The translations under genes were made by a program, and so were the position numbers. Under the pieces are notes generated by a model. The model ran no database searches. It had not been told where the DNA came from and saw only the letters and a list, made by a program, of their open reading frames with translations. From NCBI GenBank assembly GCA_016203115.1, contig JACQNJ010000019.1, forward strand, positions 724 through 64,723: 64,000 nt of DNA, in the 5' to 3' direction. Position 1 is the first letter of the stretch, and every line of letters begins with the position of its first letter. Of this stretch, positions 1 to 64,000 are shown piece by piece. Origin of the DNA: Candidatus Woesearchaeota archaeon. Its GTDB lineage: Archaea > Nanobdellota > Nanobdellia > SCGC-AAA011-G17 > GW2011-AR20.

Positions 1-77
1 TTTCCTTAAAATCTCTTCAAGAAGATATAAACTAGAATTCGTTAAGCTTTTATATTTTCAAAAATAATCAATAATCT

Positions 78-542
78 ATGGCAGATATAAACATAGAAGA
101 AGAATTTAAAAAATTGAAGTATAATCTACCAGATTTTAGAAAATTAGATGAAGAATTTGAAATCTCCAATATTCAAGGATTAGAAGACAAAAGATTTTTA
201 TCAAGATTCATAAGAAGAAAAGTAAATGAAAAAGTAATTTTTTTCTGCAGGATAATAGAAAGCATTCTTTATCCTCAATCTCCTAATTACATAAGTATGG
301 TTGAATCTAGGATTTTTACAGAAGAAGAAAAGCAAGAAATATCAGAGTTATACAAAAGGCTTATGCATTACGAAAAAGAGTCTTTAATCCTAGATATAGA
401 ATCAGATGATAAAGCATCAGCTAGGTATATCAATGAAGTATTCAATAGTTGGCCAGAAATAAAAAAAGAAATGGTAGTTATAACAAAAAAAATGCAAAAA
501 GCATGGAATGAAAAAGAAAAAATAGAGAGTTACACATTTTAA
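78..542 (+). CDS. hypothetical protein (154 aa), K/E-rich
   Basis: ATG-initiated ORF with lineage-typical codon usage. No recognisable motif. Confidence 0.5.
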   Translation: MADINIEEEFKKLKYNLPDFRKLDEEFEISNIQGLEDKRFLSRFIRRKVNEKVIFFCRIIESILYPQSPNYISMVESRIFTEEEKQEISELYKRLMHYEKESLILDIESDDKASARYINEVFNSWPEIKKEMVVITKKMQKAWNEKEKIESYTF

Positions 543-549
543 AAAAGAG

Positions 550-1104
550 ATGAAAAAAGTAATAGCTGTATTAGGCCCGCCAGGAGCAGGAAAAGACACC
601 CAATGTAAGCTTATTTCTAGAAAGTACAAGACAAAAATTGTTTCCATAGGAAAAATCTTAAGAAAAGAAATAAAAAAGAAAACAAGAACAGGTAAAAAAA
701 TTCAGGAATTAATGAAAAAAGGGGACTTAATTCCGGATTATATTGTAAAATCAATAATAAACAAAGAAATAAAAAATAGTGAATTCTCAATAATTCTAGA
801 CGGTTCCCCAAGAGACTTAACACAGGTGAAAATGTTAGATAAGATAAACTTAGTAATCTTCCTAAACTGCACAAAAAAAGAAATTACCAAAAGATTGCTA
901 AAAAGAGCAAAAATAGAGCATAGGGTAGATGACACCAAAAAAGTAATCGAGCATAGATGGAAAATATATGAAAAGCTGACAAAGCCAGTAATCAATTTTT
1001 ACAAAAAAAGGAAGCTTCTCAGAGAGGTAAATGGCAATCCTTCAATAAACCTGGTTTTTAGGCAAATCTCTCCTATAATAAAAAAAGTATTAAGTGAAGA
1101 ATGA
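550..1104 (+). CDS. adenylate kinase-like nucleoside monophosphate kinase
   Basis: N-terminal P-loop GPPGAGKDTQ matches the NMP kinase signature GxPGxGKGTQ. Length 184 aa. Confidence 0.6.
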   Translation: MKKVIAVLGPPGAGKDTQCKLISRKYKTKIVSIGKILRKEIKKKTRTGKKIQELMKKGDLIPDYIVKSIINKEIKNSEFSIILDGSPRDLTQVKMLDKINLVIFLNCTKKEITKRLLKRAKIEHRVDDTKKVIEHRWKIYEKLTKPVINFYKKRKLLREVNGNPSINLVFRQISPIIKKVLSEE

Positions 1105-1140
1105 TAATCTTTATATAGAAAAGAGCTTAAATAAAAGACA

Positions 1141-1764
1141 ATGGGATTTTTCGATTATTTAAAGAGCATATTAAAAATATTTCAGATAAAGAAAACTGTA
1201 AGGCTGGGCTTATATGGTCCTGTAAACGCAGGCAAATCTTCTCTAGCAAATAAGATTTCTTTGGATTGGTTAGGAGAAGAGATGTCTGAAGTATCGAAAA
1301 TTCCCCACGAAACAAGAGAGATCAAAGTAAAAGAAAAAGTAAAGATAAGATCAAGCGGAAAAGAGCTTGACTTTAATTTGATAGACACACCAGGAATAGC
1401 CACAAAAGTAGATTATGAAGATTTCTTAAAGTATAAATTATCAAAGTCAGAAGCGAAAAAAAGGGCAAAAGAAGCCACGCAGGGAGTCATAGAAGCTATT
1501 AAATGGCTGGAAAACGTTGATTGCGTTCTTGTTGTCCTAGACGCAACAGAAAACCCATATGACCAGGTAAATGTAACGATTATAGGGAACTTAGCAGCTC
1601 GTAATATCCCAGTGCTAATAGTCGCAAATAAAATAGATCTCAAAAGTGCAAACATCAAGAGAATAGAATCTGCTTTTCCACAGTACAACGTGGTGGGAGT
1701 TTCAGCATTAAAGGGGACAAATATAGAGAATTTCTACAAGGAGTTATTCAGAACAGTTAGATAA
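1141..1764 (+). CDS. small GTP-binding protein
   Basis: G1 motif GPVNAGKSS, G3 DTPG and G4 NKID are all present. Confidence 0.7.
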   Translation: MGFFDYLKSILKIFQIKKTVRLGLYGPVNAGKSSLANKISLDWLGEEMSEVSKIPHETREIKVKEKVKIRSSGKELDFNLIDTPGIATKVDYEDFLKYKLSKSEAKKRAKEATQGVIEAIKWLENVDCVLVVLDATENPYDQVNVTIIGNLAARNIPVLIVANKIDLKSANIKRIESAFPQYNVVGVSALKGTNIENFYKELFRTVR

Positions 1765-1765
1765 G

Positions 1766-2137
1766 ATGTTAAGACTGCAAATCATACCACATAGCGAAGT
1801 AGCAAATTTGACAAGTGAGAGCAAAATATCAAAAGTACTGAGAATTGCAAAAAACAATAGAATTATTTTGCTAGAAGGAAGACTGTCCCCGGAAGAAGAA
1901 ACTTTATTGATTGAAAGGACTATGAGTAACATTGACAGAAGGTTCAAAGGCATAGAAATATGTTCTATAGGGGATTCTGAAACAAGGGACCTTGTAAAAA
2001 GAATAAAAAGGGGTTTAGCCCAATTTTTGCTTGGCGTAGGAGCATCAGGCATGACAATAATAGGCCCAGCATCTATAATAAAAGAAATCAAGAGAGATCC
2101 TGATAAAATAGAATTATTGACGAAAAACGTAAAATAA
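1766..2137 (+). CDS. conserved archaeal protein (DUF2073-like)
   Basis: ORF immediately follows the GTPase with a 1-nt gap, so it is operonic. No catalytic motif; assignment is by recollection of the family. Confidence 0.45.
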   Translation: MLRLQIIPHSEVANLTSESKISKVLRIAKNNRIILLEGRLSPEEETLLIERTMSNIDRRFKGIEICSIGDSETRDLVKRIKRGLAQFLLGVGASGMTIIGPASIIKEIKRDPDKIELLTKNVK

Positions 2138-2138
2138 A

Positions 2139-2522
2139 ATGCCACATATCTGTGTCCGATGCAATAGGTTTCATGAAGATGGTTCTGCTAAGCTACTGAC
2201 AGGATGCGACTGTGGTGGAAAATTCTTTTTCTATGTAAAATCAACAGATGTTGATACAGCAAAGAGTATTGCCTCAGAGATTCCTGAAGAAGAAAAAATA
2301 CAGATGGAAAAGGATGTCTTTGAAATGGTTGGCATAGACAACAAATCCAAGCCAGTCATTCTTGATCTCGAAAGCATTAGAGTGACAAAACCAGGCCAAT
2401 ATGAGATAAGTTTAGTCGATTTATTTTCTGGCAAACCTCTAGTTTTTAGAATTGGCGAAGGAAAATACATCATAGACCTGGCAGGGACATTTAGTAAAAA
2501 AAATGGTAAAAAAGAAAAATAG
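2139..2522 (+). CDS. Zn-ribbon containing protein
   Basis: N-terminal Cys cluster CVRCNRF...CDCGG. Third gene of the GTPase operon. Confidence 0.55.
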   Translation: MPHICVRCNRFHEDGSAKLLTGCDCGGKFFFYVKSTDVDTAKSIASEIPEEEKIQMEKDVFEMVGIDNKSKPVILDLESIRVTKPGQYEISLVDLFSGKPLVFRIGEGKYIIDLAGTFSKKNGKKEK

Positions 2523-2919
2523 TTTAGAAGAGCTATGGAAAAAGAGGTTAACGCCAAAACAGTTTAGAATATTAAGAAAAAAAGGAACAGAGCTGCCATT
2601 CACTGGAAAATACTATCTAAATAAAAAAGAGGGGATTTATATGTGTGCAGCCTGCAAAAATCCATTGTTTAGTTCTGAAAAAAAATTTACCTCAATGTCT
2701 GGCTGGCCAAGCTTCTATGATTCTTTAAATAAAAAAAATATTAAATTAAAAGAAGACACAAGTTTAGGTATGAAAAGGGTTGAAGTAGTCTGCTCTAAAT
2801 GCAATAGCCATCTAGGTCATTTATTTGATGATGGTCCTAAGCCAACAGGGTTAAGATACTGCATTAATTCTGCAGCTTTGAAATTTAAGAAAAAAAATGC
2901 CATACAAAAGGAATTGTGA
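2503..2919 (+). CDS. msrB: peptide methionine sulfoxide reductase MsrB
   Basis: GWPSF and RYCINSAAL motifs, plus two CxxC zinc pairs typical of SelR/MsrB. Confidence 0.85.
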   Translation: MVKKKNSLEELWKKRLTPKQFRILRKKGTELPFTGKYYLNKKEGIYMCAACKNPLFSSEKKFTSMSGWPSFYDSLNKKNIKLKEDTSLGMKRVEVVCSKCNSHLGHLFDDGPKPTGLRYCINSAALKFKKKNAIQKEL

Positions 2920-3024
2920 TAAATGTGGAGAAGAGATAGAGTTACAATATAGGCCCATAGAAGGTCTACAGTCTATTGTAAAAGATGTTTTATAGTTGTA
3001 ACTGAAGAAGAAATCGAATCAATA

Positions 3025-3243
3025 GTGGAATCTTTTAATAAGATTACGAATGAGGAAAAGTTAAAAGAGGCAATTGAATTTTTAGCATTTAGAGAAAACC
3101 AGTTAATAATTACTCCAACTTTTAAAAACATTAGAGATTTAGTAAGAAAAATAATAAACCAAAAGATCAAAAGAAAAGACAAAAAAGATGAAATATTAAG
3201 GCTATTAAGAGTTGAAGAGGTAAAAAGGAGAATAGTAGATTAA
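3025..3243 (+). CDS. hypothetical small basic protein (72 aa)
   Basis: ORF only. Confidence 0.3.
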   Translation: MESFNKITNEEKLKEAIEFLAFRENQLIITPTFKNIRDLVRKIINQKIKRKDKKDEILRLLRVEEVKRRIVD

Positions 3244-3307
3244 TTCTTAAAAAATTCTAATCATTTCAACAAAATATTTAGTAACTCTAAATTTTTTATC
3301 TATTTGC

Positions 3308-3736
3308 TCATGCTACCTGTTTTTTATTTATTTTCTTAAGAGAAATTTTTTCTTCAGTCTCATTAAAAGTAACAATAAATTCATTAAAAAATCCAGATCT
3401 TCCAAGAAGTATTGGAAAATCATATTTCCCTAGAATAACCATAACGGGAATTTTAAAGTTATAATGCTCATGGTCTTTTTCTATGGTTATACCAAGGGAA
3501 GTTCTAACAGATTCAACCTTACCTCCCAATCCATAAGCCGAACTTTTATTTTTATTTAAGTCTAAACCAAGAATTTCAGCAACATCTTTTGGAATAGCAG
3601 ATACATCGGCTCCAGAGTCCAAAAGGGCCACAGTCTCAAATTTTTCTTTGTGGTTGAGCATTATTGGTATAGAAGGGCTTTTAATCAAAGTCCCATCTGG
3701 TCTTTTAACTGATTTATATCTAAAATGCATTGTCAT
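3308..3736 (-). CDS. retropepsin-like aspartic protease (clan AA)
   Basis: LLDSGADVSAIP contains the D-S-G-A catalytic motif. Length 142 aa. Confidence 0.7.
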   Translation of the reverse strand: MTMHFRYKSVKRPDGTLIKSPSIPIMLNHKEKFETVALLDSGADVSAIPKDVAEILGLDLNKNKSSAYGLGGKVESVRTSLGITIEKDHEHYNFKIPVMVILGKYDFPILLGRSGFFNEFIVTFNETEEKISLKKINKKQVA

Positions 3737-3939
3737 CTTATAAACAGAAATATCATAGTCTCTTTTTCAGGGACCCTAGTAACTAAAGGTTTTTCTTTAG
3801 GGTATTTCTCCCTAGCTTGTTTAAATACTTCTTTCACATTACTACCATGTGCCACAATTTGGTTTTTACAGATGGCTATCCATTCCCCGATGTAGGCATC
3901 AAGATTTTCTTTAATAAAAAATTGATAATTTAAGCTCAT
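3733..3939 (-). CDS. small protein partnered with a retropepsin-like protease (68 aa)
   Basis: Its stop overlaps the downstream start (ATGA, plus strand 3733-3736), which implies translational coupling. Confidence 0.5.
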   Translation of the reverse strand: MSLNYQFFIKENLDAYIGEWIAICKNQIVAHGSNVKEVFKQAREKYPKEKPLVTRVPEKETMIFLFIR

Positions 3940-3974
3940 ACATTACATAACAGAAAAAGACTATATAAGTTTTT

Positions 3975-5846
3975 CTAACAATCTTTAAAAAACTCATTAA
4001 TCATTTCAACAGGAGTCTTAGTTACCCTAAAATGTTTGTCTTTTGGAAAGCACTTAAAATAATTGTCCCATTTGTATCTTTCATCTAAAAAAACCATGAC
4101 CCCTTTGTCATTCTCGCTTCTTATGCATCGTCCTGCATTTTGTATAGTTGTGATAATAGCAGGATAAATGTACCCATAGTCCCATCCTTTTTGAAATCTT
4201 TTATCATAATAAGCAATTAATTCTTTTGTTTCTAAATCCGGTCTGTTTAAGGGAATTCCAACAATGAGAACAGCTTTCAAAAAGTCCCCTATTAAATCTA
4301 TTCCCTCCCCAAAGCTCCCATTGCTAACTGCCAACAAAACAGCACCTTGATCCTTATAGCTTTTAAACTTCTCAAGCAGTTCATCTCTTTCTTTTTTCTT
4401 CATTTCTCTCTGCTCTAAAAAAGTAGTTTTCTTACACCACTTTTCAAAAAAAGGATTAATCTCATCTCTTAGTTTATAGCTTGGAAAAAAGACAATTGAA
4501 TTTCCAGGAACAGCATTAACTAAGCATGCAGCTTTTAGAGCAATTTTCTTGTACATTTCTTCGCTTCTAACATTAAACTTAGTGGTTACTCCTGGAACAA
4601 TTAAATGCAATTGATTCTTCTTAGGAAACGGGCTGTCATATTCTAATAGCTCAACATTATCAAATCCTAATAGATCCTTATACATCCCCAAGGGGGTTAA
4701 TGTTCCGCTCATACCAACAACAATATAGCTACTTTCAATAATCTCTTTAGTAATCAAACTAGGGTCTAAACATTTATACTTCAAAGTTATGATTAGCTTA
4801 CCATCATCGCCAAATCCCTTGGTTAAAATCCTAGTAAACCCATAATCTTGTCCTTTCCAATGCTCCAAAAAATTTGCAACACCTAAGGCAAAGCTTTTTT
4901 TCTTTTCTTCAATAACTTCATCAGAAAATTCTTTCAAATCCAGAATCAAAGAGTCATAATCATCAATTTTAGATGTAAACTCTTCTTTTTTTAAAAGGCA
5001 TTCTTGTTCTTCAAAAGGGATGTCTTTTGAGAGTTCTACTAGTAACATTCCAATCTGAGCCAAAGACTCTTTCAATCCATCTGCAGCATTAAATTGATCC
5101 GCTTCCCTTAAGGCATAGTCAAGAGTTCTTGTAGTAATCCTATCTGTTAATAATTTCCTGCATCTCTCAGGTAGATTATGGCATTCATCAAACACAATTA
5201 TAGCTTTATCTAATCCTTTATTGAATCTTGAAAGAATATTTTTTCTAATATTCGGATTTAAAATATGATAATAATCCATAACAACAACTTTTGCCTTTTG
5301 CGCTAAAACAGCAGACATCTCAAAAGGGCAGAAATGTTCCCGAGACATTTGAGAAACAACATCCTGCACATGCAGGGGTCCAACCTGTAAAACTTCATTA
5401 AGAAGCTTGTCTTTTTTTGGATTTAGTCTGTTATCCTTAAAATTTTCATAATAAATGCAGCTTCCTTTTTCAGTTAACTCTTTACAAAATTCTCCAAATT
5501 CATTTGAACTTAAAATATCAATCCCAGATTGAGCACACATTCCTTTTTTACCTATAAAATCAACAGCTACAATATCTTTCCTAATTTTTTTTTTAACCAG
5601 CCTTAAAGTATCAATGACAATTTTATGTTGCATATGCCTTGGTGTTAAAAAAAACACAGTTAAATCATTCTTAGAAGCATAATTCAATAAAGGGCTTAAA
5701 ACACTTACAGTCTTGCCTATACCTGTAGGCGCATGTATAAGCGCATGTTTTCTTCTTTTTGCGCAATCGCTTATTCTATTAATAAAATCCTCCTGAGAAA
5801 CTCTAAGTTCATCATAAGGAAAGAAAAATTCTTCTTTATCTATCAT
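3975..5846 (-). CDS. XPD/Rad3-family DEAH-box DNA helicase
   Basis: Walker A TGIGKT and DEAH box DECHN. Four Cys residues in an FeS-domain position. Length 623 aa. Confidence 0.85.
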   Translation of the reverse strand: MIDKEEFFFPYDELRVSQEDFINRISDCAKRRKHALIHAPTGIGKTVSVLSPLLNYASKNDLTVFFLTPRHMQHKIVIDTLRLVKKKIRKDIVAVDFIGKKGMCAQSGIDILSSNEFGEFCKELTEKGSCIYYENFKDNRLNPKKDKLLNEVLQVGPLHVQDVVSQMSREHFCPFEMSAVLAQKAKVVVMDYYHILNPNIRKNILSRFNKGLDKAIIVFDECHNLPERCRKLLTDRITTRTLDYALREADQFNAADGLKESLAQIGMLLVELSKDIPFEEQECLLKKEEFTSKIDDYDSLILDLKEFSDEVIEEKKKSFALGVANFLEHWKGQDYGFTRILTKGFGDDGKLIITLKYKCLDPSLITKEIIESSYIVVGMSGTLTPLGMYKDLLGFDNVELLEYDSPFPKKNQLHLIVPGVTTKFNVRSEEMYKKIALKAACLVNAVPGNSIVFFPSYKLRDEINPFFEKWCKKTTFLEQREMKKKERDELLEKFKSYKDQGAVLLAVSNGSFGEGIDLIGDFLKAVLIVGIPLNRPDLETKELIAYYDKRFQKGWDYGYIYPAIITTIQNAGRCIRSENDKGVMVFLDERYKWDNYFKCFPKDKHFRVTKTPVEMINEFFKDC

Positions 5847-5890
5847 ATTTGCTTCTAAATATTAGAATTTATATTATTATCTTATATAGA

Positions 5891-5905
5891 AAAGTATTAA
5901 TAAAG
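5891..5905 (+). promoter_or_regulatory. TATA-like box upstream of tRNA-Trp
   Basis: AAAGTATTAATAAAG sits about 25-38 nt upstream of the tRNA 5' end. Confidence 0.3.
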
Positions 5906-5928
5906 AAAAACAGTCAAAATTTTATAGA

Positions 5929-6015
5929 GGGAGCGTAGTACAGCCCGGTTTAGTATTGCCGGCTCCAGTGTTTTGGAGTCACCGGTAGACGCAGGTTCAA
6001 ATCCTGCCGTTCCCA
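5929..6015 (+). tRNA. tRNA-Trp (CCA) with a 12-nt intron at 37/38
   Basis: Acceptor stem GGGAGCG/CGTTCCC with discriminator A73. D-stem GTAC/GTAT. Anticodon stem GCCGG/CCGGT. Loop CTCCAG[TGTTTTGGAGTC]A; the intron TGGAG pairs with exon CTCCA (BHB-like). T-arm GCAGG-TTCAAAT-CCTGC. No encoded CCA. Confidence 0.85.
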
Positions 6016-6190
6016 ATCTTTTTCAAAAGCTTTTTAATATTTACTACTAAATTATTACTTAAATAAACTATCGTATAATAGTAAAAAAAGAAAGATTTAA
6101 AAAGCCCTGAAAAAAGTCCTAAAAGATGAGTAATATTCACAATCAAACAAAAAGATATGAAATTCTTAATCAAGATATTCAAATCATAAA

Positions 6191-6199
6191 GGGGGAGCA
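6191..6199 (+). promoter_or_regulatory. Shine-Dalgarno (AAGGGGGAG)
   Basis: G-rich RBS 6 nt upstream of the ATG at 6205. Similar GGGGG RBSs precede the ORFs at 7166 and 10130. Confidence 0.5.
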
Positions 6200-6204
6200 A
6201 TAAA

Positions 6205-7149
6205 ATGAGCGTATTCTCAAGATTTAAGGGTATTTTCAAAAAGGAAGATGAAATTGATCTAGAGGGAGAAATACCAGTAGATGAAGAGGGAGATGTCGAT
6301 GAACAAGATAAGGAAGAGGGAGATGTCGATGAAAGATATTGGGAAAGAGGAAAGATGCTTTCAGGAATAGGAGCAGTAATAGGAGGAGTAGCTCTAGCAA
6401 CTATAGCAGCACTAGAATTTTGGCCGAAAGACAGAGTATTAGAACAAGGAACTCAAGGGATAGGATCCCTTCCTCCAAAAGAGAGAGTTGCATATTTAGA
6501 TAGTTTAGTAGATCGACAAGGGTATACGTCTACTGTAAATGCTATTAATGAACTATTAAGAGCAGGCACGTTAGCCTGGAACAATGGATTCGCTCTTCCA
6601 TCAACAGCTATAGATTCATTAACTACTAGGTTAAGTAGAGCTCAAAAAGAATTAACTCAAAACCAAAGAAGATTAGCTTATATCGATAGCTCATTAGTAG
6701 CAAATGGGTTTAGTACATATGCAATAGACAGGGTATTTGAAGCGCTTGAGGCAAAAAGTAGAGCTACACCTAGCGGAAAGGAGTTAGAAATAGCATACGC
6801 TCAAGGTGCAAGAACAGGCTTAGAATCTGCATTCGCTCTCATCTCTCAAAAAGCAAAAGAACTTGATTACACTAGTATGGTAGAGCCTGGAATAATAAAG
6901 TTCAGGGCAGTAAGAAGAAATCGACCTTTAACAACAAGAGAAAATGAAACAGCAATTCGAGAACAAAGGGATCTTGATTACTCTGTAGGAAGGTTAGAAG
7001 GGTTTGGTGTAAGAGAAGGAGATATTACCGATTATATTGCAGGAAAAATCGAGATACTCGTGACAATGACACCAGTAAGCGGAACTCCTTCACAAGTTAG
7101 CGTCAGAGATAATAAAGGAAAAAACATAACAACTTACAATCTAAGGTAA
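6205..7149 (+). CDS. hypothetical membrane-associated protein with an acidic N-terminus
   Basis: Duplicated EEGDVDE motif, then one predicted TM segment (GIGAVIGGVALATIAALEFW). Composition is atypical (low K, more R/A/G). Confidence 0.6.
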   Translation: MSVFSRFKGIFKKEDEIDLEGEIPVDEEGDVDEQDKEEGDVDERYWERGKMLSGIGAVIGGVALATIAALEFWPKDRVLEQGTQGIGSLPPKERVAYLDSLVDRQGYTSTVNAINELLRAGTLAWNNGFALPSTAIDSLTTRLSRAQKELTQNQRRLAYIDSSLVANGFSTYAIDRVFEALEAKSRATPSGKELEIAYAQGARTGLESAFALISQKAKELDYTSMVEPGIIKFRAVRRNRPLTTRENETAIREQRDLDYSVGRLEGFGVREGDITDYIAGKIEILVTMTPVSGTPSQVSVRDNKGKNITTYNLR

Positions 7150-7165
7150 TTAGGGGGAAATAAAA

Positions 7166-8143
7166 ATGAAAAGTATGAGATATATTTTAGCAGTTTTGAC
7201 TGCAGCATCACACGCTCTAGCTACTCCAGAAGTCATAGGAAATCAATTTCGATTATTCAATCAAGAAGGAGTGAGATTTGTAGCTGAAGATATAAGCAGG
7301 GTATTGGCTACAAGATATAATGGTAGTCCTGCAAAGATATCAGAAGAACTACAAAGTTACCTCTTAGGAAGTTTAGCCCAGTTAAAACCAACAAAAAGTC
7401 CATTAGAAACAGTTTTATGGCAATTTTCTATCGAAGGACAATCAGGGAGTTCAGACTCTTTGAATGTAGGTCTAAACGCAGCAATTCAAGACAGCACTGT
7501 GCTAACTACTAAAGCTAGGTTAGGTATACATCCAGACACAACTCTTGTTGAGAGAACAACAACCGATACAATTAAAGAAACAAGATATGCTGAAAAACCA
7601 GAAACTTCTCCTCTCTCAATAACAGGAGTTAGGTTTGGATTGTCATATGGCATTGTATCGCCAGAAATAGGATTAGTAATAGGAAACAGGCTAGTCGTAT
7701 CCGGTTCTCCTTATAATCTGCCAAGTTCAAGGAACCCAGAAGCAGTAACAACATACACATCTCAAGATCCTGTTCTAGGAACAAGATATGAAACATCAGC
7801 AGATACAAATAGAGTGGCAACACGCATAAAAAGCTTGTCAATGGGAGTGCTAATCCCAATTAAAGATTTAGAACTCACAGTAGGAGGAGGAATCCACTGG
7901 GAAGAAAAAGAAGTAAGAGGATATGCAAAAACACAAAAAGTAGACAGAAATGATGTTCCATTAATTCACGCACAAGCAAGAGAAGGACCATTTAATTCAA
8001 GAAAAAGTTCTAGAAACCCAATGGGAAATCTAGGACTGGATTACAAGATAAAGGAAAAAAATGCTATGGGATTCTATTACCAAAGAGTGCTAGGAAATAA
8101 TGGAAAAAATGGAGCAGGAGTAAACTACAGGAGAACTTTCTAA
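7166..8143 (+). CDS. secreted hypothetical protein (325 aa) with a signal peptide
   Basis: Signal peptide MKSMRYILAVLTAASHALA. S/T/G/R-rich and K-poor. Ends ...GVNYRRTF. Confidence 0.6.
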   Translation: MKSMRYILAVLTAASHALATPEVIGNQFRLFNQEGVRFVAEDISRVLATRYNGSPAKISEELQSYLLGSLAQLKPTKSPLETVLWQFSIEGQSGSSDSLNVGLNAAIQDSTVLTTKARLGIHPDTTLVERTTTDTIKETRYAEKPETSPLSITGVRFGLSYGIVSPEIGLVIGNRLVVSGSPYNLPSSRNPEAVTTYTSQDPVLGTRYETSADTNRVATRIKSLSMGVLIPIKDLELTVGGGIHWEEKEVRGYAKTQKVDRNDVPLIHAQAREGPFNSRKSSRNPMGNLGLDYKIKEKNAMGFYYQRVLGNNGKNGAGVNYRRTF

Positions 8144-8146
8144 AAA

Positions 8147-10048
8147 ATGAAAAAACTAATTTTGTTCTTGGTTTTATTTGTAGCGTTATTAAGTATTAAT
8201 ATATCTGCATTCCCAGAACTGGAAGATGCTAGATGGGCAAAAAACTACGAGAGCTCAGTAACAATAAGAAACGGCGAAACAGCTTCTTTATTTTATACAA
8301 TCTCTTCATCTAATGCTCCAGTATTAGTATCAATATATTTAACAGACAACAGAGACCATCCTTTAAGTCATATACTTACACAAGAAATAACAGAAGAAGA
8401 TTTCAATAAGCAGGGTTATATTTACAGCAATGGAGAGTTAAAGTTGGGTTATACAAGTGGCTTGATAAATATAGAGCCTAACAATTATGATCTAAAAGAG
8501 GGCAATTACAACATACAAATTGAGATAAAAGATGAAAAGAACAATGAGAGAAACAGTATATTAGCTCTAGAGTTGGTTGTAGCAGAATCAACAGGCAACA
8601 AGTTACCAACAGCAGTAATAAGCGTATTCCCTTCTAAGACAGTTGTAATTGGCACACCTGTAACAGTATCAGGATTAGATTCTTATGATGAAGATGGTTC
8701 AGTAGAAGAATACGAATGGCTCCAATTTTCAGGAAATGAGGAATTTTCATTCGATCCAAAAGCACCTGCAATTATAGTTACTCCAACTAAAGAAGGGTAT
8801 TTCTCATTTATATTAAAAGTTATAGATAATGAAGGATTAAAAAGCTCAATAAGTTTAGAAGAAGTCAAAGTAGTAAAAGAAGTTGTTGAAGAGAATGAAG
8901 CACCAATAGCCAATGCAGGCCAGGATCAAAAGGTCGAAGCAAATTCACTAGTAACATTAGATGGTTCATTATCATCCGATCCTGAGGGGGATCAGATAAC
9001 ATACCTATGGAAGCAGGTAAATGGCGAAGGTGTTGTATTATCAGGAATAACAACGCAAAATCCACAGTTCTTAGCATCTGAAGTAGGAGTCTATAATTTT
9101 GAACTAACAGTAGCAGACAGTAGAGGAGCAAGCAGCACAGACCAAGTAACTATTACAGTAGTTAGTGCAAGCAACATTAACCCAGTAGCTCTATTCAATA
9201 TCCCATCAGAAGCAAAAGTAAATGAACCAGTAACATTTGATGCCTCACCTTCATATGACCAAGATGGTTCAATAGTTGAATACAAGTGGGAAACAGATGG
9301 CAACACTCTTTTCGATAAGATAGCAAGCTATGTTTACACAACCACAAAAGAATTCATTGTAAAGCTTACAGTAAAGGACAATAAAGGTGCTGTTTCAACA
9401 TTAGAAAAGACAATTAGCATAAGAGAAGAGATTAATCCTGAAGAGAACAAAGCTCCAATAGCAAACGCAGGAAACGATCAAACAGTAAAAATTAATAATA
9501 TAGTAACATTAGACGGTTCTTTGTCTTATGACCCTGATGGAGACGGGATTTCCTATAGCTGGATTCAAACAGAAGGCCCACTAGTAAATTTATTGGGCTC
9601 AGCAACTAAGAACCCAAGGTTCACAGCAGAAACCATGGGAAGGTACAAATTCTCTTTAACAGTAATTGATGACAAAGGAAAAGAAAGCCTGCCAGATGAG
9701 GTGATTACTCTCGTATTAGAAGATGGTCAAGTTCCCCCTCAAGAAGAAGTTTCAAGAGAAATTCATAAATTTACGATCACATCAGCATTTGCCCAAGAAA
9801 AAGACAATAGGTTAGATGTATATGCAAAGATAAAAAACAGGGGCAACAACAGAGAGAATATAATAATGACAGTAACAGTTTTGCCTACAGGAGAATATTC
9901 ATCAGCTAGAACAGTTGCAGGCATAAAAGAAAACAGTTATGAGGTCGTCTCAGTAAACAAACCTCAAGAATCTGGTGATTATATCATAAAAATAGATGTA
10001 AGCAACAGGAGAGACCGTGATGTTTATTATCTCCCAGTAGAGATTTAA
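8147..10048 (+). CDS. secreted PKD-repeat surface protein
   Basis: Signal peptide, then at least four PKD-like repeats, e.g. APIANAGQDQKVEANSLVTLDGSLSSDPEGDQITYLWKQ and APIANAGNDQTVKINNIVTLDGSLSYDPDGDGISYSWIQ. Confidence 0.7.
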   Translation: MKKLILFLVLFVALLSINISAFPELEDARWAKNYESSVTIRNGETASLFYTISSSNAPVLVSIYLTDNRDHPLSHILTQEITEEDFNKQGYIYSNGELKLGYTSGLINIEPNNYDLKEGNYNIQIEIKDEKNNERNSILALELVVAESTGNKLPTAVISVFPSKTVVIGTPVTVSGLDSYDEDGSVEEYEWLQFSGNEEFSFDPKAPAIIVTPTKEGYFSFILKVIDNEGLKSSISLEEVKVVKEVVEENEAPIANAGQDQKVEANSLVTLDGSLSSDPEGDQITYLWKQVNGEGVVLSGITTQNPQFLASEVGVYNFELTVADSRGASSTDQVTITVVSASNINPVALFNIPSEAKVNEPVTFDASPSYDQDGSIVEYKWETDGNTLFDKIASYVYTTTKEFIVKLTVKDNKGAVSTLEKTISIREEINPEENKAPIANAGNDQTVKINNIVTLDGSLSYDPDGDGISYSWIQTEGPLVNLLGSATKNPRFTAETMGRYKFSLTVIDDKGKESLPDEVITLVLEDGQVPPQEEVSREIHKFTITSAFAQEKDNRLDVYAKIKNRGNNRENIIMTVTVLPTGEYSSARTVAGIKENSYEVVSVNKPQESGDYIIKIDVSNRRDRDVYYLPVEI

Positions 10049-10129
10049 ATATCACCGAAAAGTTTATATAGGCTTTCATGACTACAAAATAATAACAAAA
10101 TCCACGATTATTAGGGGGTTGGAAATAAA

Positions 10130-11449
10130 ATGAAAAAGTTACTAAACATGATATTGGCGTTTTTTGTAGTTCTAAGTGCATTGCCATTAGTAAATGCGCA
10201 AGCAAGTGAACTATCATTCGCAGAGATAGAAGTTGAAGGAACTTCTGTAGTGTTGAATGACGAAATAATGAGTATTGCTATAGTAAAGGATTTGACAGAA
10301 AGCAGAGAAACATCTTTGCCTATAAGAGTAAGATTAACATCTACAAAAGAGTTCAAAGACTTAAAAGTTTCAGCATGGATTGGTGGATATGAATTTGGAG
10401 TCCCAAGAGCAACTTCAGATCCATTTGATATGACCACTTATAATACACAAGTTGTTAAATCTGTTGTATTAAATGTTCCATTGCCTAAAGATTTAGAATC
10501 ATCTAAAGAGTACAAATTAAATGTTGAAGCCTTCAATAACGAAATAACCATAAAGAAAGAAATAAAGTTGAATATTGAAGGAAAGAGGCATTTCGTAGAC
10601 TTATTTGATGTTGTTGTAAATCCAGGATTAAGAGTTGATGCAGGCACACCATTAATTATAAAGGCAAGGCTTGAGAATCTTGGAGACAGAGTTGAGGACA
10701 ACATAAAGGTCACAGCCAAGGCTAATCTTGTAGATAAAGAAGGAAACAGCTTTACAGTTTCTGACAGCGATTTCATAGATGAGTTAGTTCCAAGATCAGA
10801 AGAAAGGGGCGATGATGAAAGCTCAACATCAACTGATGACTTATTACTGATAATTCCCAAAAGCACAAAGCAAGGAGCCTACAAGTTATTCGTAGATGTA
10901 AACTTCAACAGGGGGACTGAAACAGTCTCAGCTGAATACGACTTGACAATAAATGGGAAGGAATCAGCAATATCAGATGCAGATATTCTAATCTCATCCT
11001 CAGAAGCAAGCAAGAGTACTCCAAAAGGTACACAAGTTGTTTACCCTGTTCAAATTGCAAATTTAGGAAAAGAAGCAAGAACTTTAATATTTGATGTTAC
11101 AGGAGTAAAAGACTGGGCAGCAGCAAGTGTTAGTCCTGCAGCCTTAACAGTTGCACCAGGCTCCACATCTGAACTATTTGTTACAGTAACAGCTACGGAA
11201 GGAGCAACTCAAGGTTCGCACATCTTTGCACTTAAGGTTTTAGAAAACAGTGAAACTGTAAAGGAGCTTAATTTGCAAGGGCAAGTAGTTGGAATAACAC
11301 AAAGCACAACAAGCGAGTTCAGGAAAGGATTAGAAATGGCTTTCCTTGTGCTATTAGGCCTATTAATCATTCTTGGAATTGTAGTTGCAATCAGAAAAGC
11401 TACAATGAAGAGTGAAACTGAAGAGGCTAAAGGGGAAACTTATTACTAA
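10130..11449 (+). CDS. secreted surface protein with a C-terminal TM anchor
   Basis: Signal peptide. C-terminal hydrophobic helix followed by RKAT. S-layer or adhesin-like architecture. Confidence 0.65.
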   Translation: MKKLLNMILAFFVVLSALPLVNAQASELSFAEIEVEGTSVVLNDEIMSIAIVKDLTESRETSLPIRVRLTSTKEFKDLKVSAWIGGYEFGVPRATSDPFDMTTYNTQVVKSVVLNVPLPKDLESSKEYKLNVEAFNNEITIKKEIKLNIEGKRHFVDLFDVVVNPGLRVDAGTPLIIKARLENLGDRVEDNIKVTAKANLVDKEGNSFTVSDSDFIDELVPRSEERGDDESSTSTDDLLLIIPKSTKQGAYKLFVDVNFNRGTETVSAEYDLTINGKESAISDADILISSSEASKSTPKGTQVVYPVQIANLGKEARTLIFDVTGVKDWAAASVSPAALTVAPGSTSELFVTVTATEGATQGSHIFALKVLENSETVKELNLQGQVVGITQSTTSEFRKGLEMAFLVLLGLLIILGIVVAIRKATMKSETEEAKGETYY

Positions 11450-11501
11450 ATACCGAGAATAGACGGTATTTAATAGAGGTTTATCCTCTTATTTTTTTCT
11501 T
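11450..11501 (+). terminator. terminator-like hairpins plus oligo-T
   Basis: Inverted repeat ATACCG-N8-CGGTAT, then AGAGG-ttat-CCTCT, then TATTTTTTTCTT. Begins right after the stop of the 10130 gene. Confidence 0.35.
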
Positions 11502-11537
11502 AAAATTTTTAAAGCCTCCGAATGGAAGGATATTAAA

Positions 11538-11777
11538 ATGAAAGAAGAAGAAAAACGAATAGATGTGTTGGAAGTCCTTGCTATGGGAGCAGCTAGTGGT
11601 GTTGATGATCCTAGAAGGGGATTAATAGGACATGCTGAAAGATTGAGTAAAAGGATTCCTGCTTTCAACCCTTCTGAACTTCCTGAATATCAAAAGGTAC
11701 TTGATGCCTTAGTGGAATATAGACAAGCCGTCATTAGAAAACTTGTTGAAATACAAGAAGGCGGCTATACCCTATAA
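11538..11777 (+). CDS. hypothetical protein (79 aa)
   Basis: ORF only. Confidence 0.4.
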   Translation: MKEEEKRIDVLEVLAMGAASGVDDPRRGLIGHAERLSKRIPAFNPSELPEYQKVLDALVEYRQAVIRKLVEIQEGGYTL

Positions 11778-11992
11778 GCACTCTTTAGATAGGGAGTGTT
11801 GAAATAAGTGAAGAAATAGCTGTTTACTTATTTAAGTATTTATTACTAAGTTTCTTTATTTTTTTCTTTTTTAATATTCTAAGGGATATAGCTAAAATTA
11901 CATAATAGTGAAACAATATATTTTCTACTACAATAAAGTATATATATGGTTTCAACTTTCGAGAGTAATAACAAAATGGAAGGGATTTTGAT

Positions 11993-14443
11993 ATGAACAA
12001 GAGGGGAAAAGAAATAATTATTTTATTAATCTTAATTATCCTTCTAGCGCCTAATCTAAATGCAGAATTTACACCAACAACAGAAGAAACAGCAAAGACA
12101 GTATGCCAAGGCACAACAAGCGTTTTCACAGCATTTGTTGAGGGTTCTGGAAACATTAATATAAATAAAGAAGGAACAGCTAGCTCTTTCACTACCATTG
12201 TCCCATCAGGTTTAGTTCTTAATCTAAATAAAAAACCAGTGTTCCTATATGTCACTCCAAGTTCAAAAGTGCAGCCAGGAGCTTATAATCTTGATCTAAA
12301 GATTAACGACGGCTCATTGGAAAAGATTTTGCCATTAAATGTGAATGTAAAGGATTGCACAACATTTGAAATATCAGGTAAAACAGAAAAAGAAGTATGT
12401 GGTTGTGAATCCCAGCAGTTTGAATTCGAAATAAAAAACACAGGAATATACCAAGAAACATATGCTCTGTCAATAAAAGGAGAGGCTAAAGACTTTGTGG
12501 AGTTAAATAAAAATGAAATAAATCTAAATCCAAATAAATCCACGAAGATTATAGCAACAGTAAAAGCCCCTTGTAATAGCCTCGGAATAAAAGGATTTTC
12601 GTTAAATGTAGAATCAAAAACAAGCAACTCAGTTGCCTCAATAGACAGCAGTATAAAAATCAACAATTGCTTTGACTATAATGCAATAGCAAGTACAGAG
12701 TTAGTTGAGATATGTGAGCACACAAAAGAAGAAATAAAGATCACAATAGAAAACACAGCAGATAAAAGCAATAGTTATAGCCTAAAAATAATAGGACCTG
12801 CATGGGCAAATTTAGAAAAAAAAGAGATTATAGTAAATCCAAAGGATAGTGAGGCAGTAAATCTTGTCTTAACACCAGATTACAAAACTAAAGGAAGTTT
12901 TGATATTGAACTAAGGTTAGAAGATGTAAATGGAAAAATAAGAAAAGATAAGGTAATTAAGGCAAATATAAAAAAATGCCATGATGCTTCGCTCAGCATC
13001 ATAAGCCCAATAGAGACAGTATGTCAGTCAATCCCAAGAGAAGTTCCTGTATTCATAAAAAACACAGGGGAGTTTGATAAAACATTTGGGCTGGACTCAG
13101 ATACTGAATGGGCGTCAGTATCTGAGAAAAGATTAATTATAGATGCGTCTGATGAAAAAGAGACAGCATTAAAGTTATCTCCAAATGAAGAAATCAAGCC
13201 AGGAAAATATCCTGTAACATTAAAGCTCTCCTCCTTAGATGAAAGTAATATAATAAAAGAAGACACAATAGAAGTGGATGTAATCACAGTAAATGATTGT
13301 TATCAGCCATCTATCACGACAGAAAATACAATAGAAGTAGCTACAGACAACACCGCAACATCTGCCTTGACAATAACAAATAACGGAAAAGAAAAAGCAG
13401 ATTACGAGCTTTCTGTGACAGGTACAGCCTCAAGTTTCGTGCAGTTGAATCCAAGCATAATCACAATTGATCCAAAAAAATCAGAAGTTGTTCAATTATA
13501 TATCGCACCTACAACAAGAATAGAAAAAGGAGATTACACAGTTAAACTAACAATAAAAGAAAAAGGCTCTGACATCCTTGAAGAAAAAGATATAACTATT
13601 AGTGTGAAAGAAGAATCTAAAATAAAAAAAGTAGAAATTGAAGATAGTAACAATAAGATAACAGGAAAACTTTCTGGATTGTTTGGACCTAGAGAAGAAT
13701 CAAAGAAATTAAAAGAGTTTAAGCAGGAAACAATAGTGAGAGAATCAACTGAATTCCAGTTAAAAGGAGAAGTCCATAACCTTTCTATTGAAGAAATAAA
13801 GGAAAATTCAGTCACATTAAAAATAAGCTCTGATCCAGTAATAGTAGTTCTATTCCTAAATGACGCCAAAGAAGTGGATATAGACAACAATGGTGTCGCT
13901 GATTTAAGGTTGACCTTAGATTCAATTGAAAATGGAGTCCCAATAATAAAAGTTATAGAGATAAATGCACAGGCAATTGAAGAAGCAAGTGGACCAGGAT
14001 TTTTCTCGAAATACAGAACATGGATTATAGGGGCAATAGTAGTAATAATCTTGATTGTCCTAGCGAGTGTCTTCTTGTCTGAAGATGAAGAGGAAAAGGA
14101 AGTAAAAGAAGGTACTGAAGAAGAAAAAATTAAAGTTGGCAGGTATGTCCTAGCAGTTATTGCTATAGGGGTAATAGCCTGGCTATTAAGTAGATATGGC
14201 TTATTAGCATCTGTAGATTTGTATAAGTATTATATTATAATTGGGTTATTAGTTCTATTAATCCTTGTAGTAATAATAAAGTACTGGGAAGAAATTTCTT
14301 CATTTTTTGAAGAAGAATACGAAGAGGAAAAGAAAGAAGAAGCTCTCCAGGAGAAAAAAGAAAAGGCAATAAAAAAAGAAGAAAAAGATTTAGTAAAGAA
14401 AGAGACTAAAGAAGTGAAAGAAAAGAAAGTAGTCAAAAAGTAA
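11993..14443 (+). CDS. large secreted surface protein with C-terminal TM helices and a K/E-rich tail
   Basis: Signal peptide and repeated roughly 100-aa beta-rich modules (e.g. ITNNGKEKADYELSVTG, IKNTGIYQETYALSIKG). Two C-terminal TM segments and a KE-rich cytoplasmic tail. Confidence 0.65.
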   Translation: MNKRGKEIIILLILIILLAPNLNAEFTPTTEETAKTVCQGTTSVFTAFVEGSGNININKEGTASSFTTIVPSGLVLNLNKKPVFLYVTPSSKVQPGAYNLDLKINDGSLEKILPLNVNVKDCTTFEISGKTEKEVCGCESQQFEFEIKNTGIYQETYALSIKGEAKDFVELNKNEINLNPNKSTKIIATVKAPCNSLGIKGFSLNVESKTSNSVASIDSSIKINNCFDYNAIASTELVEICEHTKEEIKITIENTADKSNSYSLKIIGPAWANLEKKEIIVNPKDSEAVNLVLTPDYKTKGSFDIELRLEDVNGKIRKDKVIKANIKKCHDASLSIISPIETVCQSIPREVPVFIKNTGEFDKTFGLDSDTEWASVSEKRLIIDASDEKETALKLSPNEEIKPGKYPVTLKLSSLDESNIIKEDTIEVDVITVNDCYQPSITTENTIEVATDNTATSALTITNNGKEKADYELSVTGTASSFVQLNPSIITIDPKKSEVVQLYIAPTTRIEKGDYTVKLTIKEKGSDILEEKDITISVKEESKIKKVEIEDSNNKITGKLSGLFGPREESKKLKEFKQETIVRESTEFQLKGEVHNLSIEEIKENSVTLKISSDPVIVVLFLNDAKEVDIDNNGVADLRLTLDSIENGVPIIKVIEINAQAIEEASGPGFFSKYRTWIIGAIVVIILIVLASVFLSEDEEEKEVKEGTEEEKIKVGRYVLAVIAIGVIAWLLSRYGLLASVDLYKYYIIIGLLVLLILVVIIKYWEEISSFFEEEYEEEKKEEALQEKKEKAIKKEEKDLVKKETKEVKEKKVVKK

Positions 14444-14687
14444 TGAACAGATATAAGGTTAGAAGGGATAGTTATTGGACCTCCAACACTTAAAAAAGAA
14501 AGAGCTAAAAAAGGTTTTTTACATAAAAGACGTTGCTCTTTTAAGTAATAAACAATTAACTAGACAATTTCTATATTTAGTTAGTAAAGAAGTTGAATTG
14601 TTGTGTTATCCTTTAGCTTTAAGATTGCCAGATAGTGTCTCAGACAGCCCAATGTAATCTTACAAATGCCTTTTAAGTTAAACTAGT

Positions 14688-17600
14688 CTAAATTTTCAAG
14701 CTAACAACTTTGCTCACGCCATCATTCATGCTTACTCCATAAATTTGATTGGCTTCTGAGATAATGGCATCATTATGGCTTATTACAATATACTGTGCCT
14801 TCTGAGAGTATTGTGCAAATAGTTTACTTAGCTTAAAAGAATTAGGTTTGTCCAAAGCGGCATCAACTTCATCAAATAAATAAAAGCTGGCAGGATGGTA
14901 TTCTTGGATTGCAAAAATAAACGCCAAAGCAGCCATAGTTTTTTCTCCACCACTTAATCCTTTAATATCTAGATACTTATTTCCTGCAATCTTGACCTTA
15001 ATGTCTAAACCTCCACTAAAAGGATCCTCAGTATCCTCTAATTCCAGGTAAGCATTTCCTTTAAGAGTCAATTGATTGAAAATTCCTCTGAAGTTTTTCT
15101 CAATTTCATTAAAAGTCTTCATGAACAAGCCCTTTTTCTTGCTTTCAATTTCCTGCATCATAGCGACAACATCTTCTTTTTCCTGCTTTAGTTTATTGGA
15201 CTTATCAACTAAAGATCCATATTCCTTTTCGAGAGATTCATAAACTTCCAGAGCCTTAAGGTTAACATTCCCAAACTTAGCTATCTCCTTCTCATTAGAT
15301 TGAATTTCAATCTTTAGTTCATCCAAAGCAACACCTTTTCGTAAGCTAAACCCAGCAAAGGCTTCAAATTCCTTCTGAAGACCTGCAATCTCTGCTGTTA
15401 TCCTGGCCCTATCAACAGAAAAAGCATTAAACCTGCTGTTCAAAGCAATGACTCTCTCTTCGTCACGAACTAGATTATTCTCTTTTTGTTGTAATTGCTC
15501 TTGTATCTTGTTTCTTTTATTAAATAAATTCTTAAATTCAGAATAAAATTTCTGCTCAATAACCTCTTTTTCCTTTAAACGAGAATTCATCTCTTTAATA
15601 GAAACCTGCAGCACTTTCATCTCGCCAGTAAAGTCATCTACTTCCTTGTCATGATCTTTCAATATCTTGCCTATCTTCTCATATTCTGGTATAAGCATAG
15701 TATCCAGCTGGTTTGTCATATTCTTAATATCAGAACTCAAAGAGACAATTTTCTCTCTTAGGAATAATCGTTGAGATTCTAAAGAGTTTGCATCTAAATC
15801 TCTTATTTCTTTTTGTTTTTTCTCTCTTAAAAGTTGAATTTCCTTGTTCAAGCTGAGAACGTCTTGTTGCACATTTTCAATTTCCTTATTCAGTTTGTTT
15901 AGTTGGGTTTTTAATTCCTTTTCATCTTTATGAAGCTTACCAGCATCAATGCCACCTGTAGTCTTCTCTATTTTCATAATTTCTATCTCAAAATTAGTTT
16001 TTTGCTCCCTTAATGTAAAGAGCAAAGCTTCATTCTCAGTTTTATTTTGCTCTAAAGTATTAATAGTATTTTGTAAATGTGAAACTTCCCCTTCAAGTTT
16101 TGCAATTTCCTCGATAACATCTTTCTCCTTGAACCCCAAACCTTCTTTTCTCTTCCTATATCCCCCAATCATAGCACCACTTGTCTCCATTAGGTCTCCC
16201 TCTAAGGTTACCATTCTGGCGCTGCCTATGCCGATACTTCTAGCAGTTTCAACATTATCAACAACTAAAGTATTGCCAAAGACATAGCTAAAGACATTAG
16301 AGAATTTAGACTCAAACTTAACCAAGTCAAGTGCAGAGCCGTGAACACCTTGTCCCTTTTTAATAGAAGAACTGGGAATAGACTTCATTTTATTTAACGG
16401 CAAAAACGCCACAATTCCCATCTTCTTTTCTTTCAAATATTTAATGCACTTACTGGCAACTAAATCGTCTTGCACAACAACAGCATTAATTCTAGATCCG
16501 GCCGCAACTTCTAAAGCCAATGAATATTTCTTGTCAACTTGCCCCAAACCCCCAACAGTATTAAATATTCCATTAATTCCAGATTTGAGAATTTGTCTTA
16601 TGGAAAGATCAGCAGCATTTCCCTCTCTAATTCCAATATTTCTAACTCTAAGGGTAGCAAGTTTCTCATTTTTTTCCACAATTTCTCTTCTTGTTTTTCC
16701 TAACTGGGATGCATACATAGAATCATTGTTCAATTTCTTATTCAGCTCATCCGCAACTTCTTTAAAATCTTTCTTAAGTTCACTAATATCTCCTATCAGA
16801 TTCTCAGAAGATAATTTTTTAGAGATATCATCTAGTAAATAAGAAACTTTGTCTTTCTCCCTCAAAAGAGTTTGTTCTTTATCCTTAAAAGAGTAAAGCA
16901 TTTCCTGCTTCCTTGTGATATGTAAATCCAGATCATCTTCCACTGCTCCTTTAGAGCTTTTTATTTGTAAAGCAACAGTTTTTTCTTCCTTATCATAATT
17001 GTTTTTTTCTAAAGTTAATTTTTTAATATCTTCTTTAATATCATTTATTTTCTTCACCAAATTTTCTCTGTCTAATTTTAACTGTTTTTTCCTGTTATCT
17101 ATCCTGAAAAGCTCATTTTGAAGAGTTTCTAGTCTATTCTTATTCTTTGACAATTCCTCCCTCAGTAGCTCAATTTCTTTATGTAATTCCTTTTGCTCTT
17201 TCTCTCCCTTAAGTTCTATCTCTTCATTAATTGTCTTAATATTTTGCTTAACACTCTCAATTTCAGTTTTCAAAGAGCATATTTTTTCCTCAAATTTAGA
17301 TTTCTGCTCTTCATGCTGTTTGAGATTATTCTCTACATCTTTCAAGTCATCTTTTTTCTTCTTCAATTGCGAGTCAATAAGAGTAGCCTTGCTTCTTTTG
17401 ACATTTTCCTCCAATTCCTTGTACCTGACAGCCTGGTCTCTCTCGCTTTTTAACTCCTTCAAATAAGTATTTCTTTCTGTTAATATAATCTCAATCTCCC
17501 CAATTTTAGCTTGAAATTTTTCAAGCTCTCTCATTGCCTTTTCTTTTTTCTCCTGATAAACAGAAATTCCAGCTATATCCTCAATTATCTCTCTTCTCTC

Positions 17601-18068
17601 TTCACCCCTCATCTCCATAAAGTGTACAATGTCACCCTGCAAGATGATGTTATGTCCATCTGGATCAACACTCGCAGCACTTAAGAAATCAACAACCTGT
17701 TGTCTCGTCATTTTTTTATTATTAATCTTATACAAAGAAATGCCCTTTTGGTTTACAGCTCTTGTAATAGCGATGTCCTTTTCCTTCAAAGGAAAAATTT
17801 CATCAGAATTATCAAAAACAACAGTCGCCTCTGCTTCCTTAAATGGTTTGGAATTTTTGCCACCATTATAAATAAGGTTAGCAGTCTTCTCAGCCCTCAT
17901 AGATTTAGCAGAACTTTTCCCCAAAACAAAAGTAATCAAATCTGCAACATTGCTTTTACCCGCTCCATTTGGCCCTATAATGCAGTTATAATTATTACCA
18001 AAAAGAAGTTCAGTTTTCTTTGCAAACGATTTAAATCCCTTAGCAGAGATGCTTTTAATGACTGTCAT
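14688..18068 (-). CDS. smc: chromosome segregation protein SMC
   Basis: Walker A GPNGAGKSN, long coiled coils with a hinge, signature LSGGEKT, Walker B DEVDAALD. Length 1126 aa. Confidence 0.9.
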   Translation of the reverse strand: MTVIKSISAKGFKSFAKKTELLFGNNYNCIIGPNGAGKSNVADLITFVLGKSSAKSMRAEKTANLIYNGGKNSKPFKEAEATVVFDNSDEIFPLKEKDIAITRAVNQKGISLYKINNKKMTRQQVVDFLSAASVDPDGHNIILQGDIVHFMEMRGEERREIIEDIAGISVYQEKKEKAMRELEKFQAKIGEIEIILTERNTYLKELKSERDQAVRYKELEENVKRSKATLIDSQLKKKKDDLKDVENNLKQHEEQKSKFEEKICSLKTEIESVKQNIKTINEEIELKGEKEQKELHKEIELLREELSKNKNRLETLQNELFRIDNRKKQLKLDRENLVKKINDIKEDIKKLTLEKNNYDKEEKTVALQIKSSKGAVEDDLDLHITRKQEMLYSFKDKEQTLLREKDKVSYLLDDISKKLSSENLIGDISELKKDFKEVADELNKKLNNDSMYASQLGKTRREIVEKNEKLATLRVRNIGIREGNAADLSIRQILKSGINGIFNTVGGLGQVDKKYSLALEVAAGSRINAVVVQDDLVASKCIKYLKEKKMGIVAFLPLNKMKSIPSSSIKKGQGVHGSALDLVKFESKFSNVFSYVFGNTLVVDNVETARSIGIGSARMVTLEGDLMETSGAMIGGYRKRKEGLGFKEKDVIEEIAKLEGEVSHLQNTINTLEQNKTENEALLFTLREQKTNFEIEIMKIEKTTGGIDAGKLHKDEKELKTQLNKLNKEIENVQQDVLSLNKEIQLLREKKQKEIRDLDANSLESQRLFLREKIVSLSSDIKNMTNQLDTMLIPEYEKIGKILKDHDKEVDDFTGEMKVLQVSIKEMNSRLKEKEVIEQKFYSEFKNLFNKRNKIQEQLQQKENNLVRDEERVIALNSRFNAFSVDRARITAEIAGLQKEFEAFAGFSLRKGVALDELKIEIQSNEKEIAKFGNVNLKALEVYESLEKEYGSLVDKSNKLKQEKEDVVAMMQEIESKKKGLFMKTFNEIEKNFRGIFNQLTLKGNAYLELEDTEDPFSGGLDIKVKIAGNKYLDIKGLSGGEKTMAALAFIFAIQEYHPASFYLFDEVDAALDKPNSFKLSKLFAQYSQKAQYIVISHNDAIISEANQIYGVSMNDGVSKVVSLKI

Positions 18069-18197
18069 ATTTTAAAAAAGAGGGTTGCTTAGCCTATTTA
18101 AAGTTTTTCCCGTTATACCTCTCCAAATAGCCAAACACCGCCTTAAAACGCTAGATTTATATATTTATGTTCGCTAAAAAGACATTAAGAAGATAAA

Positions 18198-18488
18198 ATG
18201 GTAGACAAGAATGATATTGCAGAGATGGTAAGAAGGATAGTGGAAAAAAGAAAATCAAATAACATGGAAAATGAAAATTTTGAAGAACTGCCTGTAATGA
18301 AAGAAAAGCCAGTAAATATCCAGCAACCAGTAAAGCCAGTCAACAAAAGAGATGAAAAAATTTTCTTTAAGTGCATGGATTGTAACTTTAAGTTTAGAGC
18401 ATTTGAATACAAAGAAAGACCCCGCTGCCCATATTGCTCAAATCTCAATACAGTAAAAGAGCAGTCAATATTTAAAGAACTGATTTAG
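18198..18488 (+). CDS. zinc-ribbon protein (96 aa)
   Basis: C-terminal CMDC...CPYC Cys4 motif. Confidence 0.5.
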   Translation: MVDKNDIAEMVRRIVEKRKSNNMENENFEELPVMKEKPVNIQQPVKPVNKRDEKIFFKCMDCNFKFRAFEYKERPRCPYCSNLNTVKEQSIFKELI

Positions 18489-19135
18489 TATTCCCCTATC
18501 TTTCTTTGCTTCTTGTTTTCTATTAAATTTTTGTAAGACGCCCAGCTTTTTCTGATTATATCTGGAAAGTCTTTATAGTGTTTTTTTAAGAATTCCTGAG
18601 TTTTAGGATCACTAGGGTACCCTGAACCAAAATCAATCTTAATTTTCTTTTTTATATTCTCTATTTCCTTATCTCTTTCAACTTTTGCCAAAATTGAAGC
18701 TGCACTGCAAATTTCAGCAATAAAATCCATTTTATGACCAACATGTAACTCTATATCACTTTTTAATTTCTTCTGTAAATAATTTTTATAAGCTTCGATA
18801 TTATTGCTAGGACAATCAATGTAAGCTTTATTTGGCTTCAATTCATTTAATATTTTTATAGTATTATCCGCTTCCAGCCAGTTTAAATTAGAGTTTTGTC
18901 CTTCAACAGCCCCGTCAATTTCCCTAGGGCTCAATTTTATTAATTTATACTTTACAATTTTCCTTAATTCTTTAGCTATACTCTCTCTTTGTAAAGGGCT
19001 TAATAATTTTGAATCTTTAACGCCAAGTTCTCTTAACTTATTAATTTCATTTTCTTTAATTAAAGCTCCTGCAATAACTAAAAATCCAATAACAGGTCCT
19101 CTCCCGGATTCATCCAGACCGCAAATATAAACCAT
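18485..19135 (-). CDS. rnhB: ribonuclease HII
   Basis: GLDESGRGPVIG active-site motif. Confidence 0.85.
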   Translation of the reverse strand: MVYICGLDESGRGPVIGFLVIAGALIKENEINKLRELGVKDSKLLSPLQRESIAKELRKIVKYKLIKLSPREIDGAVEGQNSNLNWLEADNTIKILNELKPNKAYIDCPSNNIEAYKNYLQKKLKSDIELHVGHKMDFIAEICSAASILAKVERDKEIENIKKKIKIDFGSGYPSDPKTQEFLKKHYKDFPDIIRKSWASYKNLIENKKQRKIGEY

Positions 19136-19159
19136 AATATCAATTATTAAAAGAAGTTT

Positions 19160-20095
19160 TTAAATTCTTCCAAATCTTTCAACTTCCTCAATTATCTTCT
19201 CTTTATCTTTAGCCTTCATTAGTCTTACTCTTAATTCTTTGCTCCCATTAAATCCTTTGCAAAAATTCAAGGCAGTGCATCTCAAATTAGAAACATTGGC
19301 AAAATCATATTTTTCACATAATTCAAAATATTCTAAAAATAATTTAACTTTATCTTCTTTAACTAAAATTTTCTTTTTTCCTGTCTTTAAATAATAATTA
19401 ATTTCATCAAAAATCATTGGATTATTCATAGCAGCCCTCGCAATCATCACATAATCGCATTTCGTATGTTCTAAAAGCTCTTTAGCCTTTTCTCCACTAA
19501 CAACATCCCCATTTCCAATAACAGGAATATTTACCTTTTCTTTAACCTGTTGGATAATATCCCAATCAGCTTTACCACTATACCCTTGTTCTCTTGTTCT
19601 TCCATGAATAGTAATAGCACTCGCACCCGCTTCCTCCATTATCTTAACTAATCCTAAAGCTTCAACTTTCTTGAATCCAGATCTCATCTTAACAGTAACA
19701 GGCTTTTCTAATCCATTAGATAAAGTCTCTATAATTTTCTTTACTCTGTCTTTTTCTCTCAACAAAGCACTTCCATATCCTTGTGTAACAATCTTTTTGC
19801 TTGGGCACCCAAAGTTCAAGTCTATAATATCAAAATTTTTCTCTAATTTTAAAGCAGCTTTTAACAAAATCTTAGAATTTCTTCCAAATAATTGCAATCC
19901 AACTAACTTTTCTTCATTTGACCTTTCTACCAATTTCAAAGTTCTTGGATTTTCTCTAATAATTCCCAAAGAGCTCAATTGCTCAGTATAAGTCAAAGCT
20001 GCTCCATATTTTTCACATAATAGTCTAAAAGGCAGTGTAGAAACATCAGCCATAGGCGCTAATACCAATTTACTCTTTAATTTAGGGAAATCCAT
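19160..20095 (-). CDS. tRNA-dihydrouridine synthase
   Basis: DLNFGCP motif and a TIM-barrel FMN enzyme pattern. Confidence 0.8.
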   Translation of the reverse strand: MDFPKLKSKLVLAPMADVSTLPFRLLCEKYGAALTYTEQLSSLGIIRENPRTLKLVERSNEEKLVGLQLFGRNSKILLKAALKLEKNFDIIDLNFGCPSKKIVTQGYGSALLREKDRVKKIIETLSNGLEKPVTVKMRSGFKKVEALGLVKIMEEAGASAITIHGRTREQGYSGKADWDIIQQVKEKVNIPVIGNGDVVSGEKAKELLEHTKCDYVMIARAAMNNPMIFDEINYYLKTGKKKILVKEDKVKLFLEYFELCEKYDFANVSNLRCTALNFCKGFNGSKELRVRLMKAKDKEKIIEEVERFGRI

Positions 20096-20145
20096 AAGAT
20101 AAAGCCCATAGGAACAAATTTAAACATTTCCTAATAATTAAAAAT

Positions 20146-20841
20146 ATGCTATATCTAAAAGATTCTTACAAAAAAGAATTTGAGGCAATTGTAAAAGAAG
20201 TTAATGCAAATAAAATAGTTCTAAACGAAACATATTTTTATGCCTCTGGAGGCGGCCAGCCTTCAGATAAAGGGATTATAATTTTCAACAATCAAGAATT
20301 CAAGGTCATAAATGTCAAAAAAGAAAACGGGAAAATAATTCATGAGCTGGATAAAGAAGGTCTTAAAGTAAATGATAAAATAAGATGCATGATAGACTGG
20401 AACAAAAGGTATAAGCTTATGAGAATGCACACAGCAGCCCATATTCTGAGTGCAATAATACACAGAGAGACAAATGCAATGATAACAGGCAATCAGTTAG
20501 ATGAAGAAAGAACAAGACTAGATTTTTCTGTAGAAGATTTCAAAAAAGAACTCTTTGAAAAGTTTATAGAAGAAGCAAATGAAGAAATAAAAAAAGACCA
20601 TAAAATCACAATAAAGACAATCTCAAAAGAAGAAGCTGAAAAAATGGAAAATTTGTCAAGATTAGCCAAAGGTCTTCCTCCAAATTTAAAAGAGATAAGG
20701 ATAGTAAAAATAGGCTCAATAGATGAACAAGCAGACGGTGGAACTCATGTTAATTCAACAAAAGAAATAGGAAAAATAAAACTTCTTTCAATAGAGAATA
20801 AAGGAAAGAATAATAGGAGAATGTATTTTAGTTTAGAATAA
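20146..20841 (+). CDS. alaX: AlaX-type alanyl-tRNA editing protein
   Basis: HTAAHIL and GGTHV zinc-binding motifs of the AlaRS editing domain. Confidence 0.75.
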   Translation: MLYLKDSYKKEFEAIVKEVNANKIVLNETYFYASGGGQPSDKGIIIFNNQEFKVINVKKENGKIIHELDKEGLKVNDKIRCMIDWNKRYKLMRMHTAAHILSAIIHRETNAMITGNQLDEERTRLDFSVEDFKKELFEKFIEEANEEIKKDHKITIKTISKEEAEKMENLSRLAKGLPPNLKEIRIVKIGSIDEQADGGTHVNSTKEIGKIKLLSIENKGKNNRRMYFSLE

Positions 20842-20877
20842 AAACCTTAATATACCTATCCTAATTAATAAATTTTA

Positions 20878-21384
20878 ATGAAAAAGAATATATACAAAGA
20901 GCAGAGAATAGGTGTTTTCATCGACATTCAAAATCTCTATTATTCTTCAAAGCATTTATACAAGAAAAAAGTCAACTTTAAAGCAGTCCTAGATGAAGCA
21001 GTGAATAGCAGAACATTAGTAAGAGCAATAGCATATGTAGTAAGGGCAGATGAATTAAAAGAAAACACTTTTTTTGAGGCATTAAAAAATATAGGTTTCG
21101 ATATCCAGGAAAAAGAGCTTCAAATCTTCGCAGGCGGCATGAAAAAAGGTGACTGGGATGTTGGAATCGCAGTTGACACTATCAAAATGGCCCAAAAATT
21201 AGACGTTGTAGTTTTAGTCTCAGGAGATGGAGACTACGCTCCTCTGGTGGAATATCTAAAAAATGCCCAAGGTTGCAGGGTAGAGGTAATAGCTTTTGGA
21301 AGGTCAACATCATCAAAGTTAAAAGAAGTAGCAGACGAGTTCATAGATCTAGATTCTAATAAAAAATTCTTAATGTCTTCCTAA
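20878..21384 (+). CDS. NYN/LabA-like domain protein
   Basis: IGVFIDIQNLYY and LVSGDGDYAPLV motifs. Confidence 0.7.
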   Translation: MKKNIYKEQRIGVFIDIQNLYYSSKHLYKKKVNFKAVLDEAVNSRTLVRAIAYVVRADELKENTFFEALKNIGFDIQEKELQIFAGGMKKGDWDVGIAVDTIKMAQKLDVVVLVSGDGDYAPLVEYLKNAQGCRVEVIAFGRSTSSKLKEVADEFIDLDSNKKFLMSS

Positions 21385-21424
21385 CCAGAACCCTTTTAAA
21401 TATTATTGAACTTAATTTTTATAG

Positions 21425-21510
21425 GGGCCGGTAGTTTAGTGGCTATAACGACGCCCTTACAATTTAGATGAGAAAGGCGTAGGTCGCATGTTCGAATCAT
21501 GCCCGGCCCA
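21425..21510 (+). tRNA. tRNA-Val (UAC) with a ~13-nt intron
   Basis: Acceptor stem GGGCCGG/CCGGCCC with discriminator A. Anticodon stem ACGCC/GGCGT. Loop CTTACA[ATTTAGATGAGAA]A. T-arm GCATG-TTCGAAT-CATGC. Confidence 0.8.
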
Positions 21511-21559
21511 ATAAAGTTCTAAGAAACGTTTTTATACTATAGAATTTTTCAATAAAAAG

Positions 21560-22243
21560 ATGAAAAAAGCCTTGAAAACAGAAAGCAAAAAGAAAACAAA
21601 AAGATTTCTAAAGTTACCTAGTGCCCCAAGGCCAATAAAAATACCAATAGCACCTTCCCCACATAGGAAAAAAATACCAGAGAGATTAAGAGTAAAGGTT
21701 CCTAAAACTAAACATACTCCAACATTTCATAAGACAAAAAGCGTCCAAATACACAAAAAATTACTAAAAAGAACACCTAAAAAAAGAAAGCACATATCAA
21801 TCCCAAGTCCATTTGAAGTGATAATGCAAAAACCTCATGGAAAAGAAGGATTTTTTTCAAGATTAAAGTCATTTGAAAACAAAGAAGCAAGAAAGGTTAA
21901 TGTTTTAGCAAAAGAAGTAGAAAAACAATTAGAAGAAGATAAAAAAGAAATAATAAATTCTATTAAACAAAATGTAAAAGAACTAAGCACATCCGTGAAA
22001 GGGATAAAACATAAAGAAAAAATACAAACATTTACTAAAAAAGGGAGAGCTCCTATATTAATAAAACCAAGCTCTGTTTACGAAGTGCATATAATAGAAG
22101 ATCTTCCAGATCCTTATCAAATAGAGATTTCTAGAGCAGCAAGAAGGAATAAAGTATTAAAAAGATTGATAGCTGAAGAAGAAAGAATAAAGAAAAAAAT
22201 GTCCCAATTAGAGGACACAGAACTAGTTTATTATCGAATGTAA
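21560..22243 (+). CDS. highly basic Lys/Pro-rich hypothetical protein
   Basis: ORF of 227 aa. Possibly nucleic-acid binding. Confidence 0.5.
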   Translation: MKKALKTESKKKTKRFLKLPSAPRPIKIPIAPSPHRKKIPERLRVKVPKTKHTPTFHKTKSVQIHKKLLKRTPKKRKHISIPSPFEVIMQKPHGKEGFFSRLKSFENKEARKVNVLAKEVEKQLEEDKKEIINSIKQNVKELSTSVKGIKHKEKIQTFTKKGRAPILIKPSSVYEVHIIEDLPDPYQIEISRAARRNKVLKRLIAEEERIKKKMSQLEDTELVYYRM

Positions 22244-22246
22244 AAA

Positions 22247-22253
22247 GAGGTGA
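22247..22253 (+). promoter_or_regulatory. Shine-Dalgarno (AGAGGTG) for the TTG-initiated ALDH gene
   Basis: AAAGAGGTGA lies 5-7 nt upstream of the TTG at 22258. Confidence 0.5.
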
Positions 22254-22257
22254 TAAT

Positions 22258-23721
22258 TTGAAAGCCTATAAGAACTTTATAGGGGGTAGATGGATTAGTT
22301 CTAATTCAAAAGAGACCTTTGACAGTTTAGATCCTGCAACAGAAGTCTCAATAGGCAAGTTTCAGGATTCTAATGGGTTAGATGTAGAATTAGCTGTAGA
22401 AGCAGCAGAAAAATCATTTCAAGAATGGTCTGATTTTCCTGCTCCAAAAAGAGCAGAATTTCTTTTTAGAATAAGGGATCTTTTAATAGAAAACAAAGAA
22501 AGACTAGCAAGATTAGAAGTAAAAGAAATGGGCAAAGTCTACAAGGAAGCCTTAGGTGATGTCCAGGAAGCAATAGATATCTTTGAGTATATGGCTGGAG
22601 AAGGCAGGAGGTTATTTGGTTTCACAACACCATCTGAATTAAAAAACAAGTTTTGTGCAACAATAAGAAGACCAATAGGCATAGTAGCTCTAATTACTCC
22701 CTGGAATTTTCCAATAGCAATACCCTCATGGAAATTAGCTCCTGCATTAATATGCGGCAATTCTGTTATTTTGAAGCCTTCCTCAGACACTCCCTTATGT
22801 GCAATTGAATTAGTAAAAATACTGAATGAAGCAGGAATTCCTAAAGGAGTGGTTAATTTAATTACAGGCTCTGGCAACACAGTAGGCACTTCTTTAGTCA
22901 CTCACCAAAAAATTCATGCTGTTTCCTTCACAGGCTCAGTAGAAACAGGTAAGTTTATCACAAAAAATGCAGGATTAAAAAAAATTGGGCTAGAATTAGG
23001 TGGAAAAAATGCAATAATCATCATGGAAGACGCAAATTTGGAGCTGGCCTTAGAGGGAGTTTTATGGGGAGCATTTGGCACCACAGGTCAAAGATGCACA
23101 GCAGCCTCAAGAATTATCATTCATGAAACGGTTGCAAAAAAGTTTGAAAATATGTTAATAAATTCAACAAAGAAATTAAGACTAGGCTCAGGATTATCAA
23201 AAACAACAGACATCGGTCCATTAATAAATAGAAAAGCAGTTGAAAAATCAGATTATTATACTAACCTTGGATTAAAAGAAGGAGCTAAACTGTTAATAGG
23301 AGGAAAGCCACTCTCATCAAAAGGGTTCTTCTATCAGCCAACTATTTTCACAAACGTAAATCACAATATGAGGATTGCACAAGAGGAGATATTTGGTCCT
23401 GTTTTATCAATAATAAAAATAAAAAATATAGATGAAGCAATTGAAGTGTGTAATAATATAAAACAAGGTTTATCCTCTTCAATTTACACAGAAAACATGC
23501 AATATGCATTTAAAGCTATTAACAAAATAGATTCAGGAATAACATATATAAATTCCTCAACAATAGGGGCTGAAGTTCATTTACCATTCGGAGGAGTTAA
23601 AGAGACTGGAAACGGCACAAGAGAAGCAGGATGGACAGGAATAGAAGAGTTTAGTGAAATTAAAACGATATATCTTGATTACAGTGATAAATTACAAAAA
23701 GCACAAGGGATCACAGACTAA
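22258..23721 (+). CDS. NAD(P)-dependent aldehyde dehydrogenase
   Basis: ELGGKNA and GQRCTA (catalytic Cys) motifs. Apparent TTG start with a strong SD. Confidence 0.85.
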   Translation: MKAYKNFIGGRWISSNSKETFDSLDPATEVSIGKFQDSNGLDVELAVEAAEKSFQEWSDFPAPKRAEFLFRIRDLLIENKERLARLEVKEMGKVYKEALGDVQEAIDIFEYMAGEGRRLFGFTTPSELKNKFCATIRRPIGIVALITPWNFPIAIPSWKLAPALICGNSVILKPSSDTPLCAIELVKILNEAGIPKGVVNLITGSGNTVGTSLVTHQKIHAVSFTGSVETGKFITKNAGLKKIGLELGGKNAIIIMEDANLELALEGVLWGAFGTTGQRCTAASRIIIHETVAKKFENMLINSTKKLRLGSGLSKTTDIGPLINRKAVEKSDYYTNLGLKEGAKLLIGGKPLSSKGFFYQPTIFTNVNHNMRIAQEEIFGPVLSIIKIKNIDEAIEVCNNIKQGLSSSIYTENMQYAFKAINKIDSGITYINSSTIGAEVHLPFGGVKETGNGTREAGWTGIEEFSEIKTIYLDYSDKLQKAQGITD

Positions 23722-23725
23722 ATCT

Positions 23726-24427
23726 TTATTTTTCTAGTCCAAAGGTAATCGTTTGTATCTTATCATGATCTATATATCCAATAAATCTCAAAGTATGATC
23801 ACTAGATACAGAACCAAAATGATGAAACGTTCTTCTAACTATATTTTCCCTGATTTCATCCAAACGTATTCCGAGAGAGGAGTCATAAGATGCTCCAACA
23901 ACTTCTCCTGTGATATTATAATGATCACTTCTACCAGGCCTATGAATATCAACAAGATTACATTCCATATGGGCTAAACACTCTGCAATTAAAGGGGGAT
24001 AAGCATCATTTAGTGAAAGTACGAATGGGTCTAATCTTCTTAAGCTAGACTTCTCTATTTTATCTTCCAATTTTGACCTTCTATACGGAAAGGCCACGAT
24101 ATCTAAAATGCTCAATAAATCTCTACCTGGAACATTAACAATAAACATGCCATTTTGTTTTATATTTAGATAAGTATTCATTTTATAATTACCTTGATGC
24201 TTAGAATTAATTCCATGCTGTCTTAAAGATGCAGAAAAGGTGATATAAGGGGGTTCATAACTCGTATCTAAACAAGTAGCAAAGGGAGCAATATTTGGTA
24301 TTGATCTGCCATTAACTCTTCCTACCGTTGTTATAAACTCAACCGGATGTGTCGTTAACAAATATCTAGTCCAAGTAGAACAAACTTGTACTTTCCTATA
24401 TCTCGGGTCTCCATATATTAATTTCAT
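23726..24427 (-). CDS. flavin reductase-like domain protein
   Basis: NIAPFATCLDTSYEPPYITFS resembles the FMN-binding split-barrel signature. Composition is K-poor. Confidence 0.5.
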   Translation of the reverse strand: MKLIYGDPRYRKVQVCSTWTRYLLTTHPVEFITTVGRVNGRSIPNIAPFATCLDTSYEPPYITFSASLRQHGINSKHQGNYKMNTYLNIKQNGMFIVNVPGRDLLSILDIVAFPYRRSKLEDKIEKSSLRRLDPFVLSLNDAYPPLIAECLAHMECNLVDIHRPGRSDHYNITGEVVGASYDSSLGIRLDEIRENIVRRTFHHFGSVSSDHTLRFIGYIDHDKIQTITFGLEK

Positions 24428-24519
24428 AGTAATTAAAATTTTATTAGACTTTAAAATCTTTGTTGTAAATAATTTACGACAATAAATAAATTTAAAAAGA
24501 CAAAAAATAACAGAAAGCT

Positions 24520-25260
24520 ATGGAATTAACGGACTCATTAAAAGAATTCGGGTTGTCAGAAAAAGAATCCAAAACCTATCTAACTTTGCTAGAGCTAGGA
24601 GAATCAACTGCTACAGACATCTCTATAAAAAGCAAACTCCCAAGAACATTAGTTTATGACCTACTAGAAAAGTTAATCAGTTTAGGTTTAGTTTCTTATA
24701 CTGTAAAAAATAACAAAAAATACTTTCTAGCTTCAGATCCAAAAGAATTAATCAGGATTTTGAAAGAAAAAGAAGAAAAAATCCAAGAAATTTTACCAGA
24801 ATTAGAATCTATTCAGAAAATTAGAGGATCAAAAAGACCAAAAGTCGAAATATATGAAGGCAAAGAAGGTATGAAAACAATGATGAACAATATTCTTAAT
24901 TCAAAAATCAAGGAATTCTTGGCATATGGTAGCTCTAGATCATCCTACGAAATAATTCCTGCATTTATGGAGCATTGGCATAAAAAAAGAATAAAAGAAA
25001 AAGTTGTTATGAAAGTCATTTACAACGACACAAAAGAAGCAAGAGAAAAAGTTAAGAAGTTCAAAAGTTCATTAAGACTAGTATATTACAAATTTATGCC
25101 AATCCAATTAGAGTCACCAACAGCGATATTAATCTACTCAAATAAGGTGATATTACAATCTTGGACAAAAGAGCCGTTTGCAGTTATGATAAAAAATGAG
25201 CAAACAGCAGAAAATCAAAAAAAGTATTTTGGGGAGCTATGGAAAATAGCAAAGAAATAA
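24520..25260 (+). CDS. TrmB-family transcriptional regulator
   Basis: N-terminal wHTH (KESKTYLTLLELGESTATDIS) and a C-terminal sensor-like domain. Confidence 0.75.
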   Translation: MELTDSLKEFGLSEKESKTYLTLLELGESTATDISIKSKLPRTLVYDLLEKLISLGLVSYTVKNNKKYFLASDPKELIRILKEKEEKIQEILPELESIQKIRGSKRPKVEIYEGKEGMKTMMNNILNSKIKEFLAYGSSRSSYEIIPAFMEHWHKKRIKEKVVMKVIYNDTKEAREKVKKFKSSLRLVYYKFMPIQLESPTAILIYSNKVILQSWTKEPFAVMIKNEQTAENQKKYFGELWKIAKK

Positions 25261-25292
25261 ATATATGAAAACAATACAAGGGGTTGATTGAA

Positions 25293-25403
25293 ATGTCAGA
25301 CGAACCAAGTTATGGAAAAAGAAAATCAAAAAGTGATAAAAAAGCAAAAAGAAGATTCAGAGTATATAAAAAAGGCGGAAAAGAAAGGACAATGAATATC
25401 TAA
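25293..25403 (+). CDS. small basic protein (36 aa)
   Basis: MSDEPSYGKRKSKSDKKAKRRFRVYKKGGKERTMNI. Its stop overlaps the start of the downstream aminotransferase (TAATG). Below the size cutoff of the ORF track. Confidence 0.35.
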   Translation: MSDEPSYGKRKSKSDKKAKRRFRVYKKGGKERTMNI

Positions 25404-26704
25404 TGGTAAAGTTCATTTGCAAAAAGCCGGGAAAGAAATCAATAGCAATTTTAAAAAAAGATGAAAAAGTAGTCTCTCCTTCTTATGCAAGAGAATATTC
25501 TTTTGTTTTCAAAAAAGGCAAGGGAAATTATGTCTATGACGTAGATAACAGAAAATATTTAGATTTTGCAGCAGGAATAGCAGTAAATAGTGTAGGTCAT
25601 GCAAATCCTGAAGTAATTAAAGCTGTAAAAAAACAGCTACCCTCTGGATTACATGCTGCATTCGGAGATTTCTACGCAGAACTTCCAGTTGTATTCATAG
25701 AGCATTTATTAAAAATTGTTCCAAGAAATTTCCAAAAAGCTTTTCTATCAAATTCAGGAACAGAATCTATAGAAGCAGCATACAAATTGGCAAGATGGCA
25801 TACAAAGAAAAAATATGTTATTGCATTCAACAATTGTTTCCATGGCCGGACGATGGGAAGTTTATCAATGACAAATTCTAAGCCTGTTCAAAGAGAAAGA
25901 TTTTCTCCCTTTCTTCCTGTTAAACATGTCCCTTATCCCTATGTCTATAGAATGCCTTTCAAGAATGAAAATGATTGCACTAACTTTTGTTTAGATAAAA
26001 TAGAAAAAGCAATAAAATCAGTAAAAGGAGACGTAGCTGCCATTTTCATGGAGCCAATTCAGGGAGAAGGAGGTTATATTGTTCCTCCAAAAGATTTTCC
26101 AAAAGAGGTAAGAAAAATCTGCAACAAAAGAAACATTCTATTTTGCGATGATGAAGTCCAAGCTGGTTGTTACAGAACTGGAAAATTCCTAGCTATTGAA
26201 AATTTCAACACTTTGCCAGATATTGTCTCATTAAGCAAAGCCATTGGTGGAGGAATTCCATTAGGCGCAACTTTAGCCTCTTCAAAAATTATGAACTGGA
26301 CACCCGGAAGTCACAGTAACACTTTTGGCGGAAATTTAGTAGCATGTGCAGCAGGAATAGCTACTTTAGATTACATGAAAAAACATAATTTAGGAAAAAA
26401 TGCAACAAAAGTTGGAAAATACATTTTAAAAAGGTTAAATGAAATAAAAGAAGAATATGAATTAGTAGGAGATGTAAGAGGCCTGGGCTTAATGATAGGG
26501 ATTGAATTAGTCAAAAATAAAAAAAATAAAATTCCTGCAGTAAAAGAAAGAAGTTCAATACTATGCAAATCCCAGGAAAAAGGATTAATACTATTACCAG
26601 CTGGAATCTCAACAATAAGGATATGCCCTCCTTTAACAATCACCTTAAAAGAAGCAGAGCAAGGCTTAAATATATTAGAAGACTCTCTAAAAGAGGTGAG
26701 TTAA
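25403..26704 (+). CDS. class III PLP-dependent aminotransferase (acetylornithine/GABA-AT family)
   Basis: Class III aminotransferase fold with the PLP lysine in SLSKAIGGG. Confidence 0.85.
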   Translation: MVKFICKKPGKKSIAILKKDEKVVSPSYAREYSFVFKKGKGNYVYDVDNRKYLDFAAGIAVNSVGHANPEVIKAVKKQLPSGLHAAFGDFYAELPVVFIEHLLKIVPRNFQKAFLSNSGTESIEAAYKLARWHTKKKYVIAFNNCFHGRTMGSLSMTNSKPVQRERFSPFLPVKHVPYPYVYRMPFKNENDCTNFCLDKIEKAIKSVKGDVAAIFMEPIQGEGGYIVPPKDFPKEVRKICNKRNILFCDDEVQAGCYRTGKFLAIENFNTLPDIVSLSKAIGGGIPLGATLASSKIMNWTPGSHSNTFGGNLVACAAGIATLDYMKKHNLGKNATKVGKYILKRLNEIKEEYELVGDVRGLGLMIGIELVKNKKNKIPAVKERSSILCKSQEKGLILLPAGISTIRICPPLTITLKEAEQGLNILEDSLKEVS

Positions 26705-26723
26705 AATAGAAGTTCTAAAAAGA

Positions 26724-27725
26724 TTGGTGAATGCAAACGGCCCGAGTGGAAATGAAAGCGCAGTAAGAAAAATAATTCAGGAAGAAATAGAGCCTTATGT
26801 CGATGAAGTAAGAGTAAACAAGCTTGGTAATTTAATAGCAAGAAAAAAAGGAAAAGGAAGCAAAGTTATGCTTGCCGCCCACATGGATGAGATTGCCTTA
26901 ATGGTAAAAAGAATTGATGATACTGGGTTTATAAGGTTTACAACAATAGGTGGTGTGGAAGCCCTTACTCTGCTAGGGCAGGTAGTAAAAATTCTAGATA
27001 TAAAAGGAAAGCCGATATGCACAGGAGTAGTTTCCTACGGAGAGCTTCACGAAGGTTCTGAAATAAAAGAGATTCCAAAATTAGATTATTTATATATTGA
27101 CACAGGCATCACAAAAAAAGAATTAATAAAAAAAGGGGTAGGCACAGGCACTTATATTGTTCCAACTCAGCATTTTGAAATATTAGGAAGTAAAGATATT
27201 ATCACAGGAAAAGCTCTGGATGATAGAATTGGATGTTATATCTTAATAGAGCTTGCAAAATGCTTAAAAAAAACAGATCTAGACATCTACTTTGTTTTTA
27301 GTGTGCAAGAAGAAATAGGTTTGTATGGGGCTAAAACATCAGTATTTGAGATAAACCCAAATTGGGGTATAGCAATAGATGTAACAGTCGCAACAGACTC
27401 AGATTTAAAAGGAAATACCTCAAGAATCATGGGGGCAGGTCCATTTTTAACAGTAAAAGATGCTGAAATAATCGCAAGCCCTATGCTTGACGAGCACATA
27501 AAAAAAATAGCTAAAAAGAACAAGATTCCATTAAATTTAGAAATAGCTGAATTTGGAACAAGTGATGCGACAAATATGATGCTTCATGGTGGTGGTGTTC
27601 CTTCTACTATAGTGGGTGTCGCAATAAGGAACATACATACAACAGTAGGAGTAGCAAGTTTAAGAGATATTAAAAGTTGTATTAAACTATTACAGCTAGT
27701 GTTAAAAAATCCGCCAAATCTTTGA
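26724..27725 (+). CDS. M42 family aminopeptidase (FrvX/cellulase-like)
   Basis: AAHMDEIALMV and typical M42 metal ligands. Confidence 0.8.
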   Translation: MVNANGPSGNESAVRKIIQEEIEPYVDEVRVNKLGNLIARKKGKGSKVMLAAHMDEIALMVKRIDDTGFIRFTTIGGVEALTLLGQVVKILDIKGKPICTGVVSYGELHEGSEIKEIPKLDYLYIDTGITKKELIKKGVGTGTYIVPTQHFEILGSKDIITGKALDDRIGCYILIELAKCLKKTDLDIYFVFSVQEEIGLYGAKTSVFEINPNWGIAIDVTVATDSDLKGNTSRIMGAGPFLTVKDAEIIASPMLDEHIKKIAKKNKIPLNLEIAEFGTSDATNMMLHGGGVPSTIVGVAIRNIHTTVGVASLRDIKSCIKLLQLVLKNPPNL

Positions 27726-27732
27726 TTCCAAA

Positions 27733-27743
27733 ATCTTATAAAT
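27733..27743 (+). promoter_or_regulatory. TATA-like box upstream of tRNA-Arg
   Basis: CTTATAAATTC lies about 25 nt upstream of the tRNA start. Confidence 0.3.
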
Positions 27744-27763
27744 TCTATACTTTGTAAATAAAT

Positions 27764-27876
27764 GGGCTTGTAGTTTAATCTGGATAGAATAATCGGCTTC
27801 GGAAAGAAGGAGCAATGAGATGAGCAAATCTTCTTGTGGATACCGATTGATTGGGGTTCAAATCCTCACAGGCCCG
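27764..27876 (+). tRNA. tRNA-Arg (UCG) with a ~39-nt intron
   Basis: Acceptor stem GGGCTTG/CAGGCCC with discriminator G. Anticodon stem ATCGG/CCGAT. Loop CTTCGG[39 nt containing AAGAAG...CTTCTT hairpin]A. T-arm TGGGG-TTCAAAT-CCTCA. Confidence 0.7.
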
Positions 27877-27916
27877 ACATAAAAACCTTTAAATAAAATA
27901 CGTAATAATAGAGCAT

Positions 27917-29374
27917 ATGCCAAAAAAATCCAAAGAAGGAATAACTTTTAAAAAAGAAGAAAATTTCTCAGAATGGTACTCAGAAGTTGTTCAAAAAGCT
28001 GAATTGGCTGATTTAAGATATGATGTCAAAGGATTTCTTGTTTTTCAGCCATGGGCAGTCCTGTCAATGGAAAAGATGTTTTATTATCTCGAAAAAGTTC
28101 TTCAAGAAAAAGGGCATAATCCTTACTGGTTTCCAACTTTAATACCTGAAAAAAATCTAAAGAAAGAATCTTCTCACATAGGGGGATTTACACCAGAAGT
28201 TTTTTGGGTTACTTCTCACGGAAAGGATGAACCAATAGAGGAAAAACTTGCTCTTCGCCCAACATCAGAGACAGGATTTTACCATATGTTCTCATATTGG
28301 ATAAGAAGTTACAAAGATTTACCTTTCAAGACATATCAAAGAGCTAATGTTTTCCGTTATGAAACAAAAGCAACGCGTCCATTTTTGAGAAGCAGGGAGT
28401 TTCAATGGATTGAAGCACATTGTGCTCATGAATCAGAAGAAAAAGCAATGCTTCAGGTAAGAGAAGATATGAAAACGACAAAAGAAGTTCTCCACGATAT
28501 TTTCGGACTTCCATTTATATTTTTCGAGCGTCCTTCCTGGGACAAATTTCCAGGAGCATTAAGAACTTTTGCAGCAGACGTTTTAAACCCTGATGGAAAA
28601 GTTGTCCAGCAGCCATCAACACACCTATTGAAACAAGAATTTGCAAAAGCATTTGACGTAAAATTCAAGGACAAGGATGGAACTGACAAATATGCGTTCA
28701 TAACCTGCTATGGTCCTGCTGTTTCAAGAATATTCGCCTCTGTAGTAATTGTTCATGGAGATGATAAAGGGCTTAAATTCCCATGGGAAATTGCGCCTGT
28801 TCAGGTAGTTATTGTTCCAATAGATACAGAAAATGAAAAAATAAAGAAAACAGCAAAGAATCTAAAAGAGCAAATTGAGAAATTCGCTTCTATAAAAATC
28901 GATGATTCTGAAAAACGTCCAGGAGAAAAATTCAATTACTGGGAAATGAAAGGAGTCCCAATAAGAATAGATATTGGAGAAAAAGATTTGAAAAATAAAA
29001 AGTTAACTTTGTTCAGGAGAGACCTGGATAAGAAAATTGTGGTTAACGAAAGCAAAGTTTTGAATGAAATAAAAAAAATAGCAGAAGAAACAACAGAAAA
29101 CCTAAGAAAAAAAGCAGACAAATTATTCAATAATAGAATAAGAGATGCCAAGAACATCTCTGAAATTAAAAAGGTTATTAATGATGGTGGAATTGCAAGA
29201 ATTTCTTTTTGTTCTGTGGAAAAACAAGGAGAAAAATGTGCAGAAGCTATTGAGAAACAAGCTAATGCACAAGTTCGGGGAACTAGGTTTGAAGAGAAGT
29301 CAGAAGTTTCAGAAAAATGCATTGTTTGTGGAACAAAAGCAAATCATGTTGTTTACATTGCAAGAGCATATTAA
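27917..29374 (+). CDS. proS: prolyl-tRNA synthetase (archaeal type)
   Basis: Class II aaRS motifs, archaeal/eukaryal ProRS architecture, C-terminal Y. Confidence 0.9.
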   Translation: MPKKSKEGITFKKEENFSEWYSEVVQKAELADLRYDVKGFLVFQPWAVLSMEKMFYYLEKVLQEKGHNPYWFPTLIPEKNLKKESSHIGGFTPEVFWVTSHGKDEPIEEKLALRPTSETGFYHMFSYWIRSYKDLPFKTYQRANVFRYETKATRPFLRSREFQWIEAHCAHESEEKAMLQVREDMKTTKEVLHDIFGLPFIFFERPSWDKFPGALRTFAADVLNPDGKVVQQPSTHLLKQEFAKAFDVKFKDKDGTDKYAFITCYGPAVSRIFASVVIVHGDDKGLKFPWEIAPVQVVIVPIDTENEKIKKTAKNLKEQIEKFASIKIDDSEKRPGEKFNYWEMKGVPIRIDIGEKDLKNKKLTLFRRDLDKKIVVNESKVLNEIKKIAEETTENLRKKADKLFNNRIRDAKNISEIKKVINDGGIARISFCSVEKQGEKCAEAIEKQANAQVRGTRFEEKSEVSEKCIVCGTKANHVVYIARAY

Positions 29375-31290
29375 AATCTTAATATTTTACTAATCCAAGC
29401 ATACCACGGGGTATTAATAATAGTAATAGACAACTCTTCCCTAACAATATAATCTTTTCCATTTAGGTCTTTATAATTAACTTCAATAACCTCTTCATTA
29501 AAGTAAAAGAAATCCCCGTTGAATGGAATAACAAAATCACTTTTAAACTTTAAACTGTCCTGGGAAAAAACTTCTTTGCTTCCGATTTTTGCACGAACAG
29601 ATTTAAGTTCAGCATTTGGATTTAAACTAAATTTAAGTTCAGCATTTTCTTTATACTTGATAGTTGAGGGGTATTCCAGATCAATTATCTTGAGCTCAGA
29701 GCCTTTTAAGACATGCAAATCAAAATAGCTCCTCTTCAACAAGTTCTCGCCTCTTAAAGTGACAGTTCCTTCTTTCATCTCTTCATTTAAGGCAAATGTA
29801 AAATCAATAGATTTCTCTTCAGAAGGCAAAATCCCCAGTATCTTGCAGTCATTCTCAAAGCAGATTTCCAAATCCTTAAAAGAAGTTTTATCATTATTTT
29901 CAACAGTGCAATGAATCAAACCCTGCTCTTCATAAGTATAAAATATCTCCCTAGAAGGATTGCAAATTAGCTCAAAATCATTAACTTCTTTTTCATCTTT
30001 CAATTGCTCTACCTTAGACTGCGCTTCCTCGTTTGTATAAATATTATAATTCTCTGCATATTCTAGTTTAATTGATTGCATATGTCCATAAGAATCCTTT
30101 ACTTCCAATTCGGATTCATAAGTAAATCCCTCCTTAAGGTCAGAAGGAATATCTATAAGGAGTATAGCAGACTCGCTGCTTCCCGGCCTTAACAAGAGTT
30201 CAATGCTATTCTTCTTTATTTCAGTAGGGCCTTTAGTTAAGTATACAGTTACAGGCAAATAAAAGTTTTCATTATTCTTGACAGTAATCTTAAGAGGGAC
30301 TTTGCTTCCAGACCCAACATTATTTTTCAGTAGCTCTAAATTAATTTCATTATCATAAGCAACAAGATTTCCTTTGCTAACAACCTCAACTTTGATATCC
30401 ATCTCCTGAGGGTTTAGATTTATGTTTCTCGATCTCCAGGCATAATTAACACTAGAATTCTTAATATCTGCACTCTCCTTCATCTTGATGTGTGTAGAGT
30501 CAACATAGCCTAGTTGCCCATATGTAGGATCAAATGCAACCCATCCGACAGTAGGAAAGTAAACCTCAGCCCAGGCATGGTTTCCAAAACCATTAATAAC
30601 ATTAGTATAGCTAGATCCAGTAACAAACTTTGCTGGTATTCCCTGGGATCTCAGCATGGCAACAAAAAGAGTGGTAAGCTCATCGCATACTCCCCTCTTA
30701 TTTTCCAAAACCCAAACAGAACTCTGTGAAGCTTCTGCAGTTAAAGTCTCAAGATCATATTCAATATTCTCTTTAGTCCATGAGGCTATTTTGTAAACAA
30801 CAACAAAGAGATCATCTTCTCCATTAGTCAATTCTTCTGCCTTTTCAATAATTCTAGGATCCTCAGAGTTAACCAGAGAAGTTGAGGTTAAATATTGCTT
30901 ATATTCACTTAAATCTTCCTTAATAGGAAAAGGAATCTTTTTTGTAACTTTATTAAAGTTGGTCCTAGTTTCAATTAAAGACTCAACGCCAAAAGTAAGC
31001 TCTGGACTGTAATATTTCCAAGTATAAAGAATAGTCTCTCCCTTGTTGATTTCAGCATTAGGAGTAGAAAAAATATTATCATTTTTAACTTCTTGAAATT
31101 CATAATTTTTAGGAAAAAAACTAAGCTCGCTGGAGATATACTCTAAACTGTAGGTATTAGACTCCTTGACAACTTCCAATTCACCTTGAACTCTTGCTTG
31201 TAACTTCACAAAGTCATAATCATTCAATTCTTCAGCATAAACACTAGTTAAAAACACAAAAAAAATAAAAAATATGATAAAAAGTTTCAT
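29371..31290 (-). CDS. secreted transglutaminase-like domain protein
   Basis: Signal peptide. GVCDELTTLF...GNHAWAEVY...FDPT Cys-His-Asp core. Confidence 0.7.
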   Translation of the reverse strand: MKLFIIFFIFFVFLTSVYAEELNDYDFVKLQARVQGELEVVKESNTYSLEYISSELSFFPKNYEFQEVKNDNIFSTPNAEINKGETILYTWKYYSPELTFGVESLIETRTNFNKVTKKIPFPIKEDLSEYKQYLTSTSLVNSEDPRIIEKAEELTNGEDDLFVVVYKIASWTKENIEYDLETLTAEASQSSVWVLENKRGVCDELTTLFVAMLRSQGIPAKFVTGSSYTNVINGFGNHAWAEVYFPTVGWVAFDPTYGQLGYVDSTHIKMKESADIKNSSVNYAWRSRNINLNPQEMDIKVEVVSKGNLVAYDNEINLELLKNNVGSGSKVPLKITVKNNENFYLPVTVYLTKGPTEIKKNSIELLLRPGSSESAILLIDIPSDLKEGFTYESELEVKDSYGHMQSIKLEYAENYNIYTNEEAQSKVEQLKDEKEVNDFELICNPSREIFYTYEEQGLIHCTVENNDKTSFKDLEICFENDCKILGILPSEEKSIDFTFALNEEMKEGTVTLRGENLLKRSYFDLHVLKGSELKIIDLEYPSTIKYKENAELKFSLNPNAELKSVRAKIGSKEVFSQDSLKFKSDFVIPFNGDFFYFNEEVIEVNYKDLNGKDYIVREELSITIINTPWYAWISKILRF

Positions 31291-32318
31291 CTTATGCTTT
31301 TTTGGATTCTATTCTTGAACTTAATAAAATCTTGTTTTTTGACATGAAATCCGCAGGCAAAGGTGTGTCCTCCTCCCTGTCCCTCTAGCCCCTCCAAAGA
31401 CTTAGACAAAATAGAGGGTAATTCTATACCTGAACTCTCTGATGATCTCAGGCTCCCTTTCACTTCCTCATTTTGCTCTCTTCCAACAAGAATAACCTTA
31501 TCTGGATATCTATAGATTAGCTCATTGGAAAGCTCACTTGAAAAGCTGTATTTCTTATGACTGTAGGTGAAGACTACAAGTTTATCTTCTCTGCTTTCAA
31601 GGATTGCTTTTTCTAAAAAAGTCTTATACACTTTATTTACTTTATCAAATTTTTCATAAAGCATTTTTCCAGCTTCACTTTTCTGGGAGAGGATCTCGTA
31701 AGGTGTCCTAATATTTAATAGCAAACTAATATATTCATAAACATCACCAGCTCTCCCTTTCAGAATAAAAGAAAAAACCTTTACAATCTTACCAAAATCA
31801 GTATCAAACATGACTTCAGGTGGATTTTTAATAATTTTTGAAGGTACAAGATCTTTATACTTTTTCTTGAATTGAGTGTAACAGGAAAGATGCCAGTCTC
31901 CTACAATTCCCACCATAGCAATCCAAAGATTGTCATTTGTAATCTTATAGCACCAATAAGAAACAGGTCTATTATCTTTATCATCTCTCAGTCTTGGATT
32001 AAAGTAGTCAACCCCTCCATGAAAATTTTCAGGGGAATGATGGTCTATCCAGATAATTGGAACATGAGCTTCTTTGATAAATTCATCAGAAATCATAGGT
32101 TTGTCTAAAACAAGAATCAAATCAGGGCAATATTGTCTCACTTTCAGGATATAGCGCTCATCTAGGACAGGAGAATTTTTCAATATAACCCCTTTAAACT
32201 TTTTATATTTCTTTTCTAACAGCAAGTAGCTGCAAAGGCCGTCAGGATCATCATCAAAAAAAACAAGAGGGTTCTGGCTCTTTTCAATAATTTCCCTTAT
32301 TTCTCTGAGATTAATCAT
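31287..32318 (-). CDS. DHH/DHHA1 phosphoesterase (NrnA/RecJ-like)
   Basis: DDDPDG, DHH (IDHHSP) and GGGH motifs. Confidence 0.75.
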   Translation of the reverse strand: MINLREIREIIEKSQNPLVFFDDDPDGLCSYLLLEKKYKKFKGVILKNSPVLDERYILKVRQYCPDLILVLDKPMISDEFIKEAHVPIIWIDHHSPENFHGGVDYFNPRLRDDKDNRPVSYWCYKITNDNLWIAMVGIVGDWHLSCYTQFKKKYKDLVPSKIIKNPPEVMFDTDFGKIVKVFSFILKGRAGDVYEYISLLLNIRTPYEILSQKSEAGKMLYEKFDKVNKVYKTFLEKAILESREDKLVVFTYSHKKYSFSSELSNELIYRYPDKVILVGREQNEEVKGSLRSSESSGIELPSILSKSLEGLEGQGGGHTFACGFHVKKQDFIKFKNRIQKSIR

Positions 32319-33673
32319 TTTCTATTTCTGTAATAGTCATAAACGGCTTTTATAGATTTTACTGCATTTTCTGGAAATTGGAAACAAGGAATGCTTTTTT
32401 TCTCTAATGATTCCTTCAACTCACCAGTTAAATAGCTTCCTGTACTCACAACAACAATAGGTTTAAGATTTTTATGGTTAAGTTCTCCTATAACATCTAC
32501 AATGCTTTTAGAAAGCCTCGGTGTCTGATAAAGCAAGTTCACAAGCAAAACATCATTATTCTTGTCATGCAAACAAGTCTCAATAGCTAATTTATATCTT
32601 AAATCATCCGCATCTCCTACTAAATCTAAGGGATTTGAAACAGTGGCTATTGAAGGCAAAGAGCCTTTCAATTTTTTCTTGGTTGATTCACTAAGCTCAG
32701 CAAGCTTTAAGCCATTATGGATAATAGCATCACTGCTAATAACCCCATGCCCCCCGCCATTAGTAATAATTTGAACTCTATTTCCTCTTATTTTAATATT
32801 CTTCTCAAATATTCTTAAGAAATCAAAAATATCCTGGATAGACTCAGCAGAAACAACATTGGCTTGATGAAAAACCCCTTGATAAACTTCATAAGCTCCT
32901 GCTAATGATCCTGTATGACTTAGAGTAGAATTGTTACTTTCACTAAACTTCCCTCCCTTAATGGCTAAAACAGGCTTTCTCATTCTTTTGAGTGTTTCAA
33001 GAAATTTCTTGCCATTTTTTACTCCTTCAATATACATAACAATAAGGTCTGTAGTCTTATCCTTGTCCAAATAATCTAAGATATCAGATTCGTCTACATC
33101 TAAAGAATTTCCATAGCTCACAAATTTTGATAGGCCATAGCCCTCTGCACTAATTAAATCTAAAACAGAAGATCCAAATGCTCCAGATTGGGTTACAAAA
33201 GAAATGTTTCCCTTCCTTGGTCTTTGCAGCCTTGATAAAGGAATAAACAAAGTGTCTACAGCATGGTAATTATCAATAATCCCAAGGCAGTTTGGTCCTA
33301 CAAATTTCATCCCGTATTTACTCAGTAATTCAACAAGCTCTTGATCTAATTTTACATTTCCCGATTCCTTAAATCCAGCAGTAACCATCAAGATATTTTT
33401 GATTCTCTTCTGAGCACATTCCTTAATAACACTTAGTACAGCCTTGCTAGGAACTGCTATAACAGCAAGGTCTATTTTCTCTTTTATATCATTAACAGAA
33501 TGATAAGACTTATACCCTAAAACAAAATCTTCATTTGGATTAACAGCAAAAACTTCACCTTTAAATCCTGAATCTACCAAATTCTTGAAAATAACAGAAC
33601 CAATTTTCTCAGGAGTCTTAGAAACACCTAAAACAGCTACAGACTTAGGTTCAAAAAAATTTCTTAGATCCAT
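32315..33673 (-). CDS. acetyl-CoA synthetase (ADP-forming), alpha subunit
   Basis: CoA-binding N-terminus, SHTGSLAG phosphohistidine loop, succinyl-CoA-synthetase-like flavodoxin domain. Confidence 0.8.
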   Translation of the reverse strand: MDLRNFFEPKSVAVLGVSKTPEKIGSVIFKNLVDSGFKGEVFAVNPNEDFVLGYKSYHSVNDIKEKIDLAVIAVPSKAVLSVIKECAQKRIKNILMVTAGFKESGNVKLDQELVELLSKYGMKFVGPNCLGIIDNYHAVDTLFIPLSRLQRPRKGNISFVTQSGAFGSSVLDLISAEGYGLSKFVSYGNSLDVDESDILDYLDKDKTTDLIVMYIEGVKNGKKFLETLKRMRKPVLAIKGGKFSESNNSTLSHTGSLAGAYEVYQGVFHQANVVSAESIQDIFDFLRIFEKNIKIRGNRVQIITNGGGHGVISSDAIIHNGLKLAELSESTKKKLKGSLPSIATVSNPLDLVGDADDLRYKLAIETCLHDKNNDVLLVNLLYQTPRLSKSIVDVIGELNHKNLKPIVVVSTGSYLTGELKESLEKKSIPCFQFPENAVKSIKAVYDYYRNRK

Positions 33674-33719
33674 TAAAATTAAAAGAATTTTTAAATATAT
33701 AAAAATATGTATATAATAT

Positions 33720-34358
33720 ATGAAAATCTATACAGAATATAAATCAGAGTTATTTATAAAAAAGTTTGGTGTAAAAGTTACAAAATCTTACCTGACAAAA
33801 GGTATTAAAGAAGCCTTGGCTCTTTCTAGAAAAGTGAATTTTCCTCTAGTAGTAAAAATTATCTCTCAAGATATCTTGCACAAAACAGATGCAGGTGGGG
33901 TGATAAAATGTAGCAATAAAGAAGACCTCATACAAGCTTATTATAAAATCTTGAGCATTATAAAAGAAAAAAAAGCCTCCCTAGAAGGAATATTAATACA
34001 AGAATATATTACAGGAAATGAAATAATAATAGGTATAAAAAAAGACCCTACTTTTGGGCACATAATCCTATTTGGCTTAGGGGGGGTTTACACAGAAGTC
34101 CTTAAAGATGTTTCATTAAGAGTATGTCCAATCAACAAAAAAGAAGCTTTAAGGATGATCAATGAAATAAAAAATATTAAGATTCTTGAAGGATATAGAA
34201 AACAAAAGCCAGTTGATAAAAATGTTTTAAGTGCCCTTTTAATGAAAATTTCTCAAATTCCATTAAAAAATAAAGGCATTGCAGAGCTTGATATCAATCC
34301 TTTAATAGCGAATGGAAAATCAATTATAGCTGTAGATGCAAGGATGATAATAAACTGA
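33720..34358 (+). CDS. acetyl-CoA synthetase (ADP-forming), beta (ATP-grasp) subunit
   Basis: ATP-grasp fold. Divergent partner of the alpha subunit. Confidence 0.7.
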   Translation: MKIYTEYKSELFIKKFGVKVTKSYLTKGIKEALALSRKVNFPLVVKIISQDILHKTDAGGVIKCSNKEDLIQAYYKILSIIKEKKASLEGILIQEYITGNEIIIGIKKDPTFGHIILFGLGGVYTEVLKDVSLRVCPINKKEALRMINEIKNIKILEGYRKQKPVDKNVLSALLMKISQIPLKNKGIAELDINPLIANGKSIIAVDARMIIN

Positions 34359-34413
34359 AAAGATTAAATCTAAATATTTTTTAATAATCTGTAAAAAATT
34401 TCAAAAGGTAATA

Positions 34414-34983
34414 TTAACTCTTTCCTCTATTCCTATGAGCTCTCAAGCTAGGTCTTACTTTTTCATATCCCTTACCCTTACCAGCAAGTCCTCTGCTTTT
34501 TCTTCCTGCAGAAGTCAATCCTCTATAAACCCTGCCAGAAGTATTTTTCAGCCACTTCATATCTTTGTACTTACTTACTAACTCTCTATCCACTAAAATA
34601 ACTTCATAGAATTTATGAGTCCCATCTACTCCAATTTGATAAGAATTCAAGATTTCACAATTAGGATATTTTTTCTGAGCTCTTTCCTCGGCAATCCACT
34701 GGTAGCTTTTCCCAACAATCTTCTTTCTTCTCATATGCTTGCTTCTTCTGCCTTTTCTTATTTTTGGTCTTTGCCTATTGCTTTTGCCAAGTCTTACTCT
34801 AGCTAAAACATATCCTTGTTTTGCTTTATAACCCAAACTCCTTGCCCTGTCAATTCTTGTAGGTCTTTCTATTCTCACAACAGAATTGCCTTCCCTCCAT
34901 GTAACTAGTCTCTCCTGCACAAGAGTTCCTAAAGATTCTTTAGGCTTCTTCCATAATTGTTTAACTTGGCTGTAAAGGCTCAT
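34414..34983 (-). CDS. rpl15e: 50S ribosomal protein L15e
   Basis: Full-length similarity to L15e (...RLGYKAKQGYV..RVR..). Confidence 0.9.
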   Translation of the reverse strand: MSLYSQVKQLWKKPKESLGTLVQERLVTWREGNSVVRIERPTRIDRARSLGYKAKQGYVLARVRLGKSNRQRPKIRKGRRSKHMRRKKIVGKSYQWIAEERAQKKYPNCEILNSYQIGVDGTHKFYEVILVDRELVSKYKDMKWLKNTSGRVYRGLTSAGRKSRGLAGKGKGYEKVRPSLRAHRNRGKS

Positions 34984-35021
34984 AGTTATTACTCTAAAAA
35001 ATAGGTTTTAAAAGCTTTCCC

Positions 35022-36179
35022 CTATCTCGTTTTAAAAGCCAGATAAGCTAAACTGCCTATACTAGCTACAAAAAACCCAGCTATAAGAGTCTCAGTAAAA
35101 AGAACAGACAAAAGAACAATAATTTTGCCCAAGCTAAATCCGATTTCTCTAAAGATAACATATTCAGCTTTATTTCTCTTGTTCATCTTGTCATAAAACA
35201 TAGAGCTAAAAGGTATATCAGCTAAAACAAAAGATAATCCAGAAAATAATTCAACAATAAAAATTTGGTAAAAACTAGAAGCAACCCAGCGAACAGCCCA
35301 TACTAAAGAATGAACAAGAGCCCCTATTCTCAAAAGATTTTTTCTTTTTTTAGTATCAGCAAGTTTCCCAATATAAAAGGAAAACAAAGCAATGATAAGA
35401 GAGCTGGCAGTTATAAGAACTCCAATGCCAATATAGCCTTTCAATATAGTATAAATAAACAAAGGCCAGAATAGAGTCACAGTCATAATTCTAGTTCCCA
35501 GTCCAGCAAAAATCAAAGTATCTTTAAAATAGGTTTTATGGAATACCCTCTTAAATGAAAATTTTGTTTTTTCATGATTATCAGGCGTCATTAATAAAGG
35601 AATTGCACTGACAAACAAAAGAACACTAAATATGTAAAACAGGACAGTAAAACCAAGGTAAGTAAGTATCAAACCCCCAACAAAAGGTCCGATAATTCCG
35701 GATAATATTAAAAGAGAATACAGTGATCCTAACTCTCTCCCTCTCCTTTCTTTATTGCTAAATTTGGCAAATTCAATATTAAACCCCGTCCAAAAAAGAG
35801 TACCAGAAAGTGCATAAACAATAGCAGGATAAACATAGTTAATATCATTATTTTTTAATAAAACCAGCAATCCTAAAAAAAGGATATCAAAGGGGACACT
35901 AGCAACAATCATATGCTTCAACCCGAATCGAGAGGACAGTTTAGCAACAAAAGGAGTAAAAGCTGCAAAAAGCACAGACCATATCAAGAAAAAATAAATA
36001 ATCTTGTCAATGCTAAATTCCAGCTCCTTATACATATATATTGGTATAAAAACTCCAACCAAAGACAAAGCCAAAGATTTCAGAATAACCGCAAAATACA
36101 GCTCAGAAAGTTCATCTCTGGACAAAGACCGGATAAAATTCAATGATTGATACTGCATAAATATGAACAGAAAACGCAA
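35022..36179 (-). CDS. MFS transporter
   Basis: Twelve predicted TM segments. Length 385 aa. Confidence 0.7.
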   Translation of the reverse strand: MRFLFIFMQYQSLNFIRSLSRDELSELYFAVILKSLALSLVGVFIPIYMYKELEFSIDKIIYFFLIWSVLFAAFTPFVAKLSSRFGLKHMIVASVPFDILFLGLLVLLKNNDINYVYPAIVYALSGTLFWTGFNIEFAKFSNKERRGRELGSLYSLLILSGIIGPFVGGLILTYLGFTVLFYIFSVLLFVSAIPLLMTPDNHEKTKFSFKRVFHKTYFKDTLIFAGLGTRIMTVTLFWPLFIYTILKGYIGIGVLITASSLIIALFSFYIGKLADTKKRKNLLRIGALVHSLVWAVRWVASSFYQIFIVELFSGLSFVLADIPFSSMFYDKMNKRNKAEYVIFREIGFSLGKIIVLLSVLFTETLIAGFFVASIGSLAYLAFKTR

Positions 36180-36260
36180 TATAAAAAGGTTACCTGCATC
36201 ACAATAAAGTATTTAAATAGAGAGTAGCTACTAAAAAATTAAGAAATAGGGGGTATAGGA

Positions 36261-36452
36261 ATGAATGCAACAAAAGGGTTATTTAAGCTTGTAATAGGGA
36301 TAATTTTAGTGGTTGCTGCATTATGGGTATCAACAACATATATTGGATGGGGCAAGGCAGCATTAGATCTGCTCCAAGGCTCAATAATCTTATTTGTAAT
36401 TTTAGTGGGTTTTATTGTGTTCATAATAGGATTAACAGATCTAAAAGCCTAA
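36261..36452 (+). CDS. small two-TM membrane protein (63 aa)
   Basis: SD AATAGGGGG upstream. Hydrophobic. Confidence 0.4.
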   Translation: MNATKGLFKLVIGIILVVAALWVSTTYIGWGKAALDLLQGSIILFVILVGFIVFIIGLTDLKA

Positions 36453-37181
36453 TCTTTTAACTTTCTTTTTTATTTTCTTAAGAATGCTACCTTTAGAATG
36501 CTCTTTTTTAATTTTTGGTTTAATCTTGGACTTTTTAACAATTTTCTCAGGTTGAGGAGTTTTTTTCTTTATTTTTTTCTTTGGTTTCTTCTTGGCAATT
36601 TTCTTTTTTTTCGCAGCCTTCTTCTTGGCTTTATTAGGTTTTGCCTCTTCCTCTATAACTTCAATCTTAAAATTTTCTATTTCAGTAATATCCTTCTCTA
36701 TCAAACCAATTTCTTCTTTAATTTCTGCAATAGATTTCTCCTTATTCTCCTCAATTAATAATTTACCGCAATCAACGCATTTAAAATCATGTTCCATTGC
36801 TTCCTCAAGCTTAGCTCTCACATGGTTATCTGGGCATTTAAAAAAATTCTTAGTTTCCTGCTCTGTTAAAATATGTTTTAATTCTTTCAGTCGCTCATTT
36901 TTCCTTTTAAGCAGTAGTTCTTTAGCATAATTCATGTTAAAAGTCCAGTAATAGATATACCACCCCTTCTCTTTGTCCTTTTTCCTTACAGAATAAACAA
37001 GATTATGGGCATGTAAAGAATAAAGAATATTTCTGACAGTATTTATGTTTAATCTCAAATCTTCTGCAAGTTTAAACTCACTAACATTCTTTTGGTTATG
37101 CAATCCTCTAAAAACCTTAATTGAGTCTTCTGTAGAAACATTCCTAAGAAACTCCTCAAGAATAGCATGCAGATTTCTCAT
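36441..37181 (-). CDS. tfe: transcription factor E (TFE alpha) with a Lys-rich C-terminal extension
   Basis: N-terminal winged helix, CPDNH...CVDCG zinc ribbon, then a roughly 60-aa KKK-rich tail. Confidence 0.75.
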   Translation of the reverse strand: MRNLHAILEEFLRNVSTEDSIKVFRGLHNQKNVSEFKLAEDLRLNINTVRNILYSLHAHNLVYSVRKKDKEKGWYIYYWTFNMNYAKELLLKRKNERLKELKHILTEQETKNFFKCPDNHVRAKLEEAMEHDFKCVDCGKLLIEENKEKSIAEIKEEIGLIEKDITEIENFKIEVIEEEAKPNKAKKKAAKKKKIAKKKPKKKIKKKTPQPEKIVKKSKIKPKIKKEHSKGSILKKIKKKVKRLGF

Positions 37182-37320
37182 AATAAGATTTTACTGTGAG
37201 AAAGTGTTTAAAAACTTTTTTATAATAGGAAATATTCACTATTAAGAAATGATGAGAAAAGTTTTAATAAATAGTTCCTCAAATTTTTAGATATAATCAT
37301 GAAAAGAGGTGTATATCAAG

Positions 37321-37779
37321 ATGGGATTATTCTCAAATAAGAAAGAAAGACCAGAAATGCCCAAGCCAGAAATGTATAGTTTCGATGCTCCAAAAATTCC
37401 AAATTTGGAGAGGCTGCAGTTTCCAGAGCCAAATTTCCCAGAATCAAAAATGAGCATGCCAAGAAAAATGGTTTTACCTGATGAACTTAGCTCCATAAAA
37501 AGGTCAGTTGCAATATCTCCAGCTCCTCCAAGCATTGCATCTTCTTCTGATGAACGTTATGTTTCAAAAAAAGGTCTTTTTATTAAAATAGAAAAATACA
37601 AAGAAGCTCTAGAGAGCATTGAGCAAATAAAAACAAGGATTAATGAAATTGAGAATGCCCTGATGAATCTGGAAAAAATGAGAAGGCAGGAAGACCTAGA
37701 AATAGAGAAGTGGAGGCGCGATTTAAACAGTATTAAGCAAAAACTATTAGGGATAGACAACACATTGTTTAGAGAATGA
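37321..37779 (+). CDS. hypothetical coiled-coil protein
   Basis: ATG at 37321 with SD GAAAAGAGGTG about 8 nt upstream. The ORF track's GTG at 37309 is less likely. Confidence 0.5.
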   Translation: MGLFSNKKERPEMPKPEMYSFDAPKIPNLERLQFPEPNFPESKMSMPRKMVLPDELSSIKRSVAISPAPPSIASSSDERYVSKKGLFIKIEKYKEALESIEQIKTRINEIENALMNLEKMRRQEDLEIEKWRRDLNSIKQKLLGIDNTLFRE

Positions 37780-38201
37780 AAAAAAAGATTAGAAGAAAAG
37801 TAGTGCACAGAGAGCCAGAGCAGATCTATTTTGAAATCTATGAACCAAGAGAGTTGAGAAGAAAAATCCTTTCAAGTGCTATAGAGATTGTAGACACATT
37901 AAAAAACTACGAGCTCTCAAAAGATACAAGGTCAGCTAAAGAAAAACAGTTACGCCATGCAAAAAGTGTCTTTTCACATATGAAAAGCAGTTTTAGAAGC
38001 CTAAAGAGTTCTCTGCCACCAGTCCCAAAATATGCACTGCCAAAACCAGAAAAAAAACATTTCTTATTTAAAGAAGTAAAAGTAGAAGTTAAAAAAACAA
38101 AAGAGTTTCCCCCTCAAAATATGCTTCCGCAAGAATCTTCAGCAGTAAAAAGGCTGGAAAATGAATTGTCCCAGATAAGGAACAAATTAGAAAGTATTTA
38201 G
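37776..38201 (+). CDS. hypothetical basic protein
   Basis: ATGA overlap with the upstream gene. Confidence 0.5.
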   Translation: MKKKIRRKVVHREPEQIYFEIYEPRELRRKILSSAIEIVDTLKNYELSKDTRSAKEKQLRHAKSVFSHMKSSFRSLKSSLPPVPKYALPKPEKKHFLFKEVKVEVKKTKEFPPQNMLPQESSAVKRLENELSQIRNKLESI

Positions 38202-38240
38202 CACAGAAAGCCTTATAATTTTTTTTCTCTTTACAGATTT

Positions 38241-38774
38241 ATGAAAAAAGTCCTGATACTAATAATCCTTATTTCCTTAATCAGCCCAGTTGTTCTTGCC
38301 GGAGAAATCCACCGTTTGGATCTCAACAAAAATCCAGTAGAAGTAAGAGAAATAAGAGAAGGAGATTTAGTTGAGATTAGCATTGGAAACAAAACGCAAA
38401 AAATAATTCTAAAGAAAGTTTTATTTCCTAAGAACATAATCAACTTGGCATTATTCATAGAGGGGTCAGATACACCCTCATACATATCAATGAGTTATAA
38501 CCAGCAGATGAGGCTTGACTTTTATAATGATAAAGTAGATGATATGATTTTGGTTCTCGAGTCCCTTTCACCAGAGCAGGCGAGAATAATCTTCAGGTCA
38601 ATGGATGAGAAGGGAAACCCTGTAATAACTAATCAAGAAATAGGAGGACTATCAAAAATAACAGGAGAAGAAGTAAAAGGAAATAATGCTCCAAATTTAA
38701 AAACAGGGATTATTATCATTGCGAGCATCATTATAGTAGGATTAATAATCTCATTTATCTTCTTAAAAAAGTGA
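38241..38774 (+). CDS. secreted protein with a C-terminal TM anchor
   Basis: Signal peptide and a C-terminal hydrophobic helix followed by KK. Confidence 0.55.
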   Translation: MKKVLILIILISLISPVVLAGEIHRLDLNKNPVEVREIREGDLVEISIGNKTQKIILKKVLFPKNIINLALFIEGSDTPSYISMSYNQQMRLDFYNDKVDDMILVLESLSPEQARIIFRSMDEKGNPVITNQEIGGLSKITGEEVKGNNAPNLKTGIIIIASIIIVGLIISFIFLKK

Positions 38775-39425
38775 TTACCTCTTTTTCTTTTTAAAAGACA
38801 GCTTGAAAATGGTCAATACCCCCAAAATCAAAGCAAGGGCTAGTAAAGAAAATGCTAAATACTCAAAAGTCTTGTCATCTCTAACAACCCCATCACCAAA
38901 GGAAATATCACTGCATCCAACAACATTCTCATATCTGCATAAAGTATTGCTGCACAGATCTAAAGTGCATGCTTCATTATCATCGCAATCTTCATCATCG
39001 CTGCATTCATAAAAATTTTCTTCATCTGAGGCATTGCTATTTTTATCTGATTCATTAGTTTCTTCTAATTCAACACTTTCTTCTAACTCCTCAATCCCAA
39101 AAGGGCATACATTATTGTTACATTCATCTAAGTCACATTGACAGTCATCTTCACATTCAAATTGAATTTTGAAAGAAGCCTTTTCATAATCTGCTTTCCT
39201 GAAATCAAAGTAAACATCCTTAATCCTCTTGTCTTTTGATACAATAAATTGGTCATTGTTAACGCAAAGCATAGTACTCCCATTTACAGAGGCTAAAAGA
39301 GTGATATTCTTGCCATCAATAAGGAAGCTTTCACCCGGCTTTAAGGTTACATCAAATGTTTTTACAGCACTCGCAAGAGGCAATAAAAAAAGCAATAAAC
39401 CTAGCAATATCCATAGTACTCTCAT
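38775..39425 (-). CDS. Cys-rich acidic secreted protein with a C-terminal TM anchor
   Basis: Start trimmed to MRVLWILLG, because the longer ORF would overlap the tRNA at 39478. About 20 Cys in D/E/C-rich stretches. Confidence 0.55.
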   Translation of the reverse strand: MRVLWILLGLLLFLLPLASAVKTFDVTLKPGESFLIDGKNITLLASVNGSTMLCVNNDQFIVSKDKRIKDVYFDFRKADYEKASFKIQFECEDDCQCDLDECNNNVCPFGIEELEESVELEETNESDKNSNASDEENFYECSDDEDCDDNEACTLDLCSNTLCRYENVVGCSDISFGDGVVRDDKTFEYLAFSLLALALILGVLTIFKLSFKKKKR

Positions 39426-39477
39426 AATTATTAATATTATCAAAAAGGTTAAAAAGCTATAGAAAAGGATAAATCTT

Positions 39478-39588
39478 AGCGGGGTAGGACAGCTAGGAGT
39501 GTCCGTTGAAGCATAATTCACTGCTGCGGAAGGCTCATAACCTGGTTGAGAGACCCAAAGGTCGTTGGTTCAAATCCAACCCTCGCTA
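39478..39588 (+). tRNA. tRNA-Met (CAU), probably initiator type, with intron(s)
   Basis: A1:U72 acceptor stem AGCGGGG/CCTCGCT with discriminator A, typical of archaeal tRNAiMet. D-arm GGAC/GTCC. CTCATAA anticodon loop. Variable loop AGGTC. T-arm GTTGG-TTCAAAT-CCAAC. About 36 extra nt flank the anticodon loop and need two non-canonical introns or one odd intron to fold. Confidence 0.55.
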
Positions 39589-39596
39589 CTTCTAAT

Positions 39597-39878
39597 ATGG
39601 CAACAAAAGACCAAGTAATAGAACAATTAAAGAAAGTAGTAGATCCTGAGCTAGGTATGGATATTTATACTTTAGGCTTAGTCTACAACATTGACATAAA
39701 AGATAAAAAAATCAATATAAAAATGACTTTAACTTCTCCAATGTGCCCTTATGGCCCTCAAATAGTTGAAGATGTTAAATCGAGAATTAAAGCACTAAAT
39801 GCAGAACTAGTTATAGAACTTGTTTTTAGTCCACCATGGGAAATATCAAAAGAAGTAAGGTCTATTTTAGGAATATAA
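39597..39878 (+). CDS. DUF59/MIP18-family Fe-S assembly protein
   Basis: Start trimmed to MATKDQ because the ORF-track N-terminus overlaps the tRNA. Conserved Cys in TSPMCPYG. Confidence 0.7.
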   Translation: MATKDQVIEQLKKVVDPELGMDIYTLGLVYNIDIKDKKINIKMTLTSPMCPYGPQIVEDVKSRIKALNAELVIELVFSPPWEISKEVRSILGI

Positions 39879-41000
39879 CTATTTTATAGAATTAGCAACA
39901 ACCTTCACAACATTCTTGTCAAAAACATCTGGAATAATATTATCTTCTTTAACATCTTTCACAACATCGGCTAGAGTATGAGCAGCATTTAATTTCATTT
40001 CATCAGTAATTTTTCTGACATTATGATCTAAAGCCCCTCTAAAAACTCCAGGAAAAGCAAGTACATTATTTATTTGGTTCGGAAAGTCGCTCCTTCCAGT
40101 AGCTACAATTTTAGCTCCTCCTTTTTTGGCTTCATCAGGCATAATTTCAGGAACTGGATTCGCCATGGCAAAAATAATAGCGTTTCTATTCATCAGTTTA
40201 ATATCTCCAGCTTTCAAAATGTTTGGAGCGCTTAGTCCAATAAAAACATCAGAATTTTCCAAAGCGTCCCTTAATCCTCCTTCAATACTTTCTTTGTTGG
40301 TTATTTTAGCCATTTCTTTTTTATACTGCATTAAATTTTTATTATTTTTATTTAAAATGCCTTCTCTATCAACTAAAATAATATCTCCAGCACCTTCTTT
40401 TAATAATAATTTAGAAACAGCAGTTCCCGCAGCTCCAGCTCCATTAACAACAATTTTTAAATTCCTAAACTCCTTTTTCACAACTTTCACAGCATTAATC
40501 AACCCAGCTAAAACAACAATTGCAGTTCCATGCTGGTCATCATGCATAACAGGAATATCCAATTCTTTTTTTAATCGCTCTTCAATTTCAAAACATCTGG
40601 GAGAAGAAATATCTTCTAAATTAATTCCTCCGAAAACAGGAGAAATATTTTTCACAATAGAAATAATCTCTTCTGTATTTTGAGATTTGATGCAGATAGG
40701 AAAAGCATCAATATTGGCAAACTCCTTAAACAAAACACATTTTCCTTCCATTACAGGCAAAGCAGCCTCAGCGCCTATATTGCCTAATCCCAAAACAGCG
40801 CTCCCATCAGAAACAACACCAACGGTATTTCCTTTGATGGTGTATTTGTAAACATCATTAACTTTTTTATAAATTTCCTTGCAAGGCTCTGCAACTCCAG
40901 GAGTATAAGCTAAACTCAAGTCCTCTCTATTTTTCAAAGAAACTTTAGAAATAATAGATAATTTCCCTTTGTATTTTTCATGAAATTCTAAAGAATCCAT
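39879..41000 (-). CDS. NAD(P)-dependent malic enzyme (short archaeal type)
   Basis: Malic enzyme signature GGINLEDISSPRCFEIE. NAD-binding GAGAAG. Confidence 0.85.
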   Translation of the reverse strand: MDSLEFHEKYKGKLSIISKVSLKNREDLSLAYTPGVAEPCKEIYKKVNDVYKYTIKGNTVGVVSDGSAVLGLGNIGAEAALPVMEGKCVLFKEFANIDAFPICIKSQNTEEIISIVKNISPVFGGINLEDISSPRCFEIEERLKKELDIPVMHDDQHGTAIVVLAGLINAVKVVKKEFRNLKIVVNGAGAAGTAVSKLLLKEGAGDIILVDREGILNKNNKNLMQYKKEMAKITNKESIEGGLRDALENSDVFIGLSAPNILKAGDIKLMNRNAIIFAMANPVPEIMPDEAKKGGAKIVATGRSDFPNQINNVLAFPGVFRGALDHNVRKITDEMKLNAAHTLADVVKDVKEDNIIPDVFDKNVVKVVANSIK

Positions 41001-41031
41001 TTTTTAACAGGGCAAAAAAGACTATAAAAAC

Positions 41032-41928
41032 TTATGGTGTTGCATTATGCTTCTCAATAATATCAAAAGCAGATTTTTTTGCAGTATCTGCCTGTAAAGC
41101 AAACCCCAAACCTTCAGCATTTCCAACTTTAAAGTTATTAATGCCTACAATCTTGCTGTCTAAGTTAATTAAAGGCCCTCCTGAATTTCCCGGATTAATA
41201 GGAACATCAGTCTGAGCATAAACTTCATACCCATTCGCGCCTTCTCTATTGACAGCACTTATTATGCCTTCAGTAACAGAAAAACTTAAACCGTAGGGGT
41301 TTCCCACAGCAATAACCTTATCACCAACTTTAATGTCAGATGTATCTGCAAATTCTAAATAATCTAAACCACTAGCATCTATTTTAAGGATAGCTACATC
41401 TAAAGGTTGGTTAAATCCAACAAGAACCGCATCATAAACATTATCTCCAGAAGTAAAGACCTGAACATTATCTTTATCTTTATCAATAACATGATAGTTC
41501 GTTATAATAAATCCATCCTCAGTAATGGTCGCTCCAGAACCCAGGGACTGTGGAGTTGACACACCAACAACTGCAGGCACAACATTTTCTATGATAGCAG
41601 AAAAATCCTGAGATTTGATTTGCACATCTTTTAGCTGTGAGCTTAATTCCTCAATTTGGGTAGAACTCGTTTTTTCAAGCTGAGAAACAACTCTCAAAAT
41701 CTTTTCATCCGATTTAACAGTTTCCTCATTTAATGTGTTTATCTTGTTATTCAAGTTGGTATTAGAAGCCTCCAGCTGTTTGTTAAAATTATCCTGCAAA
41801 ACAATTAAATTGGTATTAGTCTGTTCTTTAAAGAGCGTAAAAGTATATTGCTGATAAACTAAAAAACCAAGTATAAAAATCAAAAGCAAAAAAACTGCAT
41901 TCTCCCTTGTTAAAACTCTTTTTTGCAT
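41032..41928 (-). CDS. HtrA/DegP-like trypsin-family serine protease
   Basis: N-terminal TM, H/D/S triad with GNSGGPL. No PDZ domain evident. Confidence 0.8.
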   Translation of the reverse strand: MQKRVLTRENAVFLLLIFILGFLVYQQYTFTLFKEQTNTNLIVLQDNFNKQLEASNTNLNNKINTLNEETVKSDEKILRVVSQLEKTSSTQIEELSSQLKDVQIKSQDFSAIIENVVPAVVGVSTPQSLGSGATITEDGFIITNYHVIDKDKDNVQVFTSGDNVYDAVLVGFNQPLDVAILKIDASGLDYLEFADTSDIKVGDKVIAVGNPYGLSFSVTEGIISAVNREGANGYEVYAQTDVPINPGNSGGPLINLDSKIVGINNFKVGNAEGLGFALQADTAKKSAFDIIEKHNATP

Positions 41929-41936
41929 GAAAAAAA

Positions 41937-42206
41937 TTAAGAAGCCTTCTTTAAAGCCTTTTCTATAGCTGATTTGTCAAATCCCAAGATTGTTTCTTTC
42001 CCAATAACAATAACAGGAACTCCAGTTTGCCCTGTCAATTCAATTATTTCTTTGATTGCATTAGGATTTTTAGTTACATCAATCTCGGTATATTTTGCCT
42101 TTTTCTCTTTAAGCAGCTCTTTGGTCTTATGGCAGTATTGACACATCGGTGAAGTAAATAACCTTATCATCTTAAAAAATAAAAAATTATGCGGATAATT
42201 CCGCAT
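41937..42206 (-). CDS. glutaredoxin
   Basis: CQYC active site and the GxxGVPVIVIG motif. Confidence 0.7.
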   Translation of the reverse strand: MRNYPHNFLFFKMIRLFTSPMCQYCHKTKELLKEKKAKYTEIDVTKNPNAIKEIIELTGQTGVPVIVIGKETILGFDKSAIEKALKKAS

Positions 42207-42903
42207 CTATTACTTGTTTGAAAGCGCTAAAAGGCTGGGCTCCAACCAATATCTTCCCATTAATGAAGAAAGTTGGTGTTCCAGATGCTCCATAAGCACT
42301 AGCATCACTTAAATCCTTTTGAATTTCGCTTTTATACTTCCCATCTTTCATGCACTTGTCAAATTTATCAGCATCCAGTCCAACTTCTTTAGCCCAAGTG
42401 CTCAATATCTCATTGCTCAGCAAACCTTGATTGTCAAAAATCTTGTCATGGTATTCCCAAAATTTGCCCTGCTCATTTGCACATTCAGAAGCTTCTGCAG
42501 CAGGCATTGCATATTCGTGGAAGCTCAAAGGTAAATGTCTAAAAGCCAATTTAACCTTTCCCGTGTCAATATATTCTTTCTGTAGAGAAGGTAAAGTTTG
42601 CTCATAAAATCTACCGCAGAATGGACATTGAAAATCACTAAACTCGATTATGGTGACTTTAGCATCCTTATCTCCTATCACAGGAGCACCATCATATTTC
42701 ACATCCTGTCTTATATTAGGATTAACCTCTCCTGGAGGAGCACTAGGCAAAGGTGCAGCAGGTGCAACAACAGCACCAGTTCCTTCATTAGTTCCTAAGC
42801 CAAATCCTCCTGTAAACAAAGAAACAACAAACAAAACTCCAAAAATTCCAGTTAATAATTTCCAAATCGTAATTTTCTTTACCTGAAAAGATTCATCTTC
42901 CAT
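42187..42903 (-). CDS. DsbA-like thiol:disulfide oxidoreductase, membrane-anchored
   Basis: N-terminal TM. CPFC active site in a thioredoxin fold. Confidence 0.75.
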   Translation of the reverse strand: MEDESFQVKKITIWKLLTGIFGVLFVVSLFTGGFGLGTNEGTGAVVAPAAPLPSAPPGEVNPNIRQDVKYDGAPVIGDKDAKVTIIEFSDFQCPFCGRFYEQTLPSLQKEYIDTGKVKLAFRHLPLSFHEYAMPAAEASECANEQGKFWEYHDKIFDNQGLLSNEILSTWAKEVGLDADKFDKCMKDGKYKSEIQKDLSDASAYGASGTPTFFINGKILVGAQPFSAFKQVIDAELSA

Positions 42904-42956
42904 GCCTAAAACCCCCTTAAAAGCTATAAATTAACAATCGTTTAAAAAACTTTCCT

Positions 42957-43700
42957 TTAACTTTTTTGTATAGCACTAGCAGCTAAATAAGACAAGAATG
43001 CAGGCAATAAAGGCAAGACACAAGGACTCAAGAAAGACCCTAATCCTGCAATAAAAGAAACAGGCAAAGTCAATGTTCCGAGTCCTCCTGTCTGGGCATC
43101 TAATTTCAAAAGCAATTCTGTAAGGATTGGCAAATTCGCAATCCTGCTAAGTTTGTTTGTAAAAACAAGAACTCCTAATACTATTAATAAAACTCCAAAA
43201 ACATAATTAACATAAGTAAGCCACTTTCCCGCTTTAGAAATAAAAGCAGCTGCTTTTCCAGTAAATGCTCCAACTATCAGAAAAGGAATTCCTAATCCTA
43301 AAGAATAAGCTAATAATAAACCAAAAGCATTTCCTGGATTGCTAACAGCCAAAGTCAAGATTGCCCCTAAAACAGCCCCAACACAAGGAGTCCATCCAAC
43401 AGCAAAAGCAGCCCCAAAAATAAAGGAAGTTACATAAGCATATTTGAATTTTCTCTTAACTCTTAGTTTATGCTCCCTTTCTAAAAAAGGAATTTTAACT
43501 ATCCTTAACAAATACAATCCAAATAAAATAATTATAGCTCCTCCTATATACCCTAACCAAGCCTGAACAGTCACAGAAACATTAGCTAGTAATCCTTGCA
43601 ATAATACACCAACCAAAGAAAACACAATAGCAAATCCTAGAACAAAAAAAACGCTATTGAGAAAGATATCCAATTGTCTTATTTCAGGCTCTTTTTTCAT
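42957..43700 (-). CDS. ccdA: CcdA/DsbD-family transmembrane thiol-disulfide electron transporter
   Basis: Six TM segments. Conserved Cys in WTPCVGAVLG and LSPCVLPLLP. Confidence 0.8.
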   Translation of the reverse strand: MKKEPEIRQLDIFLNSVFFVLGFAIVFSLVGVLLQGLLANVSVTVQAWLGYIGGAIIILFGLYLLRIVKIPFLEREHKLRVKRKFKYAYVTSFIFGAAFAVGWTPCVGAVLGAILTLAVSNPGNAFGLLLAYSLGLGIPFLIVGAFTGKAAAFISKAGKWLTYVNYVFGVLLIVLGVLVFTNKLSRIANLPILTELLLKLDAQTGGLGTLTLPVSFIAGLGSFLSPCVLPLLPAFLSYLAASAIQKS

Positions 43701-44179
43701 AGTAAGGAATTAACAATCTTTTCTTTAAGCTTATCTTTATTTAAGCTTTCCAAAGTTCTAAAAAGCTCTTTTTCATTGCTATCAACAATAACTTTTGTAT
43801 GCTGATAAGTTACGCCGAATTTCTTGGCCAATGCTTTCTCATTTTCATCAGTTTGATCATCATTGTAATTAACCTCTAAAGCAACTAAGTCTTCTCCGCT
43901 TATCCCTTTTAAAGCATTGACTATATCAGGCCTTTCCATTTTGCATATTGGGCACCAGTTGGCATAAAAATTCAAGAATACAAACTTGCCTTCATTTAAA
44001 GCGGTTTCATAAGCTTCTTTGGTATAAGATTGATAGGCAACACCTGAAACATCAGCGTTTTCACCAATAATATTTTCTTGCAATTCCTGGGATTTCTCAG
44101 ACTCAAATTGTTGATTGCATCCCACAACAAAAACCAGTAAAAATAAAATTAAGAATATACCTCTTTTCATAAAAATCAA
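43697..44179 (-). CDS. TlpA/ResA-like secreted thioredoxin
   Basis: Signal or lipoprotein-like N-terminus (LFLLVFVVGC). WCPIC active site. Confidence 0.7.
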   Translation of the reverse strand: MIFMKRGIFLILFLLVFVVGCNQQFESEKSQELQENIIGENADVSGVAYQSYTKEAYETALNEGKFVFLNFYANWCPICKMERPDIVNALKGISGEDLVALEVNYNDDQTDENEKALAKKFGVTYQHTKVIVDSNEKELFRTLESLNKDKLKEKIVNSLL

Positions 44180-44207
44180 AGTTAACAGCTGTTTAAATAG
44201 TTTATCT

Positions 44208-44561
44208 TTAAAAAAATCTTCTTTTGATCTGATGAGTATCTACAGTTTCTTCATGCAGATGATGATCACAGCCAGCACCAGTTTTCACATCCAATTTTGC
44301 ACTAATTGATTTAACTAAATTATTTTTAAGTAAATATTCCTCAACTTCATCACCGCTGACATCAGCTAGCATCTTTCCATTAATCTCCACACAAGGAGAC
44401 AAAGGTTGCCCGCTTTTCATGACCATGTCATTATAATTCTCTTCAATATTCACAACATCAATATCTTCATAATTCAAGTGATATTTTCCTAAAATAGCCC
44501 TGACTCCGTTGCTCCACCCGCAGCTTGGTTTCAAATAAGCTTTGATTTTTAATTCTACCAT
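44208..44561 (-). CDS. glutaredoxin-like protein (CxxS)
   Basis: SCGWS motif in a Grx/ArsC-like fold. His-rich C-terminus. Confidence 0.5.
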   Translation of the reverse strand: MVELKIKAYLKPSCGWSNGVRAILGKYHLNYEDIDVVNIEENYNDMVMKSGQPLSPCVEINGKMLADVSGDEVEEYLLKNNLVKSISAKLDVKTGAGCDHHLHEETVDTHQIKRRFF

Positions 44562-44865
44562 GTTTTTGTACTAAATTTAGGTATTTAAAAGATTTGCTGT
44601 CTACCCTCAAAATCGAGTATTTTTTAAATATTCAAAGGATTGCTAAAGGCATGGAAAGAAATAGAAGCTGGAAAATGTAAAAAAAAGGGAAGTGAAGAAT
44701 TCTTAAAAAATTTTCCTGTATCTACATAGCTTTAGAGATTTCTTGTATTAGCCTATTAAAAGAGATTCTATTACTAATGTTTTTTATATTGTTTTTATTT
44801 TTATAAGCCTATTCCCAAAATGTCTTTCAATTAACTTTTTAAATAATCAAATCATTTTAAATGCC

Positions 44866-46935
44866 ATGAAAAGAGGTGTAGTTTTAATATTCTTATTAGT
44901 TCTATTTTCAATAATCCTAGTTACACAATCTGAAGCAGTTTTTATCCAATCAGCCATATCCCCAATTTATGTAGGAGAAACAGATACCTTATTAAAAACA
45001 GGAACAACAGACTCAGTAAACTGGGAAATTTTGACACCCTCTATTTGCAAATTTTACGGCACTGATATTTTTACTAATAACCAAATTCGCTCTTACCCGA
45101 AAGGTCTAAGTGCTGGAACATGCTCTGTCAGAGTAACAACAGTAATTGCACCAACAGAAACAGCAACATTTGACTTTCAAGTTTTAGCAGCTGCAGCTCC
45201 AATCCCTGCTTCTTTAAGTTCCTGCTCAGTTGTACCTCAATGTATAGAAGGCTTAGGGAAAAAAACATTAGCTTCAGTTTCTGGCACTACAGATGCACAT
45301 GTATCACGCGATATCAATAGATTTCCTTACAAGTTATGCTGCGATGGAGAATCATTAAGCAGATCTTGTATTCCAACTCAGCCTCAGAAAGCAGATGTTG
45401 CCTACATTTACCTCACGGATGATTCTCATGTAGACCCAAATGGGCAGCCAGAATCAATATGCTTGTCAGTAAGAGACCAATCAAGCATTTCCTGCAGATT
45501 TAGCAATACCGGCTGTACCGCTAGTGAAACTTGTTTATTATCTTTATATCAGACCACAGATTCACATGTAGCAGATTGTAACGCCCTATCAACTCAAACC
45601 AAAATCTGCTGCTCTATAACTCAGGCTAAGACATGCTATAATCAGGGAGAAGCTAGATCTGATTCAGATAGTTTGCAATGCTGTGTAACAGATCCAGTTA
45701 CAGGAAGTGATTTGTATTATTCAAAAGAAGTTGATACAGATATCACTGGTGGATGTTGTGTGAAAGTAGATGAAGCATGGAACTCCTTTACAGGAAGATG
45801 TGAACCCACACAAGCAACTCTTTGCAACCCAACATGCCCATATGATCCAACAAACCCAAGTTATTGGACAACAGCTGGATGTTTTAGGGATTTACCAACA
45901 CCACCGCCTTACGAAGATGCATGTTGCACTGAAACACTTTTTGGTGTCACAGATAAATTCCAAATTCCAATAGAAGTAACAACAGACGCAAATGGCAAAT
46001 GCACAGGAGCTAAATTCTGCTCTTCAACAACCAAATTATGTTCATCAACACTAGACAGTTTTTGTCCAGAAAATTATGGAGATTGGTCTTCCTGTCCTTT
46101 AAATGAAGTTGGCAATAGATGCAGCATTTGCGACCCAGATTGCGGAACTTGTGGAAGTACAAGTTTTTCCCAGTTAAAAGATCCAGCCTCCCAGAATGAG
46201 CAGTTAACAATTAAGGTAGAATATAATGTTCCAATTGTAAAAGAAATTACTTTATGGAGAGTAATTTCAGGAACTGATTATTACATAAGCACTGCAAACT
46301 GCCAAGTTCAAGGAAGTGTTTGTACAGCAACATTTTCTCCGGGTTCAGTTTCACCAGGAGTAGTCCAATATCTAACAACGCCATCAAGCCCAGGCTCGCC
46401 TTACTCATTTAAGTCATCTTTATCAGTAGCCCCTGACATCATCATAACTAAAACAGGTTATACATTGCCAAGAGTAGAAATACAAGCTCCATTATCAGGC
46501 TCAACTTTAAGTGGGACAGTAAATATCCGGGCAAGAGCACAAAGTGATTCAAGCATCAGTAACATAAAATGGTATATTGAAAAGAAATCCTCTGGAGCAA
46601 ATATGCCACCATCATATTCACCAGTAAATATAATTAATAATCAAGGTTCATGCACTTTCTGTGACGCTTTAGGCTGTAATTTGCTTGGCTCAGCCTCCTA
46701 TTCGCCAAATCCTCCAAACACGAATGTAGTATCCACAAAAAGCTTTAATACTTTGAAATGCGACAATAATGATTTCATGTTGAAAGTAATAGCAGAAGAT
46801 CAGAGAGGGAACAAGGCAGAAGCTTCTATTCCTGTAAGAACAAGCAACACAAATGCCCCTTGCACAGATAATTGCCCTGCATATGATTCAACAATATTAA
46901 AGATAGTAATAGCCAAGGTTAAGACATGGATATGA
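44866..46935 (+). CDS. large secreted cysteine-rich protein (689 aa, about 40 Cys)
   Basis: Signal peptide. Numerous CC and CxC motifs. No TM anchor. Confidence 0.7.
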   Translation: MKRGVVLIFLLVLFSIILVTQSEAVFIQSAISPIYVGETDTLLKTGTTDSVNWEILTPSICKFYGTDIFTNNQIRSYPKGLSAGTCSVRVTTVIAPTETATFDFQVLAAAAPIPASLSSCSVVPQCIEGLGKKTLASVSGTTDAHVSRDINRFPYKLCCDGESLSRSCIPTQPQKADVAYIYLTDDSHVDPNGQPESICLSVRDQSSISCRFSNTGCTASETCLLSLYQTTDSHVADCNALSTQTKICCSITQAKTCYNQGEARSDSDSLQCCVTDPVTGSDLYYSKEVDTDITGGCCVKVDEAWNSFTGRCEPTQATLCNPTCPYDPTNPSYWTTAGCFRDLPTPPPYEDACCTETLFGVTDKFQIPIEVTTDANGKCTGAKFCSSTTKLCSSTLDSFCPENYGDWSSCPLNEVGNRCSICDPDCGTCGSTSFSQLKDPASQNEQLTIKVEYNVPIVKEITLWRVISGTDYYISTANCQVQGSVCTATFSPGSVSPGVVQYLTTPSSPGSPYSFKSSLSVAPDIIITKTGYTLPRVEIQAPLSGSTLSGTVNIRARAQSDSSISNIKWYIEKKSSGANMPPSYSPVNIINNQGSCTFCDALGCNLLGSASYSPNPPNTNVVSTKSFNTLKCDNNDFMLKVIAEDQRGNKAEASIPVRTSNTNAPCTDNCPAYDSTILKIVIAKVKTWI

Positions 46936-47459
46936 AAAAGAGTTGTATCTTAATTTTTGTATTATTTTTCTTATTTTTTAGCATAAGCGAAGTATTAGGA
47001 GATCTTAGAGATATTCCAGGCAATAATCCTGCTTTTGATTATGTACAACCTAAACCTAGCTTTTTTGATAAAACAATTTTAATAGCTTCTTACGCATTAA
47101 TCCCATTAGTATTAGTAGGCTTATTATATTTTTTTATTTTAAAAACAAATGCCTATTGGATAAAAGGTGGACTGATTGCGGTTATTATCTACATCTTTTA
47201 CTTTTTTATTACTACAAATCATTTTAGAAACATTAGTAACAGCTTCGGTCTTTTAAATTTGGCTTTTGTCCCTTTGTTTTTTATTCAGTTTTTTTATCTT
47301 TTAGCGATAGAGGGCTCAATTTCTTTTGTTACAGGGGCTTTGATAGGTTTTGTGTATGGGAAAGTTAAAGGAAAAATAAGAATCATACAGACTTATCCTC
47401 ACTTTAAGATAAGAATAGGAGAGTTAAACAACTCAAAAAATAAGCCTAAGAAGAAATAG
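46926..47459 (+). CDS. polytopic membrane protein
   Basis: Overlaps the upstream Cys-rich gene by 10 nt. Four to five TM segments. Confidence 0.55.
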   Translation: MDMKKSCILIFVLFFLFFSISEVLGDLRDIPGNNPAFDYVQPKPSFFDKTILIASYALIPLVLVGLLYFFILKTNAYWIKGGLIAVIIYIFYFFITTNHFRNISNSFGLLNLAFVPLFFIQFFYLLAIEGSISFVTGALIGFVYGKVKGKIRIIQTYPHFKIRIGELNNSKNKPKKK

Positions 47460-47551
47460 ATCCCAATTGATTCATTTACTACTATCCAATAAACAAAAGA
47501 GAAAACTATTTAAAGAGAAAATGATTAACTAAAACTAGTAAAAAGGTCAAA

Positions 47552-48685
47552 ATGTATCAAAATACTTCAAGAAGAGATTTTTTGAAAAGTACAGGTCTAA
47601 CTACTGCAGGCTTATTTTTACCAAGAGGATTATATGCTTCTAGCAGTTCATTATCTGGAAGGATTACGAATATGTTTTCTGATGCTCCTTACAGCAATGC
47701 AGTTATCACCTTAGTAAATGAGGGAACAGGAGAGGTTTTCAAGACAAGAACCCTGGAAGAGGTTACAGCAGTAGAGCAGTCAAGCTGGGGTCTAATTAAA
47801 AGAGAGCTTAATGGAAGACATAAAAGAGCTTCATTAGATTCTGGTTCTTATTTCATTGATTTGCCAGATGGCGTTTATATAATGGCTATTACAGATGAAG
47901 AAATTCCATCAGCAAAGCCAGCTTCTCAAGATTTGTTTTCTTTGCAATTTGATCCTCAAAAAAACCCTTTTGTTCCAAGAGTTTTCAGGTTAAGAGTAAA
48001 TGGCTCTACTGAATATCATGAAAATGTACTGCCAAAAGATTTTGATTTGGAATTTGCCTGGACTGTTTTAAACGGAAAAGTTGTAAGATATGATTATGAT
48101 AATACTACATTTTATGTTGATGCAAGTCCTGCTAGGAATAACCATAGGCCAGATCCTAATGGAAAATTACCTCAACAATGGGAAATTGACAATGTGGTAA
48201 ATGGAATTAAAGAATTTGTTACTTTAAATACTCAAGGTAAAGTTATACCAAGAGTTGAAATTGGAACTAATCCTCCAGGAGATGTAGTTCCGGGATTCAC
48301 TAAAAATCCAAGTGGAGGAAATATGGTTACCACAGGATATGCTCTATTTTTCTGGGATAGTGGCTTACCTACAGGTGCAGACGGGACGGGTTTACCTTGG
48401 ACAAGTGACACAAATAAGATAGTTTCGTCAAGTGCAAGGTATAGACCTGGAAAGACAACAAAACATACAGCAATGAATGAAGTTGTTGGAAGTGCAGGGT
48501 TACACGGAGAACCAGGAACAAACTATGATTTAGATAAAAGAATTCAAGATACTGGAAGTTCTATTTTCTTAGATGTTGGTACAGATGAAATAACAGAAAG
48601 AGACGCTCAAATAATCAAATATCACGGCGCAAGGCCACTAGGAACAAGAGCACTAGATATTACTGAAAGAATAGTTAATGAATAA
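47552..48685 (+). CDS. secreted protein with a twin-arginine (Tat) signal peptide
   Basis: SRRDFLKSTGLTTAGLFLP matches the S/T-R-R-x-F-L-K motif. Confidence 0.65.
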   Translation: MYQNTSRRDFLKSTGLTTAGLFLPRGLYASSSSLSGRITNMFSDAPYSNAVITLVNEGTGEVFKTRTLEEVTAVEQSSWGLIKRELNGRHKRASLDSGSYFIDLPDGVYIMAITDEEIPSAKPASQDLFSLQFDPQKNPFVPRVFRLRVNGSTEYHENVLPKDFDLEFAWTVLNGKVVRYDYDNTTFYVDASPARNNHRPDPNGKLPQQWEIDNVVNGIKEFVTLNTQGKVIPRVEIGTNPPGDVVPGFTKNPSGGNMVTTGYALFFWDSGLPTGADGTGLPWTSDTNKIVSSSARYRPGKTTKHTAMNEVVGSAGLHGEPGTNYDLDKRIQDTGSSIFLDVGTDEITERDAQIIKYHGARPLGTRALDITERIVNE

Positions 48686-49086
48686 GTATAGCTAATTTTA
48701 GTTCTTTTTCTATTTTTCTTTTCTTCAATTAACTAAAAGTTAACCAAGCTACCATTTTTCTATTAAATTTTATATTCTCCTTTCCCCATCCCTGATATTT
48801 CATTCTTTAGTTTATTGCTAAAGTTTACCAACTACAAAATTGATCTACCTTTGTTCATATTAATTGAGGAAACTTCCACTCACAAATTCTATTTTCTTAT
48901 TGGAAGAAAATACAAAGATAGACTCCCTGCCTATCACTTTTATTTTTTTACCGTATAAGTATAATCCCGACTTTCCTGACAAGGCTATTATTTTTTTTAA
49001 TTTATATTTTTTTATAAATTTTTATCTTGTTAATTGTACTTCTGACCATTTTAAGCCCTGTTTCTTACGTTGATAAAAGATTGCTA

Positions 49087-51627
49087 TCAATCAAACTCCT
49101 TAGTAACCATCTTTATTGCCTTAAACCCTAATGATCCTATAGCAATAAATATCACCAAAGAAATTAAAATAAAAACCCAATCAACGAGTGCTAAGGGAAC
49201 AGCATCAAAATAATTTCTAAAAGGAGTATAAATTACTATTAACTGTAAAATAAAGCTTGACAACACAGCCCCAATAAGCCATTTATTGCTAAATATCTCC
49301 AATTGATACTGGCTTCTAATCATATAAACCCTTCCCAATTCAAATATGACAAGTGAGGTAAACACAACAGTCTGGGCCTTCGCAACATTATCTAAATTTA
49401 ATTTAAATAATGTTAAGCAGATAATAGTGAGCAATATTCCAACCATAAGAATATTAAGCCACATGTTCCCATCAACAATCCTCTCTTTAGGGTTTCTTGG
49501 CTTCCTATTCATAACATCTCTAGTAGTATTATCAACGCCTAAGGCTAAAGCAGGCAGTCCATCTGTAACTAAGTTAATCCATAAAATCTGGACAGCAGTT
49601 AAAGGAATGATAACAAGATTGTCAACTTTAAAAGCCAATAAAATAGCAAAGAACAATATCATCACTTCTCCCATATTGCTGCTTAATAAATAATTGACAA
49701 ATTTCTTGATATTATCGTAAATTCCTCTTCCTTCCTCAACAGCCTTCGCAATGCTAGTAAAATTATTATCCAGCAGCACCATATCGCTCGAATCCTTGGC
49801 AACATCAGTTGCAGTCCCAACAGCAACACCAATATCAGCTTTCTTCAATGCAGGAGCATCATTAATTCCATCTCCAGTCATAGCTACTATCTCCCCATTA
49901 GCCTTCAAAGAGTCTAATATTCTCACCTTATGCTCAGGATTCACTCGAGCAAAGATATCAGTAAATCTCACTCTGTCCTTAAGAGTCTCATCATTCATTG
50001 CATCTAGCTCCTCTCCTGTAATTACTTTATCTCCTAGCCCAATTTGCCTTGCAATTGCCTGTGCAGTGATTTTATGATCTCCAGTAACCATTATGACTTT
50101 TATGCCTGCTTTCTCGCAATCCTCAATAGATTTCTTAACATCTGCTCTTGGAGGATCAATCATTCCAGTCATCCCGATGAATACCAAATCTTTTTTTGTT
50201 TCATCTAAAGAATAAGCAAAAGCCAGTACTCTTAATGCTCTACTAGCCATCTTCTCATTAACCTCAAGAATCTTGTTTTTATCCCTGCTGGTAATCAGTC
50301 TAACTCTATCACCAACTTGTATATACTTGCACATCTTCAATGCAGTTTCAACAGCTAGTTTATAATTCCAATATCTCTTGCCTTTAATTTCACATAAAAA
50401 AGCAGAATATTTTTTCTCAGAAGTAAAAGGATCCTCATCAATCTTCTTAGCTTCAATTTTATATTTTGAAGCTAAATTTGATAAGGCAATGTCAGTAGGA
50501 TCAGTTAACTTTTCAATTCTGTGTTCCCCAACATCATTGCTTAAATAAACTGTTTCCAAGAGTTTAGATTTAGGCAAGGTATCAGTAACTTTAATTATGT
50601 CTTCATTAAAATAAATCTCCATTACAGTCATTTTATTTTGTGTTAAAGTACCAGTTTTATCTGCACATATCACAGTAGTACTTCCTAAAGTTTCAACAGA
50701 GCTTAGTCTTCTTACTAAAACATTATTCTTTAGCATTTTCTGAACTCCAAAAGCTAAGCTAATTGTCACAACAGCAGGAAGTCCCTCAGGTATAGCGGCA
50801 ACAGCAATGCTCATAGAAACAAGAATCATGGTTACTAAATCCTCCCCCCTAAAAATCCCAGTTCCAAGAATAACAAAAGCAATGACAATAACAGCAATTC
50901 CTAAGCTTGTCCCTAATTTATCTAATTTTTTTTGCAAAGGAGTCTGTTCCTCCTCTTCCTGGATCATCTTAGCTATCTTCCCAACTTCGCTATTCATCCC
51001 TGTTGCAACAGCAATCCCTTTTCCTCTTCCATTCACAATTGTAGTTCCAGAAAACACCATGTTTTCCCTTCCCCCGACATCCTTAACTCCAGAAACAGCT
51101 CCAATTCTCTTCTGCACAGGCACAGATTCCCCCGTTAGCAAAGACTCATCAGTTTTCAATTCATAAGATTCTATTAAATAGCAGTCGCTAGGAACAAAAC
51201 TCCCTGCTTCTAATAAAACTAAATCTCCAGGGACTAATAAGTGAGTATCAACTTCCATAGCTTTACCATCTCTAACAACAAAAGTTTTAGGTACTGAAAA
51301 TTTCTTTAACGCCTTGATTGACTTCTCAGCCTTATATTCTTGAAAAAACCCCAAAAGAGTATTTAAAATGATGATAGCCCCAATAACAATAGCATCTAAT
51401 TTCTCTCCTAAGAATAAAGAGATAAGAAAAGCCCCGATTAAAATATAAACGACAATGCTGTTAAACTGGGAAATTAATAATTTTAAAACTTTTATACCCT
51501 CTTCTTCCTTAAGTTTATTAGCTCCATATTTCTCAAGCCTTAATTTCGATTCTTCTTCTGCTAATCCCTTCTCGCTTGTCTGAAGCTCCTCAAAAATCTG
51601 GGTCTTTAATAGTTGATAAAACTCCAT
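49087..51627 (-). CDS. P-type cation-transporting ATPase (type II, Ca2+/cation)
   Basis: DKTGTLT phosphorylation site, TGDGINDAPAL, PEGLP. Length 846 aa. Confidence 0.9.
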   Translation of the reverse strand: MEFYQLLKTQIFEELQTSEKGLAEEESKLRLEKYGANKLKEEEGIKVLKLLISQFNSIVVYILIGAFLISLFLGEKLDAIVIGAIIILNTLLGFFQEYKAEKSIKALKKFSVPKTFVVRDGKAMEVDTHLLVPGDLVLLEAGSFVPSDCYLIESYELKTDESLLTGESVPVQKRIGAVSGVKDVGGRENMVFSGTTIVNGRGKGIAVATGMNSEVGKIAKMIQEEEEQTPLQKKLDKLGTSLGIAVIVIAFVILGTGIFRGEDLVTMILVSMSIAVAAIPEGLPAVVTISLAFGVQKMLKNNVLVRRLSSVETLGSTTVICADKTGTLTQNKMTVMEIYFNEDIIKVTDTLPKSKLLETVYLSNDVGEHRIEKLTDPTDIALSNLASKYKIEAKKIDEDPFTSEKKYSAFLCEIKGKRYWNYKLAVETALKMCKYIQVGDRVRLITSRDKNKILEVNEKMASRALRVLAFAYSLDETKKDLVFIGMTGMIDPPRADVKKSIEDCEKAGIKVIMVTGDHKITAQAIARQIGLGDKVITGEELDAMNDETLKDRVRFTDIFARVNPEHKVRILDSLKANGEIVAMTGDGINDAPALKKADIGVAVGTATDVAKDSSDMVLLDNNFTSIAKAVEEGRGIYDNIKKFVNYLLSSNMGEVMILFFAILLAFKVDNLVIIPLTAVQILWINLVTDGLPALALGVDNTTRDVMNRKPRNPKERIVDGNMWLNILMVGILLTIICLTLFKLNLDNVAKAQTVVFTSLVIFELGRVYMIRSQYQLEIFSNKWLIGAVLSSFILQLIVIYTPFRNYFDAVPLALVDWVFILISLVIFIAIGSLGFKAIKMVTKEFD

Positions 51628-51644
51628 AAAATGATATATAGTGT

Positions 51645-52253
51645 TTAATATTTAAGCCTATTTTTTATAAGGCAAATCAGGCTAATCAGCAAAAACAAGG
51701 AGAAAACAGTTGCGATTATTCTCAAAAATATATCATAAAACAGGTTATAAGTATAAATATTGACAATATTCTCCCCTACACCAAATATCCATGAATTCTC
51801 TTCAAAAAAGACTTCATGAAACAGAGTGAATAGGAAGTTATAGTCTAAAAAAGTCAAAAGAATAAGAATTAATAAAAGTAATAAACCAGAAAGCCCAGAT
51901 AATAAAAATAGCTTGTCTAATGAATTTTTAAAAAAATAAATAAAAATAATTAAAGCAAGAAAAGAAGCAAATAGAAGGATATATCCTATGAGGAATAAAA
52001 TCCTGACATCTCTCAAATGCTCTTTCTCTTTTTCATTAAAAAAATCAGTTTCTAAATTATTTTTAAAAAGGAAGTAGCCAAATACCTCAGAGTTCACATT
52101 ATCAACTTCATCTTTTCCAAAAGTTGCATAAGCTCCATTTTCTTCAAATTTATCAGAGTAAAATCCCTTGTTAAAAATATGGACTAAAGAGCTAAAGAGG
52201 ATAATAAATAAAATAAAAGATACAATAAATAAAACTTTAAAATATTTTTTCAT
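51645..52253 (-). CDS. hypothetical polytopic membrane protein
   Basis: 202 aa, F/L/I-rich. Overlaps the upstream gene by 17 nt. Confidence 0.5.
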   Translation of the reverse strand: MKKYFKVLFIVSFILFIILFSSLVHIFNKGFYSDKFEENGAYATFGKDEVDNVNSEVFGYFLFKNNLETDFFNEKEKEHLRDVRILFLIGYILLFASFLALIIFIYFFKNSLDKLFLLSGLSGLLLLLILILLTFLDYNFLFTLFHEVFFEENSWIFGVGENIVNIYTYNLFYDIFLRIIATVFSLFLLISLICLIKNRLKY

Positions 52254-52713
52254 TATCTAAATTACATTCAGACTTCTCAGCCAAGACCTCTAATTGCTGA
52301 AGTCCGGATAAGCTCTCATTGCCTATCTTCCATAAAGGCACAGAAGATACTCCTGAAGATAAGCATTGGCTGTTAAAGTTTCCTAAAGGTCCGCATTCAA
52401 CATAAACATTTTTGGAGTCTAGCAGCTTTGCTGATTTTTCAAACATAGCCTTTTGTTTTTGGCAGAATGAACACTGAAAAGATCCATAAAATTTCACTCC
52501 TTTTTCACTTAAACAATTAACAAAACCATCATACCTACCGGGTCCCTTTCCTTTTGAATAAAAATAAAATATAGACCCCAAAAGAAGTATTACTACTAGA
52601 ACTATTATAATATATTTTTTAAAGCTTTTTTTAGGCTTAATTTCCTCTGTTTTAATCTGTTGTTGAACCTGTTGCCCTTCCCTTTCTAAAGCTCTCCTTT
52701 CTGCTCTGTTCAT
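52237..52713 (-). CDS. membrane-anchored thioredoxin-like protein of the VKOR-partner type
   Basis: N-terminal TM. FYGSFQCSFCQKQK...YVECGP...C...VPLWKI resembles the Trx-like domains fused to or partnered with VKOR. Confidence 0.55.
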   Translation of the reverse strand: MNRAERRALEREGQQVQQQIKTEEIKPKKSFKKYIIIVLVVILLLGSIFYFYSKGKGPGRYDGFVNCLSEKGVKFYGSFQCSFCQKQKAMFEKSAKLLDSKNVYVECGPLGNFNSQCLSSGVSSVPLWKIGNESLSGLQQLEVLAEKSECNLDNEKIF

Positions 52714-52717
52714 AAAA

Positions 52718-52936
52718 TCAAGCCTCTTCTACCTTGATGCAGTTTACTGGACAAACCTCAGCAGCTTCCTTATTTTTTCCTAATTCTTTAACAGTCCTAT
52801 TCCTCTCAGTAGCTTTAATCTCCCCTTTAAACTCGCCTTCACTTTGCTCTTTGACTTCAAAATTTTCAGGGCAGGCTGCCTCGCAAGCTGCACAGCCTAT
52901 ACAGGTATGCTTATCAACTTCAATTTTATATGGCAT
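52718..52936 (-). CDS. 4Fe-4S ferredoxin
   Basis: CIGCAACEAACP cluster motif plus CPVNC. Confidence 0.7.
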   Translation of the reverse strand: MPYKIEVDKHTCIGCAACEAACPENFEVKEQSEGEFKGEIKATERNRTVKELGKNKEAAEVCPVNCIKVEEA

Positions 52937-52953
52937 TTTAACCTCTCAAGAAT

Positions 52954-53169
52954 TCATTTTGAATCCTTAATACTTACCTTTACTTTAGGCTTTCCAACAG
53001 TTCTTAAATTTCTTAAAACAAAGTTAGTTATATTGCGCCTTTTTAGCCAGTCTAAAGCCTTTTCCTCGGATTTGAAAGCCTTTGGTTTGTCTCTTTTAGC
53101 TCTTTTAGCATGTCTCAAGTGGGTAGACATATACATTTTTCTCTTGACCCTGGTATGTACTTTTTTCAT
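52954..53169 (-). CDS. small basic protein, possibly nucleic-acid binding (71 aa)
   Basis: K/R-rich ORF. Family not recognised. Confidence 0.4.
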   Translation of the reverse strand: MKKVHTRVKRKMYMSTHLRHAKRAKRDKPKAFKSEEKALDWLKRRNITNFVLRNLRTVGKPKVKVSIKDSK

Positions 53170-53273
53170 ATTCTAGGACTAAGAATAACAATTTTAAAGC
53201 TTTTCTGTTCATCAATCCACAAGTTAATAGCAGCATTAATCGGTTTTATAAGTTTTTTTCAATATAGTCAATT

Positions 53274-54443
53274 ATGAAATTCACCCATTTAGCAGATTGT
53301 CATATTGGCGGTTGGAAAGAAGAAAAGTTAAAGGAATTAGGCATAGAAAGCTTCAGATACGCAATAACTAAGTCCATAGAGGAAAATGTAGGATTTGTCC
53401 TAGTAGCAGGAGACTTATTTAACACTTCTTTGCCAGATATCAACATAATCAAGGAAACAAGTGAAATTCTAGCTAATCTAAAAGAAAAAGACATTGATTG
53501 TTATATCATCCCTGGAAGCCATGATTTCTCGCCATCAGGAAAAACAATGCTTGATGTCTTGGAAAAAGCAGGATTGGTAAAAAACGTATTCAAATTTGAA
53601 AATAATAAATTAACCTTCACAACAGACAAGACAAACACAAAAATAACAGGAATTCTAGGATTAAGATCCGGATTGGAAAAAGAAAAATTCAAAGCATTGC
53701 CAAAAGACCATTTAGAAAATGAGCAAGGTTTTAAAATCTTCATGTTTCATACTATCTTAGAGGAATACAAGCCAAAAGATATGGAAAAGGTTGAAGGGGA
53801 ATCCATAAGAAATTTCCCAAAAAACTTCAATTATTATGCAGGAGGGCATGTCCATTATCTCCTAGAAAAAGAGTTTGGAAAAGGAAAAGTAGTCTATCCT
53901 GGCCCATTATTTCCAAATAATTTCAAGGAATTAGAAGAGTTAAAGCATGGAAAATTTTGCATCGTAGATGATGCACTAAATGTCAGAAGAGAGAATGTAA
54001 AACTAAAAGAAACACTTAGTCATTATATAAATGCAAATGAAAAAACCCCCGAACAAGTTGAACAAGAAATTCTAGAAAAAATAAAAGACTACAAAGATAA
54101 AATTATTTTATTGAGAGTAGAAGGGATACTAAAATCAGGAAAGCCTTCAGATATTAATTTTAAAAGAATATATGAAAGCTTAGAAGATTCTTACTGCATA
54201 TTAAGAAACACCAACAAACTAACAAGCAAAGAGTTTAGTGAAATAAAAATTGAGTCTGGAGACATAGAACAGGTTGAGCAAAGAATCATTGAAGAGAGCA
54301 TAAAAGACTTCAAGGAATTCGGAAATTCTGAATTAATCAATCTTCTAATACATTCATTAGATCTTGAAAAGGGAGAGGGTGAAAAAAATATAGATTTTGA
54401 AAAAAGAGTAATTGAATCTGGAAGAAAAGCGCTAGAAGAATGA
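53274..54443 (+). CDS. mre11: DNA double-strand break repair nuclease Mre11
   Basis: Phosphoesterase motifs HLADCHIG, AGDLFN, GSHD and GGHVH. Confidence 0.85.
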   Translation: MKFTHLADCHIGGWKEEKLKELGIESFRYAITKSIEENVGFVLVAGDLFNTSLPDINIIKETSEILANLKEKDIDCYIIPGSHDFSPSGKTMLDVLEKAGLVKNVFKFENNKLTFTTDKTNTKITGILGLRSGLEKEKFKALPKDHLENEQGFKIFMFHTILEEYKPKDMEKVEGESIRNFPKNFNYYAGGHVHYLLEKEFGKGKVVYPGPLFPNNFKELEELKHGKFCIVDDALNVRRENVKLKETLSHYINANEKTPEQVEQEILEKIKDYKDKIILLRVEGILKSGKPSDINFKRIYESLEDSYCILRNTNKLTSKEFSEIKIESGDIEQVEQRIIEESIKDFKEFGNSELINLLIHSLDLEKGEGEKNIDFEKRVIESGRKALEE

Positions 54444-56485
54444 TAATAAAAAAAATAAAATTGAACAATATAAGGAGTTATACTGAGAATGTTATAGACA
54501 TACCAGAAGGAAGTGTATTATTAAGCGGGAATATAGGTAGTGGAAAATCAAGTATTCTTTTAGCAATAGATTTTGCTTTATTTGGATTAAGAAAAGGGGA
54601 GTTAACTGGCTCTGGATTGCTAAGAAATGGGGAAGACAAAGGAAGTGTAGAATTAGAGTTTGAATTAAATAATTTAAATATAGAAATAAAAAGAACATTA
54701 AAAAGAGCCGGCGAAAGCGTAAGCCAAGACACAGGATTTATCAAGATTAATGAAAACAAAGAAGATCTTAGTGCGATTGAATTAAAAGAAAAAATACTAA
54801 ATTTACTGGGCTATCCAAAAAGCCTTCTTACAAAAAGTAAAAACTTGATATTTCGTTATACAGTGTACACCCCACAAGAAGAAATGAAGGAAATTCTAAC
54901 TGGGGACAATGATATAAGGTTAGATACATTAAGAAAAGTTTTTGGAATTGACAAATACAAAAGAATAAATGAAAATGCAAAGATACTTGTTTCAAGTTTA
55001 AAAGAGCAAAGGAAAGAGCTAGAAGGGAAAACAAGCGATTTAGACGAAAAGGTTAGAGATAGGGAAAAGAAAGGCAAGGAATATCTTGTTTATCATGAAA
55101 AGAAAATAAGTATAGCACCATTAGTAGAAGAAATAAAAGAAAAAATAAAGGCAAAAAGAGAAGAAATAAAAGAAAAAGAAACCGAGAGAGAGAAAATAAG
55201 CAATCTAAAAAGAGACATATCAATAAACAAAAATCAGATAGTCTACAAACAAGAAAGGATAAATAAAAATAAAAGTGAAATTGAAGTTCTTGAAAAATTC
55301 ATTTCTGAAAATAAAAAAATAGAAACTACAGACATTTCAGTAATAAAAAAAGAAATAGAAGAATTAAATATAAAAATAAAATCTTTAGAAACAGAAATTT
55401 CAGATCTTAATTCAACAAAAAGTGAGGCAGCAATAGAAAAAAGAAGTTCTGAAAGCCTAATCAGTTCAGTAAATAGTTTAGACATATGCCCAATTTGTAA
55501 GCAGAAAGTAGAAGAAAGGCATAAGCATGATATTGAAGAAGTTGAAAGAAAAAAGGAAAAGGATGCAGACAATATAATCAAAGAAGTTTTAATTAAACAA
55601 GAAAAGATAAACAAGGAATTAGAAAAGATAAAGTATGAATACGAAAGGAAGAGAGAAGTTGAAAGAAATACTGAACTAAATTCATTAAAAAACAAAAGAA
55701 TAGATGAAAAAAAAGAGTTAAAGATAAAGTTAGAGTCAGAGATAAAAGAGGCAGAAAAAGAAACAGAATTATTCATTGAAAAAAATAAAGATCTTGAAAA
55801 GCAGGTTAGTCAATTTGATATTACAGTCTATGACGTAATAAAAAATGAATTAGATTCTTTTCTGGTTCAGGAAAGAAGATTAGATATAGAAAAAGCAGGA
55901 TATGAAAAAGACCTTGAAAGAATTCAAATAGAAAAAGAAAGATTAGACTTAGAAATAAAAAAGAAAACAAAAGAAAAAGAGGAAATAAACAAGTTAAGTA
56001 AACTCATATTTTTCATAAGCGAACATTTCACAGAATTAATGGAATTAATGGAAAGAAAAATAATGCTTAAAGTTCATACAGACTTTGATACATTATTCCA
56101 GAAATGGTTTTCAGTCCTTGTAGATGATGAGGTTATTAAAGTAAAGTTAGATGAATCCTTTACTCCAGTAATAGAGCAGCAAGGATACAATATAGAGTAT
56201 ACTCATCTAAGCGGAGGAGAAAGAACAGCAGCTGCATTATCTTACAGGTTAGCTCTTAATCAAACAATAAACAAAATTATAACAGAAATAAAAACAAGAG
56301 ATATTATCATACTTGACGAGCCCACAGATGGTTTTAGCTCTGAACAGCTAGATAGAATGAAAAATGTTCTGGAAGAAATAGAAGCAAAACAAATAATTCT
56401 TGTAAGCCACGATCCAAAAATAGAAAGCTTTGTAAATAAAGTTATAAGAGTAGAAAAGCAAGGAGGAGGTTCAAGAATAATTTAA
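54440..56485 (+). CDS. rad50: DNA double-strand break repair ATPase Rad50 (short coiled coil)
   Basis: Walker A GNIGSGKSS, zinc hook CPICK, signature LSGGERTA, Walker B IIILDEPT. ATGA overlap with mre11. Confidence 0.85.
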   Translation: MIIKKIKLNNIRSYTENVIDIPEGSVLLSGNIGSGKSSILLAIDFALFGLRKGELTGSGLLRNGEDKGSVELEFELNNLNIEIKRTLKRAGESVSQDTGFIKINENKEDLSAIELKEKILNLLGYPKSLLTKSKNLIFRYTVYTPQEEMKEILTGDNDIRLDTLRKVFGIDKYKRINENAKILVSSLKEQRKELEGKTSDLDEKVRDREKKGKEYLVYHEKKISIAPLVEEIKEKIKAKREEIKEKETEREKISNLKRDISINKNQIVYKQERINKNKSEIEVLEKFISENKKIETTDISVIKKEIEELNIKIKSLETEISDLNSTKSEAAIEKRSSESLISSVNSLDICPICKQKVEERHKHDIEEVERKKEKDADNIIKEVLIKQEKINKELEKIKYEYERKREVERNTELNSLKNKRIDEKKELKIKLESEIKEAEKETELFIEKNKDLEKQVSQFDITVYDVIKNELDSFLVQERRLDIEKAGYEKDLERIQIEKERLDLEIKKKTKEKEEINKLSKLIFFISEHFTELMELMERKIMLKVHTDFDTLFQKWFSVLVDDEVIKVKLDESFTPVIEQQGYNIEYTHLSGGERTAAALSYRLALNQTINKIITEIKTRDIIILDEPTDGFSSEQLDRMKNVLEEIEAKQIILVSHDPKIESFVNKVIRVEKQGGGSRII

Positions 56486-56495
56486 TAAAGGAAAA

Positions 56496-56735
56496 ATGCC
56501 AAAGAACACTATAAAATCCAGAAATATGATAAAAGCTAGAGAAGAAGCAAAAAAATCAACAGGAAGAAGATTTTGTGAACATTGTGGAGAAAAACTAAAC
56601 TTTGGTTGGGTTACAACATTTTATAATCTCGAAAAGAAATATCTTAGGTTTCCTAGATTGGTTACAGATGTAAAAGGATGGGAAAAGTATAGTAAGAACA
56701 AATGTGAATATTGTGGAAATTGGAAAAGAGAATAA
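56496..56735 (+). CDS. zinc-ribbon protein (79 aa) downstream of rad50
   Basis: CEHCG...CEYCG. Only 10 nt after the rad50 stop. Confidence 0.5.
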   Translation: MPKNTIKSRNMIKAREEAKKSTGRRFCEHCGEKLNFGWVTTFYNLEKKYLRFPRLVTDVKGWEKYSKNKCEYCGNWKRE

Positions 56736-56737
56736 TC

Positions 56738-57637
56738 CTAATCTTTCCTAATTTTAGCGACAAAAAACCCGGAAGTGTCATTGTCCTGGGGCCATATTCT
56801 CAAGCATTTTTTTATATCTTTAGAGAGTATCTCCCCCTTGCTCTCTAAAACAGGATTAGACCTTTTGATATTCAAAGAAATTTCCTCTAATCTAGCATTT
56901 TCATATTTCTGTAATAAAAAATTCACAACTTCTTCATTTTCCTCAGGAGAGATAGAGCATGTAGAATAAACCATAGTCCCATTTTCCCTTAAAATATCAA
57001 AACAGTGGCTAATAAGCCCTTTTTGTGCTCCTGCCAATTTCTTGTACATATTTGGGTTCCATATCTTAATTGTTTTCAAAGACTTCCTTATGGTTCCAGT
57101 GCCAGAGCAGGGAGCATCCAGTAATATCTTGTCAAATTTCATGGTTATAGATTCAGCCCAGGATTTTGTTAGAACAACATTTGAAACACCACATCTCTGC
57201 AGATTAGTGGACAGAGCCCTAATCCTGTCATCTTTAATGTCATTTGCCACAATAATCCCTTCATTATGCATCATCGCCGCCATTTGGGTTGTCTTGCTTC
57301 CAGGAGAAGCGCATGCATCTAAGACAATATCCCCTACTTTAGGATTTAAAACAATAGGCGGAATCATAGAAGCAGACTCCTGGATATAGTAAAATCCTAG
57401 TTGATGTTCTCTTAAGTTTCCTAAGTCCGTTCTCTCCCCTTTAACAAAAAATCCTTCCTTGCACCATGGAACTTGCCTGAACTCATAACAATTCATCCTT
57501 TTCTTTAATTCCTTTACAGAGATTTTCAAAGTATTGACTCTAATAGACTTGCAGAGGTCTTTAAGCGAAAACTCAATAAACAGATCAATATCGGTTAAAG
57601 AAGAATACTTTTGAAGAAATTTTTCTTTAAACTCCAT
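56738..57637 (-). CDS. NOL1/NOP2/Sun-family RNA m5C methyltransferase
   Basis: DACASPGSKT SAM-binding motif, DAPCSGTG motif IV, TC catalytic motif. Confidence 0.8.
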   Translation of the reverse strand: MEFKEKFLQKYSSLTDIDLFIEFSLKDLCKSIRVNTLKISVKELKKRMNCYEFRQVPWCKEGFFVKGERTDLGNLREHQLGFYYIQESASMIPPIVLNPKVGDIVLDACASPGSKTTQMAAMMHNEGIIVANDIKDDRIRALSTNLQRCGVSNVVLTKSWAESITMKFDKILLDAPCSGTGTIRKSLKTIKIWNPNMYKKLAGAQKGLISHCFDILRENGTMVYSTCSISPEENEEVVNFLLQKYENARLEEISLNIKRSNPVLESKGEILSKDIKKCLRIWPQDNDTSGFFVAKIRKD

Positions 57638-57714
57638 AAAAAAAAAGAGAAAACATGCCTTAAAAGGATTACTGTTGATAAAACTTTAAATACTTCTTCA
57701 GTAAACTAAGTGAA

Positions 57715-58665
57715 ATGCAAATAGATATAAAAAAAGGTTTTACAGTTTATAGCACAGAAGGTAATTGTATAGTCGCTTGCCCTCATACAGGTCCTGCACT
57801 GGAAAGATCTACATCAAGAGATGATAACAGTGATACTGTAGGAAGCGCTTTATGGAGGCTGCTAGGAGGTAAATTAATCATAGGAAACCTCTCAAGAGGC
57901 AGAATTCTAGGAATAGATTTTAACAGAGATATTCCAAACATGAAAACCGCAATTTCCATGTATGGTAAAGTCTCAGAAAAAGATGAATTCTATGAATACA
58001 GGAAAAAATATGCATGGGTTGCCCAAGATGAAAAAGATTATGAAACAAGATTAAAAATATACCAAAATTTCTGGGCAGAGGTAGAATCAGGTTCAACAAT
58101 TATATTAATACATAGACAGTTTAACAGGTTAAAAAGCCTGCCAGGAATAATGGATTTCATAGAACTTCAAAAAAAAAAGGAAGACATAGTAAAATCTATA
58201 GAAAAGGTAAACAGTAAATATGCCTCATTTTTAAGAAAAGTAGACAAGCCCTACAAGCAAGCTGTTTTATATGAAACAGAAAGAATGATTGCAAATGTAA
58301 TAAAAAAATATAATGCCTTCGATTTGCGATTATTGAGCAAAGAGCAAAAGTATATTTTCGCAAGAGATCTAAAGATAGCTGCAAAATACTGCAAGCCTTA
58401 CATTCTCAATAGGTTAAGGGAAAGCATGACACCCCAGAATTATTTAAAAGCTGCAAAAAGCGCATTGGAAAACTCCCCTTACCCAAAAATAACATTCCAA
58501 AACACATTCAATGGGGAAATGGCTCATGCTCCAAGAAGGAAATTGTTTGGAATGAAGGACAAGTTTGTTATAGAGGTAGAAGGGAGTCATTTTATTAATT
58601 TATGGTATCCTGAAGTAGCAGCATCAATAATAAAGGATTTCATGGAAGCTATAAATAAGAAATAA
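57715..58665 (+). CDS. hypothetical protein (316 aa)
   Basis: Possible HxG (CPHTGPALE) amidohydrolase-like N-terminus. Weak. Confidence 0.5.
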   Translation: MQIDIKKGFTVYSTEGNCIVACPHTGPALERSTSRDDNSDTVGSALWRLLGGKLIIGNLSRGRILGIDFNRDIPNMKTAISMYGKVSEKDEFYEYRKKYAWVAQDEKDYETRLKIYQNFWAEVESGSTIILIHRQFNRLKSLPGIMDFIELQKKKEDIVKSIEKVNSKYASFLRKVDKPYKQAVLYETERMIANVIKKYNAFDLRLLSKEQKYIFARDLKIAAKYCKPYILNRLRESMTPQNYLKAAKSALENSPYPKITFQNTFNGEMAHAPRRKLFGMKDKFVIEVEGSHFINLWYPEVAASIIKDFMEAINKK

Positions 58666-58666
58666 C

Positions 58667-58751
58667 TGCGCGAGCCGAGATTCGAACTCGGGCCACTGCC
58701 TCTTTGCATAAGCATGGCAAGGCAATATAATAACCACTATACTACTCGCGC
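58667..58751 (-). tRNA. tRNA-Gly (GCC) with a 13-nt intron at 37/38
   Basis: Reverse complement GCGCGAG-TA-GTAT-AGTGGTTA-TTAT-A-TTGCC-TTGCCA[TGCTTATGCAAAG]A-GGCAG-TGGC-CCGAG-TTCGAAT-CTCGG-CTCGCGC-A. The D-loop is the classic AGUGGUUA. Confidence 0.75.
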
Positions 58752-58773
58752 TTAAACACCGACCAATCATTCA

Positions 58774-58785
58774 TATTTATAAAAT
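58774..58785 (-). promoter_or_regulatory. TATA-like box upstream of tRNA-Gly
   Basis: TTTTATAAATAT (minus strand) lies 23-34 nt upstream of the tRNA 5' end. Confidence 0.3.
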
Positions 58786-58808
58786 TAATTAAAACAGAAA
58801 CCCAGTTT

Positions 58809-60539
58809 CTAACAAGTAGAATAACATCCTTGTCCAGGTCTCCAGCACTTGCCAGAAGCTACACAACAATCATAATCTGATCCAGCCGCACAGTTCGCTT
58901 GACAAATTCCATCAGATGTAGCTGAACATGTTCCAAAGGTTAAACCGGAAGCATAACACCCGTAGCCATCATACCAAGTTTTACCAGAAGCAACACAACA
59001 GTCATAATCAGAACCAGCAGCACAACTAGATTGACAAATTCCATCAGATGTAGCTAAACACTGCCCTACAGTTGAACCTGCAGGATAACAGCCATATCCT
59101 TGATACCACACCTTACCAGAAGATGTACAGCAATCATAATCTGATCCAGCCGCACAAGTATTAGGGCATTGATAATCCGCATAATCATAACAAACTCCAG
59201 AATTCGGATAAGTAATGCTTGTATTTGAAAGTGAAGTAGTATTTCCAGAGGGTTGAGTAGTATTTCCTGAAGTGCCATTAGATAATTGACCACCCCCACC
59301 AGTATTATTGGCTGTAAGCAAAACACATCTATCAGTAGAATTATCTCTTCCATACCCCGGTTTACAAGCCCAGCAAGAATATACAGCCGAATTACAAGTG
59401 TAGTCAGTCCTTACAATTGTATTTGAATCATAAAGAGTATTGTAATTGTTTACCCTACAACCCACCCAAGGATATAAGTTAAATAAGTTCATAGCAGGAC
59501 AAGGAGGAACAGCAAGTTGATCTTTACATGTACCATTAATATATATGTTACAGCTAAAATAAGTATTCCTGACAAGACCATTTGGCGCGCAAGAATACTC
59601 AAGATTATTATTGTCAGTACTGCTCCCATAAGCGCATCTTGTAAGGCCTAATGGGCTGTCACAAACATTACTTGTAACTGTTCCCTTGGAAAAGTAATTC
59701 ATTCCGCTTGGGCTATTGTAGTAATCTGCTCCCCTATCATCACTATCATAACATCTTGAAACATTTGTAGGACAATCTCCAGAACAAGAGCTAGCCTCGT
59801 TTAACTCACAAAAACCATTTCCACACACAGGGGTTTTATAAGGATCAGATTCATCATTATCTGCAATATTTGCACAACCTAGATCAGTTGGATAATCTAT
59901 TTTGCCATCCCAGTCATTGTCTAAACCATTACCACAAGACATACCTGTTATATTGTATTCTTGTGTTTGATTATCTCCACCTTGAGTCTGGTTAGTTTCT
60001 CCTCCTGTTTGATTTTCTCCTCCTTGAGGTTGGTTATTTCCTCCTGTCTCATTCCCATGATTCTGAGATTGAGAACCTTCACCACTAACTTCTCCAGAAC
60101 AAGTTCCAACAAGATTTGTTCCATCTCCTGTATAAGTATAATTCGCACCAGTATTCAAATCAGTATAGCCTATAAGTACCTCATACTCATAGTTTTGCCC
60201 TAAAACACAACTTCCAACATCATAAGTCAGCACCATAGTATTTCCAGGAGATAGGGTAGCATCCTCCACAGGAACATCAACAGAATTAATCTTGACATTA
60301 TCTAACTTAACAGGAGAATCTAAATTATTTTTTAAAACAAAAGTATCATTTCCAACAGAAGTAACAGCATAATTCTTAAATCCAACTAGCGCCTTAGTAT
60401 TCCAAAAAAGTTTGCTTGTCTTGACAGAAGCATTTTCACCTACTCCAGGCAACCCACCCAAAGCTGCAACAACAATCAATGCAACAACAATAACAACACC
60501 TAGAATAATTAAATACTCAGTAGAAGTTTGACCCTTCAT
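58809..60539 (-). CDS. large Cys-rich surface protein with an archaeal class III (type IV pilin-like) signal peptide
   Basis: N-terminus MKGQTSTEYLIILGVVIVVALIVVAAL matches a prepilin-peptidase-type signal (KG|Q ... E+5). G/N/Q/T low-complexity linker. Three C-terminal tandem repeats, CAAGSDYDCCxxSGKxWYxGYGCY...TSDGICQ. Confidence 0.7.
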   Translation of the reverse strand: MKGQTSTEYLIILGVVIVVALIVVAALGGLPGVGENASVKTSKLFWNTKALVGFKNYAVTSVGNDTFVLKNNLDSPVKLDNVKINSVDVPVEDATLSPGNTMVLTYDVGSCVLGQNYEYEVLIGYTDLNTGANYTYTGDGTNLVGTCSGEVSGEGSQSQNHGNETGGNNQPQGGENQTGGETNQTQGGDNQTQEYNITGMSCGNGLDNDWDGKIDYPTDLGCANIADNDESDPYKTPVCGNGFCELNEASSCSGDCPTNVSRCYDSDDRGADYYNSPSGMNYFSKGTVTSNVCDSPLGLTRCAYGSSTDNNNLEYSCAPNGLVRNTYFSCNIYINGTCKDQLAVPPCPAMNLFNLYPWVGCRVNNYNTLYDSNTIVRTDYTCNSAVYSCWACKPGYGRDNSTDRCVLLTANNTGGGGQLSNGTSGNTTQPSGNTTSLSNTSITYPNSGVCYDYADYQCPNTCAAGSDYDCCTSSGKVWYQGYGCYPAGSTVGQCLATSDGICQSSCAAGSDYDCCVASGKTWYDGYGCYASGLTFGTCSATSDGICQANCAAGSDYDCCVASGKCWRPGQGCYSTC

Positions 60540-60704
60540 AGGATGTAATTTATCTTTTTGAATAAAATTCACCTCTTAAAACAAAAATAAAATGAAGTTT
60601 ATATACTTTCCTATGTTGCTCTGACCTCTCAAATATTTTTTAACTTATGTTAATCAATAAAATCAAGCAAACCTTTTTATATAAAACCAGATATAATCTT
60701 CTAA

Positions 60705-62066
60705 ATGATATATGATCTAGTAATTCTAGGTGGAGGAAGCGCAGGATATAGCGCAGCCATGACTGCATTAAAGTTCAAAAAGAAAGTTTGCATAATAGAA
60801 AAAGGTCCTTTTGGGGGCTTATGCATTCTAAAAGGTTGTATGCCTTCTAAAACATTAATTTATTCTGCAAGAATCAATGAAATAATAAAAAAATCAAAAA
60901 CATTTGGAATAGATATTAAAGGAAAAATAAACATAGACCCAGCCAGCATAATAAACAGAAAAAACAAAATCATTCAGGGATTCGCAGACTACAGAAAAAA
61001 TATTATAAAAAATAAAAGAGATATAAATTTAATATACGGAGAGGCAAAATTCATCTCAAAAAATGAAGTAGAAGTTAATAAAAGAGTAATAAAAGGAAAA
61101 AATTTCTTGATTTCTACAGGAAGCAAAGAATCAATACCGCCAATACTTGGACTAAAAGAAACAGGATATATAATTAGTGATGAAGCCCTAGAATTAAAAA
61201 AATTTCCAAAAAGCTTAGCAATATTGGGTGGAGGTCCTGTAGCAATTGAACTAGGTTATTATTTCAATGGGTTAGGAGTAAAAACAGCAATCATCCAGAG
61301 AAGCGAGCAAATCCTAAGCAATAATGATTTAGATTGTGCAAAAGAATTAGAAAATGCATTAAAGAATAAAGGAATTTCAATTTACACAAACACTTCAATA
61401 AAAAGTTTTTCAAAAAGCAATAAAGGAAAGAAAATAATTTTTGACCACAATAAACAAGAAAAAGAAATAATAGCCGATGAAATCTTAGTGGCATTTGGAA
61501 GAAAACCAAATTTAGAAGGATTAAATGTTGAAAAAGCAGGCATAAAACCAGAAAAAGGGCTAATAAAAAATAGCAATTATCTAGAAACAAACACAAAAAA
61601 TATTTACATTGCAGGAGATTCAAGTGCTAATTTAGCAGTTGTAAATGTAGCAGTTGAAGAAGGCAGAGTAGCAGCAACAAACATGTTTTCAAAAAATAAA
61701 GAAAAAATAGACTATAGTGCATTTCCAATGGCAGTCTTCTCTCATCCAGAATTTGCATGGATTGGTTTATCAGAAAAAGAGGCTGAGGAAAAAAAGATTA
61801 ATGTAAAGATAGGTAAGTTTTATTTCAAGGATTTAGGGAAAGCAGAATGCATAGACGAAACAGAAGGATTCATAAAATTCATAGCAGATAAAAAAACAAA
61901 TAAGATTTTAGGAGTAAGCATCGTAGGTCATGAAGCTTCTGACTTAATTCATGAAGCCATACCTTTACTATACTTCAAAGCAACATTAGATGACTTGAAA
62001 AAAATGCCCCATTTACATCCTACATTTGGAGAAATCTACAGCTATTTAGTAGATGAAATGATATGA
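60705..62066 (+). CDS. pyridine nucleotide-disulfide oxidoreductase (lipoamide dehydrogenase/glutathione reductase family)
   Basis: FAD-binding GGGSAG, redox-active GGLCILKGCMPSK, C-terminal HPTFGE dimerisation motif. Confidence 0.8.
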   Translation: MIYDLVILGGGSAGYSAAMTALKFKKKVCIIEKGPFGGLCILKGCMPSKTLIYSARINEIIKKSKTFGIDIKGKINIDPASIINRKNKIIQGFADYRKNIIKNKRDINLIYGEAKFISKNEVEVNKRVIKGKNFLISTGSKESIPPILGLKETGYIISDEALELKKFPKSLAILGGGPVAIELGYYFNGLGVKTAIIQRSEQILSNNDLDCAKELENALKNKGISIYTNTSIKSFSKSNKGKKIIFDHNKQEKEIIADEILVAFGRKPNLEGLNVEKAGIKPEKGLIKNSNYLETNTKNIYIAGDSSANLAVVNVAVEEGRVAATNMFSKNKEKIDYSAFPMAVFSHPEFAWIGLSEKEAEEKKINVKIGKFYFKDLGKAECIDETEGFIKFIADKKTNKILGVSIVGHEASDLIHEAIPLLYFKATLDDLKKMPHLHPTFGEIYSYLVDEMI

Positions 62067-62197
62067 AAACCTATAAATGCAATATCTGTGGATTTTTATA
62101 TAAAGACCAAGAATTAGCAAAGAAATGCTATACTTGGTGTAAAAAGCATAAAAGTTGTAATTCAGATATTGTAAAGCATTCTATAAATCTATCTTAG
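62063..62197 (+). CDS. small Cys-rich protein (44 aa), translationally coupled
   Basis: MKTYKCNICGF...CYTWCKKHKSC. ATGA overlap with the oxidoreductase stop. Confidence 0.4.
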   Translation: MKTYKCNICGFLYKDQELAKKCYTWCKKHKSCNSDIVKHSINLS

Positions 62198-62198
62198 T

Positions 62199-63257
62199 TT
62201 ATTGTAGACTATTATTTCTACAACAACCTTTACCATTTTTCCTATAGTCAAACATTACCTGTTTTTCAATAAGTCTTTTTAGAATTCCAGGAATAATGCC
62301 TGGAAAAACAAAATTTTTAGAGACAAAGATACCATTATAAGATCCTAGACTAATAACCAAAGGGGTTTTCTTAGAAACATATTTCACTAAACTCTTCCCA
62401 TTAATACCATTAATTATATTTTTACAAATAGTTTCAGCATGCCTTCTGGCATTTTGTGCAGTTCTCTCTTCATTTAAACTAACAACATCCCCTCCTACAA
62501 AAATAGAATCAGAAATTCTAAGATATTCATCAACTATCAAATACCCTTTAGCATCAAACTTAACATCAAAACCTTTAAAATCAAATTTCGAATTAGGAAT
62601 TATGCCAGTACAGATAAAAGCAAAATCAGCAACTAACTGCTTTCCTTTTTCAGTTAAAAAATTATTTTTTCCGAATTTTACAACTTTATCATCAAAAATT
62701 ATTTCACATTCTTTTTTTAATAAAAATTCTTTAGCATAATCTCCAACTTTCTCAGGATTTCTTTTTAATAATCTGCTCCCTTGTTCTATCAAAGTGACTT
62801 CCTTATTAGTGTAAGTCAATAATTCAGCTGCCATTTCAACACCTACAAGTCCTCCACCTATAACAAGTATGTGCTCAGCCTTCTCTATTTCATTATGAAA
62901 ATTAACCAAATCCTCAGACCTGGAAACAGCAGTTATTATATTAGATTTAAATGGAGATCTATAAATAGAGCCAGAAGACAAAATTAAATAATCATAATTA
63001 ATAATTTTATTATTAACTCTGACATAATCTTTAGTGACGGTTTCTACAGTGCCGATTATTATTTTAGCCTTTCTCAAATAGTCTTCATGTCTCACTCTAA
63101 TCTTATCCCTGTGTTCTATATCACAAACAACATGGGGAATACCAGGAGTAAATTCAAAATAATCCTTTGAATCAATAAGAATAACATCAAATTTTTTCTC
63201 AAGTTTCCTAGCACAATAACTCCCGCAGAATCCTCCCCCTACAATAACAACCACCAT
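62199..63257 (-). CDS. FAD-dependent NADH dehydrogenase-like (NDH-2/pyridine nucleotide-disulfide oxidoreductase)
   Basis: Two Rossmann GxGxxG motifs (IVGGGFCGSYCA, VIGGGLVGVEMA). Length 352 aa. Confidence 0.7.
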   Translation of the reverse strand: MVVVIVGGGFCGSYCARKLEKKFDVILIDSKDYFEFTPGIPHVVCDIEHRDKIRVRHEDYLRKAKIIIGTVETVTKDYVRVNNKIINYDYLILSSGSIYRSPFKSNIITAVSRSEDLVNFHNEIEKAEHILVIGGGLVGVEMAAELLTYTNKEVTLIEQGSRLLKRNPEKVGDYAKEFLLKKECEIIFDDKVVKFGKNNFLTEKGKQLVADFAFICTGIIPNSKFDFKGFDVKFDAKGYLIVDEYLRISDSIFVGGDVVSLNEERTAQNARRHAETICKNIINGINGKSLVKYVSKKTPLVISLGSYNGIFVSKNFVFPGIIPGILKRLIEKQVMFDYRKNGKGCCRNNSLQ

Positions 63258-63266
63258 AAAAGTAAA

Positions 63267-64000
63267 TCATTTTATAAGCTTTAAAAGAATTGCTTTTTGG
63301 ATAAACAATCTATTCCCAGCTTGATCCAAAACAATTGATCTTCTAGAATCTATAACATCTGAAGTTACTTCTTCTCCCCTCATAGCAGGTAGACAATGCA
63401 TAAAAAGAGCCTTTCCTGCTTTATTCATTAATTCAGAGTTAACCTGATATTTTTTTAACAGCTTTACTCTTTTTGTATGCTCCGATTTAGGAATCTGATA
63501 GGACATCCAAGAATCAACATAAACTATATTGGCGTTTTTAATTGCCTTGTTAACGTTTTGAGTAACTTCAATATTTCTAGAATTTTTCAAAACAGAATTT
63601 AAAGGTTGCATTTCTTTAGGACAAGCTATTGAAAGTTTAATGTTTAATTTAGAGCAAGCAAAAATCAAAGAATGTGTGACATTGTTTTTCGCATCACCAA
63701 AATAAGCTATTTTAATATTGCTTAATTTTCTTAATTTTTCTTTAATAGTCAACAAATCCCCCAAAATTTGGCATGGATGTTCATAGTCAGTTAAACCACT
63801 AATTACAGGTATTGAAGAATTTTTAGCTAGTTTAATCAAATCATCTTGAGAATACAATCTTGCCATTATAACATCAACATATCTTGAAACAACTTTTGCT
63901 GTATCCTCTAGAGATTCCTTTCCTTTTCCTAGAGGAGATCCAGCTAAATCGTAATATATAGTATGCCCACCGAGCTGATACATTGCCACTTCAAATGATA
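63267..64000 (-). CDS. argF: ornithine carbamoyltransferase (5'-partial, continues beyond the window)
   Basis: HCLP motif (HCLPAMRGEEVT) and HPCQ. The reading frame is open to the window edge, and the ORF-track start is an internal GTG. Confidence 0.75.
   Translation of the reverse strand, partial: SFEVAMYQLGGHTIYYDLAGSPLGKGKESLEDTAKVVSRYVDVIMARLYSQDDLIKLAKNSSIPVISGLTDYEHPCQILGDLLTIKEKLRKLSNIKIAYFGDAKNNVTHSLIFACSKLNIKLSIACPKEMQPLNSVLKNSRNIEVTQNVNKAIKNANIVYVDSWMSYQIPKSEHTKRVKLLKKYQVNSELMNKAGKALFMHCLPAMRGEEVTSDVIDSRRSIVLDQAGNRLFIQKAILLKLIK

Follow-up and report, generated by a model that had tools for sequence, protein, structure and literature searches.

Positions 39478–39588 (+ strand) of the window, the 64,000-nt stretch of Candidatus Woesearchaeota (DPANN) DNA analysed here, almost certainly hold an initiator tRNA-Met(CAU) gene whose three exons are separated by two putatively protein-spliced introns of the bulge-helix-bulge (BHB) type. 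An initial annotation of this DNA had proposed an archaeal initiator tRNA-Met gene at the site, and the proposal held: the spliced product, a syntenic intron-less ortholog and the BHB motifs agree. The gene ends, D stem (GGAC/GTCC), anticodon loop (CTCATAA), variable loop (AGGTC) and T arm (GTTGG-TTCAAAT-CCAAC) that it quoted are all in the sequence, which runs AGCGGGG-TA-GGAC-AGCTAGGAGT-GTCC-G-TTG on the 5′ side and AGGTC-GTTGG-TTCAAAT-CCAAC-CCTCGCT-A on the 3′ side. Its count of about 36 extra nucleotides around the anticodon arm, divided as 23 + 13, was also right; both lengths equal the gaps in a MAFFT alignment with the intron-less ortholog from a sister contig, L135.

Gene identity and predicted mature tRNA

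In-silico splicing, by removal of 39509–39531 and 39540–39552 (36 nt in total) from 39478–39588, leaves a 75-nt product, AGCGGGGTAGGACAGCTAGGAGTGTCCGTTGGGCTCATAACCCAAAGGTCGTTGGTTCAAATCCAACCCTCGCTA. ARAGORN reads this 75-mer as tRNA-Met(CAT) with the anticodon stem UUGGG/CCCAA (5/5 Watson-Crick pairs), and its minimum free energy (MFE) structure is the cloverleaf (−27.5 kcal/mol). The predicted mature junctions are G29|G30 and A37|A38 (...GUCCGUUG|GGCUCAUA|ACCCAAAGG...). Exon 1 (39478–39508, +; tRNA 1–29) supplies the acceptor 5′ strand, the D arm, G26 and U27 U28 G29, and is identical to the corresponding part of the L135 gene. Exon 2 (39532–39539, +; tRNA 30–37) consists of G30 G31 and CUCAUA, with the anticodon CAU at 39536–39538 (+) within the CTCATAA loop. 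Exon 3 (39553–39588, +; tRNA 38–73) contributes A38, CCCAA, the variable loop AGGUC, the T arm, the acceptor 3′ strand and the discriminator A; CCA is not encoded at the tRNA 3′ end. The acceptor stem has an A1:U72 terminal pair (A 39478 with T 39587) and one G5.U68 pair.

After splicing, the sequence has the cloverleaf of Rfam RF00005, with stems of 7/4/5/5 bp, a 7-nt anticodon loop and the conserved bases, for which U8, A14, G18G19, G53-T54-Psi55-C56 and A58 were tested. The three exons follow each other in collinear order on a single strand, in a span of 111 nt; this is not the layout of a split or permuted gene. An A1:U72 terminal pair is a feature of archaeal and eukaryotic initiators. 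Three consecutive G:C pairs in the anticodon stem are a near-universal initiator mark (PMC7531240), and these pairs, G29–G31:C39–C41, are present only with the junctions 29/30 and 37/38. Judged by its CAU anticodon, A1:U72 and G29–G31:C39–C41, the tRNA is an archaeal initiator.

BHB geometry at both introns

Under the BHB rule applied, a 4-bp helix separates two bulges of 3 nt, and the cut falls after the second nucleotide of each bulge. Intron 1 (AAGCATAATTCACTGCTGCGGAA; 23 nt; 39509–39531, +; gene positions 32–54) lies at 29/30, a listed non-canonical intron site (PMC4090602), and has a full hBHBh′ motif. All four pairs of its central helix form between 39503–39506 (CCGU, tRNA 24–27) and 39526–39529 (GCGG), and the bulges are UG|A and AA|G, 3 nt each. 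The inner helix has 4 bp (39510–39513 with 39522–39525, AGCA/UGCU); the outer helix has only 2 bp, G22:C32 and U23.G31, and its formation requires melting of the D stem. With the full motif defined as a central helix of 4 bp, an outer helix of at least 2 bp and an inner helix of at least 4 bp, the gene contains one such motif, and 0.09 are expected per shuffled gene.

Intron 2 (ACCTGGTTGAGAG; 13 nt; 39540–39552, +; gene positions 63–75) lies at the canonical position 37/38 and has a relaxed BHB. Its central helix is likewise 4/4 paired, 39534–39537 (CUCA, tRNA 32–35) with 39547–39550 (UGAG), between 3-nt bulges UA|A and AG|A. The outer helix of 2 bp is the anticodon-stem pairs G30:C40 and G31:C39, and the inner helix is replaced by a 6-nt loop. 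Such relaxed motifs are common by chance (approximately 7.7 expected per shuffled 111-mer), so the call of intron 2 rests on its position together with the comparative data. The same caution holds for the locus as a whole: a generic BHB scan (4-bp helix, at least 2 bp outer) of the gene with 60-nt flanks returned 28 candidates, many of them chance matches, and the motif alone therefore cannot locate the introns; the tRNA frame and the orthologs are needed.

The junctions first proposed for this gene, at gene positions 31–53 and 69–81, are displaced by 1 nt for intron 1 and by 6 nt for intron 2. The accompanying view that there are two introns, both at non-canonical positions, survives for the number of introns and for intron 1 (29/30) but not for intron 2, since 37/38 is the canonical position. 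The other option raised at that time, an unusual BHB arrangement, was not borne out, as at both sites the central helix is 4/4 paired, the bulges are 3 nt long and the outer helix has 2 bp.

Orthologs with zero, two and three introns

Syntenic contigs were reached through L15e proteins 77–78% identical to the L15e of the window (34414–34983, −). L135 and L141, from sister Woesearchaeota, share with the window the order malic enzyme / FeS_assembly_P / tRNA / ... / TFE / MFS / L15e, and both carry an intron-less 75-nt tRNAiMet gene upstream of FeS_assembly_P. The only difference between this tRNA and the predicted spliced product is a compensatory change of one T-stem pair, C50:G64 for U50:A64. 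The L135 gene scores 61.9 bits against Rfam RF00005 (gathering threshold 29), is called tRNA-Met by ARAGORN and has the anticodon arm UUGGG CUCAUAA CCCAA. In an unguided MAFFT alignment with it, the gaps of 23 and 13 nt fall exactly at the 29/30 and 37/38 junctions. We regard this intron-less syntenic ortholog as the decisive evidence for the predicted junctions.

A third syntenic tRNAiMet gene, in L138 (GCA_964505985.1; CAZDKM010000002.1, 4612–4792, −), has three introns, at 29/30 (22 nt), 37/38 (12 nt) and 44/45 (16 nt), each with a 4/4 central helix; that of the third, which lies in the variable loop, is CCCA/UGGG and has no outer helix. The mature L138 tRNAiMet is the same sequence apart from compensated acceptor pairs, and ARAGORN found no tRNA in the 18-kb L138 locus. 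Intron number in the orthologous tRNAiMet of three sister genomes is thus 0, 2 and 3, which may record very recent and precise loss and gain of BHB introns. If true, the series would be a natural system for studying how BHB introns are lost and acquired. No exact-sequence record was found for the neighbouring FeS-assembly and malic enzyme proteins.

Covariation in a wider DPANN family

Homologs were taken from a pattern scan of GTDB species genomes (at least 120 matches) and a more specific scan of JGI metagenomes. Among the matches listed, at least 20 further tRNAiMet genes have a 29/30 intron (18–40 nt), and at least 16 of these at least 20 also have a 37/38 intron. The named hosts are Woesearchaeota, Nanoarchaeia and a Nanohalarchaeota family. 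The anticodon stem is GGG/CCC in 20/20 of the homologs listed, and in every case the last nucleotides of the 37/38 insert (12–27 nt) are UGAG or UGGG followed by 2 nt, with A38-CCC immediately after. In a tblastn comparison of the window proteins with the pattern-derived loci, weak TFE-tRNAiMet synteny (L129, L016) was the only synteny seen, and no close relatives were found.

A covariation alignment was built from 15 sequences (99 columns), combining the exons with intron ends at fixed offsets; because it uses a positional intron model and pattern-selected sequences, it somewhat favours the two-intron model. In this alignment 12 pairs of the cloverleaf and intron helices covary and pairing reaches 98%, compared with 34–49% in slid controls, and the observed covariation score was reached by 0/500 shuffles. 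The split anticodon stem covaries across both introns, with five pair types at 27:43 and three at 28:42. The BHB1 fold is 95% paired versus 27–47% when slid; its central helix is 96.7% paired with two covarying pairs, and the inner helix of intron 1 covaries at 5/5 pairs. The BHB2 central helix is kept in 96.7% of cells.

Changes at tRNA position 24 are matched at position 11, its partner in the D stem, and also in the intron: nine sequences have G/C/G and six have A/U/A. Both the D stem and the BHB1 helix are therefore maintained, as alternative pairings. The joint variation of tRNA positions 11 and 24 and the third-from-last nucleotide of the intron helix strand shows selection on a predicted precursor fold in competition with the D stem. 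A possible role for the 29/30 intron is that of a checkpoint on the supply of initiator tRNA, through ordered processing or quality control; alternatively, it might shield the gene from integrating elements. That it is an old element kept for a reason across Woesearchaeota, Nanoarchaeia and Nanohalarchaeota is a speculative idea, to which we give a low probability.

Alternative readings of the locus

The same tRNAiMet can be assembled with the introns at gene positions 31–53 and 69–81 (tRNA 28/29 and 43/44), giving the stem UUAGG/CCUGG. ARAGORN accepts that spliced product as tRNA-Met(CAT) as well, and the intron lengths of 23 and 13 nt are unchanged, but these junctions have no BHB (central helices 3/4 and 1/4 paired, outer helix 0), put two G.U pairs into the stem and abolish the initiator G29–G31:C39–C41. 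The ortholog alignment refutes them, the intron-less L135 gene reading UUGGG CUCAUAA CCCAA, and the GGG/CCC stem of the 20 homologs listed points the same way; the probability left to this placement is negligible. Nor is there much to be said for a single intron at 29/30 with the 13 extra nucleotides forming a long, class II-like variable arm, although ARAGORN does fit an 89-nt tRNA-Met, with an extra arm that is long, to the sequence freed of intron 1. The stem would then need several G.U pairs and GGG:CCC would be destroyed. To our knowledge, class II tRNAs in archaea are those for Leu and Ser only, which counts further against this reading. A variable arm of more than 10 nt is also at odds with the L135 gene, which does without the 13 nt, and with the insert itself, which has BHB geometry at 37/38; the homologous inserts (12–27 nt) end in UGAG/UGGG + 2 nt as a canonical BHB requires. 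We consider the single-intron reading extremely improbable.

Of the readings that leave the two introns in place, the first concerns the tRNA species: CAU alone does not discriminate an initiator from an elongator tRNA-Met or from a tRNA-Ile2 with a modified C34. Against these species stand A1:U72 and the three G:C pairs at 29–31:39–41, both initiator features (for the G:C pairs, see PMC7531240), and the 5′ AGCGGGG, which is common to the archaeal iMet genes recovered by the pattern scan; an elongator or Ile2 tRNA is accordingly very improbable, if slightly less so than a single intron. The gene might instead be a decaying or silent pseudogene with a working iMet copy elsewhere, given that 64 kb of the genome is in view, which leaves room for a second copy, and that neither ARAGORN nor Rfam calls the unspliced gene. 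Decay fits poorly with exons identical, apart from a compensatory pair, to the intact gene of a sister species, with two insertions that keep precise BHB geometry in a two-intron design that covaries across many lineages, and with the conservation of the promoter-like box and of synteny. A pseudogene is unlikely, and it is the least improbable of the four readings set beside the preferred one, a functional initiator tRNA gene with introns at 29/30 and 37/38.

Detection and folding of the unspliced gene

The unspliced gene was not called by ARAGORN in the window, in the sub-region or with intron options. At a lowered threshold with intron options the program gave a tRNA-Phe at the site, which was rejected as spurious. 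No Rfam tRNA match was obtained at the gathering threshold, and in E-value mode the model sees the T arm only (14.6 bits). The failure of both programs is due to an intron outside the anticodon loop, and not to absence of the gene. The initial annotation had been ready to take the silence of tRNA predictors as evidence against a tRNA; ARAGORN and Rfam are indeed silent on the unspliced DNA, but this is a limit of the tools, and the gene is present. Folding of the pre-tRNA, which it had proposed as a check, gave a divided answer: a BHB motif is found at both sites, but the MFE fold of the full precursor shows BHB1 only approximately and does not display BHB2.

Genomic context and other tRNA genes of the window

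A TATA-like box, GTTAAAAA (39448–39455, +), lies at −30 to −23 from tRNA position 1 and is a probable archaeal promoter. A (T/G)TTAAAAA box is found at equal distance in L135 and L138, with the rest of the flank diverged. Downstream, the ATG of the FeS_assembly_P gene (PF01883; 39597–39878, +; Pfam E = 1.3e-18) begins 8 nt past the tRNA 3′ end; this spacing is also 8 nt in L135 and is 10 nt in L138, where the spacer contains a T6 run. The arrangement suggests a tRNA-mRNA co-transcript, in which tRNA 3′ processing would leave a nearly leaderless FeS_assembly_P mRNA. The divergent upstream gene (38775–39425, −) encodes a Cys-rich protein that has a hydrophobic segment at its N terminus and no Pfam match. 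As the initial annotation had noticed, mechanical ORF predictions on either side run into the tRNA gene (38775–39521, −, from a GTG, and 39546–39878, +); the plausible ATG starts at 39425 (−) and 39597 (+) leave a 171-nt intergenic space that holds it.

The divergent gene is one of the small genes forming a block upstream of the tRNA (38775–39425, −; 38241–38774, +; 37309–38201, +); none has a Pfam match, and their order is conserved in L135, L138 and L141. The gene for TFE (TFIIE-alpha; 36441–37181, −) is 2.3 kb away from tRNAiMet here, and in the distant DPANN loci L129 and L016 the two genes are immediate neighbours; their linkage is weak and possibly old. TFE, L15e and an archaeal-type ProRS in the window confirm an archaeal host, and the window G+C is 33%.

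Four other tRNA genes in the window were found by both ARAGORN and Rfam: tRNA-Trp(CCA) (5929–6015, +), tRNA-Val(UAC) (21425–21510, +), tRNA-Arg(UCG) (27764–27876, +; intron of approximately 40 nt) and tRNA-Gly(GCC) (58667–58751, −). All have an anticodon-loop intron, so that 5/5 tRNA genes of the window are interrupted. The default ARAGORN call at 5929, "tRNA-??? (cagt)", is an intron artefact and becomes tRNA-Trp with the intron option. A Pfam search of approximately 50 ORFs (at least 140 aa) of the 64-kb window revealed no gene for EndA, RtcB or another processing enzyme.

Proposed processing pathway

The pathway proposed here is inferred from established archaeal processing (PMC4090602, PMC5829648, PMC3239211). 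Transcription would start from the TATA-like box at −30 to −23, possibly together with the FeS-assembly gene 8 nt downstream. EndA, if present and competent at these sites as assumed, would cut after the second nucleotide of each 3-nt bulge, at four bulges in all. The intron 1 motif would form in an alternative fold in which tRNA 22–27, made up of the D-stem 3′ strand together with G26 and U27, pairs with the intron 3′ end and with G31 and C32, whereas intron 2 would adopt the classical motif, the anticodon-loop nucleotides 32–35 (CUCA) pairing with the intron UGAG on top of the anticodon stem. The two introns would probably form their motifs and be cut one after the other, because G31 and C32 are part of both motifs, BHB1 and BHB2, and because the D stem must be open for BHB1 to form. 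An RtcB-type ligase would then join the three exons. RNase P, RNase Z and, because CCA is not encoded, a CCA-adding enzyme would finish the ends, to give the predicted 75-nt tRNA with A1:U72, the stem UUGGG/CCCAA and the loop CUCAUAA.

Relation to known disrupted tRNA genes

Up to three introns per archaeal tRNA have been documented (PMC4090602, PMC3239211), and a survey of DPANN genomes that included one of Woesearchaeota covered tRNA genes with single, non-canonical and multiple introns together with loop inserts in EndA (PMC5829648). The architecture described here is already documented in kind: the 29/30 site and multi-intron tRNAs are known, and common tRNA finders miss such genes. Like the multi-intron tRNA genes first catalogued in Thermoproteales (PMC4090602, PMC4033280), the present gene combines a short intron at 37/38 with another short one at a listed non-canonical position; it also shares with them the hBHBh′/relaxed BHB motifs, a non-canonical motif that forms in an alternative local fold, and a standard mature tRNA. 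It differs from that catalogue in its host, a member of the Woesearchaeota (DPANN), and in its isoacceptor, the initiator. Orthologs of sister genomes that differ (0/2/3 introns) recall the rapid intron turnover in Thermoproteales of Fujishima et al. (2010), as far as that work is reported in PMC4090602 and PMC4033280. The intron transposition of Thermoproteales, to the same extent, concerns a different phylum, and in the window no sequence-similar introns were seen in the other tRNAs and hence no evidence for transposition.

The gene is of the same lineage as the DPANN disrupted tRNA genes linked to broad-specificity EndA (ARMAN-2 epsilon2, PMC3239211; L3-loop alpha4, PMC5829648), and shares with them a high intron fraction (5/5 in the window) and non-canonical positions. 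In contrast to those systems, its 29/30 motif is strict and not relaxed, and even a strict enzyme might accept it. The EndA of the present host may be of the alpha4+L3, (alpha-beta)2 or epsilon2 type. In a DPANN relative, Nanoarchaeum equitans, the same tRNA species is disrupted as a split initiator tRNA-Met encoded in separate halves. The positions 29/30 or 30/31 are also split sites, in tRNA-Ala of Caldivirga maquilingensis and tRNA-Lys of N. equitans (PMC4090602), and processing there is likewise of the BHB type. Unlike in split tRNAs, the three exons of the present gene are contiguous, collinear and on one strand, and would be spliced in cis and not in trans.

The known workings of BHB introns are unchanged by this gene; it is of value for annotation and for its 0/2/3-intron ortholog series. 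For annotation, ARAGORN and the Rfam tRNA model both overlook an essential initiator tRNA gene, and they do so because one of its introns is outside the anticodon loop. Incomplete tRNA sets in DPANN have been attributed to undetected disrupted genes (PMC5829648), and a 2026 survey of Nanobdellota with tRNAscan-SE still reports "missing" tRNAs (bioRxiv 10.64898/2026.05.13.725050). Where a tRNA appears to be missing, multi-intron genes should be sought too, beside split genes or true loss. For evolution, the 0/2/3-intron sister genomes and the recurrence of the 29/30 intron across several DPANN phyla provide compact data on BHB turnover outside Thermoproteales.

Other interruptions of archaeal tRNAiMet genes

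Two MAGs labelled Methanosarcinales (L052 and L093) sit among the DPANN-type sequences, which may reflect binning or labelling errors. The L093 gene (7622–7757, +) has the 29/30 intron and an insertion of approximately 29 nt just after the anticodon stem (region 43–45), and has no 37/38 intron. In Thermoplasmata MAGs (L003, L006, L007, L010–L012 and at least some 60 more loci), the D loop of tRNAiMet contains an insertion of approximately 28–33 nt with conserved ends (...CAGGAAA[RCG...CCTGAAA]TCCC) and a covarying GC-rich hairpin, which appears to be a lineage-wide D-loop intron. In Micrarchaeota, tRNAiMet has an intron at 30/31, in the 5′ strand of the anticodon stem, in L016 and L073, and one after position 9, before the D stem, in L017, L033, L075, L103, L106 and L107.

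Follow-up and report, generated by a model that had tools for sequence, protein, structure and literature searches.

The gene described here lies on the minus strand of the window (the whole 64,000-nucleotide stretch of DNA that was analysed), where an ORF at 58809–60539 runs for 576 residues from an ATG and is then closed by a stop codon. Its product is identical to the NCBI hypothetical protein HY500_02645 of Candidatus Woesearchaeota archaeon, and is large for a pilin, though not giant, as an earlier note on this DNA had called it. An in-frame GTG at 60572 offers an alternative start, which would add 11 residues, giving a longer leader with the KG↓Q processing site kept (the arrow marks the predicted cut); this GTG is the sole upstream candidate, so that an earlier worry that an upstream methionine might be the true start falls away. 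The parts of the gene, from the N-terminus of the protein to its C-terminus, are as follows.

58809–60539, minus strand: complete coding sequence, 576 residues plus stop.
60531–60539, minus strand: class III leader M-K-G, with the prepilin-peptidase cut predicted after Gly3 (KG↓Q), from the sequence, PF04021, homologues and the rules in PMC4371748.
60450–60530, minus strand: mature N-terminus QTSTEYLIILGVVIVVALIVVAALGGL, the hydrophobic α1 helix with Gln+1 and Glu+5, from hydropathy, a predicted AlphaFold2 helix (residues 6–27) and the family alignment.
60096–60449, minus strand: pilin globular β-sandwich domain, residues 31–148, with the conserved Cys111–Cys147 pair.
59946–60095, minus strand: linker 1, residues 149–198, rich in G/N/Q/T/E, with five N-x-S/T sequons; it starts exactly where stand-alone pilins end.
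59844–59936, minus strand: CGNGLDNDWDGKIDYPTDLGCANIADNDESD, a widespread, calcium-loop-like Cx(N/D)GxDNDxDGxxDYPxDxGC motif found by homology search, present also at the start of the ectodomain of the surface protein P0055 (see below).
59772–59825, minus strand: CGNGFCELNEASSCSGDC, a motif of the CGxGxC...E...C..DC type, aligned to repeated copies in P0055.
59319–59771, minus strand: Cys-rich middle region, residues 257–407, with 12 cysteines, from homology and domain searches.
59199–59318, minus strand: linker 2, residues 408–447, rich in N/T/S/G, with six N-x-S/T sequons.
59085–59192, minus strand: six-Cys module, copy 1, residues 450–485.
58953–59060, minus strand: six-Cys module, copy 2, residues 494–529.
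58812–58928, minus strand: module copy 3 with C-terminal cap, residues 538–576, an eight-Cys variant, GKCWRPGQGCYSTC-COOH.

Whole-protein Pfam and NCBIfam scans matched the signal peptide alone; a weak NCBIfam holin_4 match (E = 0.12) was dismissed. A full-length homology search returned a single sequence on a single contig as the whole protein, its other matches being confined to the region of the DNDxDG-type motif; as the search was swamped by this motif and by the low-complexity linkers, region-specific searches were needed. No close relatives of the whole protein were found in the JGI metagenomes, a contig index look-up yielded no record for either version of the protein (ATG or GTG start), and the source genome is absent from the GTDB representative set.

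The N-terminus reads MKG followed, after the predicted cut, by QTSTEYLIILGVVIVVALIVVAALGG, which places Lys at −2, Gly at −1, Gln at +1 and Glu at +5, and introduces the sole hydrophobic segment of the protein as judged by hydropathy. Archaeal processing sites have a charged residue at −2 and G, A or S at −1, with a hydrophobic stretch next, and the combination of Gln+1 and Glu+5 is a mark of EppA-type pilins (PMC4371748); the leader conforms to the former rule and carries the latter signature. The Pfam Class_IIIsignal model (PF04021) aligns to residues 2–23 with E = 0.002 (18.5 bits) for the whole protein and 3.3e-4 (20.9 bits) for its first 150 residues, both scores under the 23.7-bit cut-off, and the same model is matched by 8/8 members of the pilin family to which the N-terminal part belongs. 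Homologues in this family begin MRGQ, MRKGQ or MQKKGQ, and 26 of the 27 positions from G3 to G29 are invariant among the eight members, whose overall identity is far lower (61–63%); among the invariant positions are Q4 and E8 of the precursor, which become +1 and +5 after the predicted cut. The class III (type IV pilin) signal that had been proposed from the sequence is thus borne out, the segment having the character of a pilin α1 helix rather than that of an ordinary Sec signal or membrane anchor. A motif scan of all six frames of the window revealed no other N-terminus of this type. Archaellin identity was considered and rejected, as neither the protein nor its homologues match Arch_flagellin.

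Residues 1–148 go beyond the signal noticed earlier and constitute a complete pilin, being 59–63% identical over the full length to stand-alone proteins of 147–149 residues, which were retrieved with E = 1e-47 to 1e-50 at 98–99% coverage; one of these homologues carries the name 'class III signal peptide-containing protein'. The AlphaFold2 model of this part predicts the α1 helix (residues 6–27) followed by a β-sandwich, i.e. a helix of at least 20 residues leading into a β-rich globular domain, as expected of a pilin, and both cysteines of the domain (Cys111 and Cys147) are invariant in the family alignment. A fold search with the domain did not discriminate, generic Ig-like and ApaG folds outscoring archaeal pilins. 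Residues 1–148 therefore belong, as an intact member, to a small family of pilins from Woesearchaeota. The stand-alone members stop at ...GTCAN, whereas the protein described here runs on with a 50-residue linker and 380 residues of Cys-rich domains. A further family member of 858 residues (L007) is likewise extended, with a different payload.

In other Woesearchaeota the stand-alone homologue is the first gene of a type IV pilus operon. At four loci (L001–L004) the order is pilin, KaiC-like ATPase, five minor pilins, a T2SSE ATPase (PilB/FlaI-type) and two T2SSF (PilC/FlaJ-type) genes; the five small proteins assigned as minor pilins have class III-like N-termini. Matches of the operon ATPase and platform proteins to NCBIfam models lie below equivalog cut-offs, and those of the ATPase, platform and KaiC-like proteins fall so far under the ArlI, ArlJ and ArlH cut-offs that an archaellum operon was rejected. 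Stand-alone pilin genes and association with KaiC are both common in archaea (PMC4858521), and system 1 filaments, which are present in DPANN, combine split platform genes with stand-alone pilins and with class III proteins that carry a binding domain (bioRxiv 10.64898/2026.04.22.720090). The stand-alone relatives thus open filament operons of the Epd-like ('system 1') type IV kind. The gene described here is placed differently: domains of a pilus ATPase, platform protein or prepilin peptidase were found in none of the scanned window ORFs (most of at least 100 residues, with about 19 smaller ones outside the scan), in agreement with the earlier observation that no prepilin peptidase or pilus ATPase is adjacent.

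The ectodomain that follows the pilin part is Cys-rich and comprises approximately 430 residues. It holds two low-complexity linkers of the G/N/Q/T-rich kind, of which a single one had been noticed previously; tandem repeat analysis (TRF) indicates that linker 1 is encoded by a 21/42-nt repeat. For the middle region (residues 257–407), Pfam, NCBIfam, homology and PDB sequence searches detected no homologues.

The C-terminal repeat unit is a module of 36 residues with the spacing C-x7-C-x3-C-x7-CC-x12-C, rather than a unit of about 45 residues as first read; its true register starts 12 residues further upstream. The family pattern is C-x7-C-x3-C-x2-G-[ST]-D-x-D-C-C-x(10-14)-W-x(3-6)-G-C-[YF], in which C1, C9, C13, D18, D20, C21, C22, G34 and C35 are invariant. 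There are three complete copies, as had been described, each scoring 51–56 bits against the module profile (profile search E = 2.3e-37). The description of them as near-identical does not stand: they are 58–81% identical (21–29 of 36 residues), with many synonymous differences, and TRF reports a 132-nt period over 2.3 copies at 77% identity (score 380). Copy 3 itself spans residues 538–573 and is followed by STC, such that the protein ends three residues past its last module; the same eight-Cys variant also closes P0036, P0042 and P0055. Across the family the two extra cysteines are gained or lost as a pair (Fisher p = 6e-36), and AlphaFold2 returns a compact, confident model of the module (pLDDT 93.6). 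On both results the repeat is a real, conserved module of the disulfide type, as had been suspected, and on the covariation the module cysteines evidently behave as disulfide partners. The PDB searches yielded no match to the module, nor any other significant hit (A2 with 8q30_A, a DUF4352 filament, E = 0.15; the protein described here with LLG1, E = 0.11), and the module family has no model in the Pfam-A copy searched, although PF28533, precomputed on three small module proteins, may cover it.

The module is rare: an exhaustive profile search located it in only 107 protein clusters among 1.84 billion (1.84e9) representatives, and it was not found in phage and viral collections. In 78 of 115 family proteins the C-terminus falls within five residues of the final module, and a hydrophobic segment is present at the N-terminus of most of the 115 (about 27 lack it, at least six of these being fragments). 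Modules at the extreme C-terminus and an export or anchor signal at the N-terminus are also what is seen in the protein described here. Most carriers are simple membrane-anchored stalk proteins; others include a 1498-residue subtilase (P0036), proteins with PEGA and CARDB domains, and YHYH-like small proteins, and both bacterial-type and archaeal-type proteins are represented. Two further carriers are pilin-like: P0037, a bacterial prepilin bearing six modules, and P0059, a second archaeal class III protein (KG↓QGFMEF, with four modules) that is unrelated to the present one. Their existence lends support to the idea of a payload displayed on a pilus.

The origin of the gene is illuminated by P0055, a 514-residue Woesearchaeotal surface protein (GCA_964367555.1) encoded at the corresponding chromosomal position in a related genome: its gene adjoins, in matching divergent orientation, a pyr-redox gene that is orthologous (62% identity) to the neighbour of the present gene. 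The two ectodomains are colinear at their start and end: both open with a GDNxT...C-x-(N/D)-x-(L/I)-DND-x-DGK motif and a CG(N/D)G-x-C motif, and both terminate in six-Cys modules (58% identical between the proteins), including a CWRxGQGCYxTC cap. P0055, however, begins with a hydrophobic signal or anchor of ordinary type in place of the pilin module and linker 1; its middle contains extra CGDG repeats and a CARDB domain where the present protein has the orphan Cys-rich region, and it has two modules as opposed to three. The regions upstream of the two genes have no detectable homology, and there is no tRNA beside P0055. From this comparison, the gene most likely arose when an already existing surface protein had its signal sequence exchanged for a pilin module and linker, in which case the pair would be one of the clearer examples of the birth of a modular pilin via signal-peptide replacement.

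Taken together, we consider it probable that the product is a modular type IV pilin of archaeal kind, belonging to an Epd-like (system 1) pilus and presenting a disulfide-rich binding payload, because a complete pilin is joined to a Cys-rich surface domain ending in three modules. The protein has the architecture by which modular pilins, established in bacteria, are defined, i.e. a complete pilin module, a linker and non-pilus domains (PMC8179133). In the proposed mechanism, the precursor would enter the membrane and be cut after Gly3 by a prepilin peptidase of the EppA/PibD type, and PilB/PilC-type machinery encoded elsewhere in the genome would then build it into a filament, which should be possible because its α1 is almost identical to those of the operon-encoded pilins of relatives. 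Given its bulk, the protein probably sits at the filament tip or sparsely along the shaft. The linkers would be N-glycosylated, and the ectodomain would be oxidised by a DsbA-type system like that in the window, where DsbA-like and DsbD_TM genes are present. The distal modules would bind a ligand via the invariant acidic G-S-D-Y-D-CC loop and the conserved W and Y, the ligand probably being a glycan or a polymer at the surface of another cell or of a substrate; as the module is without a characterised relative, 'binding' here follows from architecture and analogy. The protein may be a host-attachment adhesin at the fibre tip of an episymbiont.

A bolder extension of this proposal, which we offer tentatively, is that the module represents a recognition domain of new fold not described before, common to DPANN archaea and CPR-type bacteria and joined independently to type IV pilins of archaea and of bacteria; the present gene would then record the conversion of an envelope-anchored protein to a pilus-tip adhesin, by exchange of its signal for a pilin module, giving partner or host specificity.

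Concerning the ligand, the payload might not serve attachment to a partner cell at all, instead binding a mineral or metal, an environmental polysaccharide, the cell's own envelope or other pili (in bundling or biofilm), or acting merely as a stabilising cap; we regard this as unlikely, yet worth serious consideration. The module is rich in Cys, Asp and aromatic residues, but the covariation of its Cys pair and its compact, confident model favour structural disulfides over thiol–metal chemistry. That it is carried by very different proteins, of both bacterial and archaeal type, would imply a generic rather than a host-specific ligand, and the window has no sign of an episymbiotic lifestyle; conversely, its distal and mostly C-terminal position on stalks, linkers and pilins fits outward-facing recognition, and host binding is aided by type IV pili bearing lectin-like minor pilins in the only ultrasmall episymbionts for which this has been tested (PMC11623550).

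Somewhat less plausible still is that the protein resides on the cell surface outside any pilus, its class III N-terminus and pilin domain providing a membrane- or wall-proximal anchor, or a short stalk of the pseudopilus or bindosome kind, with the linkers holding the payload above the envelope. Class III signals do occur on large archaeal proteins other than pilins, among them the sugar-binding proteins of the Sulfolobus bindosome (PMC4371748); the present protein, unlike bindosome subunits, retains an intact pilin globular domain and its conserved Cys pair. Scanned window ORFs include no assembly genes near the gene, and simple membrane-anchored stalks predominate among module proteins; the near-identity of α1 to that of operon pilins, however, is needed for co-assembly and would be superfluous for a mere anchor. 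P0055 cuts both ways, since its similar ectodomain is presented by means of an ordinary anchor or signal at the N-terminus, whilst the exchange of such a working signal for a pilin module suggests selection for another mode of display.

We think it very improbable that the hydrophobic segment serves as an ordinary Sec signal or transmembrane anchor with a superficial likeness to pilins: the Class_IIIsignal score under the curated cut-off would allow it, but the full-length homology (E ~1e-50) is to proteins heading pilus operons, the residues at −2, −1, +1 and +5 all fit the archaeal EppA-type rule, and near-invariance of the first 29 residues typifies pilin α1 helices, not Sec signals. Least credible is an artefact, in which a chimeric MAG assembly or a frameshift fused a short pilin gene to a P0055-like surface-protein gene, for although the sequence has been seen once, on one contig, all other close family members have 147–154 residues and a relative carries a P0055-like gene with its own signal at the same locus, a chimera requires two breakpoints within a 2-kb stretch between syntenic genes, the frame is open over 1,731 nt with the linker beginning right behind the last conserved Cys of the pilin, GC3 is even (0.20 in the pilin part, 0.21 in the extension) and typical of the genome, the repeats have diverged and so are not collapsed or duplicated reads, and L007 is an independent extended member of the pilin family.

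To our knowledge, all cultivated DPANN archaea require physical contact with a host, and the molecules that make or specify this contact are mostly unidentified. The protein described here is a concrete candidate for such a molecule, in that a pilin expected to co-assemble with an Epd-like pilus is combined with a compact, confidently modelled module amenable to recombinant production. The module family is small; it occurs in ultrasmall lineages of both archaea and bacteria, and three or more unrelated pilin carriers bear it. Being small, widely spread and pilin-borne, it should provide a good handle on what the pili of these organisms bind. The finding would be an ordinary one should the protein prove merely a surface-anchored glycoprotein.

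Amongst known systems, the pili of a Saccharibacteria (CPR) episymbiont, which aid host binding and for which glycan binding via minor pilins has been proposed (PMC11623550), supply the functional analogy behind the idea of host attachment; that system is bacterial, experimentally studied, and built of other pilins and domains, whereas the present protein is known from sequence alone. The Sulfolobus bindosome likewise comprises large class III-signal proteins, four or more times as large as a pilin, and uses type IV filament machinery to display a binding function. Its subunits are substrate-binding proteins with the signal and helix alone, in contrast to the full pilin globular domain seen here, and assignment as a bindosome-type substrate-binding protein was rejected, since Pfam and NCBIfam scans found no substrate-binding domain and the pilin globular domain stands in its place.

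The closest correspondence in assembly is to the Epd pilins of Methanococcus maripaludis and the archaeal type IV filaments of system 1, which share KGQ-type sites with Gln+1 and Glu+5 with the present protein and, with the operons of its relatives, a single ATPase, a platform split over two genes and many pilins. On both sides, too, stand-alone pilins are encoded at other genomic sites, DPANN are among the organisms concerned, and a binding domain is found on a class III protein of the system. They differ in that a KaiC-like ATPase follows the pilin gene in the relatives, unlike in the Epd system, and the present gene lies apart from any Epd-like operon in the scanned window ORFs; searches produced no sequence match between its pilin part and characterised Epd pilins.

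In overall architecture the nearest counterparts are the bacterial modular pilins, exemplified by Streptococcus sanguinis PilB (vWA module) and PilC (lectin module) and found in >1,200 InterPro architectures, some with multi-copy repeat payloads; their polymerisation is proposed to proceed via the pilin module, with exposure at the tip of the filament (PMC8179133). As in the present protein, a small N-terminal pilin module is followed by a linker and a bulky C-terminal module. The bacterial proteins, however, are PilD substrates with an N-methylation motif (IPR012902), as against the class III signal of archaeal type (KG↓Q, PF04021) and the archaeal pilin fold family found here, and the payload is a vWA or lectin domain in the S. 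sanguinis pilins and an uncharacterised six-Cys module in this case. The published survey covered modular pilins outside the archaea (PMC8179133); the protein described here would extend the concept, catalogued so far for bacteria alone, to archaea.

The target lies in an AT-rich window (33% GC) of a Candidatus Woesearchaeota (DPANN) MAG, and is a 100% match to the NCBI hypothetical protein HY500_02645, which is borne on an 88.9-kb contig. A tRNA-Gly(GCC) follows 57 nt downstream on the same strand. ARAGORN recovered only two of the four tRNAs located with Rfam (85–113 nt), one of them with a 4-nt anticodon; all four are probably intron-containing archaeal tRNAs.

58809–60539, minus strand: target ORF, 576 aa counted from the ATG
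5929–6015: tRNA (Rfam)
21425–21510: tRNA (Rfam)
27764–27876: tRNA (Rfam)
58667–58751: tRNA (Rfam)

An alternative in-frame GTG at 60572 would lengthen the target by just 11 residues; since the pilin homologues begin MRGQ, MRKGQ or MQKKGQ, translation probably begins at the ATG (MKGQ), and the KG|Q site is retained with either codon. The sole hydrophobic segment spans residues 5–35, whilst all 40 cysteines lie beyond residue 110. Eleven of the 16 N-x-S/T sequons fall within two low-complexity linkers, the first of which is a 21/42-nt repeat according to TRF; the 3′ end carries 2.3 copies (77% identity) of a 132-nt repeat. ORF translation, hydropathy and TRF confirm the ORF, class III-type N-terminus, low-complexity linker and C-terminal Cys repeats described in the earlier note. 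The target is a singleton, seen as one sequence on one contig, and a JGI metagenome scan found no close relative.

The only Pfam match in the target is to Class_IIIsignal, at 18.5–20.9 bits and hence below the curated cut-off of 23.7. A homology search limited to residues 1–150 returned eight proteins, seven of which are 147–149 aa in length and 59–63% identical at 98–99% query cover (E=1e-47 to 1e-50); one homologue is annotated as 'class III signal peptide-containing protein [Candidatus Woesearchaeota archaeon]'. In the pilin-family alignment, 26 of the 27 positions from G3 to G29 are invariant, as are both C111 and C147; the stand-alone homologues end at ...GTCAN, exactly where the target runs on as ...GTCSGEVSGEG. 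By these alignments, the N-terminal 148 residues constitute a complete pilin, more than a signal peptide, and the full-length homologues bear out the pilin-type N-terminus that had been proposed.

P0030, one such pilin homologue, is encoded by the first gene of an operon seen on three contigs, where it is followed by a KaiC-like ATPase, five small proteins, a 604-aa T2SSE ATPase and two T2SSF genes. The five small proteins have class III-like N-termini (MGKKGQVLVEF..., MIKGRGQLGIEL..., MLRKGQFFSVDL..., and others); by NCBIfam, the closest families to the operon ATPase and membrane proteins are FlaI/BasE and FlaJ/UpsF, with every match short of the equivalog cut-offs. The same operon is present at locus L004, and at L005 the pilin gene adjoins a KaiC-like gene; archaeal T4P loci often have KaiC-family ATPases and stand-alone pilin genes around them (PMC4858521). 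Neither pilus machinery nor a prepilin peptidase was found in the scanned window ORFs (most of those of at least 100 aa, with about 19 smaller ones left out), in agreement with the earlier note, which saw no prepilin peptidase or pilus ATPase adjacent. Directly downstream of the pilus operon in relatives is a gene for a 640-aa thioredoxin-domain (DsbH-like) protein (L001 16142–16447, L003 9723–10028); this gene and the conserved pilin Cys pair may link pilus biogenesis to disulfide chemistry.

In the middle of the target, residues 202–232 (CGNGLDNDWDGKIDYPTDLGC...DNDE) form a widespread motif, the sole part matched in the full-length search, and residues 239–256 a CGxGxC...C..DC motif; homology searches detected no relative of residues 257–407. 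The search with residues 445–576 returned 18 proteins, which have in common a 36-residue unit, C-x7-C-x3-C-x2-G-S-D-Y-D-C-C-x12-G-C-Y, present in the target with a 44-aa period:

aa 450–485: six-Cys module, complete
aa 494–529: six-Cys module, complete
aa 538–573: six-Cys module, complete

The existence of Cys repeats therefore stands, with their 132-nt period, but module alignment corrects both the repeat register given for them and their description as near-identical. The last copy has two additional cysteines (C565, C576), and the protein terminates in CWRPGQGCYSTC. When 1.84 billion cluster representatives were searched exhaustively with an HMMER profile, only 107 proteins proved to have the module (E≤0.001); they measure 59–1498 aa, with 1–8 copies each. 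In 78 of 115 family proteins the last module lies within 5 residues of the protein end; most have an N-terminal hydrophobic segment, which is absent in about 27, at least six of these being fragments. A typical module protein has 80–150 aa and is anchored by a transmembrane segment, with the module at its tip and in some cases a coiled coil; the module is also found on a subtilase of 1498 aa, a PEGA protein and a protein from Nanoarchaeia, among others. A subgroup (P0010, P0064, P0077, P0117) has an N-terminal metal-site-like motif, HPG(N/R)T(A/D)..GCH.C.TNC..WG, then a Pro/Thr linker and one or two modules; it occurs on large contigs (92–259 kb; L019/L020) with uninformative neighbours. The local Pfam-A copy held no model of the module and a PDB sequence search gave no match; this uncharacterised module is probably a new fold. 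For the small module proteins P0016, P0017 and P0023 the source database records PF28533, which may already describe small TM/coiled-coil/six-Cys proteins or the module itself.

Of the 175 modules parsed, an extra Cys stands just ahead of the conserved Trp in 45, and one just behind the last core Cys likewise in 45; both occur together in 43 (Fisher p=6e-36), so that they are gained or lost as a pair, as expected of a disulfide. That this organism forms disulfides outside the cytoplasm is plausible, judging by the DsbA-like thioredoxin and DsbD-type membrane protein encoded in the window. At 42187–44561 (minus strand), genes of the DsbA-like, DsbD_TM and small thioredoxin/glutaredoxin-like types are clustered, and beside them 44866–46935 (plus strand) encodes a secreted protein of 689 aa that has 42 Cys and a Big_7 domain but no six-Cys module; the locus may serve oxidative folding, with the Cys-rich protein as a client.

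The module also occurs on other pilin-type N-termini. P0037 (520 aa, six modules, N-terminus ...SGFGLIELVVVAVIIG) matches Pfam N_methyl and is named by JGI as a prepilin-type N-terminal cleavage/methylation protein, P0059 (four modules) reads ...KLKRKGQGFMEFFMNYGWAVLIVIAVIG when in-frame upstream codons are added, and P0040 (KKGQIIVAVLG...) may be a third such carrier. Conversely, an 858-aa stand-alone protein (L007 5241–7817; start MKRGQTSTEY), whose gene adjoins a dCTP deaminase gene, combines a pilin domain that shares 29% identity with that of the target and a long, repeat-rich extension unlike the target's, with repeated 'IGIGT..P...L.V.G'-type motifs; it is another modular pilin of the family, bearing a payload of a different kind. 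P0055, a 514-aa surface protein of a related Woesearchaeote (L021 5001–6545; GCA_964367555.1), has an ordinary hydrophobic N-terminus with no pilin, followed directly by GDNxT...C-x-(N/D)-x-(L/I)-DND-x-DGK and CG(N/D)G-x-C motifs as in the target, and ends in two modules that share 58% identity with the last two of the target, the CWRAGQGCYTTC cap included. These three independent observations point in the same direction, namely that the target ectodomain is a displayed payload.

We propose that an EppA/PibD-type peptidase would cut the membrane-inserted precursor after Gly3, and that the alpha-1 helix, near-identical to that of relatives' operon pilins, would allow filament incorporation by PilB/PilC-type machinery. 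Judging from the analogous bacterial modular pilins (PMC8179133), the protein would probably be placed at the tip or only here and there on the shaft. The sequon-rich linkers would be glycosylated, the ectodomain oxidised, and the distal modules would bind a ligand. The conserved acidic loop and aromatics, the always-distal module and the Saccharibacteria precedent, where lectin-like minor pilins contribute to host binding (PMC11623550), hint that this ligand may be a glycan or envelope polymer. The main rival to filament incorporation is that the pilin part serves as a mere anchor or short bindosome-like stalk.

The P0055 gene sits divergently beside a pyridine-nucleotide-disulfide oxidoreductase gene whose product shares 62% identity with the target's neighbour (60705–62066). 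This shared locus and the matching ectodomain start and end suggest, as the simplest history, that a P0055-like surface protein had its signal sequence replaced by a pilin module and linker. A chimeric assembly is unlikely, because GC3 is uniform (pilin part 0.20, extension 0.21), the frame is open throughout, and two breakpoints between syntenic genes would be required.

A second surface-protein set, chemically unlike the target, is encoded by five same-strand genes at 6205–14443 (plus strand); four have signal-type N-termini (not the first, 6205–7149), cysteine is almost nil, and the products include one of 633 aa with PKD repeats and two of the FixG_C/Ig-like kind. An archaeal gene at 51645–52253 (minus strand) has a match (E=1.8e-21) to Pfam PF07314, Lit (lipoprotein intramolecular transacylase), a family described for lipoprotein remodelling in Firmicutes.

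The structural interpretation in the earlier note was right, given the complete pilin homologues and the conserved Cys module. Modular pilins are already known in bacteria, as are functional proteins that carry a class III signal in archaea. The target is best classed among modular pilins, as an archaeal one belonging to an Epd-like system, with a payload made up of DPANN/CPR-type Cys-rich motifs and ending in the six-Cys module. Its pilin part resembles EppA-type substrates, of which Gln+1 with Glu+5 is the signature (PMC4371748). The relatives' operons, with two platform genes, many pilins and a place in DPANN genomes, resemble archaeal type IV filament system 1 (Epd type), in which the platform protein is split in two genes, pilins are many, stand-alone pilins occur elsewhere in the genome and DPANN are among the carriers (2026 preprint, bioRxiv 10.64898/2026.04.22.720090).
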